DNA from: a virus
Virus record (IMG/VR): IMGVR_UViG_3300005077_000565
Coordinates: 104,159 to 168,158 of that record
Length of the DNA: 64,000 bases
Reading direction: 5' to 3' (one strand)
Position 1 is the stretch's first letter. Every line of letters starts with the position of its first letter. The notes under the pieces were generated by a model that worked only from the letters and a program-made list of their open reading frames with translations, did no database searches and was not told the origin of the DNA. A program made the translations under genes and the position numbers. This document shows, in pieces, positions 1 through 64,000 of the stretch.

Positions 1-292
1 TGGTGGCATCATCTTCACTGTACAGTACCAAAATATCACGATGTATATAGTAGGGCCACTGCATGCCACGATCCAGACGTAACAGGTCGCCGGCGGTAAT
101 CTTTTGATCACGATCAATGACAAATTCGTAATGATCGAACTCCTGACGCATCAGCTGATGACCGAATTTAGTCAGGCGTAGACCCTGTCGTTGGTAATTG
201 TAGAATATTTGTCGTGGATGCTTGACTACAGCATCGCTGTAAGTTTGCAGTAGGTAATTGTAAATCTGATCATGAATCGAAATCTGATTCAT
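1..292 (-). CDS. hypothetical protein, partial (runs off the left edge)
   Basis: Not in the ORF track. Read by hand from ATG at 292: [16 protein letters not shown]...[10 protein letters not shown]...WPYYIH..., open to base 1. Confidence 0.7.
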
Positions 293-572
293 TGATTTGT
301 TCACCCTGGGTTAATTTTACCACAGTAAAGTCGGAAGTTTTAAACATCTTATTTAGACGTTCAGCCAGGTTGAATGCGTGCCCAGGATTGGAGAAACTTA
401 CTTTTTTATATTTTGGGCCAGGATAATTTACCAGGTTGTTTAGGCTTCGTAAGTTTATTGGCTGATTCTGATAAAAAACTGCGTAGATGGCTTCGGCATT
501 TAACACCTGCTCACTACGATAAGTTTTACTGTTTGTTTGTTCGAGAATTATTGTTGGTTTAGGTCTCGCCAT
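270..572 (-). CDS. conserved phage hypothetical protein (MARPKP...[13 protein letters not shown])
   Basis: 100 aa ORF with AGGAG SD and TAAATA at 595-600 upstream. Confidence 0.75.
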
Positions 573-622
573 CCTGACTCCTGCTTGTTCTTAATATTTA
601 TTAAGAATGCAGTTTTTTAATG

Positions 623-955
623 TCAGGAACTTGGGCCGCGCCGGCCTTGAATTATCAGGTCACTACCGGTAACCAGGACACAGGTTCTACCGCTGGTTTT
701 TCCTGATACAGTTATAGTGTAGGTTTGACGCTTACTGTTGACCCACATCAGCATAGTGCCGGTAAATGTTTTTTTCTCCGAAGTCAACATCTCAGCTTCA
801 CCCATCATCATGGGTTCCTCGTCGTATTCCTGCTGAATTACATTAAATACTGCTTCGGTATCCCCACAGATCACGGTCTGTGAGTAATAGTCAGCTGCCT
901 GTGACGACACTGTTAGCATTGCCAATGCCACCAGTGTTGCTATCTTGAGTGTCAT
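623..955 (-). CDS. exported hypothetical protein
   Basis: N-terminal signal peptide (MTLKIATLVALAMLTVSSQA); two Cys. Confidence 0.65.
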   Translation of the reverse strand: MTLKIATLVALAMLTVSSQAADYYSQTVICGDTEAVFNVIQQEYDEEPMMMGEAEMLTSEKKTFTGTMLMWVNSKRQTYTITVSGKTSGRTCVLVTGSDLIIQGRRGPSS

Positions 956-1409
956 TACGTTTCCTTTTTATTGCCAGATTAACATCTGATTCAGTTTTGT
1001 ATGGACCAATAAATGGATACGTTTTTAATGTACGTACTCGTGGGCAGAATGCCGAGCTCCATTTAATACCGGGAAAAAATATAGCATAATGTCCCGCGGC
1101 ATAATACATTGAACTAGCTTCTGACTTGGTGTATACTGGTATATTATCATCAGTCCCGACATTGAACACCGATTCAGAATTTGCCGGATACCCTAGTACA
1201 TTGGCAAACACTGCTGGTGCTCTATTGGTATTTACAACAGTGAATGTTTTTTCAAAGGCCGCCTGATCGAGAATCTCTGAGGTTCCCTGAATTCTGTTAA
1301 AAAATTCAAACTCTCCGGAATCGTTGGATTTAATTGTACCGATTTTTTGACTGCCGGACTCTACTATCCAGAATTTACCGTTGATAATGGGACTGGCGGA
1401 ATATTTCAC
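891..1409 (-). CDS. hypothetical protein
   Basis: 172 aa ORF coupled to the upstream nuclease gene. Confidence 0.65.
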   Translation of the reverse strand: MKYSASPIINGKFWIVESGSQKIGTIKSNDSGEFEFFNRIQGTSEILDQAAFEKTFTVVNTNRAPAVFANVLGYPANSESVFNVGTDDNIPVYTKSEASSMYYAAGHYAIFFPGIKWSSAFCPRVRTLKTYPFIGPYKTESDVNLAIKRKRNDTQDSNTGGIGNANSVVTGS

Positions 1410-2401
1410 GATTTCACTGAGCTATATGCGGCATTCAGATAGGTGGCATGGTCATTGGATTGCTCACTGACTTTGATGAGGTTATGCTTACCACAGAACT
1501 TCATGAATTTAATTCCAACCTGCGCCACCGGTGGTCGTTGTACTTGTTCCAGGATAGCCTGGTCCAGAATACCCTTGATGTCGTCGGGCTGACACTTGAG
1601 ATCAATCAGCATGCGATTACGGTGATAGTCATCCAACACCCGATGTTCAACACCTTCGTGATCAGTCCAGCGTTGCAACATGAAGTTATTCCAGTTAAAT
1701 CCGCGTGTATCACGATCAGCAAAGGCCTCTCTCATACCTACACGATTTTTAGTGCCACGCTCACGTGCCCCAGGGAAGGCTGAGAATACATTATCCCCGC
1801 CGTCGCCACGAACACACTTTTCAAACAGCAGCCATTCAGGATCTTCAATCATCTTCTGTCCCCCAGTCTTTTTGTCCTTCACTGGGCGACCACGATCATC
1901 AAAAATGCCGGAAATTGTGATATGCTGATTCTGAATCCCATTATACTGCGATACATTCTCGTTAATCAGCTGATAGAAGTCACTGTCACTGCTGACAATT
2001 ACATGCTTGCTGTCAGGATGATTTTGAATCCATCGAGCAATAAAGTCATCGGCCTCGCATCGCGGATGTTGTAATACTGTGCAGTTAGTGCGCTCTTGTA
2101 TGAATTCCTTGAACTCATCAAATGCCGCCCAGAACGCACGATCCTCCTCGGCCTCGGATTCAGTCAGCGCCGCACGTGCCACAGCACGATTAGCTTTATA
2201 GGGCTCATAGACATCCTTGCGCCAACTACGACCTTCAAGGCAGACCACAACATGACTACCATTAAAATCACGCCAGGCCTTATTGATACTGCTGAACATA
2301 ATGTGTAGCGCCATGCCAATTTTAGTATCAATGTCGTCTCCACGCACTACATAGCGTGCACGAAAAAACATGTTGGCGGCATCAACTAGAATGTAACTCA
2401 T
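1406..2401 (-). CDS. rnh: T4 RNase H-like 5'-3' exonuclease (FEN family)
   Basis: ILVD..N, YKANR, EADD, VSSDSDFYQL and GDGGDNV motifs. Confidence 0.9.
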   Translation of the reverse strand: MSYILVDAANMFFRARYVVRGDDIDTKIGMALHIMFSSINKAWRDFNGSHVVVCLEGRSWRKDVYEPYKANRAVARAALTESEAEEDRAFWAAFDEFKEFIQERTNCTVLQHPRCEADDFIARWIQNHPDSKHVIVSSDSDFYQLINENVSQYNGIQNQHITISGIFDDRGRPVKDKKTGGQKMIEDPEWLLFEKCVRGDGGDNVFSAFPGARERGTKNRVGMREAFADRDTRGFNWNNFMLQRWTDHEGVEHRVLDDYHRNRMLIDLKCQPDDIKGILDQAILEQVQRPPVAQVGIKFMKFCGKHNLIKVSEQSNDHATYLNAAYSSVKS

Positions 2402-2410
2402 CGGGATATA

Positions 2411-2704
2411 TTATTCAATGTTATTGTTGCCATATTCGTCAGTGACGATACCACGGCACAAATCGTTAAACCATTGGTCGACAACATCTTCGGGGTTTCG
2501 ACCGCTATAACCGGCATTATACAACATTTCGACAAATTTGTCATTCCAGTCAAGTTCAAAGAATCCTGAGCTAGGATCACGTGGGTCTGCCATGTGCACA
2601 TTGATAACCTTAACCCAGGGCTGCTCTTCAATGGTAGCCAGTTCTTTTTCCAGCGCCGCGTCCTTGAGCCGTGCTCTTGCAAAAAGCTTCTTGATAAATT
2701 TCAT
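2411..2704 (-). CDS. conserved phage hypothetical protein (GFFELDWN...VDQWF)
   Basis: 97 aa ORF in a tight operon. Confidence 0.7.
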   Translation of the reverse strand: MKFIKKLFARARLKDAALEKELATIEEQPWVKVINVHMADPRDPSSGFFELDWNDKFVEMLYNAGYSGRNPEDVVDQWFNDLCRGIVTDEYGNNNIE

Positions 2705-2706
2705 TT

Positions 2707-2946
2707 TTAAGGTTCAATCCACAGTTCTTCGTCATATTTGACTGTCTGTGTTAGATATTTAATTTTAAACGGGGAACTACTAGTAGTACCGCCTTCACCG
2801 CGCTCGAGAGAAAATCTAACTCCCTCAGACTGCAATTGTGCATCCAGGGAATTTAATTCTTTAACTAAATTACCTAGATTGGTCACCAACTCAACTACTT
2901 TTGGATCTTTCATTTTATACTCCTTGATTATTTCTTCAGTTGCCAT
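2707..2946 (-). CDS. hypothetical protein
   Basis: 79 aa ORF, operon packing. Confidence 0.55.
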   Translation of the reverse strand: MATEEIIKEYKMKDPKVVELVTNLGNLVKELNSLDAQLQSEGVRFSLERGEGGTTSSSPFKIKYLTQTVKYDEELWIEP

Positions 2947-3191
2947 ATTACAAACTCATCTCGATCAATCCAGTAATGCTTTACTACAGGTTCTCCGGGA
3001 CCAGTAATCCAACACTCACCGTGATAGGCCAGTCGGCCCCACAGTGTTTTTCCTGTTAAGTAACACTGTTTAGGAAGCCAGCAGAATTTTAACCTCCACC
3101 ATTTTGCTCGATTCAGTCCCCAATCTTCTGACGGTGGACTACATTGTACATCACTTTCGAATGAGTTATCTAGTGGCATCATGTGCCCCAT
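2928..3191 (-). CDS. hypothetical protein
   Basis: Trp-rich 87 aa ORF overlapping the queE stop. Confidence 0.55.
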   Translation of the reverse strand: MGHMMPLDNSFESDVQCSPPSEDWGLNRAKWWRLKFCWLPKQCYLTGKTLWGRLAYHGECWITGPGEPVVKHYWIDRDEFVIWQLKK

Positions 3192-4060
3192 GCATTCTTA
3201 TACAAAGGTACCTGAAGTCTATCGCTGTAGCGTAGTCCGTACTTAGTGGCAAGTTCGGCCACCTGACGATTGTTCATTGAGTAAACACTTTCAACACCGC
3301 CCACGGGCATAAGATATACAGGACCAGTAAAACCATTGGCGCGATAGACATCCACCGCCGCCAGTGCTTCTTCGGCATCCTGTGCTGTGGCAATTACAAA
3401 CTTCAAATATGTATAACCATATTCTTCATATTCACAGACTACATCGGGTTGAATTGCTTCGTGTTGTGCTTCACCACTGCAACTGAGCTTGGCACTGACA
3501 CTGAAAGTAATACTGTTCACGCCACGTCCCAGGTCAATACCGCCATTATGGTGCCACTCACGATGAATCCAAGTTTTGAAATCATCTGTGAGCTGTTGCG
3601 TGCCATTGGTTTCAAATGTTAGTTCTTTTAGACTACGCATTTTAGGATGCTCGAGTAATTCAGGATACGCACGTTGCCAACCTAACAGTGGTTCACCACC
3701 AGTGATAACCAAGTGCTCGTCTCGCCATTCTTTGTAGGGCAATGTTTCGACAATCTGCTCGGCTAGATCAGCAGTGTCAATCATTGGGCTCAGGTCCTTA
3801 AATTCAGGATAGACTGCCGCATAACTGTCACAACCAGTGGTGACCAGAGGTAATTCATTGTAGTTGTTGTATTTTTCGATATTATTAATAACCGCCAGCA
3901 CTTCGGGATTATGCGACTCGCCAGCAGGAACATCGCTACGCCCAAATCCACGACATCTAAAGTTACAACCAAAAGTGCGCAGGAATACGCTGGGAACACC
4001 CATGTAGCGTCCCTCACCCTGGATTGAATAAAATAATTCTGAAACTTTAATTTTGCTCAT
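3179..4060 (-). CDS. queE: 7-carboxy-7-deazaguanine synthase (QueE-type radical SAM)
   Basis: ELFYSIQGEG, VFLRTFGCNFRC...GCDS, VITGGEP, FETNGT, RLQ motifs. Start adjusted to MSKIKVSE at 4060. Confidence 0.85.
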   Translation of the reverse strand: MSKIKVSELFYSIQGEGRYMGVPSVFLRTFGCNFRCRGFGRSDVPAGESHNPEVLAVINNIEKYNNYNELPLVTTGCDSYAAVYPEFKDLSPMIDTADLAEQIVETLPYKEWRDEHLVITGGEPLLGWQRAYPELLEHPKMRSLKELTFETNGTQQLTDDFKTWIHREWHHNGGIDLGRGVNSITFSVSAKLSCSGEAQHEAIQPDVVCEYEEYGYTYLKFVIATAQDAEEALAAVDVYRANGFTGPVYLMPVGGVESVYSMNNRQVAELATKYGLRYSDRLQVPLYKNAWGT

Positions 4061-4100
4061 GATAAATTGTTGTGTTGCAAATCTTGACAATAATAGATTT

Positions 4101-4129
4101 ATTGTACTACAGGTGATATTTTATGTCAA
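4101..4129 (-). promoter_or_regulatory. sigma70-type promoter for queE
   Basis: TTGACA-N17-TACAAT on the minus strand. Confidence 0.75.
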
Positions 4130-4131
4130 AA

Positions 4132-4317
4132 TTATTTTTTCTTGATCAGAGACCAAGTACCGTCCTGATTGTCATTCCACTCAATGACATCACCGACATC
4201 CCAGCCGGCAATTTGTAGTGCTTCGTCAGGGATCTGTAAAAATAACTCACCAGACTCTGGATCTTCTTGTACATCAATAGTCCAGTGTTTTGAGTCCTGT
4301 GATTTTAAATTACTCAT
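4132..4317 (-). CDS. AbrB/MazE-like small protein
   Basis: LQIPDEALQIAGWDVGDVIEW pattern. Start adjusted to MSNLK at 4317. Confidence 0.6.
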   Translation of the reverse strand: MSNLKSQDSKHWTIDVQEDPESGELFLQIPDEALQIAGWDVGDVIEWNDNQDGTWSLIKKK

Positions 4318-4732
4318 TATTTTTCCTTCGATCTGCAACACGGTTGCGCAGATCACCGGAACTAAAACGATGATCACGCTTGTTGAAATATAAATCAATG
4401 TCGCGTTTACGGCAGATATCTTTGCCAGTAAAATCCTTGTCACGATATTCTTCACCTAGAATCCTGACATCTATATGATACATACTGAGAATGTCCTCTA
4501 GGTCCTGCTCGGTGACATAGGGGATAATTTCGTCAACGTACCCCACGGCCTTGAGTTGTGTGTAGCGCTCGACTATAGTTTGTATAGGAGAATTTTTAGA
4601 CGGGCGATCTATACTGGGGTCTACTTGTAGCCCGCAAATTAAATAATCGCATTGACTCTTGGCATCGCGCAACATTTGTACGTGCCCGGCATGCAAGAGG
4701 TCAAAAGCAGAGCAGGTAAAACCAACCTTCAT
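4310..4732 (-). CDS. cytidylyltransferase-family nucleotidyltransferase (TagD/RfaE-like)
   Basis: AFDLLHAGH (HxGH), ER and RFSS motifs. Confidence 0.85.
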   Translation of the reverse strand: MKVGFTCSAFDLLHAGHVQMLRDAKSQCDYLICGLQVDPSIDRPSKNSPIQTIVERYTQLKAVGYVDEIIPYVTEQDLEDILSMYHIDVRILGEEYRDKDFTGKDICRKRDIDLYFNKRDHRFSSGDLRNRVADRRKNNE

Positions 4733-4968
4733 TTATTTCCCTCGATGATTTTTAATAATTTTAAATTTAGAACAAAGTTTTCCACCAACAGATGTGTAAT
4801 TACTGCTTTGAGTACAGTGATATCTTCGTCCATTTCAATTACGTGCCCGGCCATCAATTGGTATGCAGTGTGTTCGTCGACTGCAAGATCAGCCCAGTCT
4901 ATAGGGTCAGCACGTTCAGACTCTAGAGCTAGTTCTACGATGTCATTGACTGTGGGTTTACCATTCAT
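4729..4968 (-). CDS. hypothetical protein
   Basis: DPIDW...LLVENFVLNLKL. Start adjusted to MNGKP. Confidence 0.6.
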   Translation of the reverse strand: MNGKPTVNDIVELALESERADPIDWADLAVDEHTAYQLMAGHVIEMDEDITVLKAVITHLLVENFVLNLKLLKIIEGNK

Positions 4969-6304
4969 ACCAAAACTCCTTAAATTCCGGGCATGCTTCA
5001 AGTATACTGGTTTTCCTTACAGCGTCAAGAGCACCAACATGTCGCCGCGCCAGTTTTCTAAGTTCAACTACATTGTCGGGCTCGGGCTCCTGTAGTGTAC
5101 GTTCAATGATCGACCATTGACTGGGCCAGCCAGCCCGCCCGGATCGATCTCCACCCTGTGTATATTTTTCATGATTTGGCAACGAGAAAATATAAGAACG
5201 CAAAGATTCCAGCAGTGCTAGGCGATATTCCATTGGCAGTACCTTGACTTGGAAATGCTCGGGCATTCTTAATATGCTTGACATTGTAATATGACCGGGT
5301 ATCCCTGTAGATTCAAACCACTCAATTAGTTCAGCAAGTCCTGCCACCGTATACATACTGACTGTGGCATTTATGTTTAGGCCAATGTTTGGCTTCACTG
5401 TGCTGATGTAATGTTTTATTTGTTCTATATTTGCGTGAATGTTCGCCCAACGTGTGCCGTTTCTGGCCCATTCGGCCCGAGCACCAGTGCAGTCTATACT
5501 GGCACCAATGCCGATATAATTAAATTTAGACCAGTATTGATTCAATATATCAATGTTTTGATAATTTAATTTCAGCAAATTAGTATTGTAGGACAACATA
5601 CAATCAAATCTCTGATGCTCTGCTAGCAGATCCAAAATTTCGTAATGCAGGCGACTGATCATTGGTTCGCCGCCGGCAAAATATATTTCCTGAATAGTTT
5701 CTATATTATCTAACACTGACTGTCTGATATTCACTAACCCCTGATCTGAAACATTTAACACAGCACCGTCAGTATTTGCCGCCTTTATCGGTGCCACTGG
5801 ATAATCCCGCTTAAACCCAAAATTATCAAGAGCTTCCTGTTGTATCATGCTACTATATCCCGGAGAGCACATCACACATTTCATATTGCATAGATTCGTG
5901 TTGCGTACATCCCAGTATATCAGCGGTGTGTCTATAGAGACTGCACCAGTCTCATCATAGTCCAGTGATACTAGACTGCTGGAGAATTTTTCATTGGTCT
6001 GCATTCGATAACTACTGCCAATTTGTCGCTCCATGTCCCAGCATGTTTTACAGATTGAATTTTCAACACCGGAAATCATGTCGCGTCTTAGTGACTTCCA
6101 GACGCCACTGTTCCTGGCTGATATAATATTGTTTTTGTTGATGTTTATAGATTCTAAATCATCACTGTCTAGTTTATACCGATTATCGAATACTACACCT
6201 GCAGTATGGCAACAGGGTAAAAATTCACCGCCAGGCAGAACATGCGCACCCTGCCAGGCACGCACACATATTTTATTATTTCCAGGTAGCTTGTCGTACT
6301 GCAT
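4958..6304 (-). CDS. radical SAM protein with N-terminal Twitch/SPASM-like Cys cluster
   Basis: NLCNMKCVMC (CxxxCxxC), FAGGEP, N-terminal C..PCC..CKTC. Confidence 0.85.
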   Translation of the reverse strand: MQYDKLPGNNKICVRAWQGAHVLPGGEFLPCCHTAGVVFDNRYKLDSDDLESININKNNIISARNSGVWKSLRRDMISGVENSICKTCWDMERQIGSSYRMQTNEKFSSSLVSLDYDETGAVSIDTPLIYWDVRNTNLCNMKCVMCSPGYSSMIQQEALDNFGFKRDYPVAPIKAANTDGAVLNVSDQGLVNIRQSVLDNIETIQEIYFAGGEPMISRLHYEILDLLAEHQRFDCMLSYNTNLLKLNYQNIDILNQYWSKFNYIGIGASIDCTGARAEWARNGTRWANIHANIEQIKHYISTVKPNIGLNINATVSMYTVAGLAELIEWFESTGIPGHITMSSILRMPEHFQVKVLPMEYRLALLESLRSYIFSLPNHEKYTQGGDRSGRAGWPSQWSIIERTLQEPEPDNVVELRKLARRHVGALDAVRKTSILEACPEFKEFWYEW

Positions 6305-7668
6305 CACCAAGTATCCCAGAACTCATTGAATTCCGGACATGCTTTGAGAATACTAGTGTTTCTCATGGAATCCAGTGATGTTATGTACATTTTAGCACGT
6401 GCACGCAATTCTGAAACATTATCAGGTTCTGGTGATTCCATTATCTTACGTAACAAATCCCACTGATCCGGCCATTTAGTTGCAGTATTAGTCTTGCCAC
6501 TACTGGTATATCTGCGTTTGCGTTCTGGTTCCAGTGTTACAATAAAGCTATCTAACTCGTGCATTAGTCGACGTCGATATTCCAGTGGTAATACAGTGAT
6601 CTGATAAAAATTAGGAAACTGCAAGAAGTTGGTAATTGTTACATTACCATTAAACTGATGAGTTTCGCACCATTCGATGAGTTGTCGTAGTCCCGCAACA
6701 GTGTACATACTTAGCGTTACGTTTAACCCCATGTCAATACCGTTGTTTCCTGAATTCACTGCCTGCATAATTCTAGTAACATTTCGATCAATAACATCCC
6801 ACTTGGTGCCGGCTCTGGCCCACTCAGCACGAGCTCCAACTGCATCTAGACTACCACGTAGTATAATTTTATCGAATTTGTTCCAATATTCAGTGATCAC
6901 ATCCTTGCCAAATTGATTTAGCTTTAATAAGTTGCTAGTATAAGTAAGTCTACAATCAGTTCTATTGGCGGCCAGCAATATATCCAATATGTCGTAGTGT
7001 GTCTGATTGATCAATGGCTCACCACCGGCGAAATATATTTCTTTAGTGATATCGACATTTTTCTTTAAATGTGTGATAATTTCGTTTTTTCCGAAATCAC
7101 CAATATCGATTACTGCAGATATATTACCCCTAGTATCTGGATACGGGGGTTTGAAGTAATTAATTTTGTTTTCTTTATGTGCTTCTATAGTTTCTTGACA
7201 AAGCAAACTACTATAACCAGGTGAACACATAATACACTTCATATTACATAGGTTAGTGTCTCGTATATCCCAGTAGGAAATTTCATCAGTGTCTAGGGTA
7301 CCGTCTGCATGATAATCAATTTCGTGCACAGTTTCTGAATGTTCAAAATTCGCCTGAATTCGATGACTGCCACCATGGGAATTTTCTAGATCCCAGCAGG
7401 ACTTACAAATTGGATTTTGAACTCCATTAATTAAATCTTTTCTAAGTTGTTGCCAGACGTTGTGGTTTCTAATAGATGTAAGGTTGTTCTTGGATATGTT
7501 TATTTCATCCTGAACTTGTCTAGTAGTCAGTTCCTGACTCATTGATTTTACATGTATTGCTGAACTAGTAAAGCAACAGGGTAGTACATGCCCGTCGGGT
7601 ACTATATGCGCACCTCGCCAGGCCCGGACGCAGATTTTATTATTTTTCGGTAATTCTGAATATTTCAT
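6304..7668 (-). CDS. radical SAM protein, tandem paralogue
   Basis: NLCNMKCIMC, FAGGEP, N-terminal PCC/CKSC; clearly similar to its neighbour. Confidence 0.85.
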   Translation of the reverse strand: MKYSELPKNNKICVRAWRGAHIVPDGHVLPCCFTSSAIHVKSMSQELTTRQVQDEINISKNNLTSIRNHNVWQQLRKDLINGVQNPICKSCWDLENSHGGSHRIQANFEHSETVHEIDYHADGTLDTDEISYWDIRDTNLCNMKCIMCSPGYSSLLCQETIEAHKENKINYFKPPYPDTRGNISAVIDIGDFGKNEIITHLKKNVDITKEIYFAGGEPLINQTHYDILDILLAANRTDCRLTYTSNLLKLNQFGKDVITEYWNKFDKIILRGSLDAVGARAEWARAGTKWDVIDRNVTRIMQAVNSGNNGIDMGLNVTLSMYTVAGLRQLIEWCETHQFNGNVTITNFLQFPNFYQITVLPLEYRRRLMHELDSFIVTLEPERKRRYTSSGKTNTATKWPDQWDLLRKIMESPEPDNVSELRARAKMYITSLDSMRNTSILKACPEFNEFWDTW

Positions 7669-8243
7669 TTTGGGCTCCAATGTACATTGCATCTGGGTTC
7701 GTATACGCCAGTACTACCCACAAGCAGCCGATCCCCGACTTCGGAAACTCGATAAGTTTTTGTGGCATCTCGGCCGCATACTGTACAAACTGCTTTAATT
7801 TTTTCAACAGTGTCGGCCAGGCCCATGAGTAGTGATGTCGTTTCAAAAGGTTCGCCTCGACTATCCTGATCTAAGCCGCCGACAACTACGTTTACGCCGG
7901 AGTTTAGCCATTGTGTTATGTGCCTGACAGTCTCATGAGTATCTAAAAATTGAACCTCATCAAGAAACACCGTGTGATAGTTATAGGGCATGATCTTGTA
8001 TTTCTCATCGATCTCTTTAAAAGAAGTAAAGCTCACTGATGGATAACTTAGTTTATTGTGGGTTACAATGTGATCTTCACTGTATCGATCGTCACGTGCT
8101 GGTTTTAATACCAGCACACGCTGACGCTGGTGATCCAACCAGAGTACACGTTTCAGCAGGCTACTAGTTTTACCGGCGTACATGGGTCCACAGTATACTT
8201 CTAGTGTTCCGCGAACGACTTCGTATTTTTTATTTTCTGCCAT
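7665..8243 (-). CDS. tdk: thymidine kinase
   Basis: GPMYAGKT P-loop, DEVQF, Zn-binding CTVC...RC. Confidence 0.92.
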   Translation of the reverse strand: MAENKKYEVVRGTLEVYCGPMYAGKTSSLLKRVLWLDHQRQRVLVLKPARDDRYSEDHIVTHNKLSYPSVSFTSFKEIDEKYKIMPYNYHTVFLDEVQFLDTHETVRHITQWLNSGVNVVVGGLDQDSRGEPFETTSLLMGLADTVEKIKAVCTVCGRDATKTYRVSEVGDRLLVGSTGVYEPRCNVHWSPK

Positions 8244-8248
8244 ATATT

Positions 8249-8271
8249 AAAAAGGCCAGACGAATCTGGCC
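8249..8271 (-). terminator. intrinsic terminator after yhhQ
   Basis: GGCCAGA-TTCG-TCTGGCC-TTTTT. Confidence 0.75.
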
Positions 8272-8296
8272 CTGCGTGTTTACGATTTAACTAATA

Positions 8297-8905
8297 TTAA
8301 TCGTTAAGTTTGCCATGTATGTATTTAAGCAAAACACCGTAGGCTGGCAGGAAGAATACTAGACCAACTACGATCTTAAGCACAGTCTGTGAACCTGCGA
8401 TCTCCATCCAGTGTTCAGCCATGTAAGGATCTGCAGAATTCTGGAATGCCACAGCAAAGAATGTATAGCTGTCAATGACGTTGGCTACAATAGTGCTCAG
8501 TGCAGGAGCAGCCCACCATTGTTGCGTCCAGCGTTCACGAATGTACTGGAATACGTATACGTCCAACAGTGTACCAATCAGGTAGGCAGTTGCTGAAGCA
8601 AAGCCAATGCGCAGTGCTACACTAGAGGGAGCGCCTTCCAGCAATACCACTAAAATACTTGTTAGGATGGCAAAGGGATAGGCGGCCGCAATAGTGGCAC
8701 GAGCAATGCTCTTGCCAATTAAACGCACAGTGAGGTCAGTGGCCAGGATCACCAATGGGAATGTAAAAGCAGCCCAGGTTAACTTAACGCCCATGATTTC
8801 TACAGGGATACTAACAAGTGCGTTGGAAATTGTGATGATCACAACATGCAACAATGCTAGTTTGAGCATCATTGCTCGATCGATATCTTTAAATAATGAA
8901 AACAT
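8297..8905 (-). CDS. yhhQ: queuosine precursor transporter (YhhQ/VUT family)
   Basis: About 6 TM segments; ISNALV, TWAAFTFP..LATDLTVR, LDVYVF, IDSYTFF. Confidence 0.88.
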   Translation of the reverse strand: MFSLFKDIDRAMMLKLALLHVVIITISNALVSIPVEIMGVKLTWAAFTFPLVILATDLTVRLIGKSIARATIAAAYPFAILTSILVVLLEGAPSSVALRIGFASATAYLIGTLLDVYVFQYIRERWTQQWWAAPALSTIVANVIDSYTFFAVAFQNSADPYMAEHWMEIAGSQTVLKIVVGLVFFLPAYGVLLKYIHGKLND

Positions 8906-8920
8906 TTTTTTCTCCTTGAA

Positions 8921-9151
8921 TTATTTTTTCTTTTTACTGACAGTGGATTTAGTTTTGGGTTTGACTGGTGTCACATACACTGCGTTTTGCATGGCCAGCT
9001 GTACATCTTTTAATAGCTGCGCATCATCCCAGACTAGCTCAGTACGTCCGTTTTCGTAAGTCTTCACTGTTAGGTGAGAGCCCTGAACTACTTTGGGCCA
9101 GTCACCACTGTCGGCAGTTATTGTCACAGATTTCTTTTTACTAGTTGCCAT
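8921..9151 (-). CDS. hypothetical protein
   Basis: 76 aa basic ORF. Confidence 0.65.
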   Translation of the reverse strand: MATSKKKSVTITADSGDWPKVVQGSHLTVKTYENGRTELVWDDAQLLKDVQLAMQNAVYVTPVKPKTKSTVSKKKK

Positions 9152-9156
9152 TGTTA

Positions 9157-9861
9157 TTACCTCGGAGCAAATTCTTGTTGCATTTTAATATTGTCGAAGA
9201 ATTCTTTCTTCGTACCGGCATCGGAATAAAAGCTACCCTTGAGCACAGTGGTCTGAGTCAAACTACTATGTGCCATGATACCACGATTCTCGCAACACCC
9301 ATGGGTGGCCTGAATATAGACACCTAGGTTTTTTGCCCCGGTCGCACGCTCAATTTCTCGAGCAATATCGTTGGCTAATTCTTCCTGCAGAGTTCCTCGA
9401 CGTGCACACCACTGTGCGATACGTGTATACTTGCTCAGTCCAATAAGTTTATCAGCGGCAATAATACCAATATAGGCAACACCATTAACGGGCTGGTGAT
9501 GATGGCTACACATACTGCGAATTTCACTGCGAACAACTAACATACCCTCGTACCGATCAGTGGAATCGTTTGGAAATGCCGTTGCACTGGGAGCAGGATC
9601 ATAGCGTCCACTCATGATCTCGTTAAAATACATCTTGGCCAAACGGCGTGCTGTACCGTGACTGTTGGGATCATTTTCTCGATCAATCAGGAGATGATCC
9701 AGTACTAGTTCGAACGCACCAGTGGCTTCATCAATGAGTTTGTGTTTGATGTCCGGTGTGATGTATTCGCTGATGTTATCACCGGCCCAGAATCGTTTGT
9801 TATCCTGCTTCATGCGCTCACGAATCGCCTGAGCTAGGTTTTTTTCGGAAGTATTTCCCAT
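9157..9861 (-). CDS. folE: GTP cyclohydrolase I
   Basis: SMCSHH, GLSKYTR, LQEEL, HGCCENRG. Confidence 0.95.
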   Translation of the reverse strand: MGNTSEKNLAQAIRERMKQDNKRFWAGDNISEYITPDIKHKLIDEATGAFELVLDHLLIDRENDPNSHGTARRLAKMYFNEIMSGRYDPAPSATAFPNDSTDRYEGMLVVRSEIRSMCSHHHQPVNGVAYIGIIAADKLIGLSKYTRIAQWCARRGTLQEELANDIAREIERATGAKNLGVYIQATHGCCENRGIMAHSSLTQTTVLKGSFYSDAGTKKEFFDNIKMQQEFAPR

Positions 9862-9882
9862 GCACTAAGTTCCTTTTTAGTT

Positions 9883-10956
9883 TTATTTCAAAATGTTATT
9901 AATCATAACAGTACTATTTAGATAATTGTCAATCAAAATCTGCTGTTGTCGGCGGATACTGTCCTGATATTTTTCTATATTATTAATGCGTTCACTGATA
10001 AAGTCAACGATATTTTGCCTATTAGTACGATAGGCGTCCAAACTGGAGGTCCACTCTGCGGGGTATTTAAACTCCGGCAGATACATTTCATGATAACTGG
10101 CGCGATCTGGTACGATTGGTACTGCCCCGGTCAAGACTGCTTCCATGACACTGATGCCTAGATTTTCATGTAGTGCACAACTAAAAATAGCGGCACTCTC
10201 GCCCATGACACGATAGTAATCGGCCTTGTTCAGTGACATCTTCTGTGTGATGACCATGTCGAAAGATTTAGCTAAATCTTCTGCAATCTCTGGTTGTTTG
10301 TCGGCGTTGTATCGATGAGGCCACATGACACGACGCTTCTTTTCAGTATTCTGATAGGGCGTCAACTGATCCACAATTAGTTCATGTGGCTGACCACTAC
10401 GAACTGCACGGCCATGGAATTCTGGCAGAATATTCAAATTCTTTAGGAACATGTCCTTGTGGAAATCTGTGGCGTAATAGTTATAGTCACTGGCATAAAA
10501 CCAACTACGTTCAGCCTCCCAGGGCCAGGGCTTCTTCATTTTGTATCCCAGGATGTCTGTGGGATCATAGGCGCCAGCATGCCAGATACTGTGAATTTCC
10601 ACTGGGATATCCAGCAGATCACTCATGTATTTGATGGGTGTAATTACAAAGTTCCAGGCGTCAGTCACTAAAAATTTATCACCAGGGCGAATTCGCCCCT
10701 GGCTGAACCATTTGGAAATTTCCAGGGCCTGTGACGCTTTATAGACGTTGGTGGCACCGAAGTCCAGGAATGCGCCACTGGATGTTTTATCCTCGATGCC
10801 GGCACCGTAGACTGTTACTACATCATAGCTCAGTCCGCGACGCTGAATCTCACATTCTAAAATTTTAGGAATATTATCGTACCACTGACGTGTGTAACGC
10901 TGATCAATTGGTTCAATGGGTACAATATAAATTGTGTTATTTGCCATAGTTTTCAT
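9883..10956 (-). CDS. GT-B glycosyltransferase (Glycos_transf_1-like; QTMAN/GTDC1-like motifs)
   Basis: WPHRYNADKQPE, EX7E motif HENLGISVMEA, PIVPDRASYHEMY. Confidence 0.8.
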   Translation of the reverse strand: MKTMANNTIYIVPIEPIDQRYTRQWYDNIPKILECEIQRRGLSYDVVTVYGAGIEDKTSSGAFLDFGATNVYKASQALEISKWFSQGRIRPGDKFLVTDAWNFVITPIKYMSDLLDIPVEIHSIWHAGAYDPTDILGYKMKKPWPWEAERSWFYASDYNYYATDFHKDMFLKNLNILPEFHGRAVRSGQPHELIVDQLTPYQNTEKKRRVMWPHRYNADKQPEIAEDLAKSFDMVITQKMSLNKADYYRVMGESAAIFSCALHENLGISVMEAVLTGAVPIVPDRASYHEMYLPEFKYPAEWTSSLDAYRTNRQNIVDFISERINNIEKYQDSIRRQQQILIDNYLNSTVMINNILK

Positions 10957-11722
10957 CTACACCTTGTCGTTCAATATCTGATTCAATGCAATCATCACCA
11001 TATTGTATTTCAACAACCCTGCAGGGCACGTCGAAGGGATTGGTGAGTTGATGCCATTCACCAACAAGTATAACATGAGAACGGTGTTTATTTAACTCTA
11101 TTGCTGGTAAAAGATAGCCATTGGCAGTCTGTGAATTTAGAATACTAGCACCCTCACTGACAATCCAGTATTCGTTTCGCTTATTGTGCCGTTGCATGCT
11201 TAACTTCTGGCCGGGATCTACAGTAATTTCCTTGACTTTCATTCCTGGTACTTCGTGCAATACACGGTAGTAGCCCCAGGGGCGATGTGTTTTTGGTGCC
11301 TTCCATTCCTGAAGAATCCAGCTGGAACTGTTCTTTTTGTCTTCGCCACCGACTCCAAACACAAACTCCAGATTGTCATCTTGAATATCCATTTCTGGAA
11401 TATTAGTCTTGGTTCGATCACCACCATTGGCAAAGATGATTCGGTCCTGTGGATAGCTCTGCCGAACCATACGAATTGCATCCTTGGCAGACCCGTCATC
11501 ATCATTAAATGTAATGACAAAGTCTACTCCGGTGATGTTCTTGACAATTTCACATCGCTCGGAAGACGGCATAAACGGAGCACCCTTTTTACGAGTCAAC
11601 CAAGGGTCGCTGTTAACACCCACAACTAGAATATCTCCTAGTTTTTTTGCTGCCTTGAAGTACGCAATATGCCCACTATGCAGTGGGTCAAATCCTCCAG
11701 TAATTAATACCACTTTTTTCAT
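10937..11722 (-). CDS. nucleotidyltransferase (HxGH) fused to a type II mannose-6-phosphate isomerase-like cupin
   Basis: GGFDPLHSGH and ANGGDR, followed by RPWGYY...LSMQRH..RNEYW...WHQL..P...EIQYG...ESDIER. Confidence 0.85.
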   Translation of the reverse strand: MKKVVLITGGFDPLHSGHIAYFKAAKKLGDILVVGVNSDPWLTRKKGAPFMPSSERCEIVKNITGVDFVITFNDDDGSAKDAIRMVRQSYPQDRIIFANGGDRTKTNIPEMDIQDDNLEFVFGVGGEDKKNSSSWILQEWKAPKTHRPWGYYRVLHEVPGMKVKEITVDPGQKLSMQRHNKRNEYWIVSEGASILNSQTANGYLLPAIELNKHRSHVILVGEWHQLTNPFDVPCRVVEIQYGDDCIESDIERQGVDENYGK

Positions 11723-11724
11723 TG

Positions 11725-13233
11725 TTATTCTCCGAGATTTTCTAAGAATTCTTCAGCCGCGTCTTCCTGTTCCGGGGACATTTCGTCAGCCTCACCAATA
11801 TATTGATCTTCAACTTCAAACAGGCAGTTAAAACTGTCAGTGGAACTGGTCAAAGACTTAGAGCCGTTGAAGTTAGCCAACATTGGTGCGGCCTCGTCCA
11901 GCATCTGCATGGGTGTCTCGCTACGGAATAGCTCGTCAATAAACTGTGTCATGTAGATGATATTTCTGGGAACATAAGGACTGAACTGCTCTTCTTTACT
12001 GCCAGATTTAAGTTTACGCCAGTGACGATGATTGGTGGTCACAGTGGACGATACTACGTCAGTCAGTGCATTCGCACGTTGAACACTTTCAATGTGCTGA
12101 TATACATTGTGTGCCATGAGCAAGAAATAACTGAAACTATCCCAGCTGGTTTTGCCTTCTTTACCGACCTTGTTGAGCATGCCGGGTTTGTAGTGGCAGA
12201 TATCGCCCAGTGTCAGACGCTCTGCGATGGGCCCACCGTAGGGGAAGGGAATAGTACTACCCGACAGCGCCTTGTTATCAAACGCACGATCCATGACATA
12301 ACCAAATCTATCAGACTTGTGCACGTGCTGTGTATACATGGTGCCGTTGGCAGTGGCCAGGAATGGACTAGCACAGTCAAACATAACTTCAATGTCAGAG
12401 TTTACATGCTCACGTAACGCACGTTTGATGGCAGTATAGGCCACGGCCCACTCTAGGCGACTGATACCTAGATAGTGTAGTAGATCTCGTTTACCACGCT
12501 CCAGCTGATGATCATCACGCATTTTGATCAGTGTGCGTAACACGATATTAATGTCGTTCTTGGCACTACCTCCGAAGGCAAAACCGTCTAGATCATGATG
12601 CTTCATGTGCTCGTACCAGTATTCGGCTTCAGCCCAGTTACGGCCCTGCATGACGTTTAGGTACTTGGTCTGCCACTTGCGATTACGTTTAAACCACTCT
12701 ACGTTGAAATCAGTGAATTCCAGACATTGATTAAAACTAGTGATACCGGTACGTTTACTGAATGTAGGGTCGGCAGCCAGAGTGGGGATATCCAGAATCA
12801 TTGAGTAATCACTGGTGTGCTCCAGCCAGTTCAAGATTGTATGACGTAGGCTGTCATCAGTTTTAAAGTTGGGCCAGTCGCACTGAATAACGCCCTTGAT
12901 GATCTGGAACCCACCGCTGTCACCCAGCATGAACGTATTTTTGCGATCGCGTTGCTGGACCATGGCGTCGTCAACATCAGCCTTGTTTAAATTAAGCTGA
13001 GCGTGGCCAGCTGAATACAACCCCCATTTGTAGGTAAAGTACCCGGCATCCTGATTCAGAAAGTTGCAACCTTCAATGCCGTTTTCAAATCCCTGTGGGA
13101 TTCTTTCCTGCGGCACAGCCACAGGATTGGCACGTTGCCGCGCAATGTAGTTATTGTAAAACGTACTGATACTAGGCAGAAAGACTGCATAGTCGCGGTT
13201 ACGTTCAGTTAGATTAATACGTGTGGCAGACAT
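11725..13233 (-). CDS. dpdA: TGT-fold guanine transglycosylase (DpdA-like)
   Basis: LGDSGGFQ, MILD, VMQG, GFAFGG, LHYLG, MFDCASP and HN motifs in TGT order; sits in a deazaguanine cluster. Confidence 0.72.
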   Translation of the reverse strand: MSATRINLTERNRDYAVFLPSISTFYNNYIARQRANPVAVPQERIPQGFENGIEGCNFLNQDAGYFTYKWGLYSAGHAQLNLNKADVDDAMVQQRDRKNTFMLGDSGGFQIIKGVIQCDWPNFKTDDSLRHTILNWLEHTSDYSMILDIPTLAADPTFSKRTGITSFNQCLEFTDFNVEWFKRNRKWQTKYLNVMQGRNWAEAEYWYEHMKHHDLDGFAFGGSAKNDINIVLRTLIKMRDDHQLERGKRDLLHYLGISRLEWAVAYTAIKRALREHVNSDIEVMFDCASPFLATANGTMYTQHVHKSDRFGYVMDRAFDNKALSGSTIPFPYGGPIAERLTLGDICHYKPGMLNKVGKEGKTSWDSFSYFLLMAHNVYQHIESVQRANALTDVVSSTVTTNHRHWRKLKSGSKEEQFSPYVPRNIIYMTQFIDELFRSETPMQMLDEAAPMLANFNGSKSLTSSTDSFNCLFEVEDQYIGEADEMSPEQEDAAEEFLENLGE

Positions 13234-13242
13234 TTACATTCC

Positions 13243-13989
13243 TTAGACAGTCAAAGCTGGTAGAATGTAGTCGTATTTCCCAATCCCACTGTCAACGCTG
13301 ATCTGAAGAGCACCACGACGGCTGATCTGCATCACGCAAGTACCGCTCATGCCCAGTTTAAGAATAGCCAGAACCTGTGTCAGTGGCCAAGAGTAGCCTT
13401 CATTCAAGTCACCGTCTACGTTGGTGGCAAACGTTCTACGACCAGTATAAGATCCATCAGCTGCACCCACTGTGATGATTAAATTACCGCCTTCAGTTTT
13501 AACTGTAAAGTTGGGTTCAATGCCACCATAGATACCAGCAACCTGTGTCAATTCGCTGACCTTGGCTTTGGTGGGCTGGAATGTAACGTCCCACTCAACA
13601 CCCTTGAACTTGACAGTCTGTAGTGTCTGATCGATGATTTCCTTGCTCATGAAGCGATAGCGGTCAGTGTTGCCGGCGGAATCCTTAAACAGCAGATGAT
13701 CAGGAGATTCAACTCCGTTGCGTTCACGCTTTACCACGGTGACACTGGAATCCTCTCCACTGTAGTTGGGTAGTTTGCTCACGCCACTCAGGAAGGGTAG
13801 ATTCCCTAGGCCAAATTCCCCAACAAAGTCGGGTTCAGCGTTGTGTAGCTTTGCTTTAAGAATAACCGTGCGCTCACTGTCCATGGCATCCAGTAAAGTT
13901 TCGTCGTCAGTACCAGTGACCTTGACATTTTCAATAAAGCCTAGACCAGCAGTATGTTTCACGATATCAGCAATAACGTCTTTCATCAA
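13243..13989 (-). CDS. putative DNA polymerase sliding clamp (gp45/PCNA-like)
   Basis: 248 aa two-domain size, C-terminal YDYILPA; polB and clamp loader are in the window. Confidence 0.65.
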   Translation of the reverse strand: MMKDVIADIVKHTAGLGFIENVKVTGTDDETLLDAMDSERTVILKAKLHNAEPDFVGEFGLGNLPFLSGVSKLPNYSGEDSSVTVVKRERNGVESPDHLLFKDSAGNTDRYRFMSKEIIDQTLQTVKFKGVEWDVTFQPTKAKVSELTQVAGIYGGIEPNFTVKTEGGNLIITVGAADGSYTGRRTFATNVDGDLNEGYSWPLTQVLAILKLGMSGTCVMQISRRGALQISVDSGIGKYDYILPALTV

Positions 13990-14068
13990 GACTCTCCTTT
14001 AATATTAATAAGTTAAGTATATGTTATATTTAGATCAAGTCAAGATCTACCTAGAGTTATCCTGACAG

Positions 14069-14091
14069 ATTTCGGGGCTGGGCCCCGAAAT
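14069..14091. terminator. hairpin, probable terminator
   Basis: ATTTCGGGGC-TGG-GCCCCGAAAT. Confidence 0.6.
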
Positions 14092-14094
14092 TGA

Positions 14095-14403
14095 TCACTT
14101 GTTTCTGTAATAGCCGCCGTTGGTCCAGGGAAACTGGAATGTACCCACGTGAATTTTTAATTTCTTAGGGCTACGGTCAGCACTAAATTTAATATTCACA
14201 TCGTAGGTGATGGCAGTTTCGCGATCAAAACTGTAGATGCTGAATTCACGAATCTTACCCTCGGCTCTGAGGTCGCTGAGGTAAGCGGCAAAAAGTTTAT
14301 AAACTGGGCCACTCTGGCGTTGTTCCAGTACGCCGTCCCAGGGCTCGATGATCTTTAGAAGATCGTATTTTACATCATTAATGTTCATGTAATGACTTGA
14401 CAT
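14095..14403 (-). CDS. hypothetical protein
   Basis: Start adjusted to MSSHYM, just after the upstream stop. Confidence 0.65.
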   Translation of the reverse strand: MSSHYMNINDVKYDLLKIIEPWDGVLEQRQSGPVYKLFAAYLSDLRAEGKIREFSIYSFDRETAITYDVNIKFSADRSPKKLKIHVGTFQFPWTNGGYYRNK

Positions 14404-14404
14404 A

Positions 14405-14785
14405 TTATGCCTCAAACTTAACAATTGCACCATTTTCATTATCTTCGCTGACAGAAATAGTCATACGTCGGCCAGGATAACGATCGTTGATCGAAGTTGC
14501 TAGATCTTCTGCGATCATTTCACAAGATTTGTGGTTCAGCACCAGCGTACCTTGATCGTACAGTCGCTCCATCCAGCGTTTGAATTGAATGAATTCCACA
14601 TCGCGGTCGTCATGAAATACTTCAAGTTCAACACGAAAGTGAAAAATATGACGATGTGGATATGCTAGAAAGCTAACATCATCCCAATCACCAGTGGCCA
14701 ATTTAGGATCAGTCTCGGCTGCGGGATATCGGTGGATACCTTCTTTCTGAAACGTAACCCAAATTTTTGTCTTGGTTTTTTTCAT
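14405..14785 (-). CDS. QueD-paralogous T-fold protein, DpdL-like (putative CDG decarboxylase)
   Basis: EGIH, LAYPHRHIF (LxxxHRHxF), SCEMIA, VSEDNENG; deazaguanine context. Confidence 0.65.
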   Translation of the reverse strand: MKKTKTKIWVTFQKEGIHRYPAAETDPKLATGDWDDVSFLAYPHRHIFHFRVELEVFHDDRDVEFIQFKRWMERLYDQGTLVLNHKSCEMIAEDLATSINDRYPGRRMTISVSEDNENGAIVKFEA

Positions 14786-14789
14786 ATTA

Positions 14790-14954
14790 TTATTCAACTG
14801 CTAGTTTTTTTTCTAGACGCTGCATGATCTGTAGAATTTCCCACAGTTTCCAGTCAATTGACTTTGCAAGCTCCATGAGCTGCTCAGCGGCGTCGCGTTT
14901 ATCTTGTTCTTCATCAGGTACCTGATCCTCTACAAGACGAATTTTTTTAACCAT
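14790..14954 (-). CDS. small hypothetical protein (54 aa, IDWKLWE)
   Basis: Below the ORF-track cutoff. GGAGA SD; fills the gap exactly. Confidence 0.7.
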   Translation of the reverse strand: MVKKIRLVEDQVPDEEQDKRDAAEQLMELAKSIDWKLWEILQIMQRLEKKLAVE

Positions 14955-14975
14955 TATTTTCTCCGAAATAATATA

Positions 14976-15176
14976 TTATACACATTGATTAAGTCGTTGC
15001 TTAATCAGCTTAATTTCATCGTTAATTTTAACTTTTTCCATTTTAAGTTCGTTAACGATTTCATCTTTGACATGACTAGAATACAACAATTCCATTCGTT
15101 TGTCAAGATCTTTTTTCTTCAACAACAAGTGGTCCAGGTGGTGTTGAAGTTTGTCTGGATGTAGATTTTTCGACAT
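14976..15176 (-). CDS. small coiled-coil protein (DUF465-like)
   Basis: LKMEKVKINDEI pattern. Confidence 0.55.
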   Translation of the reverse strand: MSKNLHPDKLQHHLDHLLLKKKDLDKRMELLYSSHVKDEIVNELKMEKVKINDEIKLIKQRLNQCV

Positions 15177-15188
15177 AAATTTTTCCTA

Positions 15189-17831
15189 TCAACCAAAATC
15201 AAATAAATCACTGAAGGTATTCTTTTCACTGGCACTCATTAGGTCCCAGTTCATAACGCCCAGGAGGTTGTCAATTTTCTGTGTAATGATGGCATCCTCC
15301 ATGGCCTCGTCGTCAAAGGGCAAGTCCTTGAACCATTGCGGTATTCGTTTTTCGTCGGTGGGTATACCGATACTGGTCATTCCCAGTGGGTTTGATTTGA
15401 GTTTGCACACAATAGTTTTCATACCATCAGTGATCTCCATGCTATAGGAATCACTGTTCATCTTGCGTAGACGGTTATAGTTGATGGCAGCCAGAGCGTG
15501 TCCAACACCACACTTACCGGTCTTTTCGTAGATTTTGGTGTGATTGGTTAGATTGTTCACACGCTTGGGTGTGCCCTTTTCCCAGCTGGGCATCTGACGG
15601 AATGGTTTACGGAACTCTTTGATGCGTTCAATAACACTGCGTTCGCCCTGCCCGGTCAGTGTCATAACCAGCAATTCATTTAGGAAATCCTGTATGTATT
15701 TGGGTGTGTCACTGCGTTTAAGGTCCAGACCCATGGCTTTGATCTTTCCAGGTTTACCTTCCTGATCTTCACGATAGCCTTCGTTATCATATACTAGGAT
15801 AGCATAACGTTTTTTAGTAATGAAGATACCGGCTAGACCTACAATTTCTCGACCAGCGGCAATAATTTTACCTAGCTCAGCGGGGCAATTGTGACCCTGA
15901 TTCATATATTGACTAAATGTATCGTTGGCAGCTTCACAGACTGCGTCGTAATATTTTACAACACTGTCACGAGTCCATTCTAGTTCACCGCGTTGAATTT
16001 GGTCCTTGAGTACTGGGTATGCGCTGAAATAACAAGAGTCAGTGTCGCCGTAGATAATACTGCGTCCCGTGTGATTATATTCACCATCAATGATGCGATT
16101 GACTTCAGCCGCCATGTGTCGAGCAATACAACGGCCAGTCAGTGTAGTACTCTGCCCTAGACGTTGATCAAAAAAGCGACAACCGGCATTAAGTAGAGCA
16201 CCGTATAGACTGTTTAGGTTAATCTTTTTAACCAGCTGACGCTTGTCCCAGAATGCATATTGTTTATCATCAACACCCTTGAAGCTCTTGGCTTTTTTCT
16301 GTAGTTCTTTACGTTCAGCGTACCAGCGTTCTAGTAGACCAGGAATCACACCCTGTACATCATGACGGAAGATTGTGGCATTGGCACTCAAGATCCAGGG
16401 CTGGCCGCTTAAAAACACTAGATCATATATTTCAGCCCCGGTGGCCTGAATACTAGAGCCATCTTCAAAATCAACTACAAGAATAGTCGAACGATCCTTG
16501 TCCATGATTAGCTCATACTCTGGACAGGCAAAACGACCTTCCCAGGCTTCAGACACCGTTTTATGGCTGGCCAAAAGTTCTTCAGTCAGCGTTTGTCGCA
16601 CCTGGCCCACAATGGTTTCAGTGCTCATGTTGCCACTTCTGAGAATCGACGGGTACAAGCTGTTCAAGTCCATGCTGCCAATCCACTCGTGCATGCCTTT
16701 GACTGGTGTAGCCACGTATGCACCAGCTGCCTGCGTGCTGCCTTCATGACTGCGCTTGTCTGGAACTTGCATGCCTCGACGATGTGCTTCGTTGATAATA
16801 GCCTGTTCAGTCTGAGCCACGGCACCCATGGTGGTCTGCAACAGCACGGTGTTGGCGTGCGCCAGGACGTTGGCTAGATCAATGAACTGAAGTTTTTTGT
16901 CTAGTTTAACCAGCAAGTCCACGTCCTGACGGTTATAGCCGATAAACTTTTCAAAGTCATTGTTATATAACTGGTCCAGTGTACCTTCGTATTCTACTTT
17001 ATGTTCTTTGAGTTCGTATTCGGCAATGGCATCTAGACTGTAGCTATGCATTTCATGGTAAGTATACTTGCGATACAGTTCCAGATAGTCCAGGTGTACA
17101 CGCCCTACAGTTTCATAGGTTTCCTGAATCTTACCAAATTTTTCATATTCTTTGCGCTTGGGGTACTGATCCCAGAGGCAGAATTTTCTAGTATATTCTT
17201 TGCCTAGAACACGAGCAACTCGATTGACCAGATAGGGCACGTCGAACCCCTCACTGTTCCATCCGCTGATGACGTCAGCATCATCAATCAGCTCCAGGAA
17301 TGTGGTCAGTAGATCTTCTTCGGACTCCATGAGCAGAGTGTCAGGGAATTTGTCTACAATGGCTTGCGCCTGATCGGCAGTTAATGTTTTTGGCGCTCGT
17401 ACCAGACAGATAGTGCGCTCCAGCCAATTCAAATGAACTGCTACTGCAGTCACTGGGTTAAAGGGGTCGCTGGGATCAGCAAACCCTAGTTCTTTGTTGA
17501 AGTCAACCTCAATGTCGAAAAATACAATGTGTAGGTCTGGTGCGTCGGCATTTAGATAATTTTCCTCAATACAACGGAATACTGGATTAATATCGCTCTC
17601 GTAGAGTTGCTTGTGGCTATATATTTTCTTCTCACGCTGAAAAATCTTGCCATTAGTAGTAACCACACGTGTCAGTGGCTCACCCCAGATACTTTTAAAT
17701 TTTCCCTTGGGGTCGGGATAGTAGAATACATAGCGTGCTGGGAATTGCACATATTTTCTAACACCATCGCGGCGTTCCACAATATTGATCACATCACGAT
17801 TGCGATCAATAATACCATCTACATAGCTCAT
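15189..17831 (-). CDS. DNA polymerase, family B (T4 gp43-like)
   Basis: Exonuclease motifs FDIEV and GWNSEGFD; polymerase motifs DLNSLYPS, KINLNSLYG, YGDTDS, KKRY. Confidence 0.97.
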   Translation of the reverse strand: MSYVDGIIDRNRDVINIVERRDGVRKYVQFPARYVFYYPDPKGKFKSIWGEPLTRVVTTNGKIFQREKKIYSHKQLYESDINPVFRCIEENYLNADAPDLHIVFFDIEVDFNKELGFADPSDPFNPVTAVAVHLNWLERTICLVRAPKTLTADQAQAIVDKFPDTLLMESEEDLLTTFLELIDDADVISGWNSEGFDVPYLVNRVARVLGKEYTRKFCLWDQYPKRKEYEKFGKIQETYETVGRVHLDYLELYRKYTYHEMHSYSLDAIAEYELKEHKVEYEGTLDQLYNNDFEKFIGYNRQDVDLLVKLDKKLQFIDLANVLAHANTVLLQTTMGAVAQTEQAIINEAHRRGMQVPDKRSHEGSTQAAGAYVATPVKGMHEWIGSMDLNSLYPSILRSGNMSTETIVGQVRQTLTEELLASHKTVSEAWEGRFACPEYELIMDKDRSTILVVDFEDGSSIQATGAEIYDLVFLSGQPWILSANATIFRHDVQGVIPGLLERWYAERKELQKKAKSFKGVDDKQYAFWDKRQLVKKINLNSLYGALLNAGCRFFDQRLGQSTTLTGRCIARHMAAEVNRIIDGEYNHTGRSIIYGDTDSCYFSAYPVLKDQIQRGELEWTRDSVVKYYDAVCEAANDTFSQYMNQGHNCPAELGKIIAAGREIVGLAGIFITKKRYAILVYDNEGYREDQEGKPGKIKAMGLDLKRSDTPKYIQDFLNELLVMTLTGQGERSVIERIKEFRKPFRQMPSWEKGTPKRVNNLTNHTKIYEKTGKCGVGHALAAINYNRLRKMNSDSYSMEITDGMKTIVCKLKSNPLGMTSIGIPTDEKRIPQWFKDLPFDDEAMEDAIITQKIDNLLGVMNWDLMSASEKNTFSDLFDFG

Positions 17832-18052
17832 GCGTACAAAAGACCTAGAATATAAATTACAGTTAATCCAATGTTAAACCATAACAGGCTGTTCTCATGC
17901 CAGAGATAGCCCACTAAAATCCACAAAGAGTTTCCGATAATAAAGAAGTAGTGATGAATGTATAATTCTGGTTTAAAACTGGCAAAAGCTGCCGCGGCGA
18001 TTACCACTGCAGTACTGAGCCAGGCCAACCATTGATAGGGTTTTACAACCAT
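17828..18052 (-). CDS. small 3-TM membrane protein
   Basis: Hydrophobic 74 aa. Confidence 0.7.
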   Translation of the reverse strand: MVVKPYQWLAWLSTAVVIAAAAFASFKPELYIHHYFFIIGNSLWILVGYLWHENSLLWFNIGLTVIYILGLLYA

Positions 18053-18327
18053 GTCATAGCCCTCGCGAATCCAAATATATTAACAAATGCGAAGTAACCT
18101 GTCAACAACAGCGGCCAGACTAGTTTTCTACGATAGTAGGCAACGACTGCTGTAACACTACCGACAAAAAATCCCGGATACACCAGTGTAAGATCAGGAT
18201 CACGTGCGGTGATAGCCAGTGTCAGACTTGCCGACACAGTGAATACAAAACTTACTACCTCTAACCAGAAGCTAGTGGTGTCAGTTTCGTAGCTGTGTCG
18301 CCAAAAATTAATTATACGCTGAATCAA
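18043..18327 (-). CDS. small 3-TM membrane protein
   Basis: Hydrophobic; similar to 27047..27358. Confidence 0.7.
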   Translation of the reverse strand: MIQRIINFWRHSYETDTTSFWLEVVSFVFTVSASLTLAITARDPDLTLVYPGFFVGSVTAVVAYYRRKLVWPLLLTGYFAFVNIFGFARAMTWL

Positions 18328-18578
18328 AGTGTACGTCCGACTTTTTCTAGAATAACTTCTAGTTCGTCAAATTCTTCACGTTTCTTGCCGAATTCGGCTT
18401 TGTAGGCAATATTGATTGCCTTGTTAAGTACTGCTGGTTTGATTTCCAGTTCCTCGGCCACGGCAGTGACAGCATCCTTGAGACCGTCACGCAGAGCCTC
18501 CATTTCACTTTTTACCTGAATGCCTTCATTGATAATCTGCTTTAGTTTAGTTACGTCTGCTTCACCAAAGGTTTTCAT
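18324..18578 (-). CDS. T4 DsbA/GapR-like dsDNA-binding protein
   Basis: LKDAVTAVAEELEIKPAVLNKAINIAYK helical pattern; GGAGA SD before MKTFG. Confidence 0.6.
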   Translation of the reverse strand: MKTFGEADVTKLKQIINEGIQVKSEMEALRDGLKDAVTAVAEELEIKPAVLNKAINIAYKAEFGKKREEFDELEVILEKVGRTL

Positions 18579-18676
18579 GTGTGTAAATCTCCGTTTAATT
18601 AAATTGAACAATACAAAATACCAGGACAGTATCTTGCATGTTCAGATTATACAACGGAAATTTGAAAAAGCAACTG

Positions 18677-18952
18677 TTATTTTTTTCTAGATTCCAGTGC
18701 CGCAATTCTAGACTCTAGATCGTCTATTTTTTCAGCTAGATTGGGTTCTTGCTGGCGCCAGGCATCCACTGGTTGATCCAACCAGCGCCAGCCGTATCTT
18801 TCTCTGAAAAAGTCCAGTAGTTGATCAAATTTTCGATAACCCCAGATGCCCAATTTAGTATCTTTGAGGTAGGCCAACGCGGTTGCGCCGACAATCGAAC
18901 CTAGAATAGCAGTGTAAATCCAGAGGGTGTCGTCAAAAAGTCTTGATAGCAT
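18677..18952 (-). CDS. membrane-anchored hypothetical protein
   Basis: N-terminal TM, C-terminal coiled coil. Confidence 0.7.
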   Translation of the reverse strand: MLSRLFDDTLWIYTAILGSIVGATALAYLKDTKLGIWGYRKFDQLLDFFRERYGWRWLDQPVDAWRQQEPNLAEKIDDLESRIAALESRKK

Positions 18953-18967
18953 ATTAATATATTGTTA

Positions 18968-19061
18968 GTGCTCACTTTTAACATATACTCGGTAGCGAAT
19001 CTTTCCATGTTAGCCCAGCAGCCGGGCGCCCTCGCAACTAAGTGCGGTCCTAAGGGTGTTC
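18968..19061 (-). ncRNA. putative structured RNA of unknown class
   Basis: GC-rich intergenic 94 nt with 3-4 stems and pseudoknot complementarity (see findings). Strand assumed from flanking genes. Confidence 0.5.
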
Positions 19062-19062
19062 T

Positions 19063-19701
19063 TTACTTCCAGGCAACTAATTTAAACCGTTCTTCAACGA
19101 TTCCGAAATAGTTACACTTCCAGGCACTCTGCCCAAAAAAATCTAGGTTAATCCACTGATCTTTATGTGCTATAAGGTATTTAGCGCCGTCAATCCAGTC
19201 AATATTACGTAAAATTTTCTCGGCTGTGAATTTATTATCCACTGCCTCCTGGTAATCAAAACAATCGTATTCCCAGTGTAATAATTCAAAGCAATTACCA
19301 CTGCGATCCACGTAGTCCAGACTAAAATCCAGACCCCACTTGGGTTTTAAATTTATTAATTTGTAACATAATGGTACTACCCCGGCCCAACGAGATAATT
19401 CCTCCAGTGCCGGCCCAGTGTAGCCCTTACGCTCAAAAAGTAAACTATGATTCAATACCGGGCCCGACACTGACTCATCTTGTAAGAACCAGGGTTTTTT
19501 AATTGCCAGCTGATGTTCGCGATGATTGCTGTATGCGGTCTGATTTGCATCAGCATATAGTTGTTCGATGGGTGTTAGTTCATAGCCGTTCTGATCAAAT
19601 AAATGAAAGTCCTTGGCAATGGGTGGAAAAGACTTGCCAATGGGAACATCCCAGAACCCATTGGCATCGAATAAATTGTCAGAACTATATATGGAATTCA
19701 T
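19063..19701 (-). CDS. conserved phage hypothetical protein
   Basis: 212 aa aromatic-rich ORF (FDQNGYEL, PKWGLDFSLDY). Confidence 0.75.
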   Translation of the reverse strand: MNSIYSSDNLFDANGFWDVPIGKSFPPIAKDFHLFDQNGYELTPIEQLYADANQTAYSNHREHQLAIKKPWFLQDESVSGPVLNHSLLFERKGYTGPALEELSRWAGVVPLCYKLINLKPKWGLDFSLDYVDRSGNCFELLHWEYDCFDYQEAVDNKFTAEKILRNIDWIDGAKYLIAHKDQWINLDFFGQSAWKCNYFGIVEERFKLVAWK

Positions 19702-19725
19702 TGTGTCTGTGTGTAGTATAGTAAT

Positions 19726-20565
19726 TTAAACGATTCCCAGTGCACGCAACGATGCAGGACCAACAATACCGTCAGGGACTAATCCTTGGCTGCGCTGCCA
19801 GGCCATGACTGCTTTTTCTGTACCAGGACCAAAATTACCATCAGCAGCCAAGCCTAGTGCCTGTTGCACTGCTACTACCGTTGGACCATTGCTTCCACGC
19901 TTGACAGTTTCATGTGAAACCTCTGCTGGTTGCCAATCACCACCTAAAATGTGCAGAGCATGTTCGTAATGCTTCTTACGATCTTCCAGCCCAATGGTCC
20001 CGCCGTTGATTCTTTTGGTCATACCGAGAATATCGCCGGCATCGGCCCACTTATTCAGTTTATTGACATCCCAGAACCAGCATGCGCTCTCGAGTGCACC
20101 TTTTTTAGTGCCCAGATACTTTATAGCATCATCAATGCTGATACTTAAACTTTCGGCAAATTTTGAATAATTATCATGACCAGTGAGCTGTATTACACCA
20201 CGTCCACGATACTTCCATCCATCACCACTGGCAGTGTCGCCGTTGCCCATGCGATTTGCGTATACAATATTGGCAATTCTTTCTGGTTGGCGATGGTATT
20301 GCTGTGCATCACGTCCAGCCTTGACAAAGTATTTGGGGAATACTGCGTTCAGTGAAGTTGCACTGTAATTTAAGTTCTCTTCGAGAACTCTGAAATTTCC
20401 ACTTTCATGAGCACACTGCGCGATAAACCCAGCGACACGTGGAACGGTGTTGATATCATAGTGTGGGAAAATTTCATACATGGCCTCAAACCATTGATCA
20501 GCATCATTATTGCCATGAAGAATTTCTCTAACTTGCTCCACAGTAAAATCAAACTCAAAACTCAT
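19726..20565 (-). CDS. GH19 (chitinase-like) endolysin with C-terminal peptidoglycan-binding domain
   Basis: FIAQCAHES, YRGRGVIQLTG, TKRINGG; PG_binding_1 motif DGNFGPGT...DGIVGP; AGGAGA SD before MSFEF. Confidence 0.9.
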   Translation of the reverse strand: MSFEFDFTVEQVREILHGNNDADQWFEAMYEIFPHYDINTVPRVAGFIAQCAHESGNFRVLEENLNYSATSLNAVFPKYFVKAGRDAQQYHRQPERIANIVYANRMGNGDTASGDGWKYRGRGVIQLTGHDNYSKFAESLSISIDDAIKYLGTKKGALESACWFWDVNKLNKWADAGDILGMTKRINGGTIGLEDRKKHYEHALHILGGDWQPAEVSHETVKRGSNGPTVVAVQQALGLAADGNFGPGTEKAVMAWQRSQGLVPDGIVGPASLRALGIV

Positions 20566-20610
20566 GTTATCTCCTTGCGTACATTTTGTACGTATATATT
20601 TATTTTCCAT

Positions 20611-20638
20611 CAAAGAAAAGCCAGATTAATCTGGCTTT
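20611..20638 (-). terminator. intrinsic terminator
   Basis: AAAGCCAGAT-TA-ATCTGGCTTT followed by T-rich tail on the minus strand. Confidence 0.65.
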
Positions 20639-20654
20639 GTAGAATATTTAACGA

Positions 20655-22229
20655 TTATTTTTCGTTAATTTTACTCTTGATGCTAGTATAAAAGTCATTG
20701 GCCTGTTGCTCTAGTTGCTCAGTGGTCGATTCACTTTTGGCAACTTTGTCGGCAATTTTGTGTGCCTTTTTAATGGTGGACTTTTTCAACGGTGGACGAT
20801 CTCCAGTGGTTTTCATCGCCTGTGACATACCCACAGCGTAGGGGTTTTTTGCACGCTCTTCAATTTGGGATTCTTTGACACCGGGTCGACGACCAGTTAC
20901 TGGGACACCGGATTTTTTCTGAAGATCTCTGATAAGTTCCTCATCATCGGGTGCAATCATATTGGCAACACGACGTGCTCCGGATTTGATTCGATCAACA
21001 ACACCAGGACGGTCACCGGCTCTGCGCATACTGGGATTTAGGTCCAGCGCAGTCTGTGTGTGGCCTCCTTCAGACATGGCATCAGCAGCCGCGGGCACTG
21101 TGGTGTGGTGGTGATGTGGATTCAGTGCCATATATTCAAGATAATGTTTGACCGCACTTAAATCTTCACTGGCACGTGTAATTTTTGCTTGAATCCAGGG
21201 CTCTAGATTATCAGTGTCCTGAATCATACCATGTAAACCAATGGCATACTTGGCAGTTTTATATAATTGGCTCTTGGCCATCCAGCCGTCTTCATCAGTG
21301 TCGTCTAGCACACCTTCGGAAATATTTTTTTTGTTTGACATAGTTGTTTCACCTATTTTGTTTTGTTGTTCTGGGACCCAGTTACGACGATCAGCGTCAT
21401 GATCATAATTGTCAGCGTCTTCCTGATCACTGTCTGCATAATCATTGTAACTTACATCGCTGCTATGAAATGCCCGTTTACCATGGTTATATAAGTTTAC
21501 TATTACAAATAATTTATCTTTTCCAAATTCTGCAATTTCACCAGTGGCACCACTGAAACGGACACCGCGCCCGGTGATTACTACAGGATCTCCGATGTTC
21601 AATGTCTCGGCATTTTCGTGCATCATGTCAACGTCGGGTTCACCAAAAACACTGACATAGTCGGACATGTCAAGAGTATCACCGTCAACTGCTGCCTGGA
21701 TCATACGATCTACCACCACATGTAGATCAACATCAGTCTTGGCGTCTTCGCGTGCATATTCCAGAGCACGCAACAAGAACGGAACATCCATTTTTACAAT
21801 ATCCTGGACATTCTTCTCTACTGCTTCGGCGGACATTTGTGGGCGATTGTAGGATTCTAGATCTTGTTCCACTTGTCGAACCCAGTTACTCACATCGCTG
21901 GTGCCAATTTCATCGACGTCGCCGACCCAGTCAGCAACGTTGTCCACTGCTTGCATAACAACCTCGGGCCCGTATTTGGCTAATAGATCTGTACGTTGCA
22001 TTAGGATACGACGAATAATAGATTGTGCCACTGGACCATCGTCTTCGCCGGCATTGTCTAGATAACCTTCTTTTATTAGGCCCTGTCTGATGTATTCCTG
22101 ACGCTGATGCTCAAGTTCTTGTAGTTTGGCATCCCAGTGACGGGCACGCTCATCCATGTCATAACCAGATTTTTTTAATTGCTTGCTTAGTTTGTCTGCA
22201 AATTTGTTTTTTATTTGTTTGTTTGACAT
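20655..22229 (-). CDS. modular polyprotein, putative head-packaged internal protein
   Basis: Unrelated-looking short modules separated by hydrophobic-X-E sites (IKE, IGE, ISE, MSE, VKE). Confidence 0.6.
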   Translation of the reverse strand: MSNKQIKNKFADKLSKQLKKSGYDMDERARHWDAKLQELEHQRQEYIRQGLIKEGYLDNAGEDDGPVAQSIIRRILMQRTDLLAKYGPEVVMQAVDNVADWVGDVDEIGTSDVSNWVRQVEQDLESYNRPQMSAEAVEKNVQDIVKMDVPFLLRALEYAREDAKTDVDLHVVVDRMIQAAVDGDTLDMSDYVSVFGEPDVDMMHENAETLNIGDPVVITGRGVRFSGATGEIAEFGKDKLFVIVNLYNHGKRAFHSSDVSYNDYADSDQEDADNYDHDADRRNWVPEQQNKIGETTMSNKKNISEGVLDDTDEDGWMAKSQLYKTAKYAIGLHGMIQDTDNLEPWIQAKITRASEDLSAVKHYLEYMALNPHHHHTTVPAAADAMSEGGHTQTALDLNPSMRRAGDRPGVVDRIKSGARRVANMIAPDDEELIRDLQKKSGVPVTGRRPGVKESQIEERAKNPYAVGMSQAMKTTGDRPPLKKSTIKKAHKIADKVAKSESTTEQLEQQANDFYTSIKSKINEK

Positions 22230-22230
22230 T

Positions 22231-22944
22231 TTATCTTCCGGTATTGAATTTGTTTTTTAGAGCATTTATAGCAACTGTTTTATGCTCGGGCGATGCATCA
22301 CTTGACGCGATGTCGCGGATCATTTTATTTAATCTTTGCTCGAATTCCCATTCAGGATCAGTGTCTGCTACGGGCATATCACGCACGGGTTCATCTTTAG
22401 GGCGTATATTGGATAGATCATGTCTCACAGCACCGGCTCCGAATGTATGACCATGTGGGTTAATTGGATTGACAAATTTTAAAGATTCGCCAGTTACCTC
22501 TTCGACACTGACAATCTTAGCCCGGCTGTAGTGGCGTGCAAAACGTTCGCGTGCTGTGCGTTCTGATTGTGCGTGAACACGGAATCGTTTACGTCCGCCT
22601 TCGGCTAGGTCAGCGGTAATGATGAAACTGCGATTCATAGTACGAGCAGCGTGTAGCAGTCCGCTGGGATCACTTTCCTGTACGCCTTGCTCATCTAATG
22701 CATCGCCGACGTTCATAGGTTCATCGCCCACAGACGGTTTATACTCTGCTGGCTCTAGTCCACGGATAGCACGATAGGCAGCATCTAGAATTTCCATCTT
22801 TGTAGGATGATCCAAACCTGCGTACCAGGATTCTCGTTGCAGTTGATCAAACACTTCTCGGCGTTCTGCGTTCTCAAAATCTTCGTCATAGTCCCAGTAA
22901 GTGAACTGCTTTCTCTGGCCTTCGATGTCAAAAGTCAGCACCAT
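22231..22944 (-). CDS. modular polyprotein, possibly the frameshifted 3' half of the upstream gene
   Basis: No SD. The frame stays open upstream as SEGISVVKSDYDLDQM; contains an EQGVQE linker. Confidence 0.55.
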   Translation of the reverse strand: MVLTFDIEGQRKQFTYWDYDEDFENAERREVFDQLQRESWYAGLDHPTKMEILDAAYRAIRGLEPAEYKPSVGDEPMNVGDALDEQGVQESDPSGLLHAARTMNRSFIITADLAEGGRKRFRVHAQSERTARERFARHYSRAKIVSVEEVTGESLKFVNPINPHGHTFGAGAVRHDLSNIRPKDEPVRDMPVADTDPEWEFEQRLNKMIRDIASSDASPEHKTVAINALKNKFNTGR

Positions 22945-22949
22945 CTGAT

Positions 22950-23954
22950 CTAAATCGTAGTCTGATTTAACAACACTGATGCCTTCCGACGATCGTCCTG
23001 GCCCACCATGTGCTTGGGAGTACGATACAACCAGTAGCGTGGCTCACCTTTACCAGCACTCTGTGTGCGTGTCCACAGCGTGTATCCACTCTGATAACTA
23101 GTGACATCATCGCTGCCCCAGCCTTCCGCCACACCTTGCTGACCATATTCGTCTTCAAGACGATCCATCATGTGATCCTGTATTTTTTCAAAGTCGTCAT
23201 CAGGGTGCAATCCATGGGTCCTAGAAATTTCATCATACATGTCTTGAAGTGTGCGTTGCACGCCGTGACCCAGTGAACCGCTGAGGCCAGCATAAATCAT
23301 TTCGTAACCGTCGGCACCGGCGGCCGCAATTTGGGCCAGTGCCGCATCAATTTCTAACCCGACTTCTTCGTTTACATTCTTACTGGCATTAGGTACGCAG
23401 TTGGGGACTGTTTTCCCATTTTTTTTCTTGGTTCCTACTGGATGGTATCCCCGCCAGCAAGGGTTGTCTTCGGGATCCTTCAATCCTTCAGTTGTTGAGG
23501 CGTTGTCTACTGGAACATTTTTATAGACACGCTTCGCAGGATCATAGACAGTTTTCATAGGTCCTTGGCTAGCTAATTTTTTAACCTTGGCTATTTTTTC
23601 GTCCCATTCTGGACCGTATTCTGTTTCTTTCGCTTCTTCAACACTTAGTTGCTTTTTAATATAAGCGATACGTTTTGCAATAGCATCTTGCTTGGACCAA
23701 AAACTATAGTCGTCGCTGTATTGATACTGTGGATCAAACTCGGCCTGCAGTTGTTTTAGCTCTGCTGCAAGTGCTGCACGATCCACTGGAGCCGCTGGTT
23801 GTGGTGCGGCAGGTGCAGCGGCAGGTTTTCGTGTCTGCGGTCCGTGACGTACGGTGCCACCGTGTTGTTTAGCAAAAGCTGCCAACTGATCAGCCAGACT
23901 ACTTTCTGTTAGATCCTGGTACTTTGTTGTTTGTTTGACTATTTTTTTAGACAT
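22950..23954 (-). CDS. modular polyprotein, putative internal protein
   Basis: LTE, VEE, TTE, VNE and QGVAE linkers; PCWRGY...VPNCVP module. Confidence 0.6.
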   Translation of the reverse strand: MSKKIVKQTTKYQDLTESSLADQLAAFAKQHGGTVRHGPQTRKPAAAPAAPQPAAPVDRAALAAELKQLQAEFDPQYQYSDDYSFWSKQDAIAKRIAYIKKQLSVEEAKETEYGPEWDEKIAKVKKLASQGPMKTVYDPAKRVYKNVPVDNASTTEGLKDPEDNPCWRGYHPVGTKKKNGKTVPNCVPNASKNVNEEVGLEIDAALAQIAAAGADGYEMIYAGLSGSLGHGVQRTLQDMYDEISRTHGLHPDDDFEKIQDHMMDRLEDEYGQQGVAEGWGSDDVTSYQSGYTLWTRTQSAGKGEPRYWLYRTPKHMVGQDDRRKASVLLNQTTI

Positions 23955-23972
23955 GCTGATTCTCAGTAATTA

Positions 23973-24197
23973 TTAATAAATCCGTTTTATCATGATTGGA
24001 TATCCGACAACACCCTGCTTTTTGCGATCAAATTTCTTAGCAAATTTACTATTAGGCCCATAACCATGTGGGTCTACTGCGCGGCGTGCATCGCCGGACT
24101 TGGTTCCCGGTGTCATGGGCATCACCACACTGGACATGAGGGCACTACCAGTACCACCGGCCGTGGCATCTTCGGAAATAATATCATGTATTTTCAT
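23973..24197 (-). CDS. small putative internal head protein
   Basis: MKIHDIISE N-terminus; TAAATA 5 nt upstream of the ATG. Confidence 0.6.
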   Translation of the reverse strand: MKIHDIISEDATAGGTGSALMSSVVMPMTPGTKSGDARRAVDPHGYGPNSKFAKKFDRKKQGVVGYPIMIKRIY

Positions 24198-24218
24198 AAT
24201 ATTATTTATCGTATCAGG

Positions 24219-24461
24219 TTAGTAAAGTTTGGTGATGTTGCGTGCCAGTGAACGATCCTGTTTAACGGTACTGCGAACCATTTTTTTCTTTTTGGCTCTG
24301 ACTTCTCTGGAATGATGCGGATCTAGTAGATCTAGATCAGTGTTGTCTGGTAACCCTGAATATGAAAGAGCATCGAATTTCGCGACACTGTTCATAGGGC
24401 CAATGGTGACATCCAACTCATCGATGTTTATTTTTTTGCAAGGCATGGCCCGATTCCCCAA
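24219..24461 (-). CDS. hypothetical protein
   Basis: 80 aa ORF filling the gap; start uncertain. Confidence 0.45.
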   Translation of the reverse strand: MGNRAMPCKKINIDELDVTIGPMNSVAKFDALSYSGLPDNTDLDLLDPHHSREVRAKKKKMVRSTVKQDRSLARNITKLY

Positions 24462-24464
24462 GTA

Positions 24465-25151
24465 TTAACGTTTACACGACTTTTTTCTAACTTCAGTGAT
24501 ATAGTTGATTAATTCAGTTTTTGCAAATTCAAAATCTTCACGACGCATCAGTGGCAGACTAAACCAATGTTTGAACCAAGCGTCGGTGCCAGGTACTAGA
24601 TTTTTCTTTCTAGCCTGCTGAGCTAGCTCGGTACCAGTGACACTGATGTTTTCTGACATGTCCTGACAACCGAAGTCTTCGGCGACACGAGCACCAGCAC
24701 GCCACTGGTAACAACTCCAATAGCGTGGTGTGGTACGATCGCGTGCATCATCACAGTTATGTCTAGCACGGAAATTTCGGCGACGATCTGGATCATCTCT
24801 TTTGATCTCCATGTTGGGGTCACCGAAACGTACAATAACAACATTCCCTGCATCGTTCTTAACATAGACTGCAAATTTTCTCGGACCCCCGGGAGTTCTG
24901 AATGGTTTGTTTAAAGTCACCTTTCTACCCTTGTATTCGGCTTCGGGTAGTAACTCTGTGGAAGGTATCAGATCATCATCTTCGAACGAATGTACTCGTC
25001 TTTCTACTCGATTAACCCAGTCCTTGCTGGGTTTCTGATCACGATCACCGCGATAGTACTGCAATACTTTATCGGGATTGGATTTACTGACCAGTGCCCA
25101 ACGTCCGTCAACACGGCGTAAATCTTCGTTGATAATGTCTGATAATTTCAT
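24465..25151 (-). CDS. modular putative internal protein
   Basis: MKLSDIINE N-terminus; EAEYKGRKVTLNKP...FRARHNC module. Confidence 0.65.
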   Translation of the reverse strand: MKLSDIINEDLRRVDGRWALVSKSNPDKVLQYYRGDRDQKPSKDWVNRVERRVHSFEDDDLIPSTELLPEAEYKGRKVTLNKPFRTPGGPRKFAVYVKNDAGNVVIVRFGDPNMEIKRDDPDRRRNFRARHNCDDARDRTTPRYWSCYQWRAGARVAEDFGCQDMSENISVTGTELAQQARKKNLVPGTDAWFKHWFSLPLMRREDFEFAKTELINYITEVRKKSCKR

Positions 25152-25163
25152 ATTTCACCTATA

Positions 25164-25598
25164 TTAGAGTTTGACACGACCCTCATTTAATAGTCGTTGT
25201 CGGTTAACCTGATGCTCGTCTTGTACGTCCTGTTTATTCTGACCCCAGTAAGCCACAGCATAACCATCTTCGCACATCTTCTTATTAATATTTACACCAT
25301 CTGCAAACACATGTCCTAGAATTCGACCAAACTTCTCCTGTTCATTGTCAATTTCTGTCTTAACAATAACTATTGTGGCATGTGATAGATGTTCTTTCAA
25401 ATATTCCTTGCTGGCAAGACCGAATACTTTTTCAGTGTCATCAGCAGTTCTTGATTCTGGAGTATCAATACCGGCCATGCGTACTCGACCTTCTAGTAAA
25501 ACATTGAATCCCAGATCAATTATACAATCAAATGTATCCCCATCAACCACTCGTGTAATTGTTTTCACGCGGTATGCGTATAGTGTAGGCTCGCTCAT
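25164..25598 (-). CDS. thermonuclease (SNase family)
   Basis: RVVDGDT, RMAGIDTPE, KFGRILG. Confidence 0.9.
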   Translation of the reverse strand: MSEPTLYAYRVKTITRVVDGDTFDCIIDLGFNVLLEGRVRMAGIDTPESRTADDTEKVFGLASKEYLKEHLSHATIVIVKTEIDNEQEKFGRILGHVFADGVNINKKMCEDGYAVAYWGQNKQDVQDEHQVNRQRLLNEGRVKL

Positions 25599-25656
25599 AT
25601 GTTCCTCTGTATAAGATTAATCCAGGGTTCTCACTCCTAGCTGGATTACAGGCGAT

Positions 25657-25698
25657 AAAAAACCCCTGCAGGATATTTATCCGTACAGGGGTGTTTTT
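25657..25698. terminator. bidirectional terminator hairpin with TAAATA in its apex
   Basis: AAAAAACCCCTG...GGATATTTATCC...CAGGGGTGTTTTT. Confidence 0.65.
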
Positions 25699-25713
25699 AA
25701 ATAAGAAAGAATC

Positions 25714-26121
25714 TTATTCAGTGTCGCCTTCGAGGTTAGTTGCACCAGTCATGCTGGCATCTGTACCTGCTTCTTCTACTTCAGCGGCACCGTCAGTAGT
25801 TGATGTTGAGAAGTTCCAGGGGTATGTATTGCCGTTGTCAGCAGTCATCTTACGACCTGAAATTTTAACAACCTGAACAACCGTTGTGTCGTCCAGTTTC
25901 ATAGTGATACTCATTTCTCCGGCTGCCAGCGATCCAGCTGCCTTGTCAACTAGTACACAAGTAGCAGTGGTGCCACTGGCGTCCTTACAGACAAATCGCT
26001 TGCTGCCTTTTTGTTTTACGATATAACCAGGAACACTGGCAGTGCCGTTGTGAAATTGTACTTTGATTTCGTTGCCACTGTCGGGTGTACCGAAGTTACG
26101 TTTATTTAATGGGCGTCCCAT
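25714..26121 (-). CDS. putative virion protein
   Basis: MGRPLNKRNFG, GYIVKQKGSKRF; late promoter and AGGAGA SD. Confidence 0.6.
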   Translation of the reverse strand: MGRPLNKRNFGTPDSGNEIKVQFHNGTASVPGYIVKQKGSKRFVCKDASGTTATCVLVDKAAGSLAAGEMSITMKLDDTTVVQVVKISGRKMTADNGNTYPWNFSTSTTDGAAEVEEAGTDASMTGATNLEGDTE

Positions 26122-26192
26122 TGTTTTCTCCTTGACGTTCTAGGTCTACGGGGTGGCGACCCCATAAGTTCGTTATCGAACAGTAGTATTTA
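26122..26192 (-). promoter_or_regulatory. late promoter (TAAATA 26187-26192) and structured 5' leader
   Basis: Three consecutive hairpins between TAAATA and the SD. Confidence 0.55.
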
Positions 26193-26597
26193 TTGCCGCC
26201 GCACCAGTTGTGCTATGAATTTGTATTGTTCCCAGGCTTCACGTAACTGTGGTATATCATCTAGACGATCGTCGGGTATTGTTAATTCCAGCCAGGGTGT
26301 CCAGCTCAGTGGCTGATTTCGGATGTTGCTGTGTCGATATGTGTGTATTTTGTTGTCGAACATTAGGTCGTCAATCACAGCAAAGACGTTGTCGCGATCC
26401 AGTCCAGACCAAGCCGGCGCTGATATCAGCGTCGGACTATTGTATTCAATCCAGCAATGATCTCGATCCCGACTGTTTTCAAAATCGTACCCAATTACAT
26501 CTATTACTATGAGTACATCTTCAATGTCAACAGAACCCTGAACTAGGTCTCTGATACATTGACTAAAAACAGTTCCTACAAGCATTAAATAATCCAA
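26190..26597 (-). CDS. hypothetical protein (paralogue of the next gene)
   Basis: VGTVFSQCIRDLV...EAWEQY. Confidence 0.65.
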   Translation of the reverse strand: MDYLMLVGTVFSQCIRDLVQGSVDIEDVLIVIDVIGYDFENSRDRDHCWIEYNSPTLISAPAWSGLDRDNVFAVIDDLMFDNKIHTYRHSNIRNQPLSWTPWLELTIPDDRLDDIPQLREAWEQYKFIAQLVRRQ

Positions 26598-26633
26598 ATA
26601 TAATATCAGTAGTATAAACTGGTATTTATTTTG

Positions 26634-27050
26634 TTATTGTATCAATGACGCGATAGTCTGATATTGTTCCCAGGCTTCTTTGGCAGCTGGTATGTTATTC
26701 AAATCTTCCGGAGTTATTATTAAATCATACCAGTGGTATTTTAGCCTTGGTGGATTGATACCAAATTTTCTCGGCTGATGCAGCTTACCAGAATCCCAGA
26801 GTTCCTGCGCGATGTTGCGAATTTTTGCCTCATCATCGTCAGTAAAATCGCTCCATTCGTGTTGAACCCAGGGCGATCGGTGTCTGATATTGGTGCCACG
26901 ATATCCATGCCAGATTGCACCCCATTGTTCATCATCACGCGGATCAAAATCTGTCCTTGCAATAATGACCAGTACATCATCAATATCTACCACCCCAGTG
27001 GCAATGTCTCGCAGACATCTACTAAAACTTAATCCTACTCTCATAATCAA
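26634..27050 (-). CDS. conserved phage hypothetical protein
   Basis: VGLSFSRCLRDI...GKLHQPRKFG...EAWEQY. Confidence 0.7.
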   Translation of the reverse strand: MIMRVGLSFSRCLRDIATGVVDIDDVLVIIARTDFDPRDDEQWGAIWHGYRGTNIRHRSPWVQHEWSDFTDDDEAKIRNIAQELWDSGKLHQPRKFGINPPRLKYHWYDLIITPEDLNNIPAAKEAWEQYQTIASLIQ

Positions 27051-27358
27051 ATAATCAAAAGACGCACCAGTGCTACACTATCAATACTAACCAACAGTGC
27101 GTAGTTGGCAATCATCCCTGTAGAACGTCGGGTCCAGGCAGCCCAGGCGAAAATAGCACACTGTGTGATAAACAATGGATACAGAATCAGGAAGGGCGGC
27201 TCGGGCACAGTCAACATCATAGTGACGCTACAGCCGATGCTGAGAAACCAAGCAACAATTTCCAAGACGCAACGTAGTGGATTACTACGCCAATCTTCAC
27301 GAATCCAATCGACGATTCCAGAAATAAATTTACGCATTTGTGTATTATACATTTTCAA
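27047..27358 (-). CDS. small 3-TM membrane protein
   Basis: Hydrophobic; the true start is probably the internal MRKF; TTGACA-N17-TATAAT at 27344-27372. Confidence 0.65.
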   Translation of the reverse strand: MKMYNTQMRKFISGIVDWIREDWRSNPLRCVLEIVAWFLSIGCSVTMMLTVPEPPFLILYPLFITQCAIFAWAAWTRRSTGMIANYALLVSIDSVALVRLLII

Positions 27359-27400
27359 TACTAAGATGTCAATTCTCTTGCTAGAACACTAAATAGTTTT

Positions 27401-28090
27401 ATGAATATTTACTATGTTTATCAACTAGTTGATCCTCGCAATAATAAACCTTTTTATATCGGAGAAGGAAAGGGTAATAGAGCCTGGAGTCATTTATCTT
27501 TTAACAGTGGTTGTAATAATCCGCACAAAGATAGAATAATACGTAAAATACAGTCTCAGGGGTTAGAAGTTGAAGTTCAAATTATTAAAGAAAATTTGTC
27601 AAAAGAAGAGTCACGAGAGTACGAAAAACAAATAATCAATTCTATAGGGCTAGAAAATTTATCTAACATTTGTCAGGATGCCAATCCGCCTATACTATCA
27701 GGAACTAGTAATGGATTTTATGGTAAAACTCACACAAACAAAACAAAACATATATTAGGATTAGTTAATAAGGGCAGAGATATAAAAACTAAAGAAGGAA
27801 AAGAGGCCATTAGCCGATCCTTAAAGAAACGCTGGCAAGATCCTGTACTAAGAGAAAGACAACTCGATGCTCTTAGGGCCAGAAAAGGTGAAAAAAGAAG
27901 TCAGCAAGCAAAAGAATCATATAAAAAATCAGCCGCTCAACGAGATGCTAACATGACTTCCGAAGATAGATCGTTGCGATCTAAAAAAGGTGCTGATACT
28001 AAAAAATTAAAGTATGCCGGGATGAAACGGCAAGCGTATGTCGATCAAGACGGCAATAAGAGATTTAGATACGTCCCTCTAGTTGATTAA
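27401..28090 (+). mobile_element. free-standing GIY-YIG homing endonuclease (NUMOD3-like C-terminal part)
   Basis: YYVYQLVDPR..PFYIGEG, FYGKTH; AT-rich; opposite strand to neighbours. Confidence 0.8.
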
Positions 28091-29084
28091 ACAATTCCAA
28101 TGATGCTAAGTTTTTACCTTTTGCCTCGGCCATAATATCGGCCCAGTTTAAGTGAGACAACGCCCATTCATTTATTTTTTTATTGGTGTAAAAATCACTA
28201 TGAGCACGTAATTTAGCTTTTTTTGTGTCGACTAACATTTCTTCCATTAATGGAATTTTGTTGCTGAATTTTGAGATGTATTCGTCTCTTGATTGACTAT
28301 AGTGAATAACTGGTCGAACGCCGCACCAACTATCAATCACTTGTTGAATACGGCTGTCAAAATACTCAATGTATTCTTCATCTTTAATAAGATGATGATG
28401 AATATCTAACACAATTGCTGCTTTATCTTTAAGTGCTAATAGATCATCGAGCCCTTGTTGGTATTCGTCATTTTCGAGAGTCAAACAATTTCGTGATTCG
28501 GGACTCATCAGACTCCAGGCGTCATTGAATCCTCTAACTCCTCGACTGCCACTTAAATGAATGTTAAGTTTGAAATCTAACTTGGATTTACCATACCCCA
28601 TCCACCGAATCATATCTGCATGATATTCTAATTCTTCTATAGATCTCTTAACCACATCAGGATTATCACTAACAATACAACAAAACTGACCGGGATGAAA
28701 ACTAAGGCGAACTCCGCGTTGCCGTGCTGCCTCCCCCACTCGCGCAAAATGTGTTTCGCAATAATTCCTAACGTCTAAACGGCGCCAGAAGTAATTCCAG
28801 CTGGGCTCGGTATAGACTGGCAATATGTCACTGCCCAGTCTTACCATACGTAGGTTTTCCTCCAGTGATCCTACACGCTCTACCAGCAACTGAATGGAAT
28901 TAATGTTGCTTGACATTAGATCCCAGAGCTTTTGTTCAGCGACTTCACGTGTTTGCCGATTCAACCAGGCCACTGTAGTGGTTCCTGTATTATATCGTTT
29001 AGCATCGTCACGTGGACGAATACCATTGACCTGATCCGGGCGATCAATCCATTTACAGGCGAATCCCAGACGTTTTGTTACCAT
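28065..29084 (-). CDS. uvsE: UV-damage endonuclease (UvsE/UvdE)
   Basis: LGFAC, MVRLGSD, SFHPGQF, TLENDE, VLDIHHH, HYSQS, AHSD, EAKGKN. Confidence 0.92.
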   Translation of the reverse strand: MVTKRLGFACKWIDRPDQVNGIRPRDDAKRYNTGTTTVAWLNRQTREVAEQKLWDLMSSNINSIQLLVERVGSLEENLRMVRLGSDILPVYTEPSWNYFWRRLDVRNYCETHFARVGEAARQRGVRLSFHPGQFCCIVSDNPDVVKRSIEELEYHADMIRWMGYGKSKLDFKLNIHLSGSRGVRGFNDAWSLMSPESRNCLTLENDEYQQGLDDLLALKDKAAIVLDIHHHLIKDEEYIEYFDSRIQQVIDSWCGVRPVIHYSQSRDEYISKFSNKIPLMEEMLVDTKKAKLRAHSDFYTNKKINEWALSHLNWADIMAEAKGKNLASLELFNQLEGRI

Positions 29085-29147
29085 ATTTTATCCATTTACA
29101 AGCAAACACATAAATATATTATACAACATTATTTAATAAAAGTCAAC

Positions 29148-29921
29148 ATGGCAAATACCAATCATCAAAATAAAAGAAAATTTCATACTGTTTATCAAAC
29201 CACTAACCTGATAAACAATAAAATTTATGTCGGTGCTCATTCTACAGATGATTTAACCGACGATTATTGTGGATCTGGAACTAACATAACTCGTGCATTA
29301 GAGAGATACGGGAGAACTTCTTTTAAGAAGGACATATTATATGTGTTTGAGACACCAGAAGAAATGTTTTCTAAAGAAAAAGAAATTGTAAATGCCGACT
29401 TTGTAAGACGTGCCGATGTTTATAATATTGTAGAAGGCGGGTATGGCGGATATAATAAAGGAACTACAGGTCTAAAACACCTTCACCATTTAATTACTAA
29501 CGAAAGATGTGCAGTTCATCCTAACGCGGTTGATAAAATGTTACAGGAAGGTTGGTCATTGGGCAGGAATATGTCTCCTACAACCGATACTGTTTGGATT
29601 TATAAAAATACTGAGAAGAGGATGATACATCCTATTGACTTATCTGTATATCTTAAAGAAGGATGGAAAAAGGGACTCCCTAAATCCCCCACACACGGAA
29701 AAGTTTGGATTTATCATCCTAAATTAGACGAGTATAGTTTGTGCGAAGAATCTGAACTTTCAATAAAGTTATCCGCTGGTTGGATTAAAAAGAAATGGGC
29801 TCCTGTTAAAAAGGGAGCCGTTTGGATAAACAACAGTATTGATAATCTCCGAATTCCTAACGATGAAATAGATACTTATATTTCTAAAGGTTGGAAAAAA
29901 GGGATGATAACAAAATTTTGA
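29148..29921 (+). mobile_element. free-standing GIY-YIG (Seg-like) homing endonuclease with C-terminal WI...GWKKG repeats
   Basis: VYQTTNLINNKIYVGAH, YCGSG, YNIVEGG. Start adjusted to MANTN; TAAATA at 29111-29116. Confidence 0.8.
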
Positions 29922-29928
29922 TTTTATG

Positions 29929-30492
29929 TCAAATAAACAGATGTTGGTATTTCGAGTAGAAATTCAGCGCTTCACGCTGTGTCATTGTGGGGATCTTGCG
30001 ATATTCAGGCTCTAGGCTGTCCCAGTTACGGAGTGCTGGGTGTGTGCGATTTTTTTCACTTAACCGCAGGCCGTATCTCCACCCAGATTGTGTCTGTTGT
30101 TCTACCCAGCGATTATGCATGAATTTGGCAGCAGTGGCCCTGATATTTTCGTAAACTTCTGAATCCATGTTTAATTCTAAAGGATTTTGTAGATCAGCAT
30201 CAGCACGATATAAGTTGCTGGTTTCAATTTCAAAATCTCCAGAATATCTAACGTCCCAGGCACTGACTATAAATTCAGCCTCACTGGGTTGTAGGTCACG
30301 AGTCAAATATACTAGATATACATAGGGCAATGACTCGTCCCCTACCACTTCATCTTCTTCGACTTCAAACTCGTCGTCTTGATCATAAATTGGTACTCCC
30401 GGGGGAGAAAATTTGATCACTGAATTAAACCAGATGTCCATTTCGTCATCAGTTAATTCACGATCAGTCAAAAGTCGAATATAGTGTTTCAT
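29929..30492 (-). CDS. RyR-domain-containing protein
   Basis: HNRW...GWRYG...THPALRNWDSL. Confidence 0.7.
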   Translation of the reverse strand: MKHYIRLLTDRELTDDEMDIWFNSVIKFSPPGVPIYDQDDEFEVEEDEVVGDESLPYVYLVYLTRDLQPSEAEFIVSAWDVRYSGDFEIETSNLYRADADLQNPLELNMDSEVYENIRATAAKFMHNRWVEQQTQSGWRYGLRLSEKNRTHPALRNWDSLEPEYRKIPTMTQREALNFYSKYQHLFI

Positions 30493-30494
30493 AA

Positions 30495-30995
30495 TTAACT
30501 ACGTTTACGTACTATTTTAGCAGAAATATCATCGTCGCCGGCCGGTGCACTAGCAACAGCGGCAGCCTCCTTGGGTTCTTCTGCTTCAGGTTTAGTAGGA
30601 GCTGGTCCAGACTCAACGGCTGCGGCCGCTGGTTTCTCTACTACTACACGAGTGATTGTGGGTGTGGGTGCAGGCACTTTTGATGATGTATATGCTTCCT
30701 TGCCATAAAATGCGGCGACAATGGCAGCCACTGATACAAAATAGGTCGGAGCCATATCACCCAAAACCCCCGCGGCATTATCTAATTTCAACAAACTAGC
30801 CACGACCACTGCAAAGGGATACAATAACATCCCACCTAGTGCAAACCAAGCCATGCCGCGTTGTGCATCTTGTTTCTTGTCTTCGTTCTCTAGCATCATC
30901 ATGCGTTCTGATTGATTGATCTCGTCGTCACTGACAATCCCATCACCATCAACGTCATATTGATTGTATACTGAATTTGCTTGTAGCTTTTTCAT
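30495..30995 (-). CDS. EF-hand plus 2-TM membrane protein (holin-like candidate)
   Basis: DVDGDGIVSDDE EF-hand loop, two TM segments, Pro/Ala tail. Confidence 0.6.
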   Translation of the reverse strand: MKKLQANSVYNQYDVDGDGIVSDDEINQSERMMMLENEDKKQDAQRGMAWFALGGMLLYPFAVVVASLLKLDNAAGVLGDMAPTYFVSVAAIVAAFYGKEAYTSSKVPAPTPTITRVVVEKPAAAAVESGPAPTKPEAEEPKEAAAVASAPAGDDDISAKIVRKRS

Positions 30996-31059
30996 AGTAA
31001 ATCACTCCTTAAAAATCTGACTACGTCTGTTATTTATTAAAAACAGTATTATCAGATAT

Positions 31060-31749
31060 TTAAACCTGTGTAGTATAGGTTAGTGAAACGAAAGCAGTCC
31101 ATTTAACTGCCGCGGCCGCAGATCCAGTCACTAACACCGACAATGCGTCATTGACGTCGTCGGCTTCGATAGCCGCAATCCAATCTGTGTTAGTTTCAGC
31201 AACAATTTCTTCTATAGGATCAGCAATAAGAATAGTGCTACCACTGTCATTAACGATGACACCAGTTAGCCTATAGCCACTATGTTCGTTGTTAGCCGAA
31301 TCCCTACCGACAATTTTAACTTCAGCCATGGCCACTGTATTAGCTGGTATTGCTATTCTGTAATTGTAATAAGTAGTGCCACCTGAACTAAAACTACTCT
31401 GCATCTGTAAAAGCGTGCTACTGAGAATGTCTGGTGATTTTAAAAACAATTCTGATTCAGTGTCATCGCTAGTTTCCCCGGTCAGTATAAATTGAATTTG
31501 TTTAGCGTTGCTGTCATATGAGCTTGTTATCACTAATAGATCCGCAGTTGAACCTCCACCGACGCCCAGTTCAACCCAACCGATATTTTTATATATCCAG
31601 AGTTTCGAATCAGCAGTGTGCTGTATGTAGATATCCCCCAGCTGTGCACTAGTGGATGGTGATGCAGTCCCCTGAAAAAAAGTCGGACCGCTTTTATGAA
31701 TTTTAAAGCTAGGATAACTTGTACCCTTAGCATTATAAGTTGTAGCCAT
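31060..31749 (-). CDS. putative virion structural protein
   Basis: Ser/Thr-rich beta character; GDIYI/WIYK fibre motif; late promoter. Confidence 0.6.
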   Translation of the reverse strand: MATTYNAKGTSYPSFKIHKSGPTFFQGTASPSTSAQLGDIYIQHTADSKLWIYKNIGWVELGVGGGSTADLLVITSSYDSNAKQIQFILTGETSDDTESELFLKSPDILSSTLLQMQSSFSSGGTTYYNYRIAIPANTVAMAEVKIVGRDSANNEHSGYRLTGVIVNDSGSTILIADPIEEIVAETNTDWIAAIEADDVNDALSVLVTGSAAAAVKWTAFVSLTYTTQV

Positions 31750-31840
31750 TTAATACTCCGTTCAGTGTATTACACTGATCAGACAACTGTGTTGTCTGTC
31801 GTTAAGCATGTGTGCTTACTGATATTTAGTATACTCAAAG

Positions 31841-31865
31841 AAATAGGCACCCTGGGTGCCTATTT
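31841..31865. terminator. intrinsic terminator
   Basis: AAATAGGCACC-CTG-GGTGCCTATTT. Confidence 0.7.
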
Positions 31866-31886
31866 GTATTTTGATTAATTTAAAAA

Positions 31887-32150
31887 TTATTCAAAAGTAG
31901 CAACAACAGCGGCTGTTACACCAGTTGCGCCGTAGTTAGAACCAGCAGTTACGCCAGCGCCCTGAACTACTAGAGTTAGAACGTTAGTTGCTACGATAGT
32001 GCCAGCAACAGTGTTACCTTCAGCTTCAGCAGCAGCGATAGCAGCCTTCATTTCAGCTTGGGTGATGCTTGATTTGCTCATAGTTACAACTTGAGACTTG
32101 GGACCTAGACCGTTACTTGAGCGTACGGCAGCAGTACTTGTTAATGCCAT
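31887..32150 (-). CDS. small Ala/Thr-rich putative virion protein
   Basis: AGGAGA SD, own TAAATA promoter and terminator. Confidence 0.65.
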   Translation of the reverse strand: MALTSTAAVRSSNGLGPKSQVVTMSKSSITQAEMKAAIAAAEAEGNTVAGTIVATNVLTLVVQGAGVTAGSNYGATGVTAAVVATFE

Positions 32151-32224
32151 TTTAAAATCTCCTAAAAATGTCTGCAATATTAATATTGCTTAAATTTATT
32201 TATCCTTTTTGGATAATTTACCTG

Positions 32225-33976
32225 TTATTCAGCAACATAAGTTACTATAACATAACCTGCACCAGCACTTGCACCAGTTATAGTGGCCAATAGTTGTGTG
32301 GCACTACCATAAAGATGCATGGTATCAATCTGATATATTCCTGTGGACTGTGCATCAATTTCATCAGCACTGGCCAGTTCGCTAGTAGCGCTGGTACGAC
32401 CAATAACGATTTCAGCACCGGAAGTATATGCACTAGTAACCACCACTTTCACAGCAGTGATGCGACTGTTTGCTGGTAAAATTGCACCAATGTTGACATC
32501 ACTAGTTCCCAGTGTTACTTGTCGTGTGCTTTCAACACCCTTAAGGCTAGTAGCAGTAGTCCAAGCTGGGAGGCCACTGTCAGTTGTCAGTACCTGCGTA
32601 TTAGTGCCTGTACCAATGGCCAACTTGGCTAATGTACCGTCAGAACCAGTACTGCCAGCATAAATCAAATCACCAGCAGTGTAGGAATCTTGACCAGTAC
32701 CACCGTGGCTTTCTGGCAGAACACCAGTCACCGCATTAGCGGCAGCTAAATCAACTGCACCATATTCTAATACTCCAGCGCCGCTGACACGTAAAACCTG
32801 GTTGTTTAATCCAACACTTAGTTTAGCTAATTTGCTGCCACCATCACCGTACAATAGGTCGTATTGGCTATATGAACTTTCTCCAGTACCACCGTTGGTT
32901 TCATCTAAAACACCACTGACACTGACGCCAGTCTGACCTAGATCAACTGCGCCATAACCCAGTGTTCCAGAACCATTTACTCGTAATACCTGATAGTTGG
33001 AACCTACGGTAAGCTCAGTCGTGCTGTTATTAGTCAAGTCACTTAGATACAGGCTCTGATTGGCAAAGGCGCTGACATCAGCACCCATGCCGCCGCGGCT
33101 ACGTAGCAATGTACCAGTAGTGGCGGCCGCTTGATTTAAACTCAGTGCGCTCCAGTTGGCAGTGCCACCAGAACCATCAGATACCAATACCTGATACTGT
33201 GTATTGCTGGATTTAACAGCTAGATCATCATCGTCTAAATGCAGTGTAGTACCATCAACACGTACATATATACGGTTACCGTCCTGTGCTAGACCGTCGT
33301 TGGCGTAGATGCCAGTTACACGACTAAACTGAGCCCATACAATTGGGTCAGTGCCGATCACAGCAGCCGATGTTGGTGAGCTTACTACCCAACCACTGTC
33401 CTGCCAGACTGTGCCTTCGAGTACGAATACAAACACCCCACCGCCGAATTCGGTCTGTGTACTTGGTGATGCTGTACCTCCGGGTGGTGGTAAATTGTCG
33501 CAATCCTCTGCACGGGTCAGTGTACCAGATGCAAATACGAACACACCGTTACCAATTTGATCGCCACCAGTGGCATCTTTGATAAGAACACGATCGTCGT
33601 CATTCAATGTAACGCCGTCGATGACACCACCAGTCAATGTCCAGGTATCAGTACCTGAATTATAAGACAAGTTTGTCATGTCATTAGTGGCTGTACCACC
33701 ACTGACATTACTGTCAATGGTTGTTAACCCGTTTGTGGCAACACGACACGCTTGTTTGGGCTTTAAGCCCTGTGCCATACTGTCTACGTAGTATTTTGTG
33801 GCTGCATCACTGTTAATTACAGGTTCAGCAACACGTAAATTTACATAACTTGAATCAGCGAGGTTTCGTACTGTGAAAACATTATCACCAGAGTCAAACT
33901 TAATACGTCCGTTGCCCTTGCCAAATTGAACGTCCTCGTTTACACCTGCTAAACCATATTGTTTAATGAGTGCCAT
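32225..33976 (-). CDS. tail/head fibre-like structural protein with GGTG repeats
   Basis: DAATKYYVD, DRVLIKD..NGVF, repeated QVL(RV)..G.L.YG.VDL..V.GVL...GGTG units. Confidence 0.75.
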   Translation of the reverse strand: MALIKQYGLAGVNEDVQFGKGNGRIKFDSGDNVFTVRNLADSSYVNLRVAEPVINSDAATKYYVDSMAQGLKPKQACRVATNGLTTIDSNVSGGTATNDMTNLSYNSGTDTWTLTGGVIDGVTLNDDDRVLIKDATGGDQIGNGVFVFASGTLTRAEDCDNLPPPGGTASPSTQTEFGGGVFVFVLEGTVWQDSGWVVSSPTSAAVIGTDPIVWAQFSRVTGIYANDGLAQDGNRIYVRVDGTTLHLDDDDLAVKSSNTQYQVLVSDGSGGTANWSALSLNQAAATTGTLLRSRGGMGADVSAFANQSLYLSDLTNNSTTELTVGSNYQVLRVNGSGTLGYGAVDLGQTGVSVSGVLDETNGGTGESSYSQYDLLYGDGGSKLAKLSVGLNNQVLRVSGAGVLEYGAVDLAAANAVTGVLPESHGGTGQDSYTAGDLIYAGSTGSDGTLAKLAIGTGTNTQVLTTDSGLPAWTTATSLKGVESTRQVTLGTSDVNIGAILPANSRITAVKVVVTSAYTSGAEIVIGRTSATSELASADEIDAQSTGIYQIDTMHLYGSATQLLATITGASAGAGYVIVTYVAE

Positions 33977-34008
33977 TTCTTACTCCTAAATTCTTTCGAT
34001 ACTCTTAT

Positions 34009-35385
34009 TTATACATAAGTTATTAAAATCTCTGCTTCACCAACCGAGGCTGCGTGATTGATACCAGCTAATATAATAATATCAGTGCCACTGACATCAT
34101 ATATGAAATTTGGAAAGCTGTAATAACTTCCGGAAATCGTTAAATCATTTTCTACAGAACTCATAAATTTATCAGCAGTGCTGGAATCACCAACCACTAG
34201 GGTAGCTGCTGGGTCATTGAAAGGGGTGTTGACTTTAACACTGACGTTGACAATTCTAATACCGGGCTTGACTGTAAACAGCGGTGTGTTTGCTAGGCTG
34301 TTGACACCAATAGTTCGTTTAATACTGCGTGCATTGGCTGACGTTGCTGATTTATTGATGACAACAGACCAGCCATCAACAGAGTACATGTAGTATCCCC
34401 AGTCATCGACTGCTGTTACATTCTTGACATATGCTGTGTCACCTAGCTTGACTTCAGTTAATGTGTTAAGTTCTGATAGATCATTGACGACAAATGTGTT
34501 GGGCAGTGTTTCAGTGTTGTTGAGTCCGGAATTTACAAATACTGCTCGGCGGTTGTCAATTTTAATATACAGCGGTTGTCCGGAACGTCGGCTGCTTACT
34601 GTATTGGGGTCGATATTGATCAATGATCCGGAACTTGACGAGTAGTCAATAAAATATAACTGACCTGGGCCGCCAGAGCTCAGTACAATGTCTAGTACTG
34701 GTCCAGCGGTGCGTATTCTGAAATAATCGTTGGTGGGGTAATTTACTTCTTCAACTACACCAATAGCGAATCTGGCCTGAGTACTTGAAGATGATGTATG
34801 GTCCACGGCCGAATATGTACCATTATTGTTAAGTACTACTGCAGTACCAATAGAGAATGTGTGCCCAGGCTGAAATACCTGCAGTGTATCGTGCTTACCA
34901 CGTTGAAAAAATCTACTTAAAATTTCAGCTGCAAATCCAATGGAGAAGTTTGCTGGCAGTACGTCGGGTAATGGAAACAATACTGGTAATTGGTTCTTAG
35001 TTTTAAATATAAAACCCACACCATCTAGTATAGCACCGTCAGCACCCTGTGATGGATCCATTAGCGCATTTAATTTATCTTCGTCACTGACAATCAATTC
35101 CACATTATTGATTGTGTTCTGACTAATGATCTGCGTTATCTTATAAATTTTGCCACCGGACTCGGTTATGATATAATCCCCGACTTCGATGTCACGAACA
35201 TCGTATTGTTGTGGTCTTAGACTACCGTAGCTGCTGTGTAACTGTGTGTTAACGTCCATGAGTAGTCTCCACTCACTGGGCTGGCCAGCGGCATCATCGA
35301 CTCCCGGAGTCCCGGGCCAGGTACCTTCAATGTTGAGTGTACGCACACTGCAACTTAAAATCATAGGTGGAGCTATATTAGTCAT
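34009..35385 (-). CDS. putative virion structural protein
   Basis: In the structural block; C-terminal domain resembles that of 32225..33976. Confidence 0.65.
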   Translation of the reverse strand: MTNIAPPMILSCSVRTLNIEGTWPGTPGVDDAAGQPSEWRLLMDVNTQLHSSYGSLRPQQYDVRDIEVGDYIITESGGKIYKITQIISQNTINNVELIVSDEDKLNALMDPSQGADGAILDGVGFIFKTKNQLPVLFPLPDVLPANFSIGFAAEILSRFFQRGKHDTLQVFQPGHTFSIGTAVVLNNNGTYSAVDHTSSSSTQARFAIGVVEEVNYPTNDYFRIRTAGPVLDIVLSSGGPGQLYFIDYSSSSGSLINIDPNTVSSRRSGQPLYIKIDNRRAVFVNSGLNNTETLPNTFVVNDLSELNTLTEVKLGDTAYVKNVTAVDDWGYYMYSVDGWSVVINKSATSANARSIKRTIGVNSLANTPLFTVKPGIRIVNVSVKVNTPFNDPAATLVVGDSSTADKFMSSVENDLTISGSYYSFPNFIYDVSGTDIIILAGINHAASVGEAEILITYV

Positions 35386-35388
35386 CTA

Positions 35389-36456
35389 TTAGAAAATAAT
35401 GTTAATATATCCATGTCCGTTGGCGTCAGCACCCATTACTGAAGCTACAACATTGATTTCAAAGGTGGTAGTGGGGTTATTTGCATCCAACAACACCTGA
35501 TAGTTACCAGTGGGCTGACGATATTTGTATTTGTTGGTAACACTGTCATAGCCGTAATAGGTCACTAATTTAGGCCAGCTACCAAACGCATGTGTAATTG
35601 ATAATTGGTTACCAATTCTTGAAACTTGAAGGTCTGCAGGTACTTCTGAAAATCCCTCTAGGTTACCGTCTTGTTCAAAGGTCACTCTGAAAGTTCGGTT
35701 TACAGTATATGTGTCAGTGGTCCAGGCTGGACCATTGGCAGTTTGCTTGAGGAAAGATCCAGTGGCACCAGTGGGTATGTTTCCAATATCACCGTCTTCA
35801 ACAATTAGTACAGTTTTTTCATCTGAAGGTGCAAATCCATAATCAGGGAAATCTACATGGACTTCATCACCTACCACTGTGGCAGTGATTTTTCCAGTTC
35901 CTTTAATTGAACGAAGCTGAATGTCCTCACCGTCTTTTACTTTGTATATACCAGCACCGGTACCAATGTTGCTGGCTGTATTAACTTCAGCTTGACAGTT
36001 GAATAAAATTTCATTAGGATCTTGTTGTATCTGAAAATTGCGGTTACCGGCGTGCAGTGCGAGACGTCGGAAACGTAACACATTGCTGACAGTGCCGGCG
36101 TACACTTCAGCCACACCAGCACCGATATTAGTTCCAGTGTTTAGTAGACTACCACCATTGGCAATGTCTATTAAAACAGTACTGCCATCGTCAGTGATGG
36201 ACATGTTCGCGCCGACCTGTATACTTTTGAGATTGAGTGTATTCCCAGTAACACCGTTTTCAATACTAGTTCCTGAACCCAGTGTACTGACCCCAGTTAC
36301 AACAGCATCACCATCCAGACTCAGTGATGTATTTACAAAAGCACCAGCAGACGGGCTCCACTGCAGAACGTCATCAGCAGCAATATCTGAAAGATCTATT
36401 TTAATTAACGGGATTGTCTGGGTAGTAATTGTTGAATTACTCGCATATATAGCCAT
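35389..36456 (-). CDS. putative fibre/structural protein
   Basis: Three repeats of (T/N)(L/I)G.G.....G..L..(K/R)S(I/L). Confidence 0.65.
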   Translation of the reverse strand: MAIYASNSTITTQTIPLIKIDLSDIAADDVLQWSPSAGAFVNTSLSLDGDAVVTGVSTLGSGTSIENGVTGNTLNLKSIQVGANMSITDDGSTVLIDIANGGSLLNTGTNIGAGVAEVYAGTVSNVLRFRRLALHAGNRNFQIQQDPNEILFNCQAEVNTASNIGTGAGIYKVKDGEDIQLRSIKGTGKITATVVGDEVHVDFPDYGFAPSDEKTVLIVEDGDIGNIPTGATGSFLKQTANGPAWTTDTYTVNRTFRVTFEQDGNLEGFSEVPADLQVSRIGNQLSITHAFGSWPKLVTYYGYDSVTNKYKYRQPTGNYQVLLDANNPTTTFEINVVASVMGADANGHGYINIIF

Positions 36457-36495
36457 ACTACTAACACCTTTAAATTATGTTAGTAGTATTTATGC

Positions 36496-36903
36496 TCAGA
36501 CGTTCAAAAGGATTTTATTGATACTACCGTGATTGACACTATCGTATTCAGTGTCGGGTAGGTGTGATCGATCAACACGAGCACGTATGTACATCAGGTT
36601 ACCACGGAAAGTAAAACCTTCGGATCCAGTATCTCCTCCGTTAGTTCCAGTGGGACTTGCGCTGTTCACTGGGTATTGGCGATAGCTGGTACCACTGGTT
36701 AGATAGATTGGGAACCAGTCGGCTTCGGTGGGCTCGGTTACAATAGTACCTTCAATGTGCACACGCCCAACAAAATTAGTAAAATGTACACTAACTGTAT
36801 GCAGTCCGTCAGTGTTACCATAGAATGCATCAGCACGAACAGCACTGCCAGTAAAATTCAATTCTTCTTGGTTGGTTAAAAGTGTATAGCTAACAGTGCT
36901 CAT
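36496..36903 (-). CDS. putative structural protein
   Basis: DGLHTV...FVGRVHIEGT...DWF...FRGNLMYIRA. Confidence 0.65.
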   Translation of the reverse strand: MSTVSYTLLTNQEELNFTGSAVRADAFYGNTDGLHTVSVHFTNFVGRVHIEGTIVTEPTEADWFPIYLTSGTSYRQYPVNSASPTGTNGGDTGSEGFTFRGNLMYIRARVDRSHLPDTEYDSVNHGSINKILLNV

Positions 36904-36912
36904 TGTTATTCC

Positions 36913-37080
36913 TTATGCTCGTTCAATTTCAACCAGTGTGCGATTTCCACCAGCCATTTGTTCAATAACCGCCTGCAGTGCAGCCATGTTATCCTGATCC
37001 ATGACAGCAGTCATGTCTGCTGTGTCTGGCAGCAGAGTACTAATTTTAATTACAATAACTTCTTCGTTGATTTTAGCCAT
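36913..37080 (-). CDS. small hypothetical protein (55 aa, MAKINEEVIVIKIS)
   Basis: Below the track cutoff; GAGG SD and TAAATA at 37099-37104. Confidence 0.7.
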   Translation of the reverse strand: MAKINEEVIVIKISTLLPDTADMTAVMDQDNMAALQAVIEQMAGGNRTLVEIERA

Positions 37081-37090
37081 TTAATGTACC

Positions 37091-37828
37091 TCAATGAATA
37101 TTTATCTTTTCAACTTCTGATATCAGCATTGCTTGCTGGTCAGTAACTGGGCTAGTACCACACATAAGTTTTATCTGTAGATAATCTACCTCGTCTGTTA
37201 GATATACAGTGCAACGATCCCAGGCGCTGACTCGGTAGTTTCGATTATTGGTCCCGTATCGTCGTCCATGCAAACCAAGCACCCTCTCGAAATTACGACT
37301 TAATTTGTAATCAGACTCTCCAGATTCTAAAATGTCTGCAATTTGTAGAGCACCAGTTCCTACAAAGTCAGCATTGGCCAGGTAGGTGAGTTTATATCGA
37401 TATTTTTTGTGGAAGAGATCCTTCCTCACTGATATTTTGGTATTATTTTTAATCTGCTCGGCATGATGTTCATTAACTGGCCCTGCCACGTAGGTCAATA
37501 TGTGTCGATATCGATCTAGTAGATATTTGATAACATCAATGTCATTGATGAATACGCTGAAATTTACTTCGCGCCGCAGACGATAGTCAATTTTATTCTC
37601 CAGAAGATAGTCGGTTATTTCTGTGTGTAGTTTTTTCAAACGATAATATTGCTGCCAGCCCACGGTGTCTTCATGATGTTTATAAAGTCCGGAACTCCAG
37701 ACATTTATGAATTCAAACGCTAGGCAGAAAGAATATCGACGATAGAACAACCTTTCACTGACGTTATAGGTTGTTCCCGGCTCAGTCAGACGTTTGATGT
37801 CATTTATACACAATGCTGACTTGGTCAT
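37091..37828 (-). CDS. hypothetical protein
   Basis: 245 aa; two LF...Y repeats. Confidence 0.6.
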   Translation of the reverse strand: MTKSALCINDIKRLTEPGTTYNVSERLFYRRYSFCLAFEFINVWSSGLYKHHEDTVGWQQYYRLKKLHTEITDYLLENKIDYRLRREVNFSVFINDIDVIKYLLDRYRHILTYVAGPVNEHHAEQIKNNTKISVRKDLFHKKYRYKLTYLANADFVGTGALQIADILESGESDYKLSRNFERVLGLHGRRYGTNNRNYRVSAWDRCTVYLTDEVDYLQIKLMCGTSPVTDQQAMLISEVEKINIH

Positions 37829-40028
37829 CTAGTACATCCAGTTCAATTACGCTGTGCTCAGCTGAATCGAACAGCATTTTTCTAGCCAGCGGCTTCTTGA
37901 TGTTTTCATTGATTTCGCGTGCCATGGGTCTGGCACCCATTGTGGTACTGAATCCTCGCTCACTCAACCAATCCGTAAGTGCCGGAGTCCAGGTTAGTGT
38001 AATACCACGATCCTTGACCATGTATTTGAGCTCTGATAGGAATTTGTCAGTGACACTATTAATGTTTTCACGTGTTAGACGATTAAACTTAACGATGGCA
38101 TCCAGACGATTGCGGAATTCTGGAGCGAAGAAGCTATTTACTGCTTTATCCTGTGCCCGCTCACGCAATCCTGCACCAAAACCAATGGTTTGACGTTCAC
38201 TATCAGCCGCACCCAAGTTGCTGGTCAAAATAACCACAGCGTTCCTAGCACTTACTGTTTTACCATCACTGCTGGTGACCATGCCGTTGTCCATGACCTG
38301 AAGTAATACGTTCAAAACATCTGGGTGCGCTTTTTCAACTTCGTCCAGCAGCAATACACAGTTGGGGGTCTTTTCTAGTTCGTTAATCAGTTGTCCACTG
38401 CCAGTCTTGCCGTCACCGTGGCCAACATAGCCCGGGGGAGCACCAATCAATTTGGCAACAGTATGGCGCTCCTGATATTCGCTCATGTCAAATCTCACCA
38501 ATGTCATGTTCAGCAGTTCGCTCAGTGCCTTGGCGGTTTCAGTTTTACCAACACCCGTGGGTCCAGTAAACAAGTATGAACCAATGGGCTTGTCTTTGGA
38601 TTTAAGGCCGGCTTTGGTGATATAGATGGCATCAGCCAGACGGTGAATCGCCTCGTCCTGCCCAAACACACGTTCTTTTAGTTTTGATTCAATGTCAACC
38701 ATCGCTGATTCACGACGTTTGGGGTTAACGATCGTGTCCAGTGGAATTCTAGCAATCTTGCTGACTTCAAACTTAATGTCGTCTTCAGTGATCACTGACT
38801 TACGAGTCTCACGATCTGTGATTTTCTGACGTGCAAATGCACTGTCAATTACATCAAACGCCTTGTCGGGTAGCTTCTTGTCATGCAGATATAGCACACT
38901 GAGGTCAACTGCGGCACCAACTGCTTCTGCGGTGATTTCCAGACCATGATAGGATTCGTAGGTTGCAATACTTTGTTTGACAATTTCCTTGGCTTCGGCT
39001 GGACTGGGTTCGGGAACATCAATTTTGTAGAAGCGTCGTGCTAGTGCGCGATCCTTTTCAAACTTTTCTCGATATTCTTCGTAGGTTGTTGACCCAATGC
39101 AACGTAGACGTCCTTTTTGCAGGGCGGGTTTCAGCAAGTTTGCCACATCCATGCTACCACTGCCGGCAGATCCAGCGCCCATGATCATGTGAATTTCGTC
39201 GATGAACAGGATAGCATCATCTCGTTTCTCCAGAACATCTAGAATTTCTTTCATGCGTTCTTCAAAGTCGCCACGATATTTTGTACCTGCCAGCAGTGCA
39301 CCAATGTCTAGACTGTAGACCGTGTGTCCTTGAATTGTTTCCGGCACCTCGGCACGAACGATCCTATCAGCCAGGCCTTCAGCGATGGCAGTTTTACCAA
39401 CACCAGAATCGCCAACTAGAATAATATTATTTTTCTTACGACGAGCCAGAGTCTGAACCAATACTTCAATTTCATGATCGCGGCCGATCAGCGGATCCAG
39501 ACGATTGTGTTCTGCTTCTTTGTTTAGATTAATGGTATATTTGTTTAATACTTTGTCTGGGCTACTGCGCTTGCTCTGTTGTTCAGTGCCAGGCTCAATG
39601 ATAGATCCGTTGTCAGTCAGATATTCAATGATGACTTCACGTGTAAGTCCATACTCATTACAGATATGCGCCGCGGTGCTGTTTCGTTCAGCCAAAATAC
39701 TTAGCAATAAATCCACTGAAGTGATATGTTGCCGTCCAGCAAACAATGCCTGTGTGAATGCTCGGTTAAATGTTCGCTCTAGTGTAATTGTCTTCTTGGG
39801 AGAACGAGCTTCCGTGGTTTTAATTTCGTCCAGCTGTGTTGAAATATAATCGAAAGCATGATCACAAATTGATTGAGAATCGCCGCCCATGCCGGTGATT
39901 AGATCAATAACATCCTGGTCTTCGCACACTACACACAGAATGTGTTCCAGTGTTACATATTCGTGCTCTAAATCTTCGGCAATTTTAAATGCTCGTTTCA
40001 CCAGCACTTCAATTCGTTCATTGGACAT
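37800..40028 (-). CDS. clpA: ATP-dependent Clp protease ATPase subunit ClpA
   Basis: Clp-N domain, two AAA modules ([16 protein letters not shown]), FDMSEY, IGF loop; 742 aa with no M-domain. Confidence 0.92.
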
Positions 40029-40039
40029 CTATATACCTT

Positions 40040-40828
40040 TTATAAGTTGTTGATAGTTGTATTTACATCGGAGATTGATGGAATCAAGATATTAATAATA
40101 ATAATCAGGTCTCCGTTGCGTTTAGTATTGTAAATTGGAAAACCCGACTCGGGTATTCTTAATTTAGTTCCAGGTTGTGTGCCTGCCTTTATTTTAATGG
40201 TAAATTGACGGCCGTCAATACCAGTCACTGTGGTTTCACCACCTATCATGGCTGTTTTTACACCAATAGTGTGCGTGGTATAACAGTTATCTCCATTCCG
40301 AGAAAACACTGGATCAGCCTGTTCGACCACATTGACATATAAATCACCGGGTGGTAGAGCAGCTATGCTGTCGTCCCCGCACCCGCCAAATTTGATTCTA
40401 GCACCATTGGGGATTCCCGGAGGTATAACTATGTGTACAGTTTTACTGCGTCCCTGTCCTAGTTGCACGCTGATGTCTTTGTCGACACCTGTGACGATTT
40501 CTCGTAGTGTAACGTGATAACTTATTTGTGCGTCTCGATTTTTTCTTGGACGTGCCTGCTGATTGAAAAACGAAGAAAATATATCGTTAAAATCGTGAAA
40601 TCCGGACTGTCCGAAACCCCCGGTAAATTTTGGACGACTTGATTCCTGTGACCAGGCCTGACGACTTTCAGCATCCTTGATTAGGTTGTAGGCATCAGAT
40701 ATTTTTTTAAATTGTTCTTCATCACCACCGCGATCTGGATGGTGTTTCATGGCCAATTTACGGTAAGCCTGTTTGATTTCAGCATCTGTGGCGCTCGGCT
40801 GAACACCCAGAATTTCGTAGGGATTCAT
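40040..40828 (-). CDS. dnaJ: DnaJ class B (CbpA-like) co-chaperone
   Basis: J-domain HHPD, G/F linker, C-terminal domain, no Zn finger. Confidence 0.88.
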   Translation of the reverse strand: MNPYEILGVQPSATDAEIKQAYRKLAMKHHPDRGGDEEQFKKISDAYNLIKDAESRQAWSQESSRPKFTGGFGQSGFHDFNDIFSSFFNQQARPRKNRDAQISYHVTLREIVTGVDKDISVQLGQGRSKTVHIVIPPGIPNGARIKFGGCGDDSIAALPPGDLYVNVVEQADPVFSRNGDNCYTTHTIGVKTAMIGGETTVTGIDGRQFTIKIKAGTQPGTKLRIPESGFPIYNTKRNGDLIIIINILIPSISDVNTTINNL

Positions 40829-41307
40829 TAATCAAATAAGCGTTCAAAAAATCCCGGCTCGGGTTTATTAAGCTCTTCGGCAGCTTTTCGATCCTGCAAT
40901 ATTTTTCCGTTGACTGCGTCGATTGCCTGTGTGGATTTTTCGTAGTAGTTTTTGTAGGCGGCAATAATGGCATTTTTTTGTTCCAGAACACGCATTAAGT
41001 CGCTGTTGTTCAAACTCAATGCCTCATAACCGTCATCACTAAGTCCAAACAATACTATATCTTTTTTGTTCTTTGCTAGTTCTTCAAACACCTGTTGATA
41101 ATTTTCACGAGTTATCAGTATCCATTTTACTTCGCGCAACTTAATCTTGTCAGTGTTAGGCAGAGTCAGAGCTGGACGCTCGATGGGTTCAGCGCTGACT
41201 TCGATACGTTTAACTGGTGTACTTGAACAACCACTAGTTAGCAGGGATGTAGTTAGGATTAGCGATGTTAGGACAACTTGAGTTGATTTTGTCTTTAGTT
41301 GTAGCAT
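40828..41307 (-). CDS. putative o-spanin lipoprotein
   Basis: Signal peptide ending LLTSGC, Pro-rich segment; overlaps the upstream gene. Confidence 0.6.
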   Translation of the reverse strand: MLQLKTKSTQVVLTSLILTTSLLTSGCSSTPVKRIEVSAEPIERPALTLPNTDKIKLREVKWILITRENYQQVFEELAKNKKDIVLFGLSDDGYEALSLNNSDLMRVLEQKNAIIAAYKNYYEKSTQAIDAVNGKILQDRKAAEELNKPEPGFFERLFD

Positions 41308-41713
41308 TTCGTTCTTCTTCAGTTAATGGACTTCCACTTAATATTTCAAAGCATCGTTGTGAGTCACGAGTCCCTTTGTTCACTATATTGGCAACAAGAC
41401 CAGGTTTAGCTTCGCCTAGAACACCAATATCGTGTTTACTTAACCTAGACTCTAGGTCTCGTGCACGCTGACGACTTTCTTCGAATTTCTGATTGATCTG
41501 ATCGTTTACAACCTGGGCAGCACGAAGATCACTCTTGATACTTTTTACTGTGGCCTCGTTGGTCTTGACGGCAGTCTCCAAATTGGCATTGTTTTCAGTC
41601 AATACAGCAATTCGTTCTTGTGTGTCTGTGTAATACCGGTAGGCACCGTAACCAGCGCCAAAAAGTACGCCGACAACAATAAAAAATCCATAAATTTTAA
41701 GACCCATGATCAT
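41234..41713 (-). CDS. putative i-spanin
   Basis: N-terminal TM, long coiled coil, C-terminal Cys. Confidence 0.6.
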
Positions 41714-41931
41714 TTATGCCTGTAAATAATTCTTCCCCGTGATAGATCGTAGGGAGTTACTTCAACATCAACACGGTCGCCCAGTAAAATGTTGATGTTA
41801 AACATTCTTATCTTACCACTTATTGTGCCAATTATAACATGTTTTGGCTGATCCAGCAATATCTTGAACATGGCATTTGGCAGACATTCTACTACTTTAC
41901 CTGATACTGTTATTGATTGTTCTTTGGCCAT
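41710..41931 (-). CDS. infA: translation initiation factor IF-1
   Basis: MAKE..I...[12 protein letters not shown]...[29 protein letters not shown]. Confidence 0.95.
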
Positions 41932-42431
41932 CAGTAATTAAGTAAAAATTCAATACGCTCACGCACAGCCTGCTCGGAAGTTTTCTCAAATTTTGAACGA
42001 TAAGCTGCAGGATCGGAAATGACATCTCGGTTGAATCGTTCCTGGTCAAAGGGTCTTGGCTCGTCTAATTTATAGGCAGTAAATTTCCAGTTTTCTTCTT
42101 CGCTGGTAATTTTGTTGATGTGGTCCAGCAGGCTCTTTATGTTTTTAAACAGATCACGATCGCGTGAGAATTCTACAAATACTTTATAGACACCCTGTTC
42201 ATTAGGAGCAGGACTGACTTCGACATCTAGATGATCCACTGGACTAGTCTCAATAAAATTACTGAGATCATGTGCGGGTTTTTCGTAGGTAACGCTGAGT
42301 GCGACCACTACAGTTTCAGCGTCGGCACCGATTTTGGGTTGATATTGATCAATACTGACCACACTGGAAACTAGACCCTGCATTTCGCCATACTCAAGGC
42401 CTTCACTGATATTTTTAGATTGTGTTGTCAT
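41931..42431 (-). CDS. conserved phage hypothetical protein
   Basis: NISEGL...[10 protein letters not shown]. Start adjusted to MTTQS. Confidence 0.65.
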
Positions 42432-42954
42432 CTTCTTCACCTTTGACTTCTTTGGCACTGTCCAGGCCCTGCTCGTAGGCATCGCTTACGTCAGTCATGT
42501 CAATTTCAGTACCATTGATATTGATCTTCTCGCTCTTGAACTCGTCGACGAAATGTCTGGGCATGGCGATCTTGACCAACCATACCTTCTGTTTTACTTT
42601 TTTAGGTTTGTGCTCTCCGTCGGGTCTGGCTTCAAGATCATCTGGAGACTTGATGTCCACACTTACGATATAGTCTTCTTTCTGGAAAAATACATAGCAT
42701 CCATGCTTGGTCAGTCGCAGTGCCCCATCGGGGTCCGGCATCTTACGTTCGGGATACATCAACGTAACTTCAATCCAGTAACGGCTAATATCCGGACCTT
42801 GAACCACTTCACCGGAGCTCCAGTTTTGGTATGCGTATACATGCAGACTATCGAGAACACTTTCAAATTCCAATAGCATGTCCAGAGCGCTGTTGCCGTC
42901 GTAAATGTTGGAGATAGTATCTCGAATAGATTTTGAATCAATCATCTTAAACAC
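42415..42954 (-). CDS. conserved phage hypothetical protein
   Basis: YAYQNW..GEVV.GP...RYW...MPDPDG; TAAATA upstream. Confidence 0.7.
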   Translation of the reverse strand: MFKMIDSKSIRDTISNIYDGNSALDMLLEFESVLDSLHVYAYQNWSSGEVVQGPDISRYWIEVTLMYPERKMPDPDGALRLTKHGCYVFFQKEDYIVSVDIKSPDDLEARPDGEHKPKKVKQKVWLVKIAMPRHFVDEFKSEKININGTEIDMTDVSDAYEQGLDSAKEVKGEEDDNTI

Positions 42955-43107
42955 CTAAAAAATTGTTATCTACTATTTATACTCAGCCTTCAGAATAACA
43001 TTTTTAGTATAGTATCAGTTAATAAAACCGTCAATCTGTTAAATATTATAGAACGAACTGGGCTCATGATCTAGCATTTAAAAAACTATACTGAAGGAGA
43101 GCATATA

Positions 43108-43839
43108 GTGAGCAGAAGAGCTAGAAAAACCAAACCGTTCGAAACACAAGAGCAAGTGATAGACTTTGGGAAATATAAAAGACGTCATTCTCAGGTAAAC
43201 ATATTACCTAAGAATCTGGCACAGGAGGAATACTTGGCGTTATTAGACGACAGTACTAAAAATATTGTTTTTGCCACCGGCCCAGCTGGTACAGGTAAAA
43301 CTATGTTAGCGGTTCTGGCCGCCGTACGTGCGCTAAGATCCGGTGAATGTGAGAAAATTGTAATCACACGACCAGCGGTCAGTGTAGATGAACAACACGG
43401 CTTTTTACCCGGTACATTACTAGAAAAAATGGCTCCGTGGACTAGACCAATCTTCGATGTCATCGAAGAATATTACTCTCCAAAAGACATCACGACGATG
43501 ATCGAGGACGGTGTACTCGAAGTTGCACCGCTTGCATACATGCGTGGACGGACATTTAAAAATGCCTGGATAATCGCAGATGAAATGCAAAATGCCACAC
43601 CAAACCAGATGAAGATGTTACTGACCCGAATCGGGCAGGGCAGTCGAATTGTGGTTACTGGAGACTTAGCTCAACACGATAGGGGGTATGACGATAACGG
43701 ACTCAAAGAGTTCATGAGTCTGCTAAAGCTGTCCGATACACGTAGGATCGGATATGTAGAGTTTGAACAACGTGATGTTGAAAGACATCCAGCTGTTCAA
43801 GAAGTATTAACTATCTACGGTGACGAAACTATTAATTAA
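43108..43839 (+). CDS. phoH: PhoH-like ATPase
   Basis: GPAGTGKT, GFLPG, YMRGRTF, DEMQN, TGDLAQ. Confidence 0.95.
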   Translation: MSRRARKTKPFETQEQVIDFGKYKRRHSQVNILPKNLAQEEYLALLDDSTKNIVFATGPAGTGKTMLAVLAAVRALRSGECEKIVITRPAVSVDEQHGFLPGTLLEKMAPWTRPIFDVIEEYYSPKDITTMIEDGVLEVAPLAYMRGRTFKNAWIIADEMQNATPNQMKMLLTRIGQGSRIVVTGDLAQHDRGYDDNGLKEFMSLLKLSDTRRIGYVEFEQRDVERHPAVQEVLTIYGDETIN

Positions 43840-44450
43840 GCGACGATAACTTCACGGATCTGAGCCCAGTTTTTCGCTTTAATAATTCGATCATCGTCAC
43901 AATCTTGGTTGTGGTTATGCTGAATCAGCACACTTCTAAGTCCTAGGTCGGCGCCCAGTATGGCGTTTTCGGTCTTGTCTTCAATCCAAAAAACGTTGGT
44001 ACCAGCATAAATTTCCAGTGCCTGATTCTTGTCTGCACCGGTGTCCAGACACACTACATCCAGGAACGCACGTTTACCAAAAACACGTTCTAGATTTTCT
44101 ACACGCAGACGTTTGGCGTAGGGGTCTAAACTTAGACTGGTGATACAGACGAATTGATATCCTTCAGCAACCAGTTGCTTGACTACACTTTGTGCGTCAC
44201 GGAAAGGATCCAGACAGCACATCCAGGCACTGTTGTTAAACTCACAAATCAGACGCTTGGCTTCTTTTTTAGCCATGCCGTAGATGCGTTCCACTTCATA
44301 AAACTGATTGCCAGTGACTCGGTCATAGCCTTTGGATTCCATCCAGGCATGATATGCAGTTTCCCAGTCTAGCAATACACCATCACAATCAGTTAAAATT
44401 AGACGATTTTCTGCTAGTGCTTTCTGAATACGTTTTGATTTAATTTTCAT
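43836..44450 (-). CDS. HAD-superfamily 5'-nucleotidase-like phosphatase
   Basis: TDCDGVL, ITS, WIEDK. Confidence 0.75.
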   Translation of the reverse strand: MKIKSKRIQKALAENRLILTDCDGVLLDWETAYHAWMESKGYDRVTGNQFYEVERIYGMAKKEAKRLICEFNNSAWMCCLDPFRDAQSVVKQLVAEGYQFVCITSLSLDPYAKRLRVENLERVFGKRAFLDVVCLDTGADKNQALEIYAGTNVFWIEDKTENAILGADLGLRSVLIQHNHNQDCDDDRIIKAKNWAQIREVIVA

Positions 44451-44456
44451 ATTACC

Positions 44457-44485
44457 AGTATAAAGTAAAATGCTTTACTTGTCAA
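44457..44485 (-). promoter_or_regulatory. sigma70-type promoter with a palindromic site in its spacer
   Basis: TTGACA-N17-TATACT; spacer carries AAGTAAA-ATGC-TTTACTT. Confidence 0.65.
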
Positions 44486-44924
44486 ATTGATTACTGGGGG
44501 TCAGGTGGTCGCCATTTTCAATAGTCTTGATGGCATGGCAATTATGACACAATGTACGCAGATTGTCGGGATCGTTGTTGGCATGGTTGCCGTCAATATG
44601 ATCCACAGTCAGTGCACTGCGAATCAGTGTGTTGTACATTTTAGGGTCACTGTCTTTATATTTGGCGATACGTGGTTGTTCGGCTGGGTTGTATCCGCAC
44701 TCCTGGCAGCACTCTACTCGAGCGTGACTATAAATTTTTCCAGTGGTGGCCAGGCCACCAAACTCGCTGAAGTTACGCTGATGAGCATCACAGTAGTCGC
44801 TCTCGCCGGGCCCTTTCCAGAGCGTCAGGTGTTGTCCACAGCCAGGTACTTTGCAAATACTGCGCATGGCTATGCGCATTTCGTTGGTATTTTTACGTTG
44901 GCGTTCTGCGGCATTCCTGATCAT
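44475..44924 (-). CDS. HNH endonuclease with Zn-binding Cys pairs
   Basis: CQECG...TVDHIDGNHANNDPDNLRTLCHNCH. Confidence 0.85.
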   Translation of the reverse strand: MIRNAAERQRKNTNEMRIAMRSICKVPGCGQHLTLWKGPGESDYCDAHQRNFSEFGGLATTGKIYSHARVECCQECGYNPAEQPRIAKYKDSDPKMYNTLIRSALTVDHIDGNHANNDPDNLRTLCHNCHAIKTIENGDHLTPSNQFDK

Positions 44925-46090
44925 TGCAGAGTCTCCTGATCAAATTCATAGTGTTCAGGGAAGGACGGAAGCGTAAATTTAAATCCGTGTTTGGCCAAGA
45001 CCTGTTTGATCCAGTCTGGTGCTACCTTGGTCTGATTACAACGATAAGTCTGGCCAGGGTTGAGACGCCCGGCAGCCTTTTCACGATCAACGTAACTCTG
45101 GTAGGCATCCTGAACTTTACGATGTTTGATACTTCCCACTGCCCAGGTATTCTGTGTAACCCTGGACATAATACGTGCTATTTCCTGCAGGTATTCATCG
45201 GTGACTTTGATGCCATCGTTCATACACTGCCGGACAAACACGCTCATGTTATCAATTTCCAGAGCAATAAACGGCTGGTCATTGTTGGTGATACTGTGAT
45301 AGTACATCACACGTTCAAACACTTCCACGGGGAAATTTCGATTAAACACTTCAGTCATACGTGACCAAGCACCAGCACGTTTTTCATCACCAAACTTTTC
45401 ATCAGTGGCAAAGAAGTGATATTTTTCAAAATACGTCTGCATGGTGTAGCATCGCTGATTCCAGAAATCCTGTACATTATCGTGACGCATGCCGGCGACA
45501 TACTGTTTGTAGAGGTCAATGTTGTCCAGTTTTTTGCTGGTTTTACCGCTGTTAAATTCAATGAAACGTTTACGAATTGCCGAGCGATCGTCTCCAGGGT
45601 ATTCGTCAATGGGCAGTGTTACATCCTTGGCGTCTAGGCCAAAACCATATACTCCGATGACATAGATAGCCAGAGCAGTGTGTTGTCCGTCCCAGGCAAC
45701 CTGCATGTCAAAGCGTCCATCTTTGCGGTGACTATCGCGATAAGTGCGTACACGGTTAACATAGGTAGGATCAAATCCACCTACAATGTTCAGCAGGTTT
45801 TCATGATCGGGCCAGCGTTGCATGGTGTCGTTGATTTCAACGTCCAGGATTTTGTAAAACTCCTTGATACCCATGCCCACCATGTCCCGAGTCATGGCCT
45901 CATAGGTGTCGTAACCCAGAGCAGCCACCATTCCCTGGGCCAGTGATTTTAGCATTGGCAAGAGTTCAGGATCTCGCTGACACATTTCATCCAGACGTTC
46001 GGGGATTGAAATGAATTTATCCTCGTCGCTGTGATACAAGTCGTTGATGCGATCCTGATATGAAGTGATGTCTTTGGCGGTCACTGGCAA
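44921..46090 (-). CDS. ParB-like (DGQH motif) domain protein
   Basis: MQR...VAWDGQHTALA...RFIEFNS; own promoter and AGGAG SD. Confidence 0.6.
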   Translation of the reverse strand: MPVTAKDITSYQDRINDLYHSDEDKFISIPERLDEMCQRDPELLPMLKSLAQGMVAALGYDTYEAMTRDMVGMGIKEFYKILDVEINDTMQRWPDHENLLNIVGGFDPTYVNRVRTYRDSHRKDGRFDMQVAWDGQHTALAIYVIGVYGFGLDAKDVTLPIDEYPGDDRSAIRKRFIEFNSGKTSKKLDNIDLYKQYVAGMRHDNVQDFWNQRCYTMQTYFEKYHFFATDEKFGDEKRAGAWSRMTEVFNRNFPVEVFERVMYYHSITNNDQPFIALEIDNMSVFVRQCMNDGIKVTDEYLQEIARIMSRVTQNTWAVGSIKHRKVQDAYQSYVDREKAAGRLNPGQTYRCNQTKVAPDWIKQVLAKHGFKFTLPSFPEHYEFDQETLQ

Positions 46091-46117
46091 CTCCTGTTGT
46101 TTACTTACTATACCTTT

Positions 46118-46146
46118 ATTGTAGCAAACCCCTGATTTATTGTCAA
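46118..46146 (-). promoter_or_regulatory. sigma70-type promoter
   Basis: TTGACA-N17-TACAAT with extended TG. Confidence 0.75.
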
Positions 46147-46159
46147 ATTGGTAGATTCA

Positions 46160-46222
46160 AGGTAAAATGCCTTAGGCATTTTACTTGTAAAGTAAAGCAT
46201 ATTACCTTAAAGGTAAAACGTT
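46160..46222. repeat. cluster of GTAAAATGC-type palindromic sites
   Basis: GTAAAATGCCT-T-AGGCATTTTAC palindrome; 46185-46209 is a 21/25 inverted copy of 44461-44485. Confidence 0.7.
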
Positions 46223-46437
46223 TAGGAAAACAATGCTGGTTTTTTGTATTCAGAAATTTTTGTTTTAGTTTCTGAACTTTCAAAAGCTCGATCCAGTTTT
46301 GTTAGATACTGGTTAACTTCTTTTATGGTAAGATCAGATAGTTTAACTGGTAATACAAATTCCAGATATTCCCGTGTCCTGCGATCTATGTCGTCTAGAC
46401 TTTTATACTGATATTTTACTGCTGACATATTACGCAC
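46222..46437 (-). CDS. hypothetical protein
   Basis: 71 aa ORF. Confidence 0.55.
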   Translation of the reverse strand: MRNMSAVKYQYKSLDDIDRRTREYLEFVLPVKLSDLTIKEVNQYLTKLDRAFESSETKTKISEYKKPALFS

Positions 46438-47020
46438 TGTATGATTTCAAATCATTTACTACACGTGACCAGACGTCTGAATTCGGTGCCTGCTCATGAA
46501 TGTCCTCGAAAATACGATCATTGATTTGTTCAGACAATACTCTCTCCACCATCTGATTTAGTGTAATGTCATGCTCATGTGCTAGTGTCATCAATTTAAA
46601 CAGAGATTCGCGATCCAAGTCCAGTGGTACTTCAACACGAGTGTCATATTCTTGACCTAGAAAGATAGCACGAGCTTTGGCATAGTAATCTTCGGCAGTT
46701 TCTAGGTCAATGTATCGTACATGGTCGTAGGCCACATCAACATCCACTTTGCGACGGGTCGCTTCTTCGCGATATGCCTTCGCATAGTCGGGATTGATCC
46801 AGCGATAACTGCGTTCACGTTGGTTGTCATGTGCGGACATTTCAAACACTTCCTGAGTCACCGTGTCAAAGACAATGCTGAAACTACGTCCAGTTTCGTG
46901 TTCGCCGTTCCAGCTTTCAATACTGTAGGCATTGGGACCGAATGAATTCCAGTAATATTCTGATCCTTCAGTAATTCGACAAACGATGATGTCTAAAAAT
47001 TCTTTAAGTGTTGCTGACAT
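46430..47020 (-). CDS. conserved phage hypothetical protein with C-terminal HicB/RHH-like segment
   Basis: AHEHDITLNQMVERVL. Confidence 0.65.
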   Translation of the reverse strand: MSATLKEFLDIIVCRITEGSEYYWNSFGPNAYSIESWNGEHETGRSFSIVFDTVTQEVFEMSAHDNQRERSYRWINPDYAKAYREEATRRKVDVDVAYDHVRYIDLETAEDYYAKARAIFLGQEYDTRVEVPLDLDRESLFKLMTLAHEHDITLNQMVERVLSEQINDRIFEDIHEQAPNSDVWSRVVNDLKSYSA

Positions 47021-47032
47021 GATAGTGATACC

Positions 47033-47290
47033 TTAATCTTTGATAAATTCTGGAAAAACTTCGGGATGTTCTTTAATGATTTTAAAAATAAACGACATTT
47101 CCTCAATAGTAAATTCAGAAACTGGCTTCCCTTCGGGCGCACCGGCCGCGGTTAACTCACTGCCAATACTACAGATTTTATTGCCCAGTTCGCAATCAGT
47201 TTCGGCGGTTCCAATGTCCATGATGCGTCGTCCAATACTGCAAAGTACACGCTCGCGTTCGGTAATTTCTGAGTTTCTAATAGTAGTCAT
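47033..47290 (-). CDS. hypothetical protein
   Basis: 85 aa with AAGGA SD. Confidence 0.6.
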   Translation of the reverse strand: MTTIRNSEITERERVLCSIGRRIMDIGTAETDCELGNKICSIGSELTAAGAPEGKPVSEFTIEEMSFIFKIIKEHPEVFPEFIKD

Positions 47291-47349
47291 TTAAGTTCCT
47301 TGGATTGAATATTTTCTACAATGTTGATTTTATGCGCACAAACGCCGCA

Positions 47350-47859
47350 TTATTCTTCCTCGAATTCTGAGACATTACCATCTTCGTCGGCAATAATGAT
47401 TCGACGGAAACCACCTTCACCTTCGATTACAATAGGTCCCCAGATGTAGGTTGCACCATCACCTTGATACCAACCTTCTTCTTCGATGGCATAAAAGCCT
47501 TCTTCATCAATTAGTGCTTCGAGACGCTCACGTTCTTCTTCATCTAGATCTTCGGGCCACTCAATATCTTCCCAGCAGCCATCCCAGGTTTCGTTGAGTT
47601 CAACTTCTTCAATGTTGTTGCCGTAGGCATCGTAGATACTGATGCTGTCAGTTTTACCATCTCCGGGATTGCCATCGTTAGTGTAGACAGTCCATGATCC
47701 GCCACGCCAGCCAGTTTTGCGAACAACGGTCATACCGTCATTGGTATATTCTTCGTGTTCCTCGATAGACTTTTTGTAGTAGGTACTTACAGTCCAGGCA
47801 GTGAGTTCTTTTTTCTCTTCTGGTTTGTCAGTTGCTTCGGGTCCGTTGGGCCATGCCAT
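47350..47859 (-). CDS. acidic hypothetical protein
   Basis: 169 aa, Glu/Asp/Trp-rich. Confidence 0.7.
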   Translation of the reverse strand: MAWPNGPEATDKPEEKKELTAWTVSTYYKKSIEEHEEYTNDGMTVVRKTGWRGGSWTVYTNDGNPGDGKTDSISIYDAYGNNIEEVELNETWDGCWEDIEWPEDLDEEERERLEALIDEEGFYAIEEEGWYQGDGATYIWGPIVIEGEGGFRRIIIADEDGNVSEFEEE

Positions 47860-47860
47860 G

Positions 47861-48787
47861 TTAGTTCTCCAATATGATATTAGTTAGTTCTTCACGCAAA
47901 AAATGTTCGTCGGGGTCATAGGCAATGCCCTGCCATTCTTTGACTTTGATCTTTTCATCGTTCCAGTCATTGTGCCAGTATTCGCCATTCCACAGGGCTT
48001 GATATTCATAACCGTCTTTGGTTTTAACATTATACTTGCCCTCACGCACTGGCGTAACCTTAGCAGGGAACCATTCTGTAAGACCGTATTCAATATCGTC
48101 CATGTTACGATAACGTTCCCAACGTCCGCCTTTTTGTGATCCAGCGATATAGAATCCAAAGTCTGTGCTCTTACCGCTGGTGTCGCCACCGTCGTTGATC
48201 AGTTCTTCTCCGTCGTAGCTCACAGATGTAATAATTTCGTTACCGTCGATTTCGTCGTAGTTGATGCAGAGTTTACCGGCATCAAACGGCATCTTCAGTT
48301 CAATGTCTGCTTCAAAAAATGTGCCCTTCTCTGAACTAACACCAACGAATACTACTGTGCCTTTTTCTTGCGAATCAATCCAGATCTCATCACCACAGGA
48401 GATTTCAGGAGTGGGTTCATCATCTTCGTCCCAGCCAACACAGTCCTCCAACTGTTTTTCCCAGACGACGTCGCCATTTTCGTCGTCAACTTGGATAGTG
48501 CCGGAGTTACGATCTACACCCCAACAATGACCCATGTTGTCGCAGTTGTACCAGTCGCCTGGGTAAAATGGTTGCATATCTTCTGGAATGTTATTTGCTT
48601 TGGTGTAATCGCTGTCCCAGGCAAACTCTGCAACATCAAGTCTGCGTTGGCGGAAGTAATCGTAGACTCGACGATCTACAGTGCCCATGACATATTCGCC
48701 ACCGTAGCCCCAGAGTCTGACCTTGTAGGTACAAGGGGTGAATTTTAATACTTCAATAAGTTCTTGCTGTTCTCGTTCGGTGGCCAT
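47861..48787 (-). CDS. acidic hypothetical protein
   Basis: 308 aa; SSEKGTFF. Confidence 0.7.
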   Translation of the reverse strand: MATEREQQELIEVLKFTPCTYKVRLWGYGGEYVMGTVDRRVYDYFRQRRLDVAEFAWDSDYTKANNIPEDMQPFYPGDWYNCDNMGHCWGVDRNSGTIQVDDENGDVVWEKQLEDCVGWDEDDEPTPEISCGDEIWIDSQEKGTVVFVGVSSEKGTFFEADIELKMPFDAGKLCINYDEIDGNEIITSVSYDGEELINDGGDTSGKSTDFGFYIAGSQKGGRWERYRNMDDIEYGLTEWFPAKVTPVREGKYNVKTKDGYEYQALWNGEYWHNDWNDEKIKVKEWQGIAYDPDEHFLREELTNIILEN

Positions 48788-48816
48788 GATAGATCCCTTA
48801 TTAAATTAATAGTTAA

Positions 48817-49158
48817 TTATACACTGATCTGGGAATTATCTGCAACTGCTTTGGATTCAAGTACTCCAATAACGATCCAGACGACAAATCCCACATAGGG
48901 CACAAACACAGCCGCAGTCCACCAAGTGTTAATGCCAGCATCACGACATCGTCGAATAGATGTTGAAATCCAGAGCCAACAATATGCCACAGCTACAGCC
49001 ACTGAGGTGATGATACCAAACACCAAACCCGCACTATCTGCCATCACAAATGCTACTGCAATGGCGTAGCCAACCAGCGCCAGAAGCATACCAACGATGT
49101 TTGCACCCCAGTATTCACTGCGGCCTGCACGGCCGCTAAATTTAAAATATTTGTTCAT
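48817..49158 (-). CDS. DUF805 (YhaH-like) membrane protein
   Basis: FSGRAGRSEYW...IRRCRDAG...WW. Confidence 0.85.
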   Translation of the reverse strand: MNKYFKFSGRAGRSEYWGANIVGMLLALVGYAIAVAFVMADSAGLVFGIITSVAVAVAYCWLWISTSIRRCRDAGINTWWTAAVFVPYVGFVVWIVIGVLESKAVADNSQISV

Positions 49159-49160
49159 TA

Positions 49161-49586
49161 TTACACCAATTCGTAAGGTTTATTCCAGCTGCCAATGTTT
49201 ACGTCGATGTAATGACTGCAATGAAAATAGTCTGTTTGAATGTCTGACTCGTCGAAGTAGTCAGGACCGTACATAGCGGGAATCACTTCAGCCAGAAACT
49301 GTCGTGCACGGCCCGAAAAGTGTTCTTTGTACCAATAGACGTTCACGTCAAGTGAGCCGTTCTTGCGAAGGTAAGCGATTTGCTCTGGTGACATGCGTTT
49401 TGCATGGGGAGCATCATCTTCGGTTTTGATGTAATTCTCAATGAAGTCGATGTTGCCCTGCTTTACGTTCAGTACCAGAGTGCTGTGATTACGAACTGCG
49501 ATTGATGCTTTGACACCATACTTTTTGCAGATTGATTTAATGGTGGGCGCCAGCTTTGCTTTGTGTTCTTGACTCATGTATGCCAT
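49161..49586 (-). CDS. early hypothetical protein
   Basis: AGGAG SD before MAYMSQ; own promoter TTGACA-N18-TACAAT at 49622-49651. Confidence 0.7.
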   Translation of the reverse strand: MAYMSQEHKAKLAPTIKSICKKYGVKASIAVRNHSTLVLNVKQGNIDFIENYIKTEDDAPHAKRMSPEQIAYLRKNGSLDVNVYWYKEHFSGRARQFLAEVIPAMYGPDYFDESDIQTDYFHCSHYIDVNIGSWNKPYELV

Positions 49587-49642
49587 CTTCAACTCCTGTT
49601 TTGTTAACAACCGATAATGCTATTGTAGCAAAAACGCCTATT

Positions 49643-49867
49643 TTATGTCAAATCTGCAGTCGCCGCCAATTTTTCAGAAATATAACGGTTAATGATCAGA
49701 CTGTTAATGGTGTCAGGTACTGACACAAAAGGCCACATGGGTTCAAAAGGACACACTGATTCCCAGCGCCCAGTTTCCAGGAATTTTTTATAAAGGGACA
49801 GATCCCGTGCTGAGTTGGGGTCAAACACACGGGTAGAACGCGATCGGAGAACACTTTTAACCATCAC
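49643..49867 (-). CDS. early hypothetical protein
   Basis: AAGGAG SD; promoter TTGACA-N18-TATAAT at 49901-49930. Confidence 0.65.
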   Translation of the reverse strand: MMVKSVLRSRSTRVFDPNSARDLSLYKKFLETGRWESVCPFEPMWPFVSVPDTINSLIINRYISEKLAATADLT

Positions 49868-49933
49868 ACAAACTCCTTGGGTTGCTGTTAATATGTGTGT
49901 ATTATAGGTTAAATTGGTATTTTATGTCAAATT

Positions 49934-50644
49934 TCAGCGTAGCATGCCTTTGATGATTTTTGCCGTTTCAGTCCAGTCGGCAACCTGATAGACAATGCCA
50001 CCACGTTCACGAACAGCCTGCGCCAGCGGAAAGTCATTGCCCTGGGGGTCGGTGCGGTCTCCAAAAAACACCAGATTGTCGTAGCGTGTTAGGTGTTCGA
50101 CAATCTGACCTTTGTCTTTGCCCACTGGGGAAATATCCAGACCGGTTTCACCACCGGCTCGTGCTTCCACAGTGCGACCGAAAAGATTGTTGAATTCAGA
50201 AACCAGTCGATCACGCTCGCCAGTGGTACAATCCCAGTCTACATATTGTGCACGTTGCTCCTGATTGGCGTTGCGTCCCACAATACTAAAATTAACTGTG
50301 CCGGGGCGATGTTCAAAATGTAGCCCGGCTCTGACTGGGAATTCACTGGTGGTCAATTGAATGGATAACCATTCGTGAATAATTTCCGGTAATTTCCACT
50401 TAGTGGTATAGGTATTGATGCCACGTTCCCAGATATCATTGCCACTGCAGTTGAATACTCGTTTTACGTTTTCAGTGATGGTAGTTCCGATCTGCTCGAC
50501 TGTTTTAGCGTAGTCGCTGCCGGTGGCCAGGAACACATGGTGTCGTGCTATAAATTCGCAAAAATCAATTCTAAAAGAACCGTTCATGCTTTGTCGGCTG
50601 GGAGTCAGAGTACCGTCGACATCAAAAAGATAGGCAGTGGTCAT
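49934..50644 (-). CDS. eukaryote-type phosphomannomutase (HAD IIB)
   Basis: FDVDGTLT, TGSD, NFSIVGR, GGETGLDI, FFGDRT...GND. Confidence 0.8.
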   Translation of the reverse strand: MTTAYLFDVDGTLTPSRQSMNGSFRIDFCEFIARHHVFLATGSDYAKTVEQIGTTITENVKRVFNCSGNDIWERGINTYTTKWKLPEIIHEWLSIQLTTSEFPVRAGLHFEHRPGTVNFSIVGRNANQEQRAQYVDWDCTTGERDRLVSEFNNLFGRTVEARAGGETGLDISPVGKDKGQIVEHLTRYDNLVFFGDRTDPQGNDFPLAQAVRERGGIVYQVADWTETAKIIKGMLR

Positions 50645-50835
50645 TGTTGTGAGTTATCTCTGGGTTGGTTAATGACGATATCAATGCGTTCGTTCACGGC
50701 AACAAAGCCGCCACAGCGTGGGCATATGACGTCGGGTTGTCCATGATTTTCATATGAGTGTCCACATTGTGGATTGGTGCAACGCAGTGACCAGGTTGAT
50801 TTATATTGAGTGTCCATATTTTTATTTATGAACAC
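50641..50835 (-). CDS. small Zn-ribbon protein
   Basis: CTNPQC...CPRCG. Confidence 0.55.
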   Translation of the reverse strand: MFINKNMDTQYKSTWSLRCTNPQCGHSYENHGQPDVICPRCGGFVAVNERIDIVINQPRDNSQQ

Positions 50836-51077
50836 TGTTCGATAGCAGTAACTCGATCATATCTGAAACTACGCCAGGCCTGAGCATTAACATCCCAGAC
50901 CACACATACATCGGGATTCGCTGAACGTGTTTTACCTGAAGTCACAGGCCGGGCAGGTAACAATGATTCCTGCAGTGTACAAGTCATGATTCGTTGTTCA
51001 CCAGTGGATTTGTTGAAGGTTACAATTACCTGCCCAGCAGTCAGCTGACTGCGCAGTTCTTCTCGATTAATTTCCAT
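50826..51077 (-). CDS. WYL-like/DUF2693 SH3-fold protein
   Basis: VTFNKSTGEQRIMTCTL...WDV..QAWRSFR. Confidence 0.75.
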   Translation of the reverse strand: MEINREELRSQLTAGQVIVTFNKSTGEQRIMTCTLQESLLPARPVTSGKTRSANPDVCVVWDVNAQAWRSFRYDRVTAIEQCS

Positions 51078-51079
51078 GA

Positions 51080-51274
51080 TTATTCTTGATTGTTTTCGGA
51101 GTATTCAACTACTTCATGCAGGCGCCAGATTCGTGCGGCCTTCTGCGCAGATTCAAGTGAGTTGTAGATTTTTACCTGAACATCGTCGAAGTTTTCACTA
51201 TGTGCATCAGTGACATAGATCCAGCTATTACGATCTTCGGGATTTCCAAAAGGAATTTTAATTGCATATTTCAT
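51080..51274 (-). CDS. hypothetical protein
   Basis: 64 aa ORF. Confidence 0.55.
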   Translation of the reverse strand: MKYAIKIPFGNPEDRNSWIYVTDAHSENFDDVQVKIYNSLESAQKAARIWRLHEVVEYSENNQE

Positions 51275-51276
51275 GT

Positions 51277-51690
51277 TTATGTCTGCTCCCGATTAAATTT
51301 ACCATCCTTTATTTTAAAGAATACCACCGGTCCCGAACTTCTGATATACTGGCGGCCGCCATCAATCATGGATTCATCAATAAAAAGACAATTGTGGTGA
51401 GTCTGTGAATACCAGAAATTGCCCTGACGATCCTGTATCATACCGAAGATAAATTTCTCCACTAGATCGGCATTTCTGATATAGACTGTACCAGATACCG
51501 TATCTTTGGTTAAACCAAAGTATCGGTTGTTGAATTTTGGATGTGGCTTATCACGATAGAATACATCGTAGGGTTGATCACTGGCATCTATGTCAGTAGT
51601 GCACACATAACGAACAGGCGCCCCGTCGCGAGCGGAATATAGATCCACTACTTTTGCGACATCAAAAATTGGTGCATGTTTGATTTCCAT
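51277..51690 (-). CDS. conserved phage hypothetical protein
   Basis: HPKFNNRYFG, IDGGRQY. Confidence 0.65.
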   Translation of the reverse strand: MEIKHAPIFDVAKVVDLYSARDGAPVRYVCTTDIDASDQPYDVFYRDKPHPKFNNRYFGLTKDTVSGTVYIRNADLVEKFIFGMIQDRQGNFWYSQTHHNCLFIDESMIDGGRQYIRSSGPVVFFKIKDGKFNREQT

Positions 51691-51691
51691 G

Positions 51692-52183
51692 TTATAGTTC
51701 TACTCCACAAATTTCGACAATGTCAGGGTACTGTAAACACAGTCGAGTAAACAGTCCACGCTCACGCCCATGAGCTTCAATCTCCCAGGGTAAATCCCAG
51801 TAATCCACCATGGCAGTATTAATGCGGCTACCGTTCCAGTTTAAACTATCTACTACAGATGTCAACTCTCGCATTTCACCACGAGCAAACTGCTTTACAT
51901 GCACCATTTCATGTGCCAGTGTTTCTAGAACTTCCTTCATACAGACATCCGGGTTGTAGGCTACACGAATTTCAAATTCTTTACCTCGATGCGCAGCGTC
52001 TACCCAGACACAGTCACCACGCACATCTTCAGTTTCTAGTAGATTGTCCACTAGATGAATATACACTGTCAATGAACTATGCAGGCGAGCAGTCATTAAT
52101 TTGTCAGCATAAAACTTCGCAGATCTGCGAATAATTTCACGCCGCACCGGCGTCACTGACTTAGATATAACACGTGTGTACAT
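51692..52183 (-). CDS. HEXXH zinc metallopeptidase-like protein
   Basis: LAHEMVHVKQ...PWEIEA; promoter TTGACA-N17-TAGACT at 52230-52258. Confidence 0.75.
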   Translation of the reverse strand: MYTRVISKSVTPVRREIIRRSAKFYADKLMTARLHSSLTVYIHLVDNLLETEDVRGDCVWVDAAHRGKEFEIRVAYNPDVCMKEVLETLAHEMVHVKQFARGEMRELTSVVDSLNWNGSRINTAMVDYWDLPWEIEAHGRERGLFTRLCLQYPDIVEICGVEL

Positions 52184-52278
52184 AATATGATCAAGTCAAA
52201 ATTAGTTAAGAATCACTTACAATAAACACAGTCTAGCATGAAGCCGATTTATTGTCAAACTTAACGAAATCTTACAAT

Positions 52279-52809
52279 TTAAGCAGGTTGTAATAATTTT
52301 AAGAATTGTTCTGATCCGCTGGTTACGTTGTCAGACCATTCTTCAGGATCACCGCCGTCGCTGACATATTTGTAGCTTTCGAAGCGAATTCCCATACGCT
52401 GAGCAGCCTTGGCCAGCGCATATCCTTCCATGTCTACTAGTTGATAGTCATCAGTAGGGACACTAAAACAATCACCGGTGCCGCAGAAAATTTGATCCAC
52501 TGCGGATGCATTGGCAGTGTGTATTACACGTTCAGTTTCACCATAGGTGACGTAATTTTCAGAACCAATTAGACTGCAGTTCATGTCTCGTTGAATAAAG
52601 CCGTCGACACGAACTAATTTGCGTCTAAGTGAAATAACTCCGCCGGCAGTGCCGTAATTGATGACTTCTGTGGTGTCGGGATGTAATAGTAGAAATTTAG
52701 TCAACGATACTGAAGCATTGACTTTGCCGACACCGGTGACCAACTTACGGTATCCAGCTGGTAAATCTTGTGGCAATTCGGCATTCAGCGCAATTACTAC
52801 TACCTTCAT
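52279..52809 (-). CDS. MTA/SAH nucleosidase-like (PNP_UDP_1 family)
   Basis: TGVGKVNA, NYGTAG, TGD, VDMEG, KYVSD. Confidence 0.8.
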   Translation of the reverse strand: MKVVVIALNAELPQDLPAGYRKLVTGVGKVNASVSLTKFLLLHPDTTEVINYGTAGGVISLRRKLVRVDGFIQRDMNCSLIGSENYVTYGETERVIHTANASAVDQIFCGTGDCFSVPTDDYQLVDMEGYALAKAAQRMGIRFESYKYVSDGGDPEEWSDNVTSGSEQFLKLLQPA

Positions 52810-53726
52810 CGAGACAATCTTCCCAGTTCGATCATAGTGGCACTGAAGTTGATTTCGGGATCTGCAACCTGTGTATGCTTGATCATGCCATTGCGAATAA
52901 CAATCGCCGCCTCGTCTTGCTGATCCAGAGTTGTGCCAAAGAAATCTAGATTGCGATACAAGAATGTATAGAGATCGTTATATTCGTCAGCACGTGCGGA
53001 TTGACAAATCAGTTTACGTGCTTCACGTAGTTTGTTTTCCTTGAACAACGCCACCATGTTGATACGCCAATCACCCCCGGTGGCCTCGTCCTGCGGACGG
53101 CGCAACTGCCCGTCGACCACATTCATCTGTACAGTGTTGATGGTTTTTCTTAGATCCGGATACGTTGCCTTAACATATAGATCTAGATCTTCAATATCAA
53201 ACTCTACTGATTCAGTGATCAGGATTTCAGCGATCCTGGCTGTAAAGTCTACCTGATCCTGACTGGTGATATGGAATCCCTGACATCTGCTGTGGATAGC
53301 TGGGATGATCATGTTAGGGTAGTTGCATGTAAGAATAAATCGAACTACGCTGGCATATTGTTCCATGACACCACGCAGAGCGGCCTGACCTTCGGGACTG
53401 ATGTGATCAGCTTCGTCCAGTAGGATAACTTTGAATTTACCCCAGGGCATGGTTTCACTAAATGCTGTGATTTTTTTACGAATCATTTCGACACCATTGT
53501 CGCGACTGGCGTTGATGGTCAGAACGTCAGCCTTCTCTACGCCCAGGTCATTAATTAGTACGCGGGCCAGTGTGGTTTTACCAGTTCCCGGCGCACCACT
53601 GAACAACAGGTGCGGGATACCACCGTCGGCAATCCAGCCCGACACTTGTCGTTTCTGATTCTCGTCTTTGAACACATATTCACTGACAGTCTTGGGACGA
53701 TATTTTTCGGTCCAGATTTCTTTCAT
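52806..53726 (-). CDS. clamp loader ATPase subunit (RFC small/gp44-like)
   Basis: WTEKYRP, GAPGTGKT, INAS, LDEAD, SRC. Confidence 0.92.
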   Translation of the reverse strand: MKEIWTEKYRPKTVSEYVFKDENQKRQVSGWIADGGIPHLLFSGAPGTGKTTLARVLINDLGVEKADVLTINASRDNGVEMIRKKITAFSETMPWGKFKVILLDEADHISPEGQAALRGVMEQYASVVRFILTCNYPNMIIPAIHSRCQGFHITSQDQVDFTARIAEILITESVEFDIEDLDLYVKATYPDLRKTINTVQMNVVDGQLRRPQDEATGGDWRINMVALFKENKLREARKLICQSARADEYNDLYTFLYRNLDFFGTTLDQQDEAAIVIRNGMIKHTQVADPEINFSATMIELGRLSR

Positions 53727-53729
53727 AGC

Positions 53730-54038
53730 TTACTCGATTGGGTTTTCTTGACTTTTGATTAAAATTTCGTTGTTGTCCAGTAAGTATAACTTACGGTCAC
53801 TGGCGGAGTCAACTGTGACACCGCGACTCCAGCGGCCGTGTGCCACTAGCACGTAGTCGCCCACTGAGACTTCGTCCTGATCAGGACCCACGTGTGTTAC
53901 CATGAACCATCGCGGCCGGATGCTGTCGGAACTACCATCGCGCTCCTGAACAACGATACCACCAGAAGTGACTTTTTCGCCAAAGCCATCCACCATATAA
54001 CCTAAAACTTTATCACCGATTGCTCTAATTGTTGTCAT
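53730..54038 (-). CDS. groES: GroES-like co-chaperonin
   Basis: IRAIGDKV...TSGGIV...VGP..VSVGDYVL. Confidence 0.75.
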   Translation of the reverse strand: MTTIRAIGDKVLGYMVDGFGEKVTSGGIVVQERDGSSDSIRPRWFMVTHVGPDQDEVSVGDYVLVAHGRWSRGVTVDSASDRKLYLLDNNEILIKSQENPIE

Positions 54039-54040
54039 AA

Positions 54041-54403
54041 TTACTTTCTAAGATCCTTTTCACCAAAACTTCCGTCGCTGTATTCGACTTCTATGTAAGC
54101 TGAACCGTCGGGCCGAGTTTTAAATGTCTCGGACACCACCGTCGGCCCATCAAAATCTTCGGGTGGAGCTACAGCCTCAACTCTAGGTTTAGCATCACTC
54201 ACCGGGGCAACTTCGGGAGCAAATACATTCTGATGCTGTGCTCGTGCCACAGCCTGTACTGTTGCTCGTACATTGCCCTGTGCATCCAGACGATCACCAC
54301 GTGCGTTCATGGGGACATTACTGACCGCGCGAACACTTTCATTTTGTTTTGCTAGACCGGCCATGTCAATGTATTTTCCACGTGCCGTGCGTATTCTTTT
54401 CAT
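54041..54403 (-). CDS. conserved phage hypothetical protein
   Basis: TARGK.IDM...NARGD. Confidence 0.65.
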   Translation of the reverse strand: MKRIRTARGKYIDMAGLAKQNESVRAVSNVPMNARGDRLDAQGNVRATVQAVARAQHQNVFAPEVAPVSDAKPRVEAVAPPEDFDGPTVVSETFKTRPDGSAYIEVEYSDGSFGEKDLRK

Positions 54404-54918
54404 TTAAGGAACTCCTTGATGTCTAGGTTGTATTTCAGTGCGTCAATTTTATGAACTCCTAGAAGGAACAGTACATAACTAGCTACACTACTACCACGTC
54501 CAACTCCCCAGACTATTTTATTTTCTCTGAGAGTATTTACAAAATAAAGTAAAAATTTTAAAACTGGATACATGTTACGTTTTTGAAATTCCACCAATTC
54601 TGTTGCTACTCGTTCTTGTTGGCTGCCTGTTTTGCACATTTCCAGCAGATATTGTTCTATATCCAATTGGTGATAATATTCTGGAAGATTCCAGCCATCG
54701 ACTCCGACACATGCACTGATAAAGTCCGCAGTGGATAATTCACTAGCCAGTTCGTATTCGATGCGATCTGGCATGTCAAATAACTCGGAAAACTTGTTAA
54801 ATCTATCAATCCAGTCATGACTGGAAACCGTGATTTTGGTCAGAGGGATTCCGTTATACAGATATTGAACTAGGTCAGATTCCTCGACCACCATCTGATA
54901 ATTGTTGTTCATTTTCAT
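54400..54918 (-). CDS. stand-alone fragment of DNA polymerase III alpha-like domain
   Basis: ERVATEL...WGVGRGSSVASYVLFLLG.HKID.LKYNL...FLK. Confidence 0.75.
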   Translation of the reverse strand: MKMNNNYQMVVEESDLVQYLYNGIPLTKITVSSHDWIDRFNKFSELFDMPDRIEYELASELSTADFISACVGVDGWNLPEYYHQLDIEQYLLEMCKTGSQQERVATELVEFQKRNMYPVLKFLLYFVNTLRENKIVWGVGRGSSVASYVLFLLGVHKIDALKYNLDIKEFLK

Positions 54919-55142
54919 CCGATTATGAGGTCGTCAAAATCATTGCCCTTGTCAGACTGCCGGTTCTGATCCATGGCCATTTTGTCCGTCAGTGTAAATT
55001 CCACTTCGGCGATTAGAAACTGAATCTGATTGATGACGCCCTGACTCATACCGGCACGGTGTGCCTGTACTAGTTTACGTTTCAATTCCTGCTGACGTTT
55101 TAATAGTTCAGCGATGCTGTTGTCTTGAATATCATCATCCAT
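54915..55142 (-). CDS. hypothetical coiled-coil protein
   Basis: 75 aa ORF. Confidence 0.6.
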   Translation of the reverse strand: MDDDIQDNSIAELLKRQQELKRKLVQAHRAGMSQGVINQIQFLIAEVEFTLTDKMAMDQNRQSDKGNDFDDLIIG

Positions 55143-55172
55143 GATTCTATTATGAACTAAAATAGTTAATTG

Positions 55173-55925
55173 TCAAGATTTTATTCTTCGGTTATAATCA
55201 ATGGCCGAACGAATCAGACCAAGATCAACATCGAACAGTTCAGCAGTCCTGACTATAGCCTGTGTGTCCTTGGGGAAACAATGCCCACCGAACCCACGCT
55301 CCGCAGTAACCTTGGTGTGACTGTCACCAATGCGTGTGTCTGAAGCTACACCTGCAGCCACGTGCTGAAAATCCAAATCCAGAGACTGGCACAAATCATA
55401 GATCTGATTAAAGAACGCTACTTTGGTTGCTAAAAAACTATTTCTGAAATATTTGATCAGTATTAATTCTTCAGGTTCGTATACTTCCACCGTAACATCC
55501 TTTTTAAGAGCAGTGGTCAATATATTAGTCCAGAATTTAACATTGTCACCACCAATCAGCAGTGTTGATGTATTTTTAAAATCTTCAGTGGCAGTGGCCG
55601 CTCTTAGAAATTCCGGGCAGAAGGTAAATCGACGATCAGGAAATCTAGTGCGCAGTGTGCGCCAGCCTTCGATACTAATAGTACTCTTAATTAAAATAGG
55701 TACGTCGGCGCATTGTTCAACTACAGCATAGACATTGTCCATGTAACATTCGCCAGTTTCGCTCTCAGGTGTGCTGACAGCGATGATCACCGCATGCGCC
55801 TGACTTAGATCAGCAGTATGGCCCAGACGTGGGTCATGTACGCTGACCCTGCAATAGTCTTTTAATACTTCATAGTGTGCCTGGCCCACAAACCCAAGAC
55901 CGGCAATCGTAATATTCATGTTCAC
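55173..55925 (-). CDS. UDP-glucose/GDP-mannose dehydrogenase family, lacking the C-terminal domain
   Basis: GLGFVG, IKST, PEFL, KYFRN..LA.KV.F.N, GFGGHCFPKD. Confidence 0.85.
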   Translation of the reverse strand: MNMNITIAGLGFVGQAHYEVLKDYCRVSVHDPRLGHTADLSQAHAVIIAVSTPESETGECYMDNVYAVVEQCADVPILIKSTISIEGWRTLRTRFPDRRFTFCPEFLRAATATEDFKNTSTLLIGGDNVKFWTNILTTALKKDVTVEVYEPEELILIKYFRNSFLATKVAFFNQIYDLCQSLDLDFQHVAAGVASDTRIGDSHTKVTAERGFGGHCFPKDTQAIVRTAELFDVDLGLIRSAIDYNRRIKS

Positions 55926-56347
55926 AGATCCCCAGCTTTTCTGTTTTCACTGTAATGGACGTCAAATTTACCACCGGGGTATCGACTTTCTAGTTTGTTG
56001 ACGTTTTCCTCGATCACTGCCGACGGAGTTTCACCAATGGCACGACAGGCATTAACAAAATACCAGGCAATGTCACCCAGTTCACGTTTGATGTGGAACA
56101 GCGTATCCTCATTCATGGGCTTGCCCTGAAATACACATTTTTTGACGATTTCAGCAAGTTCGCCCCCCTCGCTGGCCACGCCAATGGCACCGGTCATCAA
56201 CAGCGAAATATTACATACTTGATTCAACTCACGCAGTCGCTGAATCATCACTTCTAGATCGTTGCTGGGATCGCTGGTGACCGCAGCTACAAAATCCTGA
56301 TACTTGTCTACATCTACAAATTCTTGTTTTTTCATATTTTCTTTCAT
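55922..56347 (-). CDS. mazG: MazG-like NTP pyrophosphohydrolase
   Basis: [30 protein letters not shown]. Confidence 0.85.
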
Positions 56348-57297
56348 TGAAATAGGCTACTGACTGATTCTTCGTTGGTGACACGACGTATTGCCTCACC
56401 CAGTAGTGGGCCAATACTAACTTGTCGAACCTTGGTGATGCTGTCAGTCCAGTTATATTGAATACTGTCAGTGATCACTAGTTCTACCAGGTTACTGTTT
56501 TGGATACGGTCACAAGCCTTGCCACTGAGCACTCCATGGGTTATATAAGCGCGAACAGACAGCGCACCGGCATCCATGATGGCCCGAGCTGCATTACACA
56601 GTGTACCACCGCTGTCCACCATGTCGTCTACTAGAATAGCATGTTTGTTTTGAACATCGCCAATTAAATTCATTACTTCACTGACGCCAGCCACGGGCCT
56701 GCGTTTGTCTACAATGGCAATGTCGGCATTGAATTGATTGGCAAACTTGCGTGCTCGAACCACGCCGCCGGCATCAGGGCTGACAAAAACCAGATTATTG
56801 GGTTTATCTAAACGATCCGGAGATAGGTCAAATTTTGTTTTGATGTCATTGGCAAACACTACGCGACTGGTCAGATCATCTACAGGAATATTAAAAAATC
56901 CCTGAATCTGTCCAGCATGCAGATCCATGGTTAAAACACGATCAGCACCGGCTGTGGTTATTAGATCTGCCACCAGCTTGGCAGTGATGGGTGTTCGGCT
57001 GGCACTTTTACGGTCTTGCCGGGCGTAGCCAAAATAGGGTATTACGGCAGTAATGCGGCTAGCACTGCTACGCTTGGCCGCATCGATCATGACCATCAAT
57101 TCCATCAGATGATCATTTACTGGTGTACTAGTACTCTGAATAATGAAAACATCTTCACCACGTATATTTTCATGGAACTCTACGCTACATTCGCCGTCGG
57201 CAAATTTTTCAATAGTAGCTGGTACGATTTCGCTGAAGCAGTGTTCCGAAATTGCTTTAGCTAGTGGCAAATTACTATTGCCAGCAATCAATTTCAT
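56344..57297 (-). CDS. prs: ribose-phosphate pyrophosphokinase
   Basis: [38 protein letters not shown]. Confidence 0.96.
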
Positions 57298-57315
57298 AAA
57301 TTAAAACTTTCGTTA

Positions 57316-57645
57316 TCAAACATCAAAATTTACACTGGATCCACAACCACATCCACCGGCTGAGTTGGGATTCTGAATGTCAATTCTGCTACCCGTGATA
57401 TCACTAATGTAATGCACTGTTGACCCAATCAAATAGGGGACACTGTATGAGTCAACACTCAGTAAAAACTTGTCGTACTGAATCTGTGCATCGTCAGCCA
57501 TGTGCTCCTGTGGTTCGTCGTAGACTTCCCAGTGGTACTGGAATCCCGAACAACCACCACCAATGATACCAAATTTAATAATTTTACCTTCGGCTACGTT
57601 GCCGAAGTGTTCAATAGCCTGTTCAGTTAACTGAATAACATCCAT
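57316..57645 (-). CDS. iscA: IscA/HesB Fe-S cluster assembly protein
   Basis: GGGCSGFQY, NPN..GGCGCGSS. Confidence 0.9.
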   Translation of the reverse strand: MDVIQLTEQAIEHFGNVAEGKIIKFGIIGGGCSGFQYHWEVYDEPQEHMADDAQIQYDKFLLSVDSYSVPYLIGSTVHYISDITGSRIDIQNPNSAGGCGCGSSVNFDV

Positions 57646-57648
57646 GAT

Positions 57649-58011
57649 TTACCTCTTTGCTGGATTACTGCTAAATTCTGGTCCTTTATTAGGACCGTTG
57701 TAATTACGACGCGGATTAAATGAGTCTGCATCAGGCATAGGTTCTTTTTTCTTACTGATGACCGGCCAGCGCTGAGAATGTTCGGCATTTACTTTTAGCC
57801 AAAATTCAACAGCATGGGCTGGCATTTCATTAGTGTCTTCGGGAAAAATAGCACCGGCCGGACATTCAGGTTCACAAACGCCACAGTCAATACACTCATC
57901 GGGATCAATTACTAGTGTGTTTTCGCCTTCGTGAAAGCAATTCACTGGGCATACAGCCACACAATCAGTGTATTTGCATTTAATACAATCACCGTTGACT
58001 AGGAATGTCAT
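57649..58011 (-). CDS. fdxA: FdxA-type ferredoxin
   Basis: [26 protein letters not shown]. Confidence 0.9.
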
Positions 58012-58013
58012 GA

Positions 58014-58400
58014 TTAACGTTTGCCTGCGTTGCGTTGTTCTTTAAGGATCAATTCTACAATTTCAGGTTTGCGTTGTTTTCGATTAATAGACAACCCAAA
58101 TTCCCCGGAACCAATTTCCTCTAGCTGTGCTTTGGTCATTTCTTCTAAAGCGGCTCGATTATACTTGGCCGGTTCTTTTTTTGGTTTAGCTGAAGTTTTT
58201 ACTGTAACTTCTTTAACTGTGGTGACTTTTTTGTCAGCAGTCTTGTTGCTGGCGGTAATCACAGCTGGTGGTTGTTCAAATTCAATTGCTTCGGGCATAA
58301 TTTCAACAGCCGCCGGTGCTTCTACTTTATAAGGGGCTACTGGTTCTTGTGTGGTTTCAGTTTTTTTGAATCCCAGCACTGATAATAGTTTATTAAACAT
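58014..58400 (-). CDS. hypothetical protein with C-terminal Rho-N/HeH-like motif
   Basis: [13 protein letters not shown]...GL......[10 protein letters not shown]. Confidence 0.6.
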
Positions 58401-58412
58401 TTTTTACTCCTG

Positions 58413-58652
58413 CTAATTTACTAATTTAAAAAATACGGCATCGTCCTGGTTGGCAAAACATACTGTAATACCATGTCGATGTTGAGCATATTCCCAACGG
58501 TCGCCAGGACAACCAAACAATTCCTGCATGAACTCTTTAAATTTTGATATTGAATCTTCAACATCTAGACTTATATTATAAAAGTAATGATACTGCCCGT
58601 CAAGCTGAGTCCAGGCACTATCAATTGATATATGTCCGTTTTCTGAATTCAT
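58413..58652 (-). CDS. hypothetical protein
   Basis: FG.PGDRW...F..QDDAVFFKL. Confidence 0.6.
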   Translation of the reverse strand: MNSENGHISIDSAWTQLDGQYHYFYNISLDVEDSISKFKEFMQELFGCPGDRWEYAQHRHGITVCFANQDDAVFFKLVN

Positions 58653-58681
58653 TATGTATGCATTTTATCTGATATTTAGTA

Positions 58682-58798
58682 TCATGCAAACAAGTCTTCA
58701 TTCCATTCACGGTGACCTTCGCGGAACGCCATGTTACTTTGTGTTTCACGAACTTCCACACGGTAACACCAAAGACGCTGTTCTAACCTTGTGTTCAT
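58682..58798 (-). pseudogene. orphan duplicate of the queD 3' end (38 aa ORF)
   Basis: Translates to MNTRLEQRLWCYRVEVRETQSNMAFREGHREWNEDLFA; 25 aa identical to the QueD C-terminus. Confidence 0.85.
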
Positions 58799-59007
58799 TA
58801 TTCAACTCCAAAATGTTCTTTGATACTAATAGAAATTTGTTGTTGAGTAGGAGGAAGATGCCAGTGTGTTTCTGCTACAACATTGGCACATTCCTTGACA
58901 ACCAATTCAACTAATTTTTCCAAGTGCGATTCGGGTAGAGAATAACTACCATCAAGTTTTGTGAATCCGCCAGCCTTCCAAATGAGTCTGTCTATTTGTT
59001 CGTTCAT
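58798..59007 (-). CDS. hypothetical protein
   Basis: ELVVKECA...IKEHFGVE. Confidence 0.65.
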   Translation of the reverse strand: MNEQIDRLIWKAGGFTKLDGSYSLPESHLEKLVELVVKECANVVAETHWHLPPTQQQISISIKEHFGVE

Positions 59008-59864
59008 AGGTAATAATATTCCTTGTTGTTTGGATCTCTCAATCTACTATGTAGTTTGTATTCAGATATGTTTAATTCTAACATAGCCTGCTTAAGAGTA
59101 TCAAATGTTCTAGAATCAGCAACAATCTTTCTTGCCCTGCCATTTTCACTGCCAGCACATTTACCCTTTCTACCACGACTGCTATTCTCAAACACCTCTT
59201 GTCGTTTTTCTTCAGACCAGTTCGCTCTTGTTTCTTTGGCTTTCTGCCTTGCTAATGTTTCTGTTTCTGGATCTCGATTCTCTACACCTTTTCGTGCCGC
59301 TTCTTTTCTGCGTTCTTCACCCATTCTTTCTTTACCTAAACGGGCACTACGCTTTCTATCTTCTGGATCACGGGCCTTGACACCTTCTACTAATCTTGGT
59401 ATATTGTCTCGCAACCGTTCTTTTAGTTGCTGTCCTTCTTGGGTTTGATACCATTCTTTAGTTTTGTTATGAACATCATCTAAAATAGTTTTCTTTTCTT
59501 CTTCGGTTCTGTTGGCCCACACTTGTTTGATTTGATTACTAAACTCTTGTCGGCGTTCATCTGTCCATCCTGCTTTAGTGTCCCCACCTATTACATCTTT
59601 TGCTACATTGTAGTAGTCATCGGAATAGTAAGCATTGACTTTATCTAAATGGAACTTTTCTCGTCCTAACAAATATTGTCTATCTTCAATCTCAACATAC
59701 TCAATAATAGAACGGGTAAAGTTTTCTAATCCGTGCTTTTTTACGGCCCTTTGAAACACTTTACCTGATCCAACATATCCATCGTCTATGGTGCCAGCGT
59801 GTGAACCAATATACTTCTTACCATTGATGTTATTGGTCCACTCGTAAATAAATCCATAATACAT
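59004..59864 (-). mobile_element. free-standing GIY-YIG (Seg-like) homing endonuclease
   Basis: YGFIYEWTNNINGKKYIGSH, YVGSG, YYN; TAAATA at 59892-59897. Confidence 0.85.
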
Positions 59865-59904
59865 AGTTCGTCCTTTGCTACTAACTATGTTTATTTATGC
59901 TGAT

Positions 59905-60420
59905 TTACTCAAAACCTACAAATAAGTCCTCTCCCCACTCCCTGTGACCTTCTCTAAACGCCATATTAGATTGGGTTTCTCGGACTTCAACTCTGTAGCA
60001 CCAAAGTCGTTTTGCTTCGCCCTCGCCCCACATATCTGGGATATAAACGCCATTTACATACTTGTAAAGATAGTCAGCAAGTGATTCGCATCCTAACTTT
60101 GGTAGTATGGTTAACTTCATAAGACCACGCTTTTCTGCTTCTTTATACCAATCAAGTTCTGGGTCATCAGAACTACACAATGTGGTATGGTCAAATTGAT
60201 CTTCTAGAATCTTTTTCAATTCTTTGAGTCCACCGTAGTCAGCCGCCCAATTGCGAACGTCTAGATCGTTAGTTCCAAAGTAGAACTTCATACTGAATGA
60301 ATATCCGTGAATCAAATTACAATGGCTATCAGCACGCCATTGACGATATGCACATGGAAATGCATCGTGATATTCTTTTGTTGATGTATACTTATAGTAT
60401 ACTGGTTGTAGATTTGCCAT
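59905..60420 (-). CDS. queD: 6-carboxy-5,6,7,8-tetrahydropterin synthase (QueD/PTPS)
   Basis: HCNLIHGY, DYGGLK, FDH, GCESLA, VEVRET..N; AGGAGA SD before MANLQ at 60420. Confidence 0.88.
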   Translation of the reverse strand: MANLQPVYYKYTSTKEYHDAFPCAYRQWRADSHCNLIHGYSFSMKFYFGTNDLDVRNWAADYGGLKELKKILEDQFDHTTLCSSDDPELDWYKEAEKRGLMKLTILPKLGCESLADYLYKYVNGVYIPDMWGEGEAKRLWCYRVEVRETQSNMAFREGHREWGEDLFVGFE

Positions 60421-60514
60421 CTCTAGTCTCCTTTTAAAAGTAGCAAGTTTGATGACACGCAGAGTATTTAGAGTGGGGTGAATGTCCGAGACCACTTGGT
60501 AAGTTATATATTTA
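60421..60514 (-). promoter_or_regulatory. queD leader: TAAATA promoter and candidate preQ1-I-like pseudoknot
   Basis: P1 AGTGG/CCACT; loop TCTCGGACATTCACC; GACAT/GTGTC pseudoknot pairing. Confidence 0.45.
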
Positions 60515-60520
60515 CCTAAA

Positions 60521-61189
60521 TTATTTTCTATTACCAAATAACTGCAGAAGATTCAGGAACAGATTAACAAAGTTCAAATATAGAGAAATTGCTCCGATGA
60601 TTTCAGCTCGGCCATTATTATTATAGCTGACAATTTCTCTGATTTTTTGTGTGTCATAGGCAGTTAGTCCTAGAAATACAACAATGGAAATCGCACTGAT
60701 TACCATCTGAAATACTGTACTGCCGATGAAAACATTAATAACACTGGCGATCACCACTGCAATCAATCCCACAAATAGATACTGACCCAGTGAGTCTAGA
60801 CTACGCTTGGTGAAATAGCCATAGAAACTCATTGTGGCGAACAGCACTGCCGCACCCATGAACGCTGTGACAATACTGCCCATGGTATAGACTGCGAAAA
60901 TTGTAGCGAAACTTAGACCCATGAGCGCGGCAAATCCGTGCAGGAACATCTGTAGTCCCGGCCGATCAAATCGTTCCTGTGCGAATGAAAATGCCAGAAT
61001 TGCCACCAGTGGTGCAAAGATAACAATCCACTTTAAAATACCAGTAAAGAAGAACTCCAGCAGTGCCGGTGTAGATCCCACGAAGTAACTGACAATCATA
61101 CTGGTCACCACTGCCAGACTCATGTTGGCATAGACTCGAGCCATGGCTTCATTGGTGGCGCTGGCTCCGCGATAAACTGACTGATACAT
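60521..61189 (-). CDS. BAX inhibitor-1/YccA family membrane protein
   Basis: About 7 TM; GLTAYDTQKI, LYLNFVNLFLNLLQLFG. Confidence 0.9.
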   Translation of the reverse strand: MYQSVYRGASATNEAMARVYANMSLAVVTSMIVSYFVGSTPALLEFFFTGILKWIVIFAPLVAILAFSFAQERFDRPGLQMFLHGFAALMGLSFATIFAVYTMGSIVTAFMGAAVLFATMSFYGYFTKRSLDSLGQYLFVGLIAVVIASVINVFIGSTVFQMVISAISIVVFLGLTAYDTQKIREIVSYNNNGRAEIIGAISLYLNFVNLFLNLLQLFGNRK

Positions 61190-61194
61190 TTATA

Positions 61195-61788
61195 TTACTC
61201 CTTGGTTTTTTTATAGATTACTTGATCTGCTAGTCCGTAAGCCACTGCTTCTTCGGCACTCATGAACTTGTCGCGGTCCATGTCGGCTTCGAAATCAGCA
61301 TAGGTCTTACCCGCAGTATTGTGACGAACATATAGTTCGGTCAGCATTTTCTTCATTTTGGTAATTTCCTGATATTGGATTTCAATATCACTCTGCATGC
61401 CACGAGCACCACCACTGGGTTGATGGATCATGGTGCGGCTGTAAGGCAGTACATATCGCTTCCCAGGTGCTCCAGCCTGAGCCAAAAAGCTACCCATACT
61501 ACAGGCCTGACCCAGAACCACGGTACTGACATCCGGACGAATATACTGCATAGTATCGTAGACGCTCATACCGTCAGTGATGATACCACCTGGACTGTTG
61601 ATGTAGAGTGTGATGTCAGTGTCGGGATCTTCACTTTCCAGAAATAACATCTGAGCCACAATAAGATTACAATTGTGTTCTTCCACTGGACCGTTCAGCA
61701 TAATAATACGGTCTTTGAGCAAACGGCTATAGATATCATAACTACGCTCACCGGCGCTGGTTTTTTCAACTACAATTGGTACTAGCAT
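61195..61788 (-). CDS. clpP: ATP-dependent Clp protease proteolytic subunit
   Basis: [33 protein letters not shown]. Confidence 0.96.
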
Positions 61789-62018
61789 TAAAATCTTCCT
61801 GTTTTTACGTTATATGTTTTTGGGCCCGGGCTGGTGAATTCCATTCCCAGGGAATTACCAACATAGATATTACTGTTGGCTTTGTATTTCATTATAATAC
61901 GATTTCCACCAATAGCAACCGATAATTGGTGTTCGGGTTTGAAATCCAGAACACTAGCCTGTGCTCGCCGTCCGTTATTGGTGCAGGTTAACTCGCACTC
62001 GTCATCGTGTCTAATCAT
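61788..62018 (-). CDS. hypothetical protein
   Basis: [13 protein letters not shown]. Confidence 0.6.
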
Positions 62019-62551
62019 TTTAAAGTAAGTCCCAGTCGGTTAATACAATATTGCACACATCGTGCCTGAGCACGACAATCTTCCAGTGCATTGTGTGCTT
62101 CAAATTTAAGTTGTTTACGTGGATCTGTGGGCATTAGTCCAAAGAGTGTACGACTATCTCTGATGCCCCAGAAGGGCCAGGGATAGGCCCGATCATATTG
62201 GCGATATAAATTTTCCAGTATGACCATGTCGAATGTCGGGCCCTGCGCCCAGAATGCATCTACCCCCACAGACCATCGTTTAAATTCAGTTAAAAAATCT
62301 TCAATTTTAGTTCGATTGTCGGGATTGAATGCTGCCTCTACTACGCTGGCCGGCTGTTGCCCCCACCATTCCAGTGTGCCATGATCCAGGCTGCGTCCAC
62401 GTTCCTGTTGTTCTTCGATATCCAGCTGATAGTGTATTTCGTCGTAAATTTTGTCCGTGTTAGGATCAAACTTCAGACCACCCACACAAAGAATCACTGA
62501 GTCGGGTTTAGTACCCAGTGTTTCAAGGTCAATCATTGCATGTGTAGTCAT
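62015..62551 (-). CDS. DEDDh 3'-5' exonuclease (DexA-like)
   Basis: MIDLETL, QGPTFD, RDSRT, HNALED. Confidence 0.85.
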   Translation of the reverse strand: MTTHAMIDLETLGTKPDSVILCVGGLKFDPNTDKIYDEIHYQLDIEEQQERGRSLDHGTLEWWGQQPASVVEAAFNPDNRTKIEDFLTEFKRWSVGVDAFWAQGPTFDMVILENLYRQYDRAYPWPFWGIRDSRTLFGLMPTDPRKQLKFEAHNALEDCRAQARCVQYCINRLGLTLK

Positions 62552-62558
62552 AAAAACT

Positions 62559-62870
62559 TTAAAGTTTAATCATTTCCATGGCGATTATCTGCCCAATTTC
62601 CTGCGCAGTATCACCGTCATCACGCACAATATAGTTGGTATACAGATTGCGATCTGTACGCTCGTCATACTTTCTAAAAGTCAACACCGCACCACCGTGT
62701 GCCGGTGTCAGCGTAAATGACAGTTGATTGTTTGAACCAATGGAATTGTCGCCAACGGCTGTTACCTTATTTGATGAGATACACAGTTCAGGACGATCCG
62801 ATTCACTGTCGTGGTGATACTGATGGATGCATCGCTGAAACCACCGGCCCAATCTTGCTCGAATTTTCAT
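62559..62870 (-). CDS. hypothetical protein
   Basis: 103 aa ORF. Confidence 0.6.
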   Translation of the reverse strand: MKIRARLGRWFQRCIHQYHHDSESDRPELCISSNKVTAVGDNSIGSNNQLSFTLTPAHGGAVLTFRKYDERTDRNLYTNYIVRDDGDTAQEIGQIIAMEMIKL

Positions 62871-63256
62871 CGTTGTTCCTTGTATAGTTCGTTGTTTCTA
62901 TAGTTTCCGCGTTCGGGAATGACATGACGAACCCCGCCGGTGGGATCGGCCATGTCGCCACGACGCCGTGGTATCAAGTGTATGTGTGGGTACATCACAG
63001 TCTGACCCGAGCTTATACCCTGGTTAATACCAACATTAAACCCGTCACAGCTTTTTGATTGTACTAGTTCTAGGCCCTGTTTGTATGCCATTGACAGCGC
63101 CAGCGATATCATTTCAGGACTATCATCCTTGGGTACAAATAACATGTGACCCTGAGTAACTGGATACATATCAAAAAATACTACAACATGCTCGGTATCG
63201 TAGGCTAGATTAGTCCAGGGTGCGATTTTTGCAAAAACAGCTTCTTCAAGTTTCAT
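62867..63256 (-). CDS. HIT-family hydrolase
   Basis: YPVTQGH.LFVPK, GQTVMYPHIHLIPRR. Confidence 0.88.
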   Translation of the reverse strand: MKLEEAVFAKIAPWTNLAYDTEHVVVFFDMYPVTQGHMLFVPKDDSPEMISLALSMAYKQGLELVQSKSCDGFNVGINQGISSGQTVMYPHIHLIPRRRGDMADPTGGVRHVIPERGNYRNNELYKEQR

Positions 63257-63686
63257 AATTAATAGGTTGCATGTGACTTTCCACCAACGCATTGTGTAGT
63301 TGTTGTGTGTTGATGTTATTTTCGATATATCCTGCCATCACCAAATTCCAATAACCTAGTCCCGGTGGACTGGGTATAGTTTCGTCGGTCATCACATAAA
63401 CCCAGGCCTCCTGGCGAAGGCCAGTGTCTTGTGATATTACTGGTAACAATATACGATTATAATAGCTGGGATATCCTTCAGTCAAGTCTAGACTGCACAA
63501 ATCAGAATCTGAAATATCCCAGAGCAGTCCCTGTACCACTGAATTATAGTCGACGACTACATTACAGTGAACGGCAAACTCTAGGTGATATCCAGGAAGT
63601 GTGGCAACACCACAACACCTCGCATCCGGGCACCGAGCCCGCATGCTGTCAGTGTTGGTATTCATACCATAACCAAAATATCGCAT
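63246..63686 (-). CDS. gamma-glutamylcyclotransferase-family protein
   Basis: YFGYGMN, V.GLLW, LD..EGYP..Y. Confidence 0.8.
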   Translation of the reverse strand: MRYFGYGMNTNTDSMRARCPDARCCGVATLPGYHLEFAVHCNVVVDYNSVVQGLLWDISDSDLCSLDLTEGYPSYYNRILLPVISQDTGLRQEAWVYVMTDETIPSPPGLGYWNLVMAGYIENNINTQQLHNALVESHMQPINYET

Positions 63687-63688
63687 CT

Positions 63689-64000
63689 TTATCTCCGCAT
63701 TCGAGCGATGTCTTCAGCTTCGGTATTACTGAACACTGGCACTGCATTGGATTTGTGAAGTGTACCAATGCCTACAATTTTGTCACCGGTGTACTGTGGG
63801 ATATCTCGTGTGCGCACTGCGCCGGTGTGTCCAGTATCTAGGCTGGCAATTTTACGTGTTTCACGCCCAGGCGGTGCCGAAAGACTATAAGTCAAAGGCT
63901 CAGCTTTAAGTGCACGTGTCTGACGTTTTGCATCTTCTTCAACTGCCCAACGCTTCCTTAAATCAGCCCAGTCAGCGTCTAACTCACGTGCTCGACGTGC
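63689..64000 (-). CDS. conserved phage hypothetical protein, partial (starts beyond the right edge)
   Basis: Frame is open to 64000; YTG..IVGIGTLHKSNAVPVF...IARMRR. Confidence 0.7.
   Translation of the reverse strand, partial: ARRARELDADWADLRKRWAVEEDAKRQTRALKAEPLTYSLSAPPGRETRKIASLDTGHTGAVRTRDIPQYTGDKIVGIGTLHKSNAVPVFSNTEAEDIARMRR

Follow-up and report, generated by a model that had tools for sequence, protein, structure and literature searches.

A phage glycosyltransferase linked to 7-deazaguanine genes and related through its donor half to the queuosine mannosyltransferase family: candidate for a sugar-bearing purine in DNA

Introduction

The window analysed here, a stretch of 64,000 nucleotides, belongs to the 168-kb contig of an uncultured large phage (IMGVR_UViG_3300005077_000565; completeness ~47% according to CheckV), and it contains a gene for a GT-B glycosyltransferase in an operon with a gene for a DpdA-like enzyme. 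This raises the question of which molecule receives the sugar. To our knowledge, the described 7-deazaguanine modifications of DNA are all small (cyano, aminomethyl, amido, carboxy, formyl, methyl or none), and the known glycosylated DNA bases are all pyrimidines. In the literature, we found no paper describing a sugar-bearing purine in DNA. The reading that best accounts for our data, to which we assign a probability of roughly 0.55, is that a hexose, probably of the mannose type, is added to a 7-deazaguanine in the phage DNA. That guanine in this DNA is replaced by a 7-deazaguanine carrying a mannose-type hexose, which would make it the first DNA known to contain a purine analogue bearing a sugar, is advanced here tentatively and at somewhat less than even odds.

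Results

Organization of the locus

The order of genes given in an earlier note on this DNA (dpdA-like, nucleotidyltransferase/cupin fusion, GT-B, folE) was recovered in our analysis, with all four genes on the minus strand and spaced as tightly as claimed. The genes considered in this study are listed below.

13233-11725, minus strand: DpdA-like protein (502 aa), TGT-fold, apparently a divergent base-exchange enzyme
11722-10937, minus strand: nucleotidyltransferase/PMI-cupin fusion (261 aa), 2-nt gap after the DpdA-like gene
10956-9883, minus strand: GT-B glycosyltransferase (357 aa), 20-nt overlap with the fusion gene
9861-9157, minus strand: FolE, GTP cyclohydrolase I (234 aa; PF01227, E 7.8e-37), 21-nt gap after the glycosyltransferase gene
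14405..14797, minus strand: DpdL homologue, a QueD/PTPS-like T-fold paralogue
3179..4090, minus strand: QueE-like radical SAM enzyme (Radical_SAM and Fer4_12)
59905..60537, minus strand: canonical QueD/PTPS (PF01242, E 8e-16)
4310..4732, minus strand: second, stand-alone HIGH-motif nucleotidyltransferase (PF01467, E 7.8e-12; TIGR02199, E 3.4e-18)
49934..50644, minus strand: eukaryotic-type phosphomannomutase family protein (PF03332, E 6.3e-24)
8297..8905, minus strand: Vut_1-family membrane protein (PF02592, E 2.5e-25), found in only 8 of 69 IMG/VR loci
13243..13989, minus strand: sliding-clamp-like protein (phrog_12062), located within the operon

We take Vut_1 to be the family of YhhQ, the queuosine-precursor transporter. 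The sliding-clamp-like protein is 40% identical to PAC2 and Phosso genes annotated as PCNA or sliding clamp and is probably no part of the modification system. The genes of the module sit amid those for DNA polymerase, the clamp and other replication functions.

Synthesis and insertion of the deazaguanine base

FolE, QueD and QueE would together convert GTP to 7-carboxy-7-deazaguanine. The QueE-like protein matches the NCBIfam QueE models at about E 1e-12, which is under their cut-offs, and shares 44% identity with the protein annotated as QueE in phage BUCT-ZZ01. The DpdL homologue contains the string LAYPHRHIF, which fits the signature LxxxHRHxF that in DpdL replaces the QueD motif CxxxHGH (PMC10516641); H48, R49, H50 and F52 are invariant, and a tblastn search led to CGPG_00067, the DpdL of Cellulophaga phage phiST (E 4e-8). 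This QueD paralogue of phiST is the proposed 7-carboxy-7-deazaguanine decarboxylase (PMC10516641). QueC had no family match on the contig, so that the DpdL homologue is present with FolE, QueD, QueE and the DpdA-like gene but without QueC; because the contig is only about 47% complete, QueC or another tailoring gene may be located elsewhere. The first reading of this DNA had overlooked both this homologue and the lack of QueC. In a pathway that lacks QueC, the DpdL homologue would process 7-carboxy-7-deazaguanine, which according to the published proposal means decarboxylation to 7-deazaguanine. The combination therefore points to a base of the 7-deazaguanine or 7-carboxy-7-deazaguanine type, which has no obvious hydroxyl, and this sharpens the problem of where a sugar could be attached. 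Queuosine-forming genes were not found on the contig either, so the cyclopentenediol of queuosine is excluded as acceptor.

The AlphaFold model of the DpdA-like protein (pLDDT 87.7) had exclusively TGT, QTRT1 or ArcTGT structures as its best 50 Foldseek matches (E 2.6e-8 to 4e-7). The DSGGFQ and FDCASP motifs are conserved, with D105, S106, G107, G108, Q110, D286, A288 and S289 being invariant in 52 sequences, and D105 and D286 presumably correspond to Asp102 and Asp280 of the Zymomonas mobilis TGT. At the level of sequence profiles, the protein stays below the gathering score of the Pfam TGT family (PF01702; 14 bits versus 26.3, E 0.027), a search of PDB sequences with the profile of its family found no TGT, and in hhalign 11 bacterial TGT-family proteins rank first with probabilities of only 1-17%. 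In tblastn, the protein had no match in Cellulophaga or Campylobacter phages. Its family comprises at least 7198 clusters at 90% identity, with no Pfam domain among the 120 listed, and looks like a separate, very large TGT-like clade.

The DpdL/DpdA3 system of phiST, which yields 2'-deoxy-7-deazaguanosine (dDG; Nucleic Acids Res 2023, PMC10516641), resembles the present one: both comprise FolE, QueD and QueE together with a TGT-like transglycosylase and a DpdL bearing the signature LxxxHRHxF, both lack QueC, and in both the genes are located next to replication genes. It differs in that phiST lacks a glycosyltransferase homologue, its cluster contains no sugar-activation genes and its product is plain dDG, whereas the end product predicted here would be decorated further. 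The transglycosylases also differ: DpdA3 (CGPG_00065) has 259 aa as compared to 502 aa, and an hhalign probability of 3% between the two reveals no detectable closeness. Expression of dpdL from phage ACP17 together with its dpdA in E. coli did not lead to the formation of dDG (PMC10516641).

The donor half of the glycosyltransferase is QTMAN-like

The motif strings reported earlier for the glycosyltransferase, namely WPHRYNADKQPE, KADYYRVM and SCALHENLGISVMEAV..G..P..P....Y.E.Y, are all present in the 357-aa protein. Its model (pLDDT 95.4) shows a GT-B fold with two Rossmann-like domains, and the family retains an E-x7-E motif in which E264 is nearly invariant and E272 invariant. The structural neighbours are generic GT4/GT5 enzymes: Foldseek and VIA-align matched the model to BshA, PglA, PimA, glycogen synthase and sucrose-phosphate synthase with Z up to 26. 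The T4 alpha-glucosyltransferase (1y6f), which is comparable as a post-replicative GT-B enzyme if the transfer to a modified phage DNA base proposed here is correct, matched less well than these (Z 18.5), has no sequence similarity and acts on 5-hydroxymethylcytosine rather than on a purine analogue. A weak Glycos_transf_1 match was detected in 45 of 58 family members.

Profile comparisons, made through bacterial QTMAN_N-family proteins, separated the enzyme from generic GT4 proteins. In hhalign, the family aligned with the QTMAN_N-family alignment at a probability of 99.5% (E 5.6e-23), and the C-terminal halves alone did so at 99.7% (E 1.5e-25). Seven QTMAN_N-family proteins scored 92-138, as compared to at most 41 for about 25 Glycos_transf_1 controls from the same genomes, and the reciprocal ranking agreed (63-96 versus at most 44). 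The alignments share the motifs PHR...(D/E)K.PE, H(E/D)..G(I/L)...(E/D)A and P.RL(S/A)Y.E, in which the donor-domain motifs typical of QTMAN (HRW..DK.PE, STA.H.F.G....A and P.RL.YPE) can be recognised. The donor-binding half of the glycosyltransferase is thus specifically related to QTMAN-family proteins, which rank above all GT4 controls, and its assignment as a generic GT4 enzyme was rejected on these grounds. The N-terminal halves gave a different picture (probability 0.7%, E 0.08), and the QTMAN_N domain (PF12038) had no match in the 357-aa protein at E up to 10, in the 58 family members at E up to 0.1, or in a six-frame search of the contig. Accordingly, the parallel with GTDC1/QTMAN drawn in the earlier note holds for the C-terminal donor half and could not be extended to the N-terminal acceptor half. 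Since the latter is the usual acceptor binder in GT-B enzymes, the likeness argues for a shared donor and not for a shared deazaguanine acceptor.

In the alpha-mannosyltransferase QTMAN/GTDC1, the QTMAN_N and Glycos_transf_1 domains are combined, the donor is GDP-mannose and the target is queuosine-34 of tRNA-Asp, whereas the likely target of the present family, which occurs in phages and comprises at least 1227 clusters at 50% identity, is DNA. Common to both is a 7-deazaguanine nucleic-acid base as the genomic or biochemical context, and mannose pathway genes lie near the glycosyltransferase here.

Sugar supply

The fusion protein combines a HIGH-motif, RfaE domain II-like nucleotidyltransferase (CTP_transf_like, PF01467, E 9.5e-16; also TIGR02199) with a C-terminal type II PMI cupin (MannoseP_isomer, PF01050, E 1.1e-22; also the C-terminus of TIGR01479), and is predicted to make an NDP-sugar of the mannose type. 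Both the PMI-like cupin and the phosphomannomutase that had been claimed for the window are present, and the two make a mannose-type donor plausible. Of the 69 loci, 31 contain a homologue of the fusion close to the glycosyltransferase, and none of the cultured-phage loci has one; in other loci, stand-alone cupins directly adjoin the glycosyltransferase. The thymidylate synthase homologue on the contig is a canonical ThyA, which gives no sign of hydroxymethyl-pyrimidine synthesis, and no hydroxymethylase was found on the contig.

Linkage in relatives

In 69 IMG/VR loci, the genes near the glycosyltransferase include those for FolE (65), DpdL (59), the DpdA-like protein (49) and QueE (41). DpdL is the most faithful neighbour, since each of the 18 cultured-phage records in which the glycosyltransferase has a strong match also carries it (the PA5oct group, ACP17, BUDD, X1, BCSR5, Phosso and BUCT-ZZ01); it lies near the glycosyltransferase in six cultured-phage loci. 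Deazaguanine genes flank the glycosyltransferase in the PA5oct group, ACP17, BUDD, BCSR5, Phosso and BUCT-ZZ01, and the adjoining gene in BUDD is annotated as queuine tRNA-ribosyltransferase. Three distant members (27-30% identity) have a gene with the DpdL motif directly upstream, two of them with a DSGGF protein nearby. Profiling of relatives, which had been suggested as a check, thus showed that the linkage extends over no fewer than seven groups of cultured phages and also over distant metagenomic relatives. As the module lies in the replication region, part of this synteny may be inherited gene order. Ten DpdL records, including the phiST group, have no glycosyltransferase, and the DNA of phiST has been shown to carry plain dDG (PMC10516641).

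In phage PA5oct (Wroclawvirus), the gene order is DpdA-like, glycosyltransferase, DpdL, and the encoded proteins are homologous to those of our contig with identities of 35% (transglycosylase), 35% (glycosyltransferase) and 58% (DpdL); the DpdA-like gene lies directly upstream of the glycosyltransferase in PA5oct-group phages. In these loci, an 'epimerase domain' cupin and a phosphoribosyltransferase replace the nucleotidyltransferase-cupin fusion. The DNA of PA5oct is reported to be resistant to restriction enzymes whose sites contain G, and the END nuclease, which senses hypermodified DNA, targets this phage; the preprint reports the G-modification without its chemical identity (PMC12191111).

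Discussion

The scheme that we favour builds on the protein folds and families, the QTMAN kinship of the donor half and the conserved gene linkage established above; we infer from these that DNA is the target, which sugar is used and in which order the steps occur. The divergent TGT-fold enzyme would swap guanine in the phage DNA for the deazaguanine base, onto which the GT-B enzyme would then move a hexose, probably mannose-configured, from an NDP-sugar that the phage's own fusion enzyme and phosphomannomutase would supply. The product would be a bulky sugar-bearing purine shielding the DNA from restriction. Several facts count against this scheme: the acceptor half of the glycosyltransferase has no QTMAN_N similarity, the function of DpdL is only proposed and the ACP17 genes yielded no dDG in E. 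coli, the sugar-activation genes vary among relatives, and neither 7-deazaguanine nor 7-carboxy-7-deazaguanine offers an ordinary hydroxyl acceptor, so the linkage itself would be unusual, being an N-glycoside, a C-glycoside or an acyl glycoside.

This difficulty leads to the alternative that the sugar is placed on a free small molecule, either the deazapurine base or a pterin from FolE, QueD or DpdL, the product being inserted later by the enlarged TGT-fold enzyme or remaining a soluble metabolite. In many cases, the genes for DpdL and the glycosyltransferase directly adjoin or overlap each other, which fits consecutive steps on one small substrate, and natural products with an N2-glycosylated 7-deazaguanine exist (huimycin, dapiramicins), as does a TGT, the eukaryotic one, that inserts a bulky base. 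A GT-B enzyme of similar size, the tetrahydrobiopterin glucosyltransferase 5zer, matches our model at Z 20.4, but dozens of generic GT4 enzymes match at least as well. Moreover, the donor half has only one characterised relative, QTMAN, which acts on a nucleic acid, and DNA is modified in relatives with a transglycosylase (PMC12191111, PMC10516641); we therefore consider action on a free substrate unlikely. It is quite unlikely that the acceptor is unrelated (another DNA base, a virion protein or a host surface glycan) and that the deazaguanine linkage reflects nothing but inherited gene order. This is what the weak relatives in PhiXhv, Ep026 and Ep032 would suggest, whose surroundings contain GlmS-like and LmbE-like genes but none of the deazaguanine pathway, and the model matches many GT4 enzymes with diverse acceptors. 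However, the linkage is kept in phages of the PolB and PolA types that infect different hosts while neighbouring genes change, it holds down to 24-30% identity, strong matches among phage records occur only with DpdL, and no hydroxymethylase was found on the contig.

The TGT fold, which by sequence alone cannot be assigned to DNA or RNA, and the QTMAN-like donor half would also suit a module directed at host tRNA, in which deazaguanine is inserted and then decorated as queuosine is by QTMAN. Such a role is highly improbable given that the 168-kb contig has no tRNA genes, that the module lies between replication genes, that the glycosyltransferase lacks QTMAN_N, that DNA from PA5oct virions is itself resistant to restriction at G sites (PMC12191111), and that the phage DpdL or DpdA systems examined so far all modify DNA (PMC10516641).

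If the favoured reading, a sugar on a deazapurine in phage DNA, is true, it represents a new class of DNA hypermodification that bears on the escape of phages from restriction enzymes, CRISPR and modification-sensing nucleases. It concerns phages of the PA5oct group, which are therapy candidates and reported targets of the END nuclease (PMC12191111), and the modification could bear on how well sequencing works for such phages. Because the glycosyltransferase and TGT-like families are very large in environmental viromes, it could be common in nature. The queuosine mannosyltransferase family gains a prokaryotic-virus relative of its donor domain, and if our reading is true, this half would have a common origin with the queuosine mannosyltransferases of animals and bacteria, and the decoration of 7-deazaguanine with sugars would span both tRNA and DNA.

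Gene organization around the glycosyltransferase

The window forms the final 64 kb of a linear viral contig of 168,158 bp, the completeness of which was estimated at about 47% with CheckV, and the complete phage genome is therefore probably much larger than the contig. No near-identical DNA was found in the phage collection. The gene for the glycosyltransferase (GT) lies in the following row of genes.

Genes from the DNA polymerase to the QueE-like protein. Family assignments of the operon genes were made with Pfam and NCBIfam.
15189-17831, minus: PolB-type DNA polymerase, 880 aa
14405-14797, minus: DpdL homologue, 130 aa
14095-14439, minus: unassigned protein, 114 aa
13243-13989, minus: clamp-like protein, 248 aa
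11725-13233, minus: TGT-fold, DpdA-like protein, 502 aa
10937-11722, minus: nucleotidyltransferase + cupin, 261 aa
9883-10956, minus: glycosyltransferase, 357 aa
9157-9861, minus: FolE, 234 aa
8297-8905, minus: Vut_1 membrane protein, 202 aa
7665-8243, minus: thymidine kinase, 192 aa
6304-7692 and 4958-6310, minus: two radical SAM/SPASM proteins, 462 and 450 aa
4310-4732, minus: small nucleotidyltransferase, 140 aa
3179-4090, minus: QueE-like radical SAM protein, 303 aa

The tight order of dpdA-like gene, nucleotidyltransferase-cupin fusion, GT and folE described in an earlier note on this DNA was borne out: 2 nt separate the first two genes, the second overlaps the GT gene by 20 nt, and folE follows the latter after 21 nt. 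The motifs quoted in that note for the GT are present in the 357-aa protein. Elsewhere in the window, the consecutive genes at 55173-57297 (minus) encode a PRPP synthetase (317 aa), a MazG-like pyrophosphohydrolase (141 aa) and a piece of a UDP-glucose/GDP-mannose dehydrogenase (250 aa), which may be truncated or split since the usual C-terminal dehydrogenase domain was not matched in it. Genes for an Fe-S assembly protein and a ferredoxin are located just upstream of this row, at 57316-58011. Chaperone and protease genes at 37800-40828 and 60521-61788 specify a ClpB-like protein (742 aa), a DnaJ-like protein (262 aa), ClpP (197 aa) and a membrane protein of the Bax1-inhibitor family. The ClpB-like protein gave no clue to the host, its nearest bacterial relatives (40-53% identity) being spread over phyla.

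A deazaguanine gene set of the phiST type

The DpdL homologue at 14405-14797, which had been overlooked in the earlier note, carries the sequence LAYPHRHIF, fitting the pattern LxxxHRHxF, and matches CGPG_00067 of the Cellulophaga phage phiST with an E-value of 4e-8. This pattern is the defining signature of DpdL, a QueD paralogue for which the role of 7-carboxy-7-deazaguanine decarboxylase in phiST has been proposed (PMC10516641). A canonical QueD is encoded at 59905-60537, and no match to the QueC family was found on the contig. Because the DpdL homologue and a canonical QueD are present and QueC was not found on the contig, the gene set is of the phiST type. In phiST DNA, plain 2'-deoxy-7-deazaguanosine fully replaces deoxyguanosine (PMC10516641). 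Expression of ACP17 dpdL and dpdA alone in E. coli is reported to have yielded none of this nucleoside (PMC10516641). The sole PP-loop ORF on the contig (G000:C1:87992-89284 in whole-contig coordinates, outside the window) was considered as a QueC and rejected, as by Pfam it belongs to the asparagine synthase family (Asn_synthase). This 431-aa protein, with the motif SGGKDS, is encoded in an upstream island of tailoring enzymes and could amidate a carboxylate.

The 502-aa DpdA-like protein matched the Pfam TGT family with an E-value of only 0.027, and its family profile found no TGT among the PDB sequences. An AlphaFold model was built from 52 homologues (pLDDT 87.7), and all of the best 50 Foldseek rows were tRNA-guanine transglycosylases (E-values from 2.6e-8), namely TGT of bacteria, QTRT1 of humans and archaeosine TGT. 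Thus, the TGT fold of the modelled protein is settled by the fold search and not by sequence. Two aspartates are invariant in 52 sequences, in the contexts DSGGFQ and FDCASP, and we take these to be the catalytic Asp102 and Asp280 of the Zymomonas mobilis TGT. The family is very large, with at least 7198 clusters; the 120 of these that were listed have no Pfam domain. The protein is 35% identical to the product of the gene immediately upstream of the GT in PA5oct-group phages, and it shows no detectable closeness to DpdA3 of phiST.

The glycosyltransferase resembles QTMAN in its C-terminal half

Single-sequence searches with the GT against Pfam, PHROGs and NCBIfam gave no match, and its only PDB match, the repeat protein 8pjx, was spurious. 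The GT profile found only weak GT4 matches among PDB sequences (best 8xsg, E 6.6e-5). The family amounts to 763 clusters at 90% identity and at least 1227 at 50%. Its ESM Atlas neighbours, by fold and by features, are nearly all viral; a single bacterial GT4 cluster ranked 30th, and none of the clusters contained QTMAN_N, the N-terminal Pfam domain (PF12038) of the tRNA-queuosine mannosyltransferase QTMAN/GTDC1. The GT was modelled as a GT-B enzyme (pLDDT 95.4) with a conserved E-x7-E pair, and its structural neighbours are generic retaining enzymes of GT4, GT5 and GT20 (Z up to 26); no solved QTMAN structure was among the matches listed. T4 alpha-glucosyltransferase (Z 18.5) was no closer to the model than other neighbours. 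A pterin glycoside pathway was also considered, but the pterin glucosyltransferase 5zer (Z 20.4) was no closer than generic GT4 enzymes, which gives this pathway no specific structural support.

The earlier note had suggested a likeness of the GT to animal GTDC1. As stand-ins for the latter we used bacterial proteins that match QTMAN_N with E-values of 1e-44 to 1e-53, five of which were aligned. The GT family profile matched the profile of these proteins at 99.5% (E 5.6e-23, 266 columns). As a control, all long ORFs of 37 bacterial loci were scored with the phage GT profile: the seven QTMAN_N proteins ranked as the top seven with scores of 92-138, and about 25 Glycos_transf_1 proteins encoded in these genomes scored 41 at most. 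Reciprocally, the QTMAN profile gave scores of 63-96 to phage GT members and of at most 44 to generic GT4 proteins. When the halves were compared separately, the C-terminal ones matched at 99.7% (E 1.5e-25) and the N-terminal ones at 0.7%, and no GT family member matched PF12038. The suggested likeness was thus upheld as computed and specific, above all GT4 controls, for the C-terminal half, but it does not extend to the N-terminal half. Since the similarity lies only in the half that usually binds the sugar nucleotide in GT-B enzymes, these sequence comparisons argue for a QTMAN-like donor; they are no argument for an acceptor site of the QTMAN type. The donor of QTMAN is GDP-mannose. Of 182 genomes sampled within one bacterial class, 7 encode proteins of 362-374 aa that have the QTMAN_N domain in full (loci L153 and L154, genomes G148 and G145), and we know of no function described for these proteins in bacteria.

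The 261-aa protein encoded next to the GT is a fusion of an RfaE-domain-II-like nucleotidyltransferase, which has a HIGH motif, with the type of PMI cupin that occurs in bifunctional GMP/PMI enzymes (Pfam, NCBIfam). A eukaryotic-type phosphomannomutase and the second, small nucleotidyltransferase are also encoded within the window. Together, these proteins could take fructose-6-phosphate to NDP-mannose, in which case the window could hold a nearly complete phage-encoded route to this predicted donor beside the GT.

Candidate target and mechanism

The glycosylated 7-deazaguanine proposed in the earlier note was placed in DNA or tRNA. DNA is favoured by the position of the deazaguanine and GT genes within the replication module, and the absence of tRNA genes from the contig also counts for DNA over tRNA. 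The thymidylate synthase homologue of the contig is a canonical ThyA, and no hydroxymethyl-pyrimidine route to a T4-like acceptor was seen on the contig, which also favours DNA. A further point for DNA comes from a 2025 preprint (PMC12191111), in which virion DNA of PA5oct is reported to withstand restriction enzymes whose sites contain G and to be targeted by a nuclease that senses hypermodified DNA, the modified base being left unnamed in that study.

In the mechanism that we favour, a deazaguanine would be synthesized, put into DNA by base exchange, and then glycosylated with a hexose of the mannose type. This scheme is weakest at the acceptor, as a hydroxyl group is lacking from both 7-deazaguanine and its 7-carboxy form. 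The exocyclic N2 of deazaguanine is a candidate acceptor, since huimycin and dapiramicin, both natural products, are glycosylated at this position; other candidates would be the carboxylate, the C7 carbon, or a side chain from an enzyme yet to be recognised. The tight pairing of DpdL and the GT also allows an order of events in which the GT acts on the free base prior to its insertion. Literature searches found no paper on a deazaguanine in DNA that is glycosylated or hexosylated or carries a sugar in any other way.

Linkage of the glycosyltransferase to the DpdL pathway

The linkage of GT and dpdA from which the earlier note had argued recurs in relatives. Among 69 IMG/VR loci with a GT at 45-74% identity, FolE was found near the GT in 65, DpdL in 59, a DpdA-like gene in 49 and QueE in 41, many of the loci with missing neighbours being at contig ends. 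The nucleotidyltransferase-cupin fusion accompanies the GT in 31 of the 69 loci, and a stand-alone PMI-type cupin directly adjoins the GT in other loci; the fusion is absent from the cultured-phage loci. The two radical SAM proteins at 4958-6310 and 6304-7692 (minus), between QueE and thymidine kinase and both with SPASM N-terminal of the radical SAM domain, have homologues near the GT in only 4 of the 69 loci, and could carry out an additional tailoring reaction specific to this lineage.

Among cultured phages, the GT adjoins deazaguanine genes in the PA5oct group of Pseudomonas phages, Acidovorax ACP17, Xanthomonas BUDD (where the gene beside the GT is annotated as queuine tRNA-ribosyltransferase), Burkholderia BCSR5, Sinorhizobium Phosso and cyanophage BUCT-ZZ01, and all of these groups have DpdL at 38-66% identity. 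A purine phosphoribosyltransferase-like gene adjoins QueE in the unrelated phages PAC2 (L002:9324-9758) and BUCT-ZZ01 (L212:1084-1545), both of which have the GT; a nucleotide-level branch of the pathway is a possibility. Weak GT relatives in PhiXhv, Ep026 and Ep032 phages have a different gene context. The one in Xanthomonas phage PhiXhv-15 (L213:3663-6897, 25% identity) has genes for a GlmS-like aminotransferase and an LmbE-like deacetylase as neighbours and no deazaguanine genes within 6 kb, and could be part of another system of sugar modification.

Three distant metagenomic GT members (27-30% identity), one of them in a PolA-type phage, were checked: a gene with the DpdL motif lies immediately upstream of the GT in all three, and a DSGGF protein is encoded nearby in two. 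A metagenomic PolA-type phage also has a paralogous second GT (L218:10582-11679; 26% identity to the window enzyme), located 2.5 kb downstream of the first and adjoining the DSGGF protein and FolE, a hint that some phages may carry out two transfers of sugar. DpdL was present in all 18 phage records with a strong GT match, and 10 DpdL records, including the phiST group, have no GT; this distribution is that of an accessory which the DpdL pathway may have or lack.
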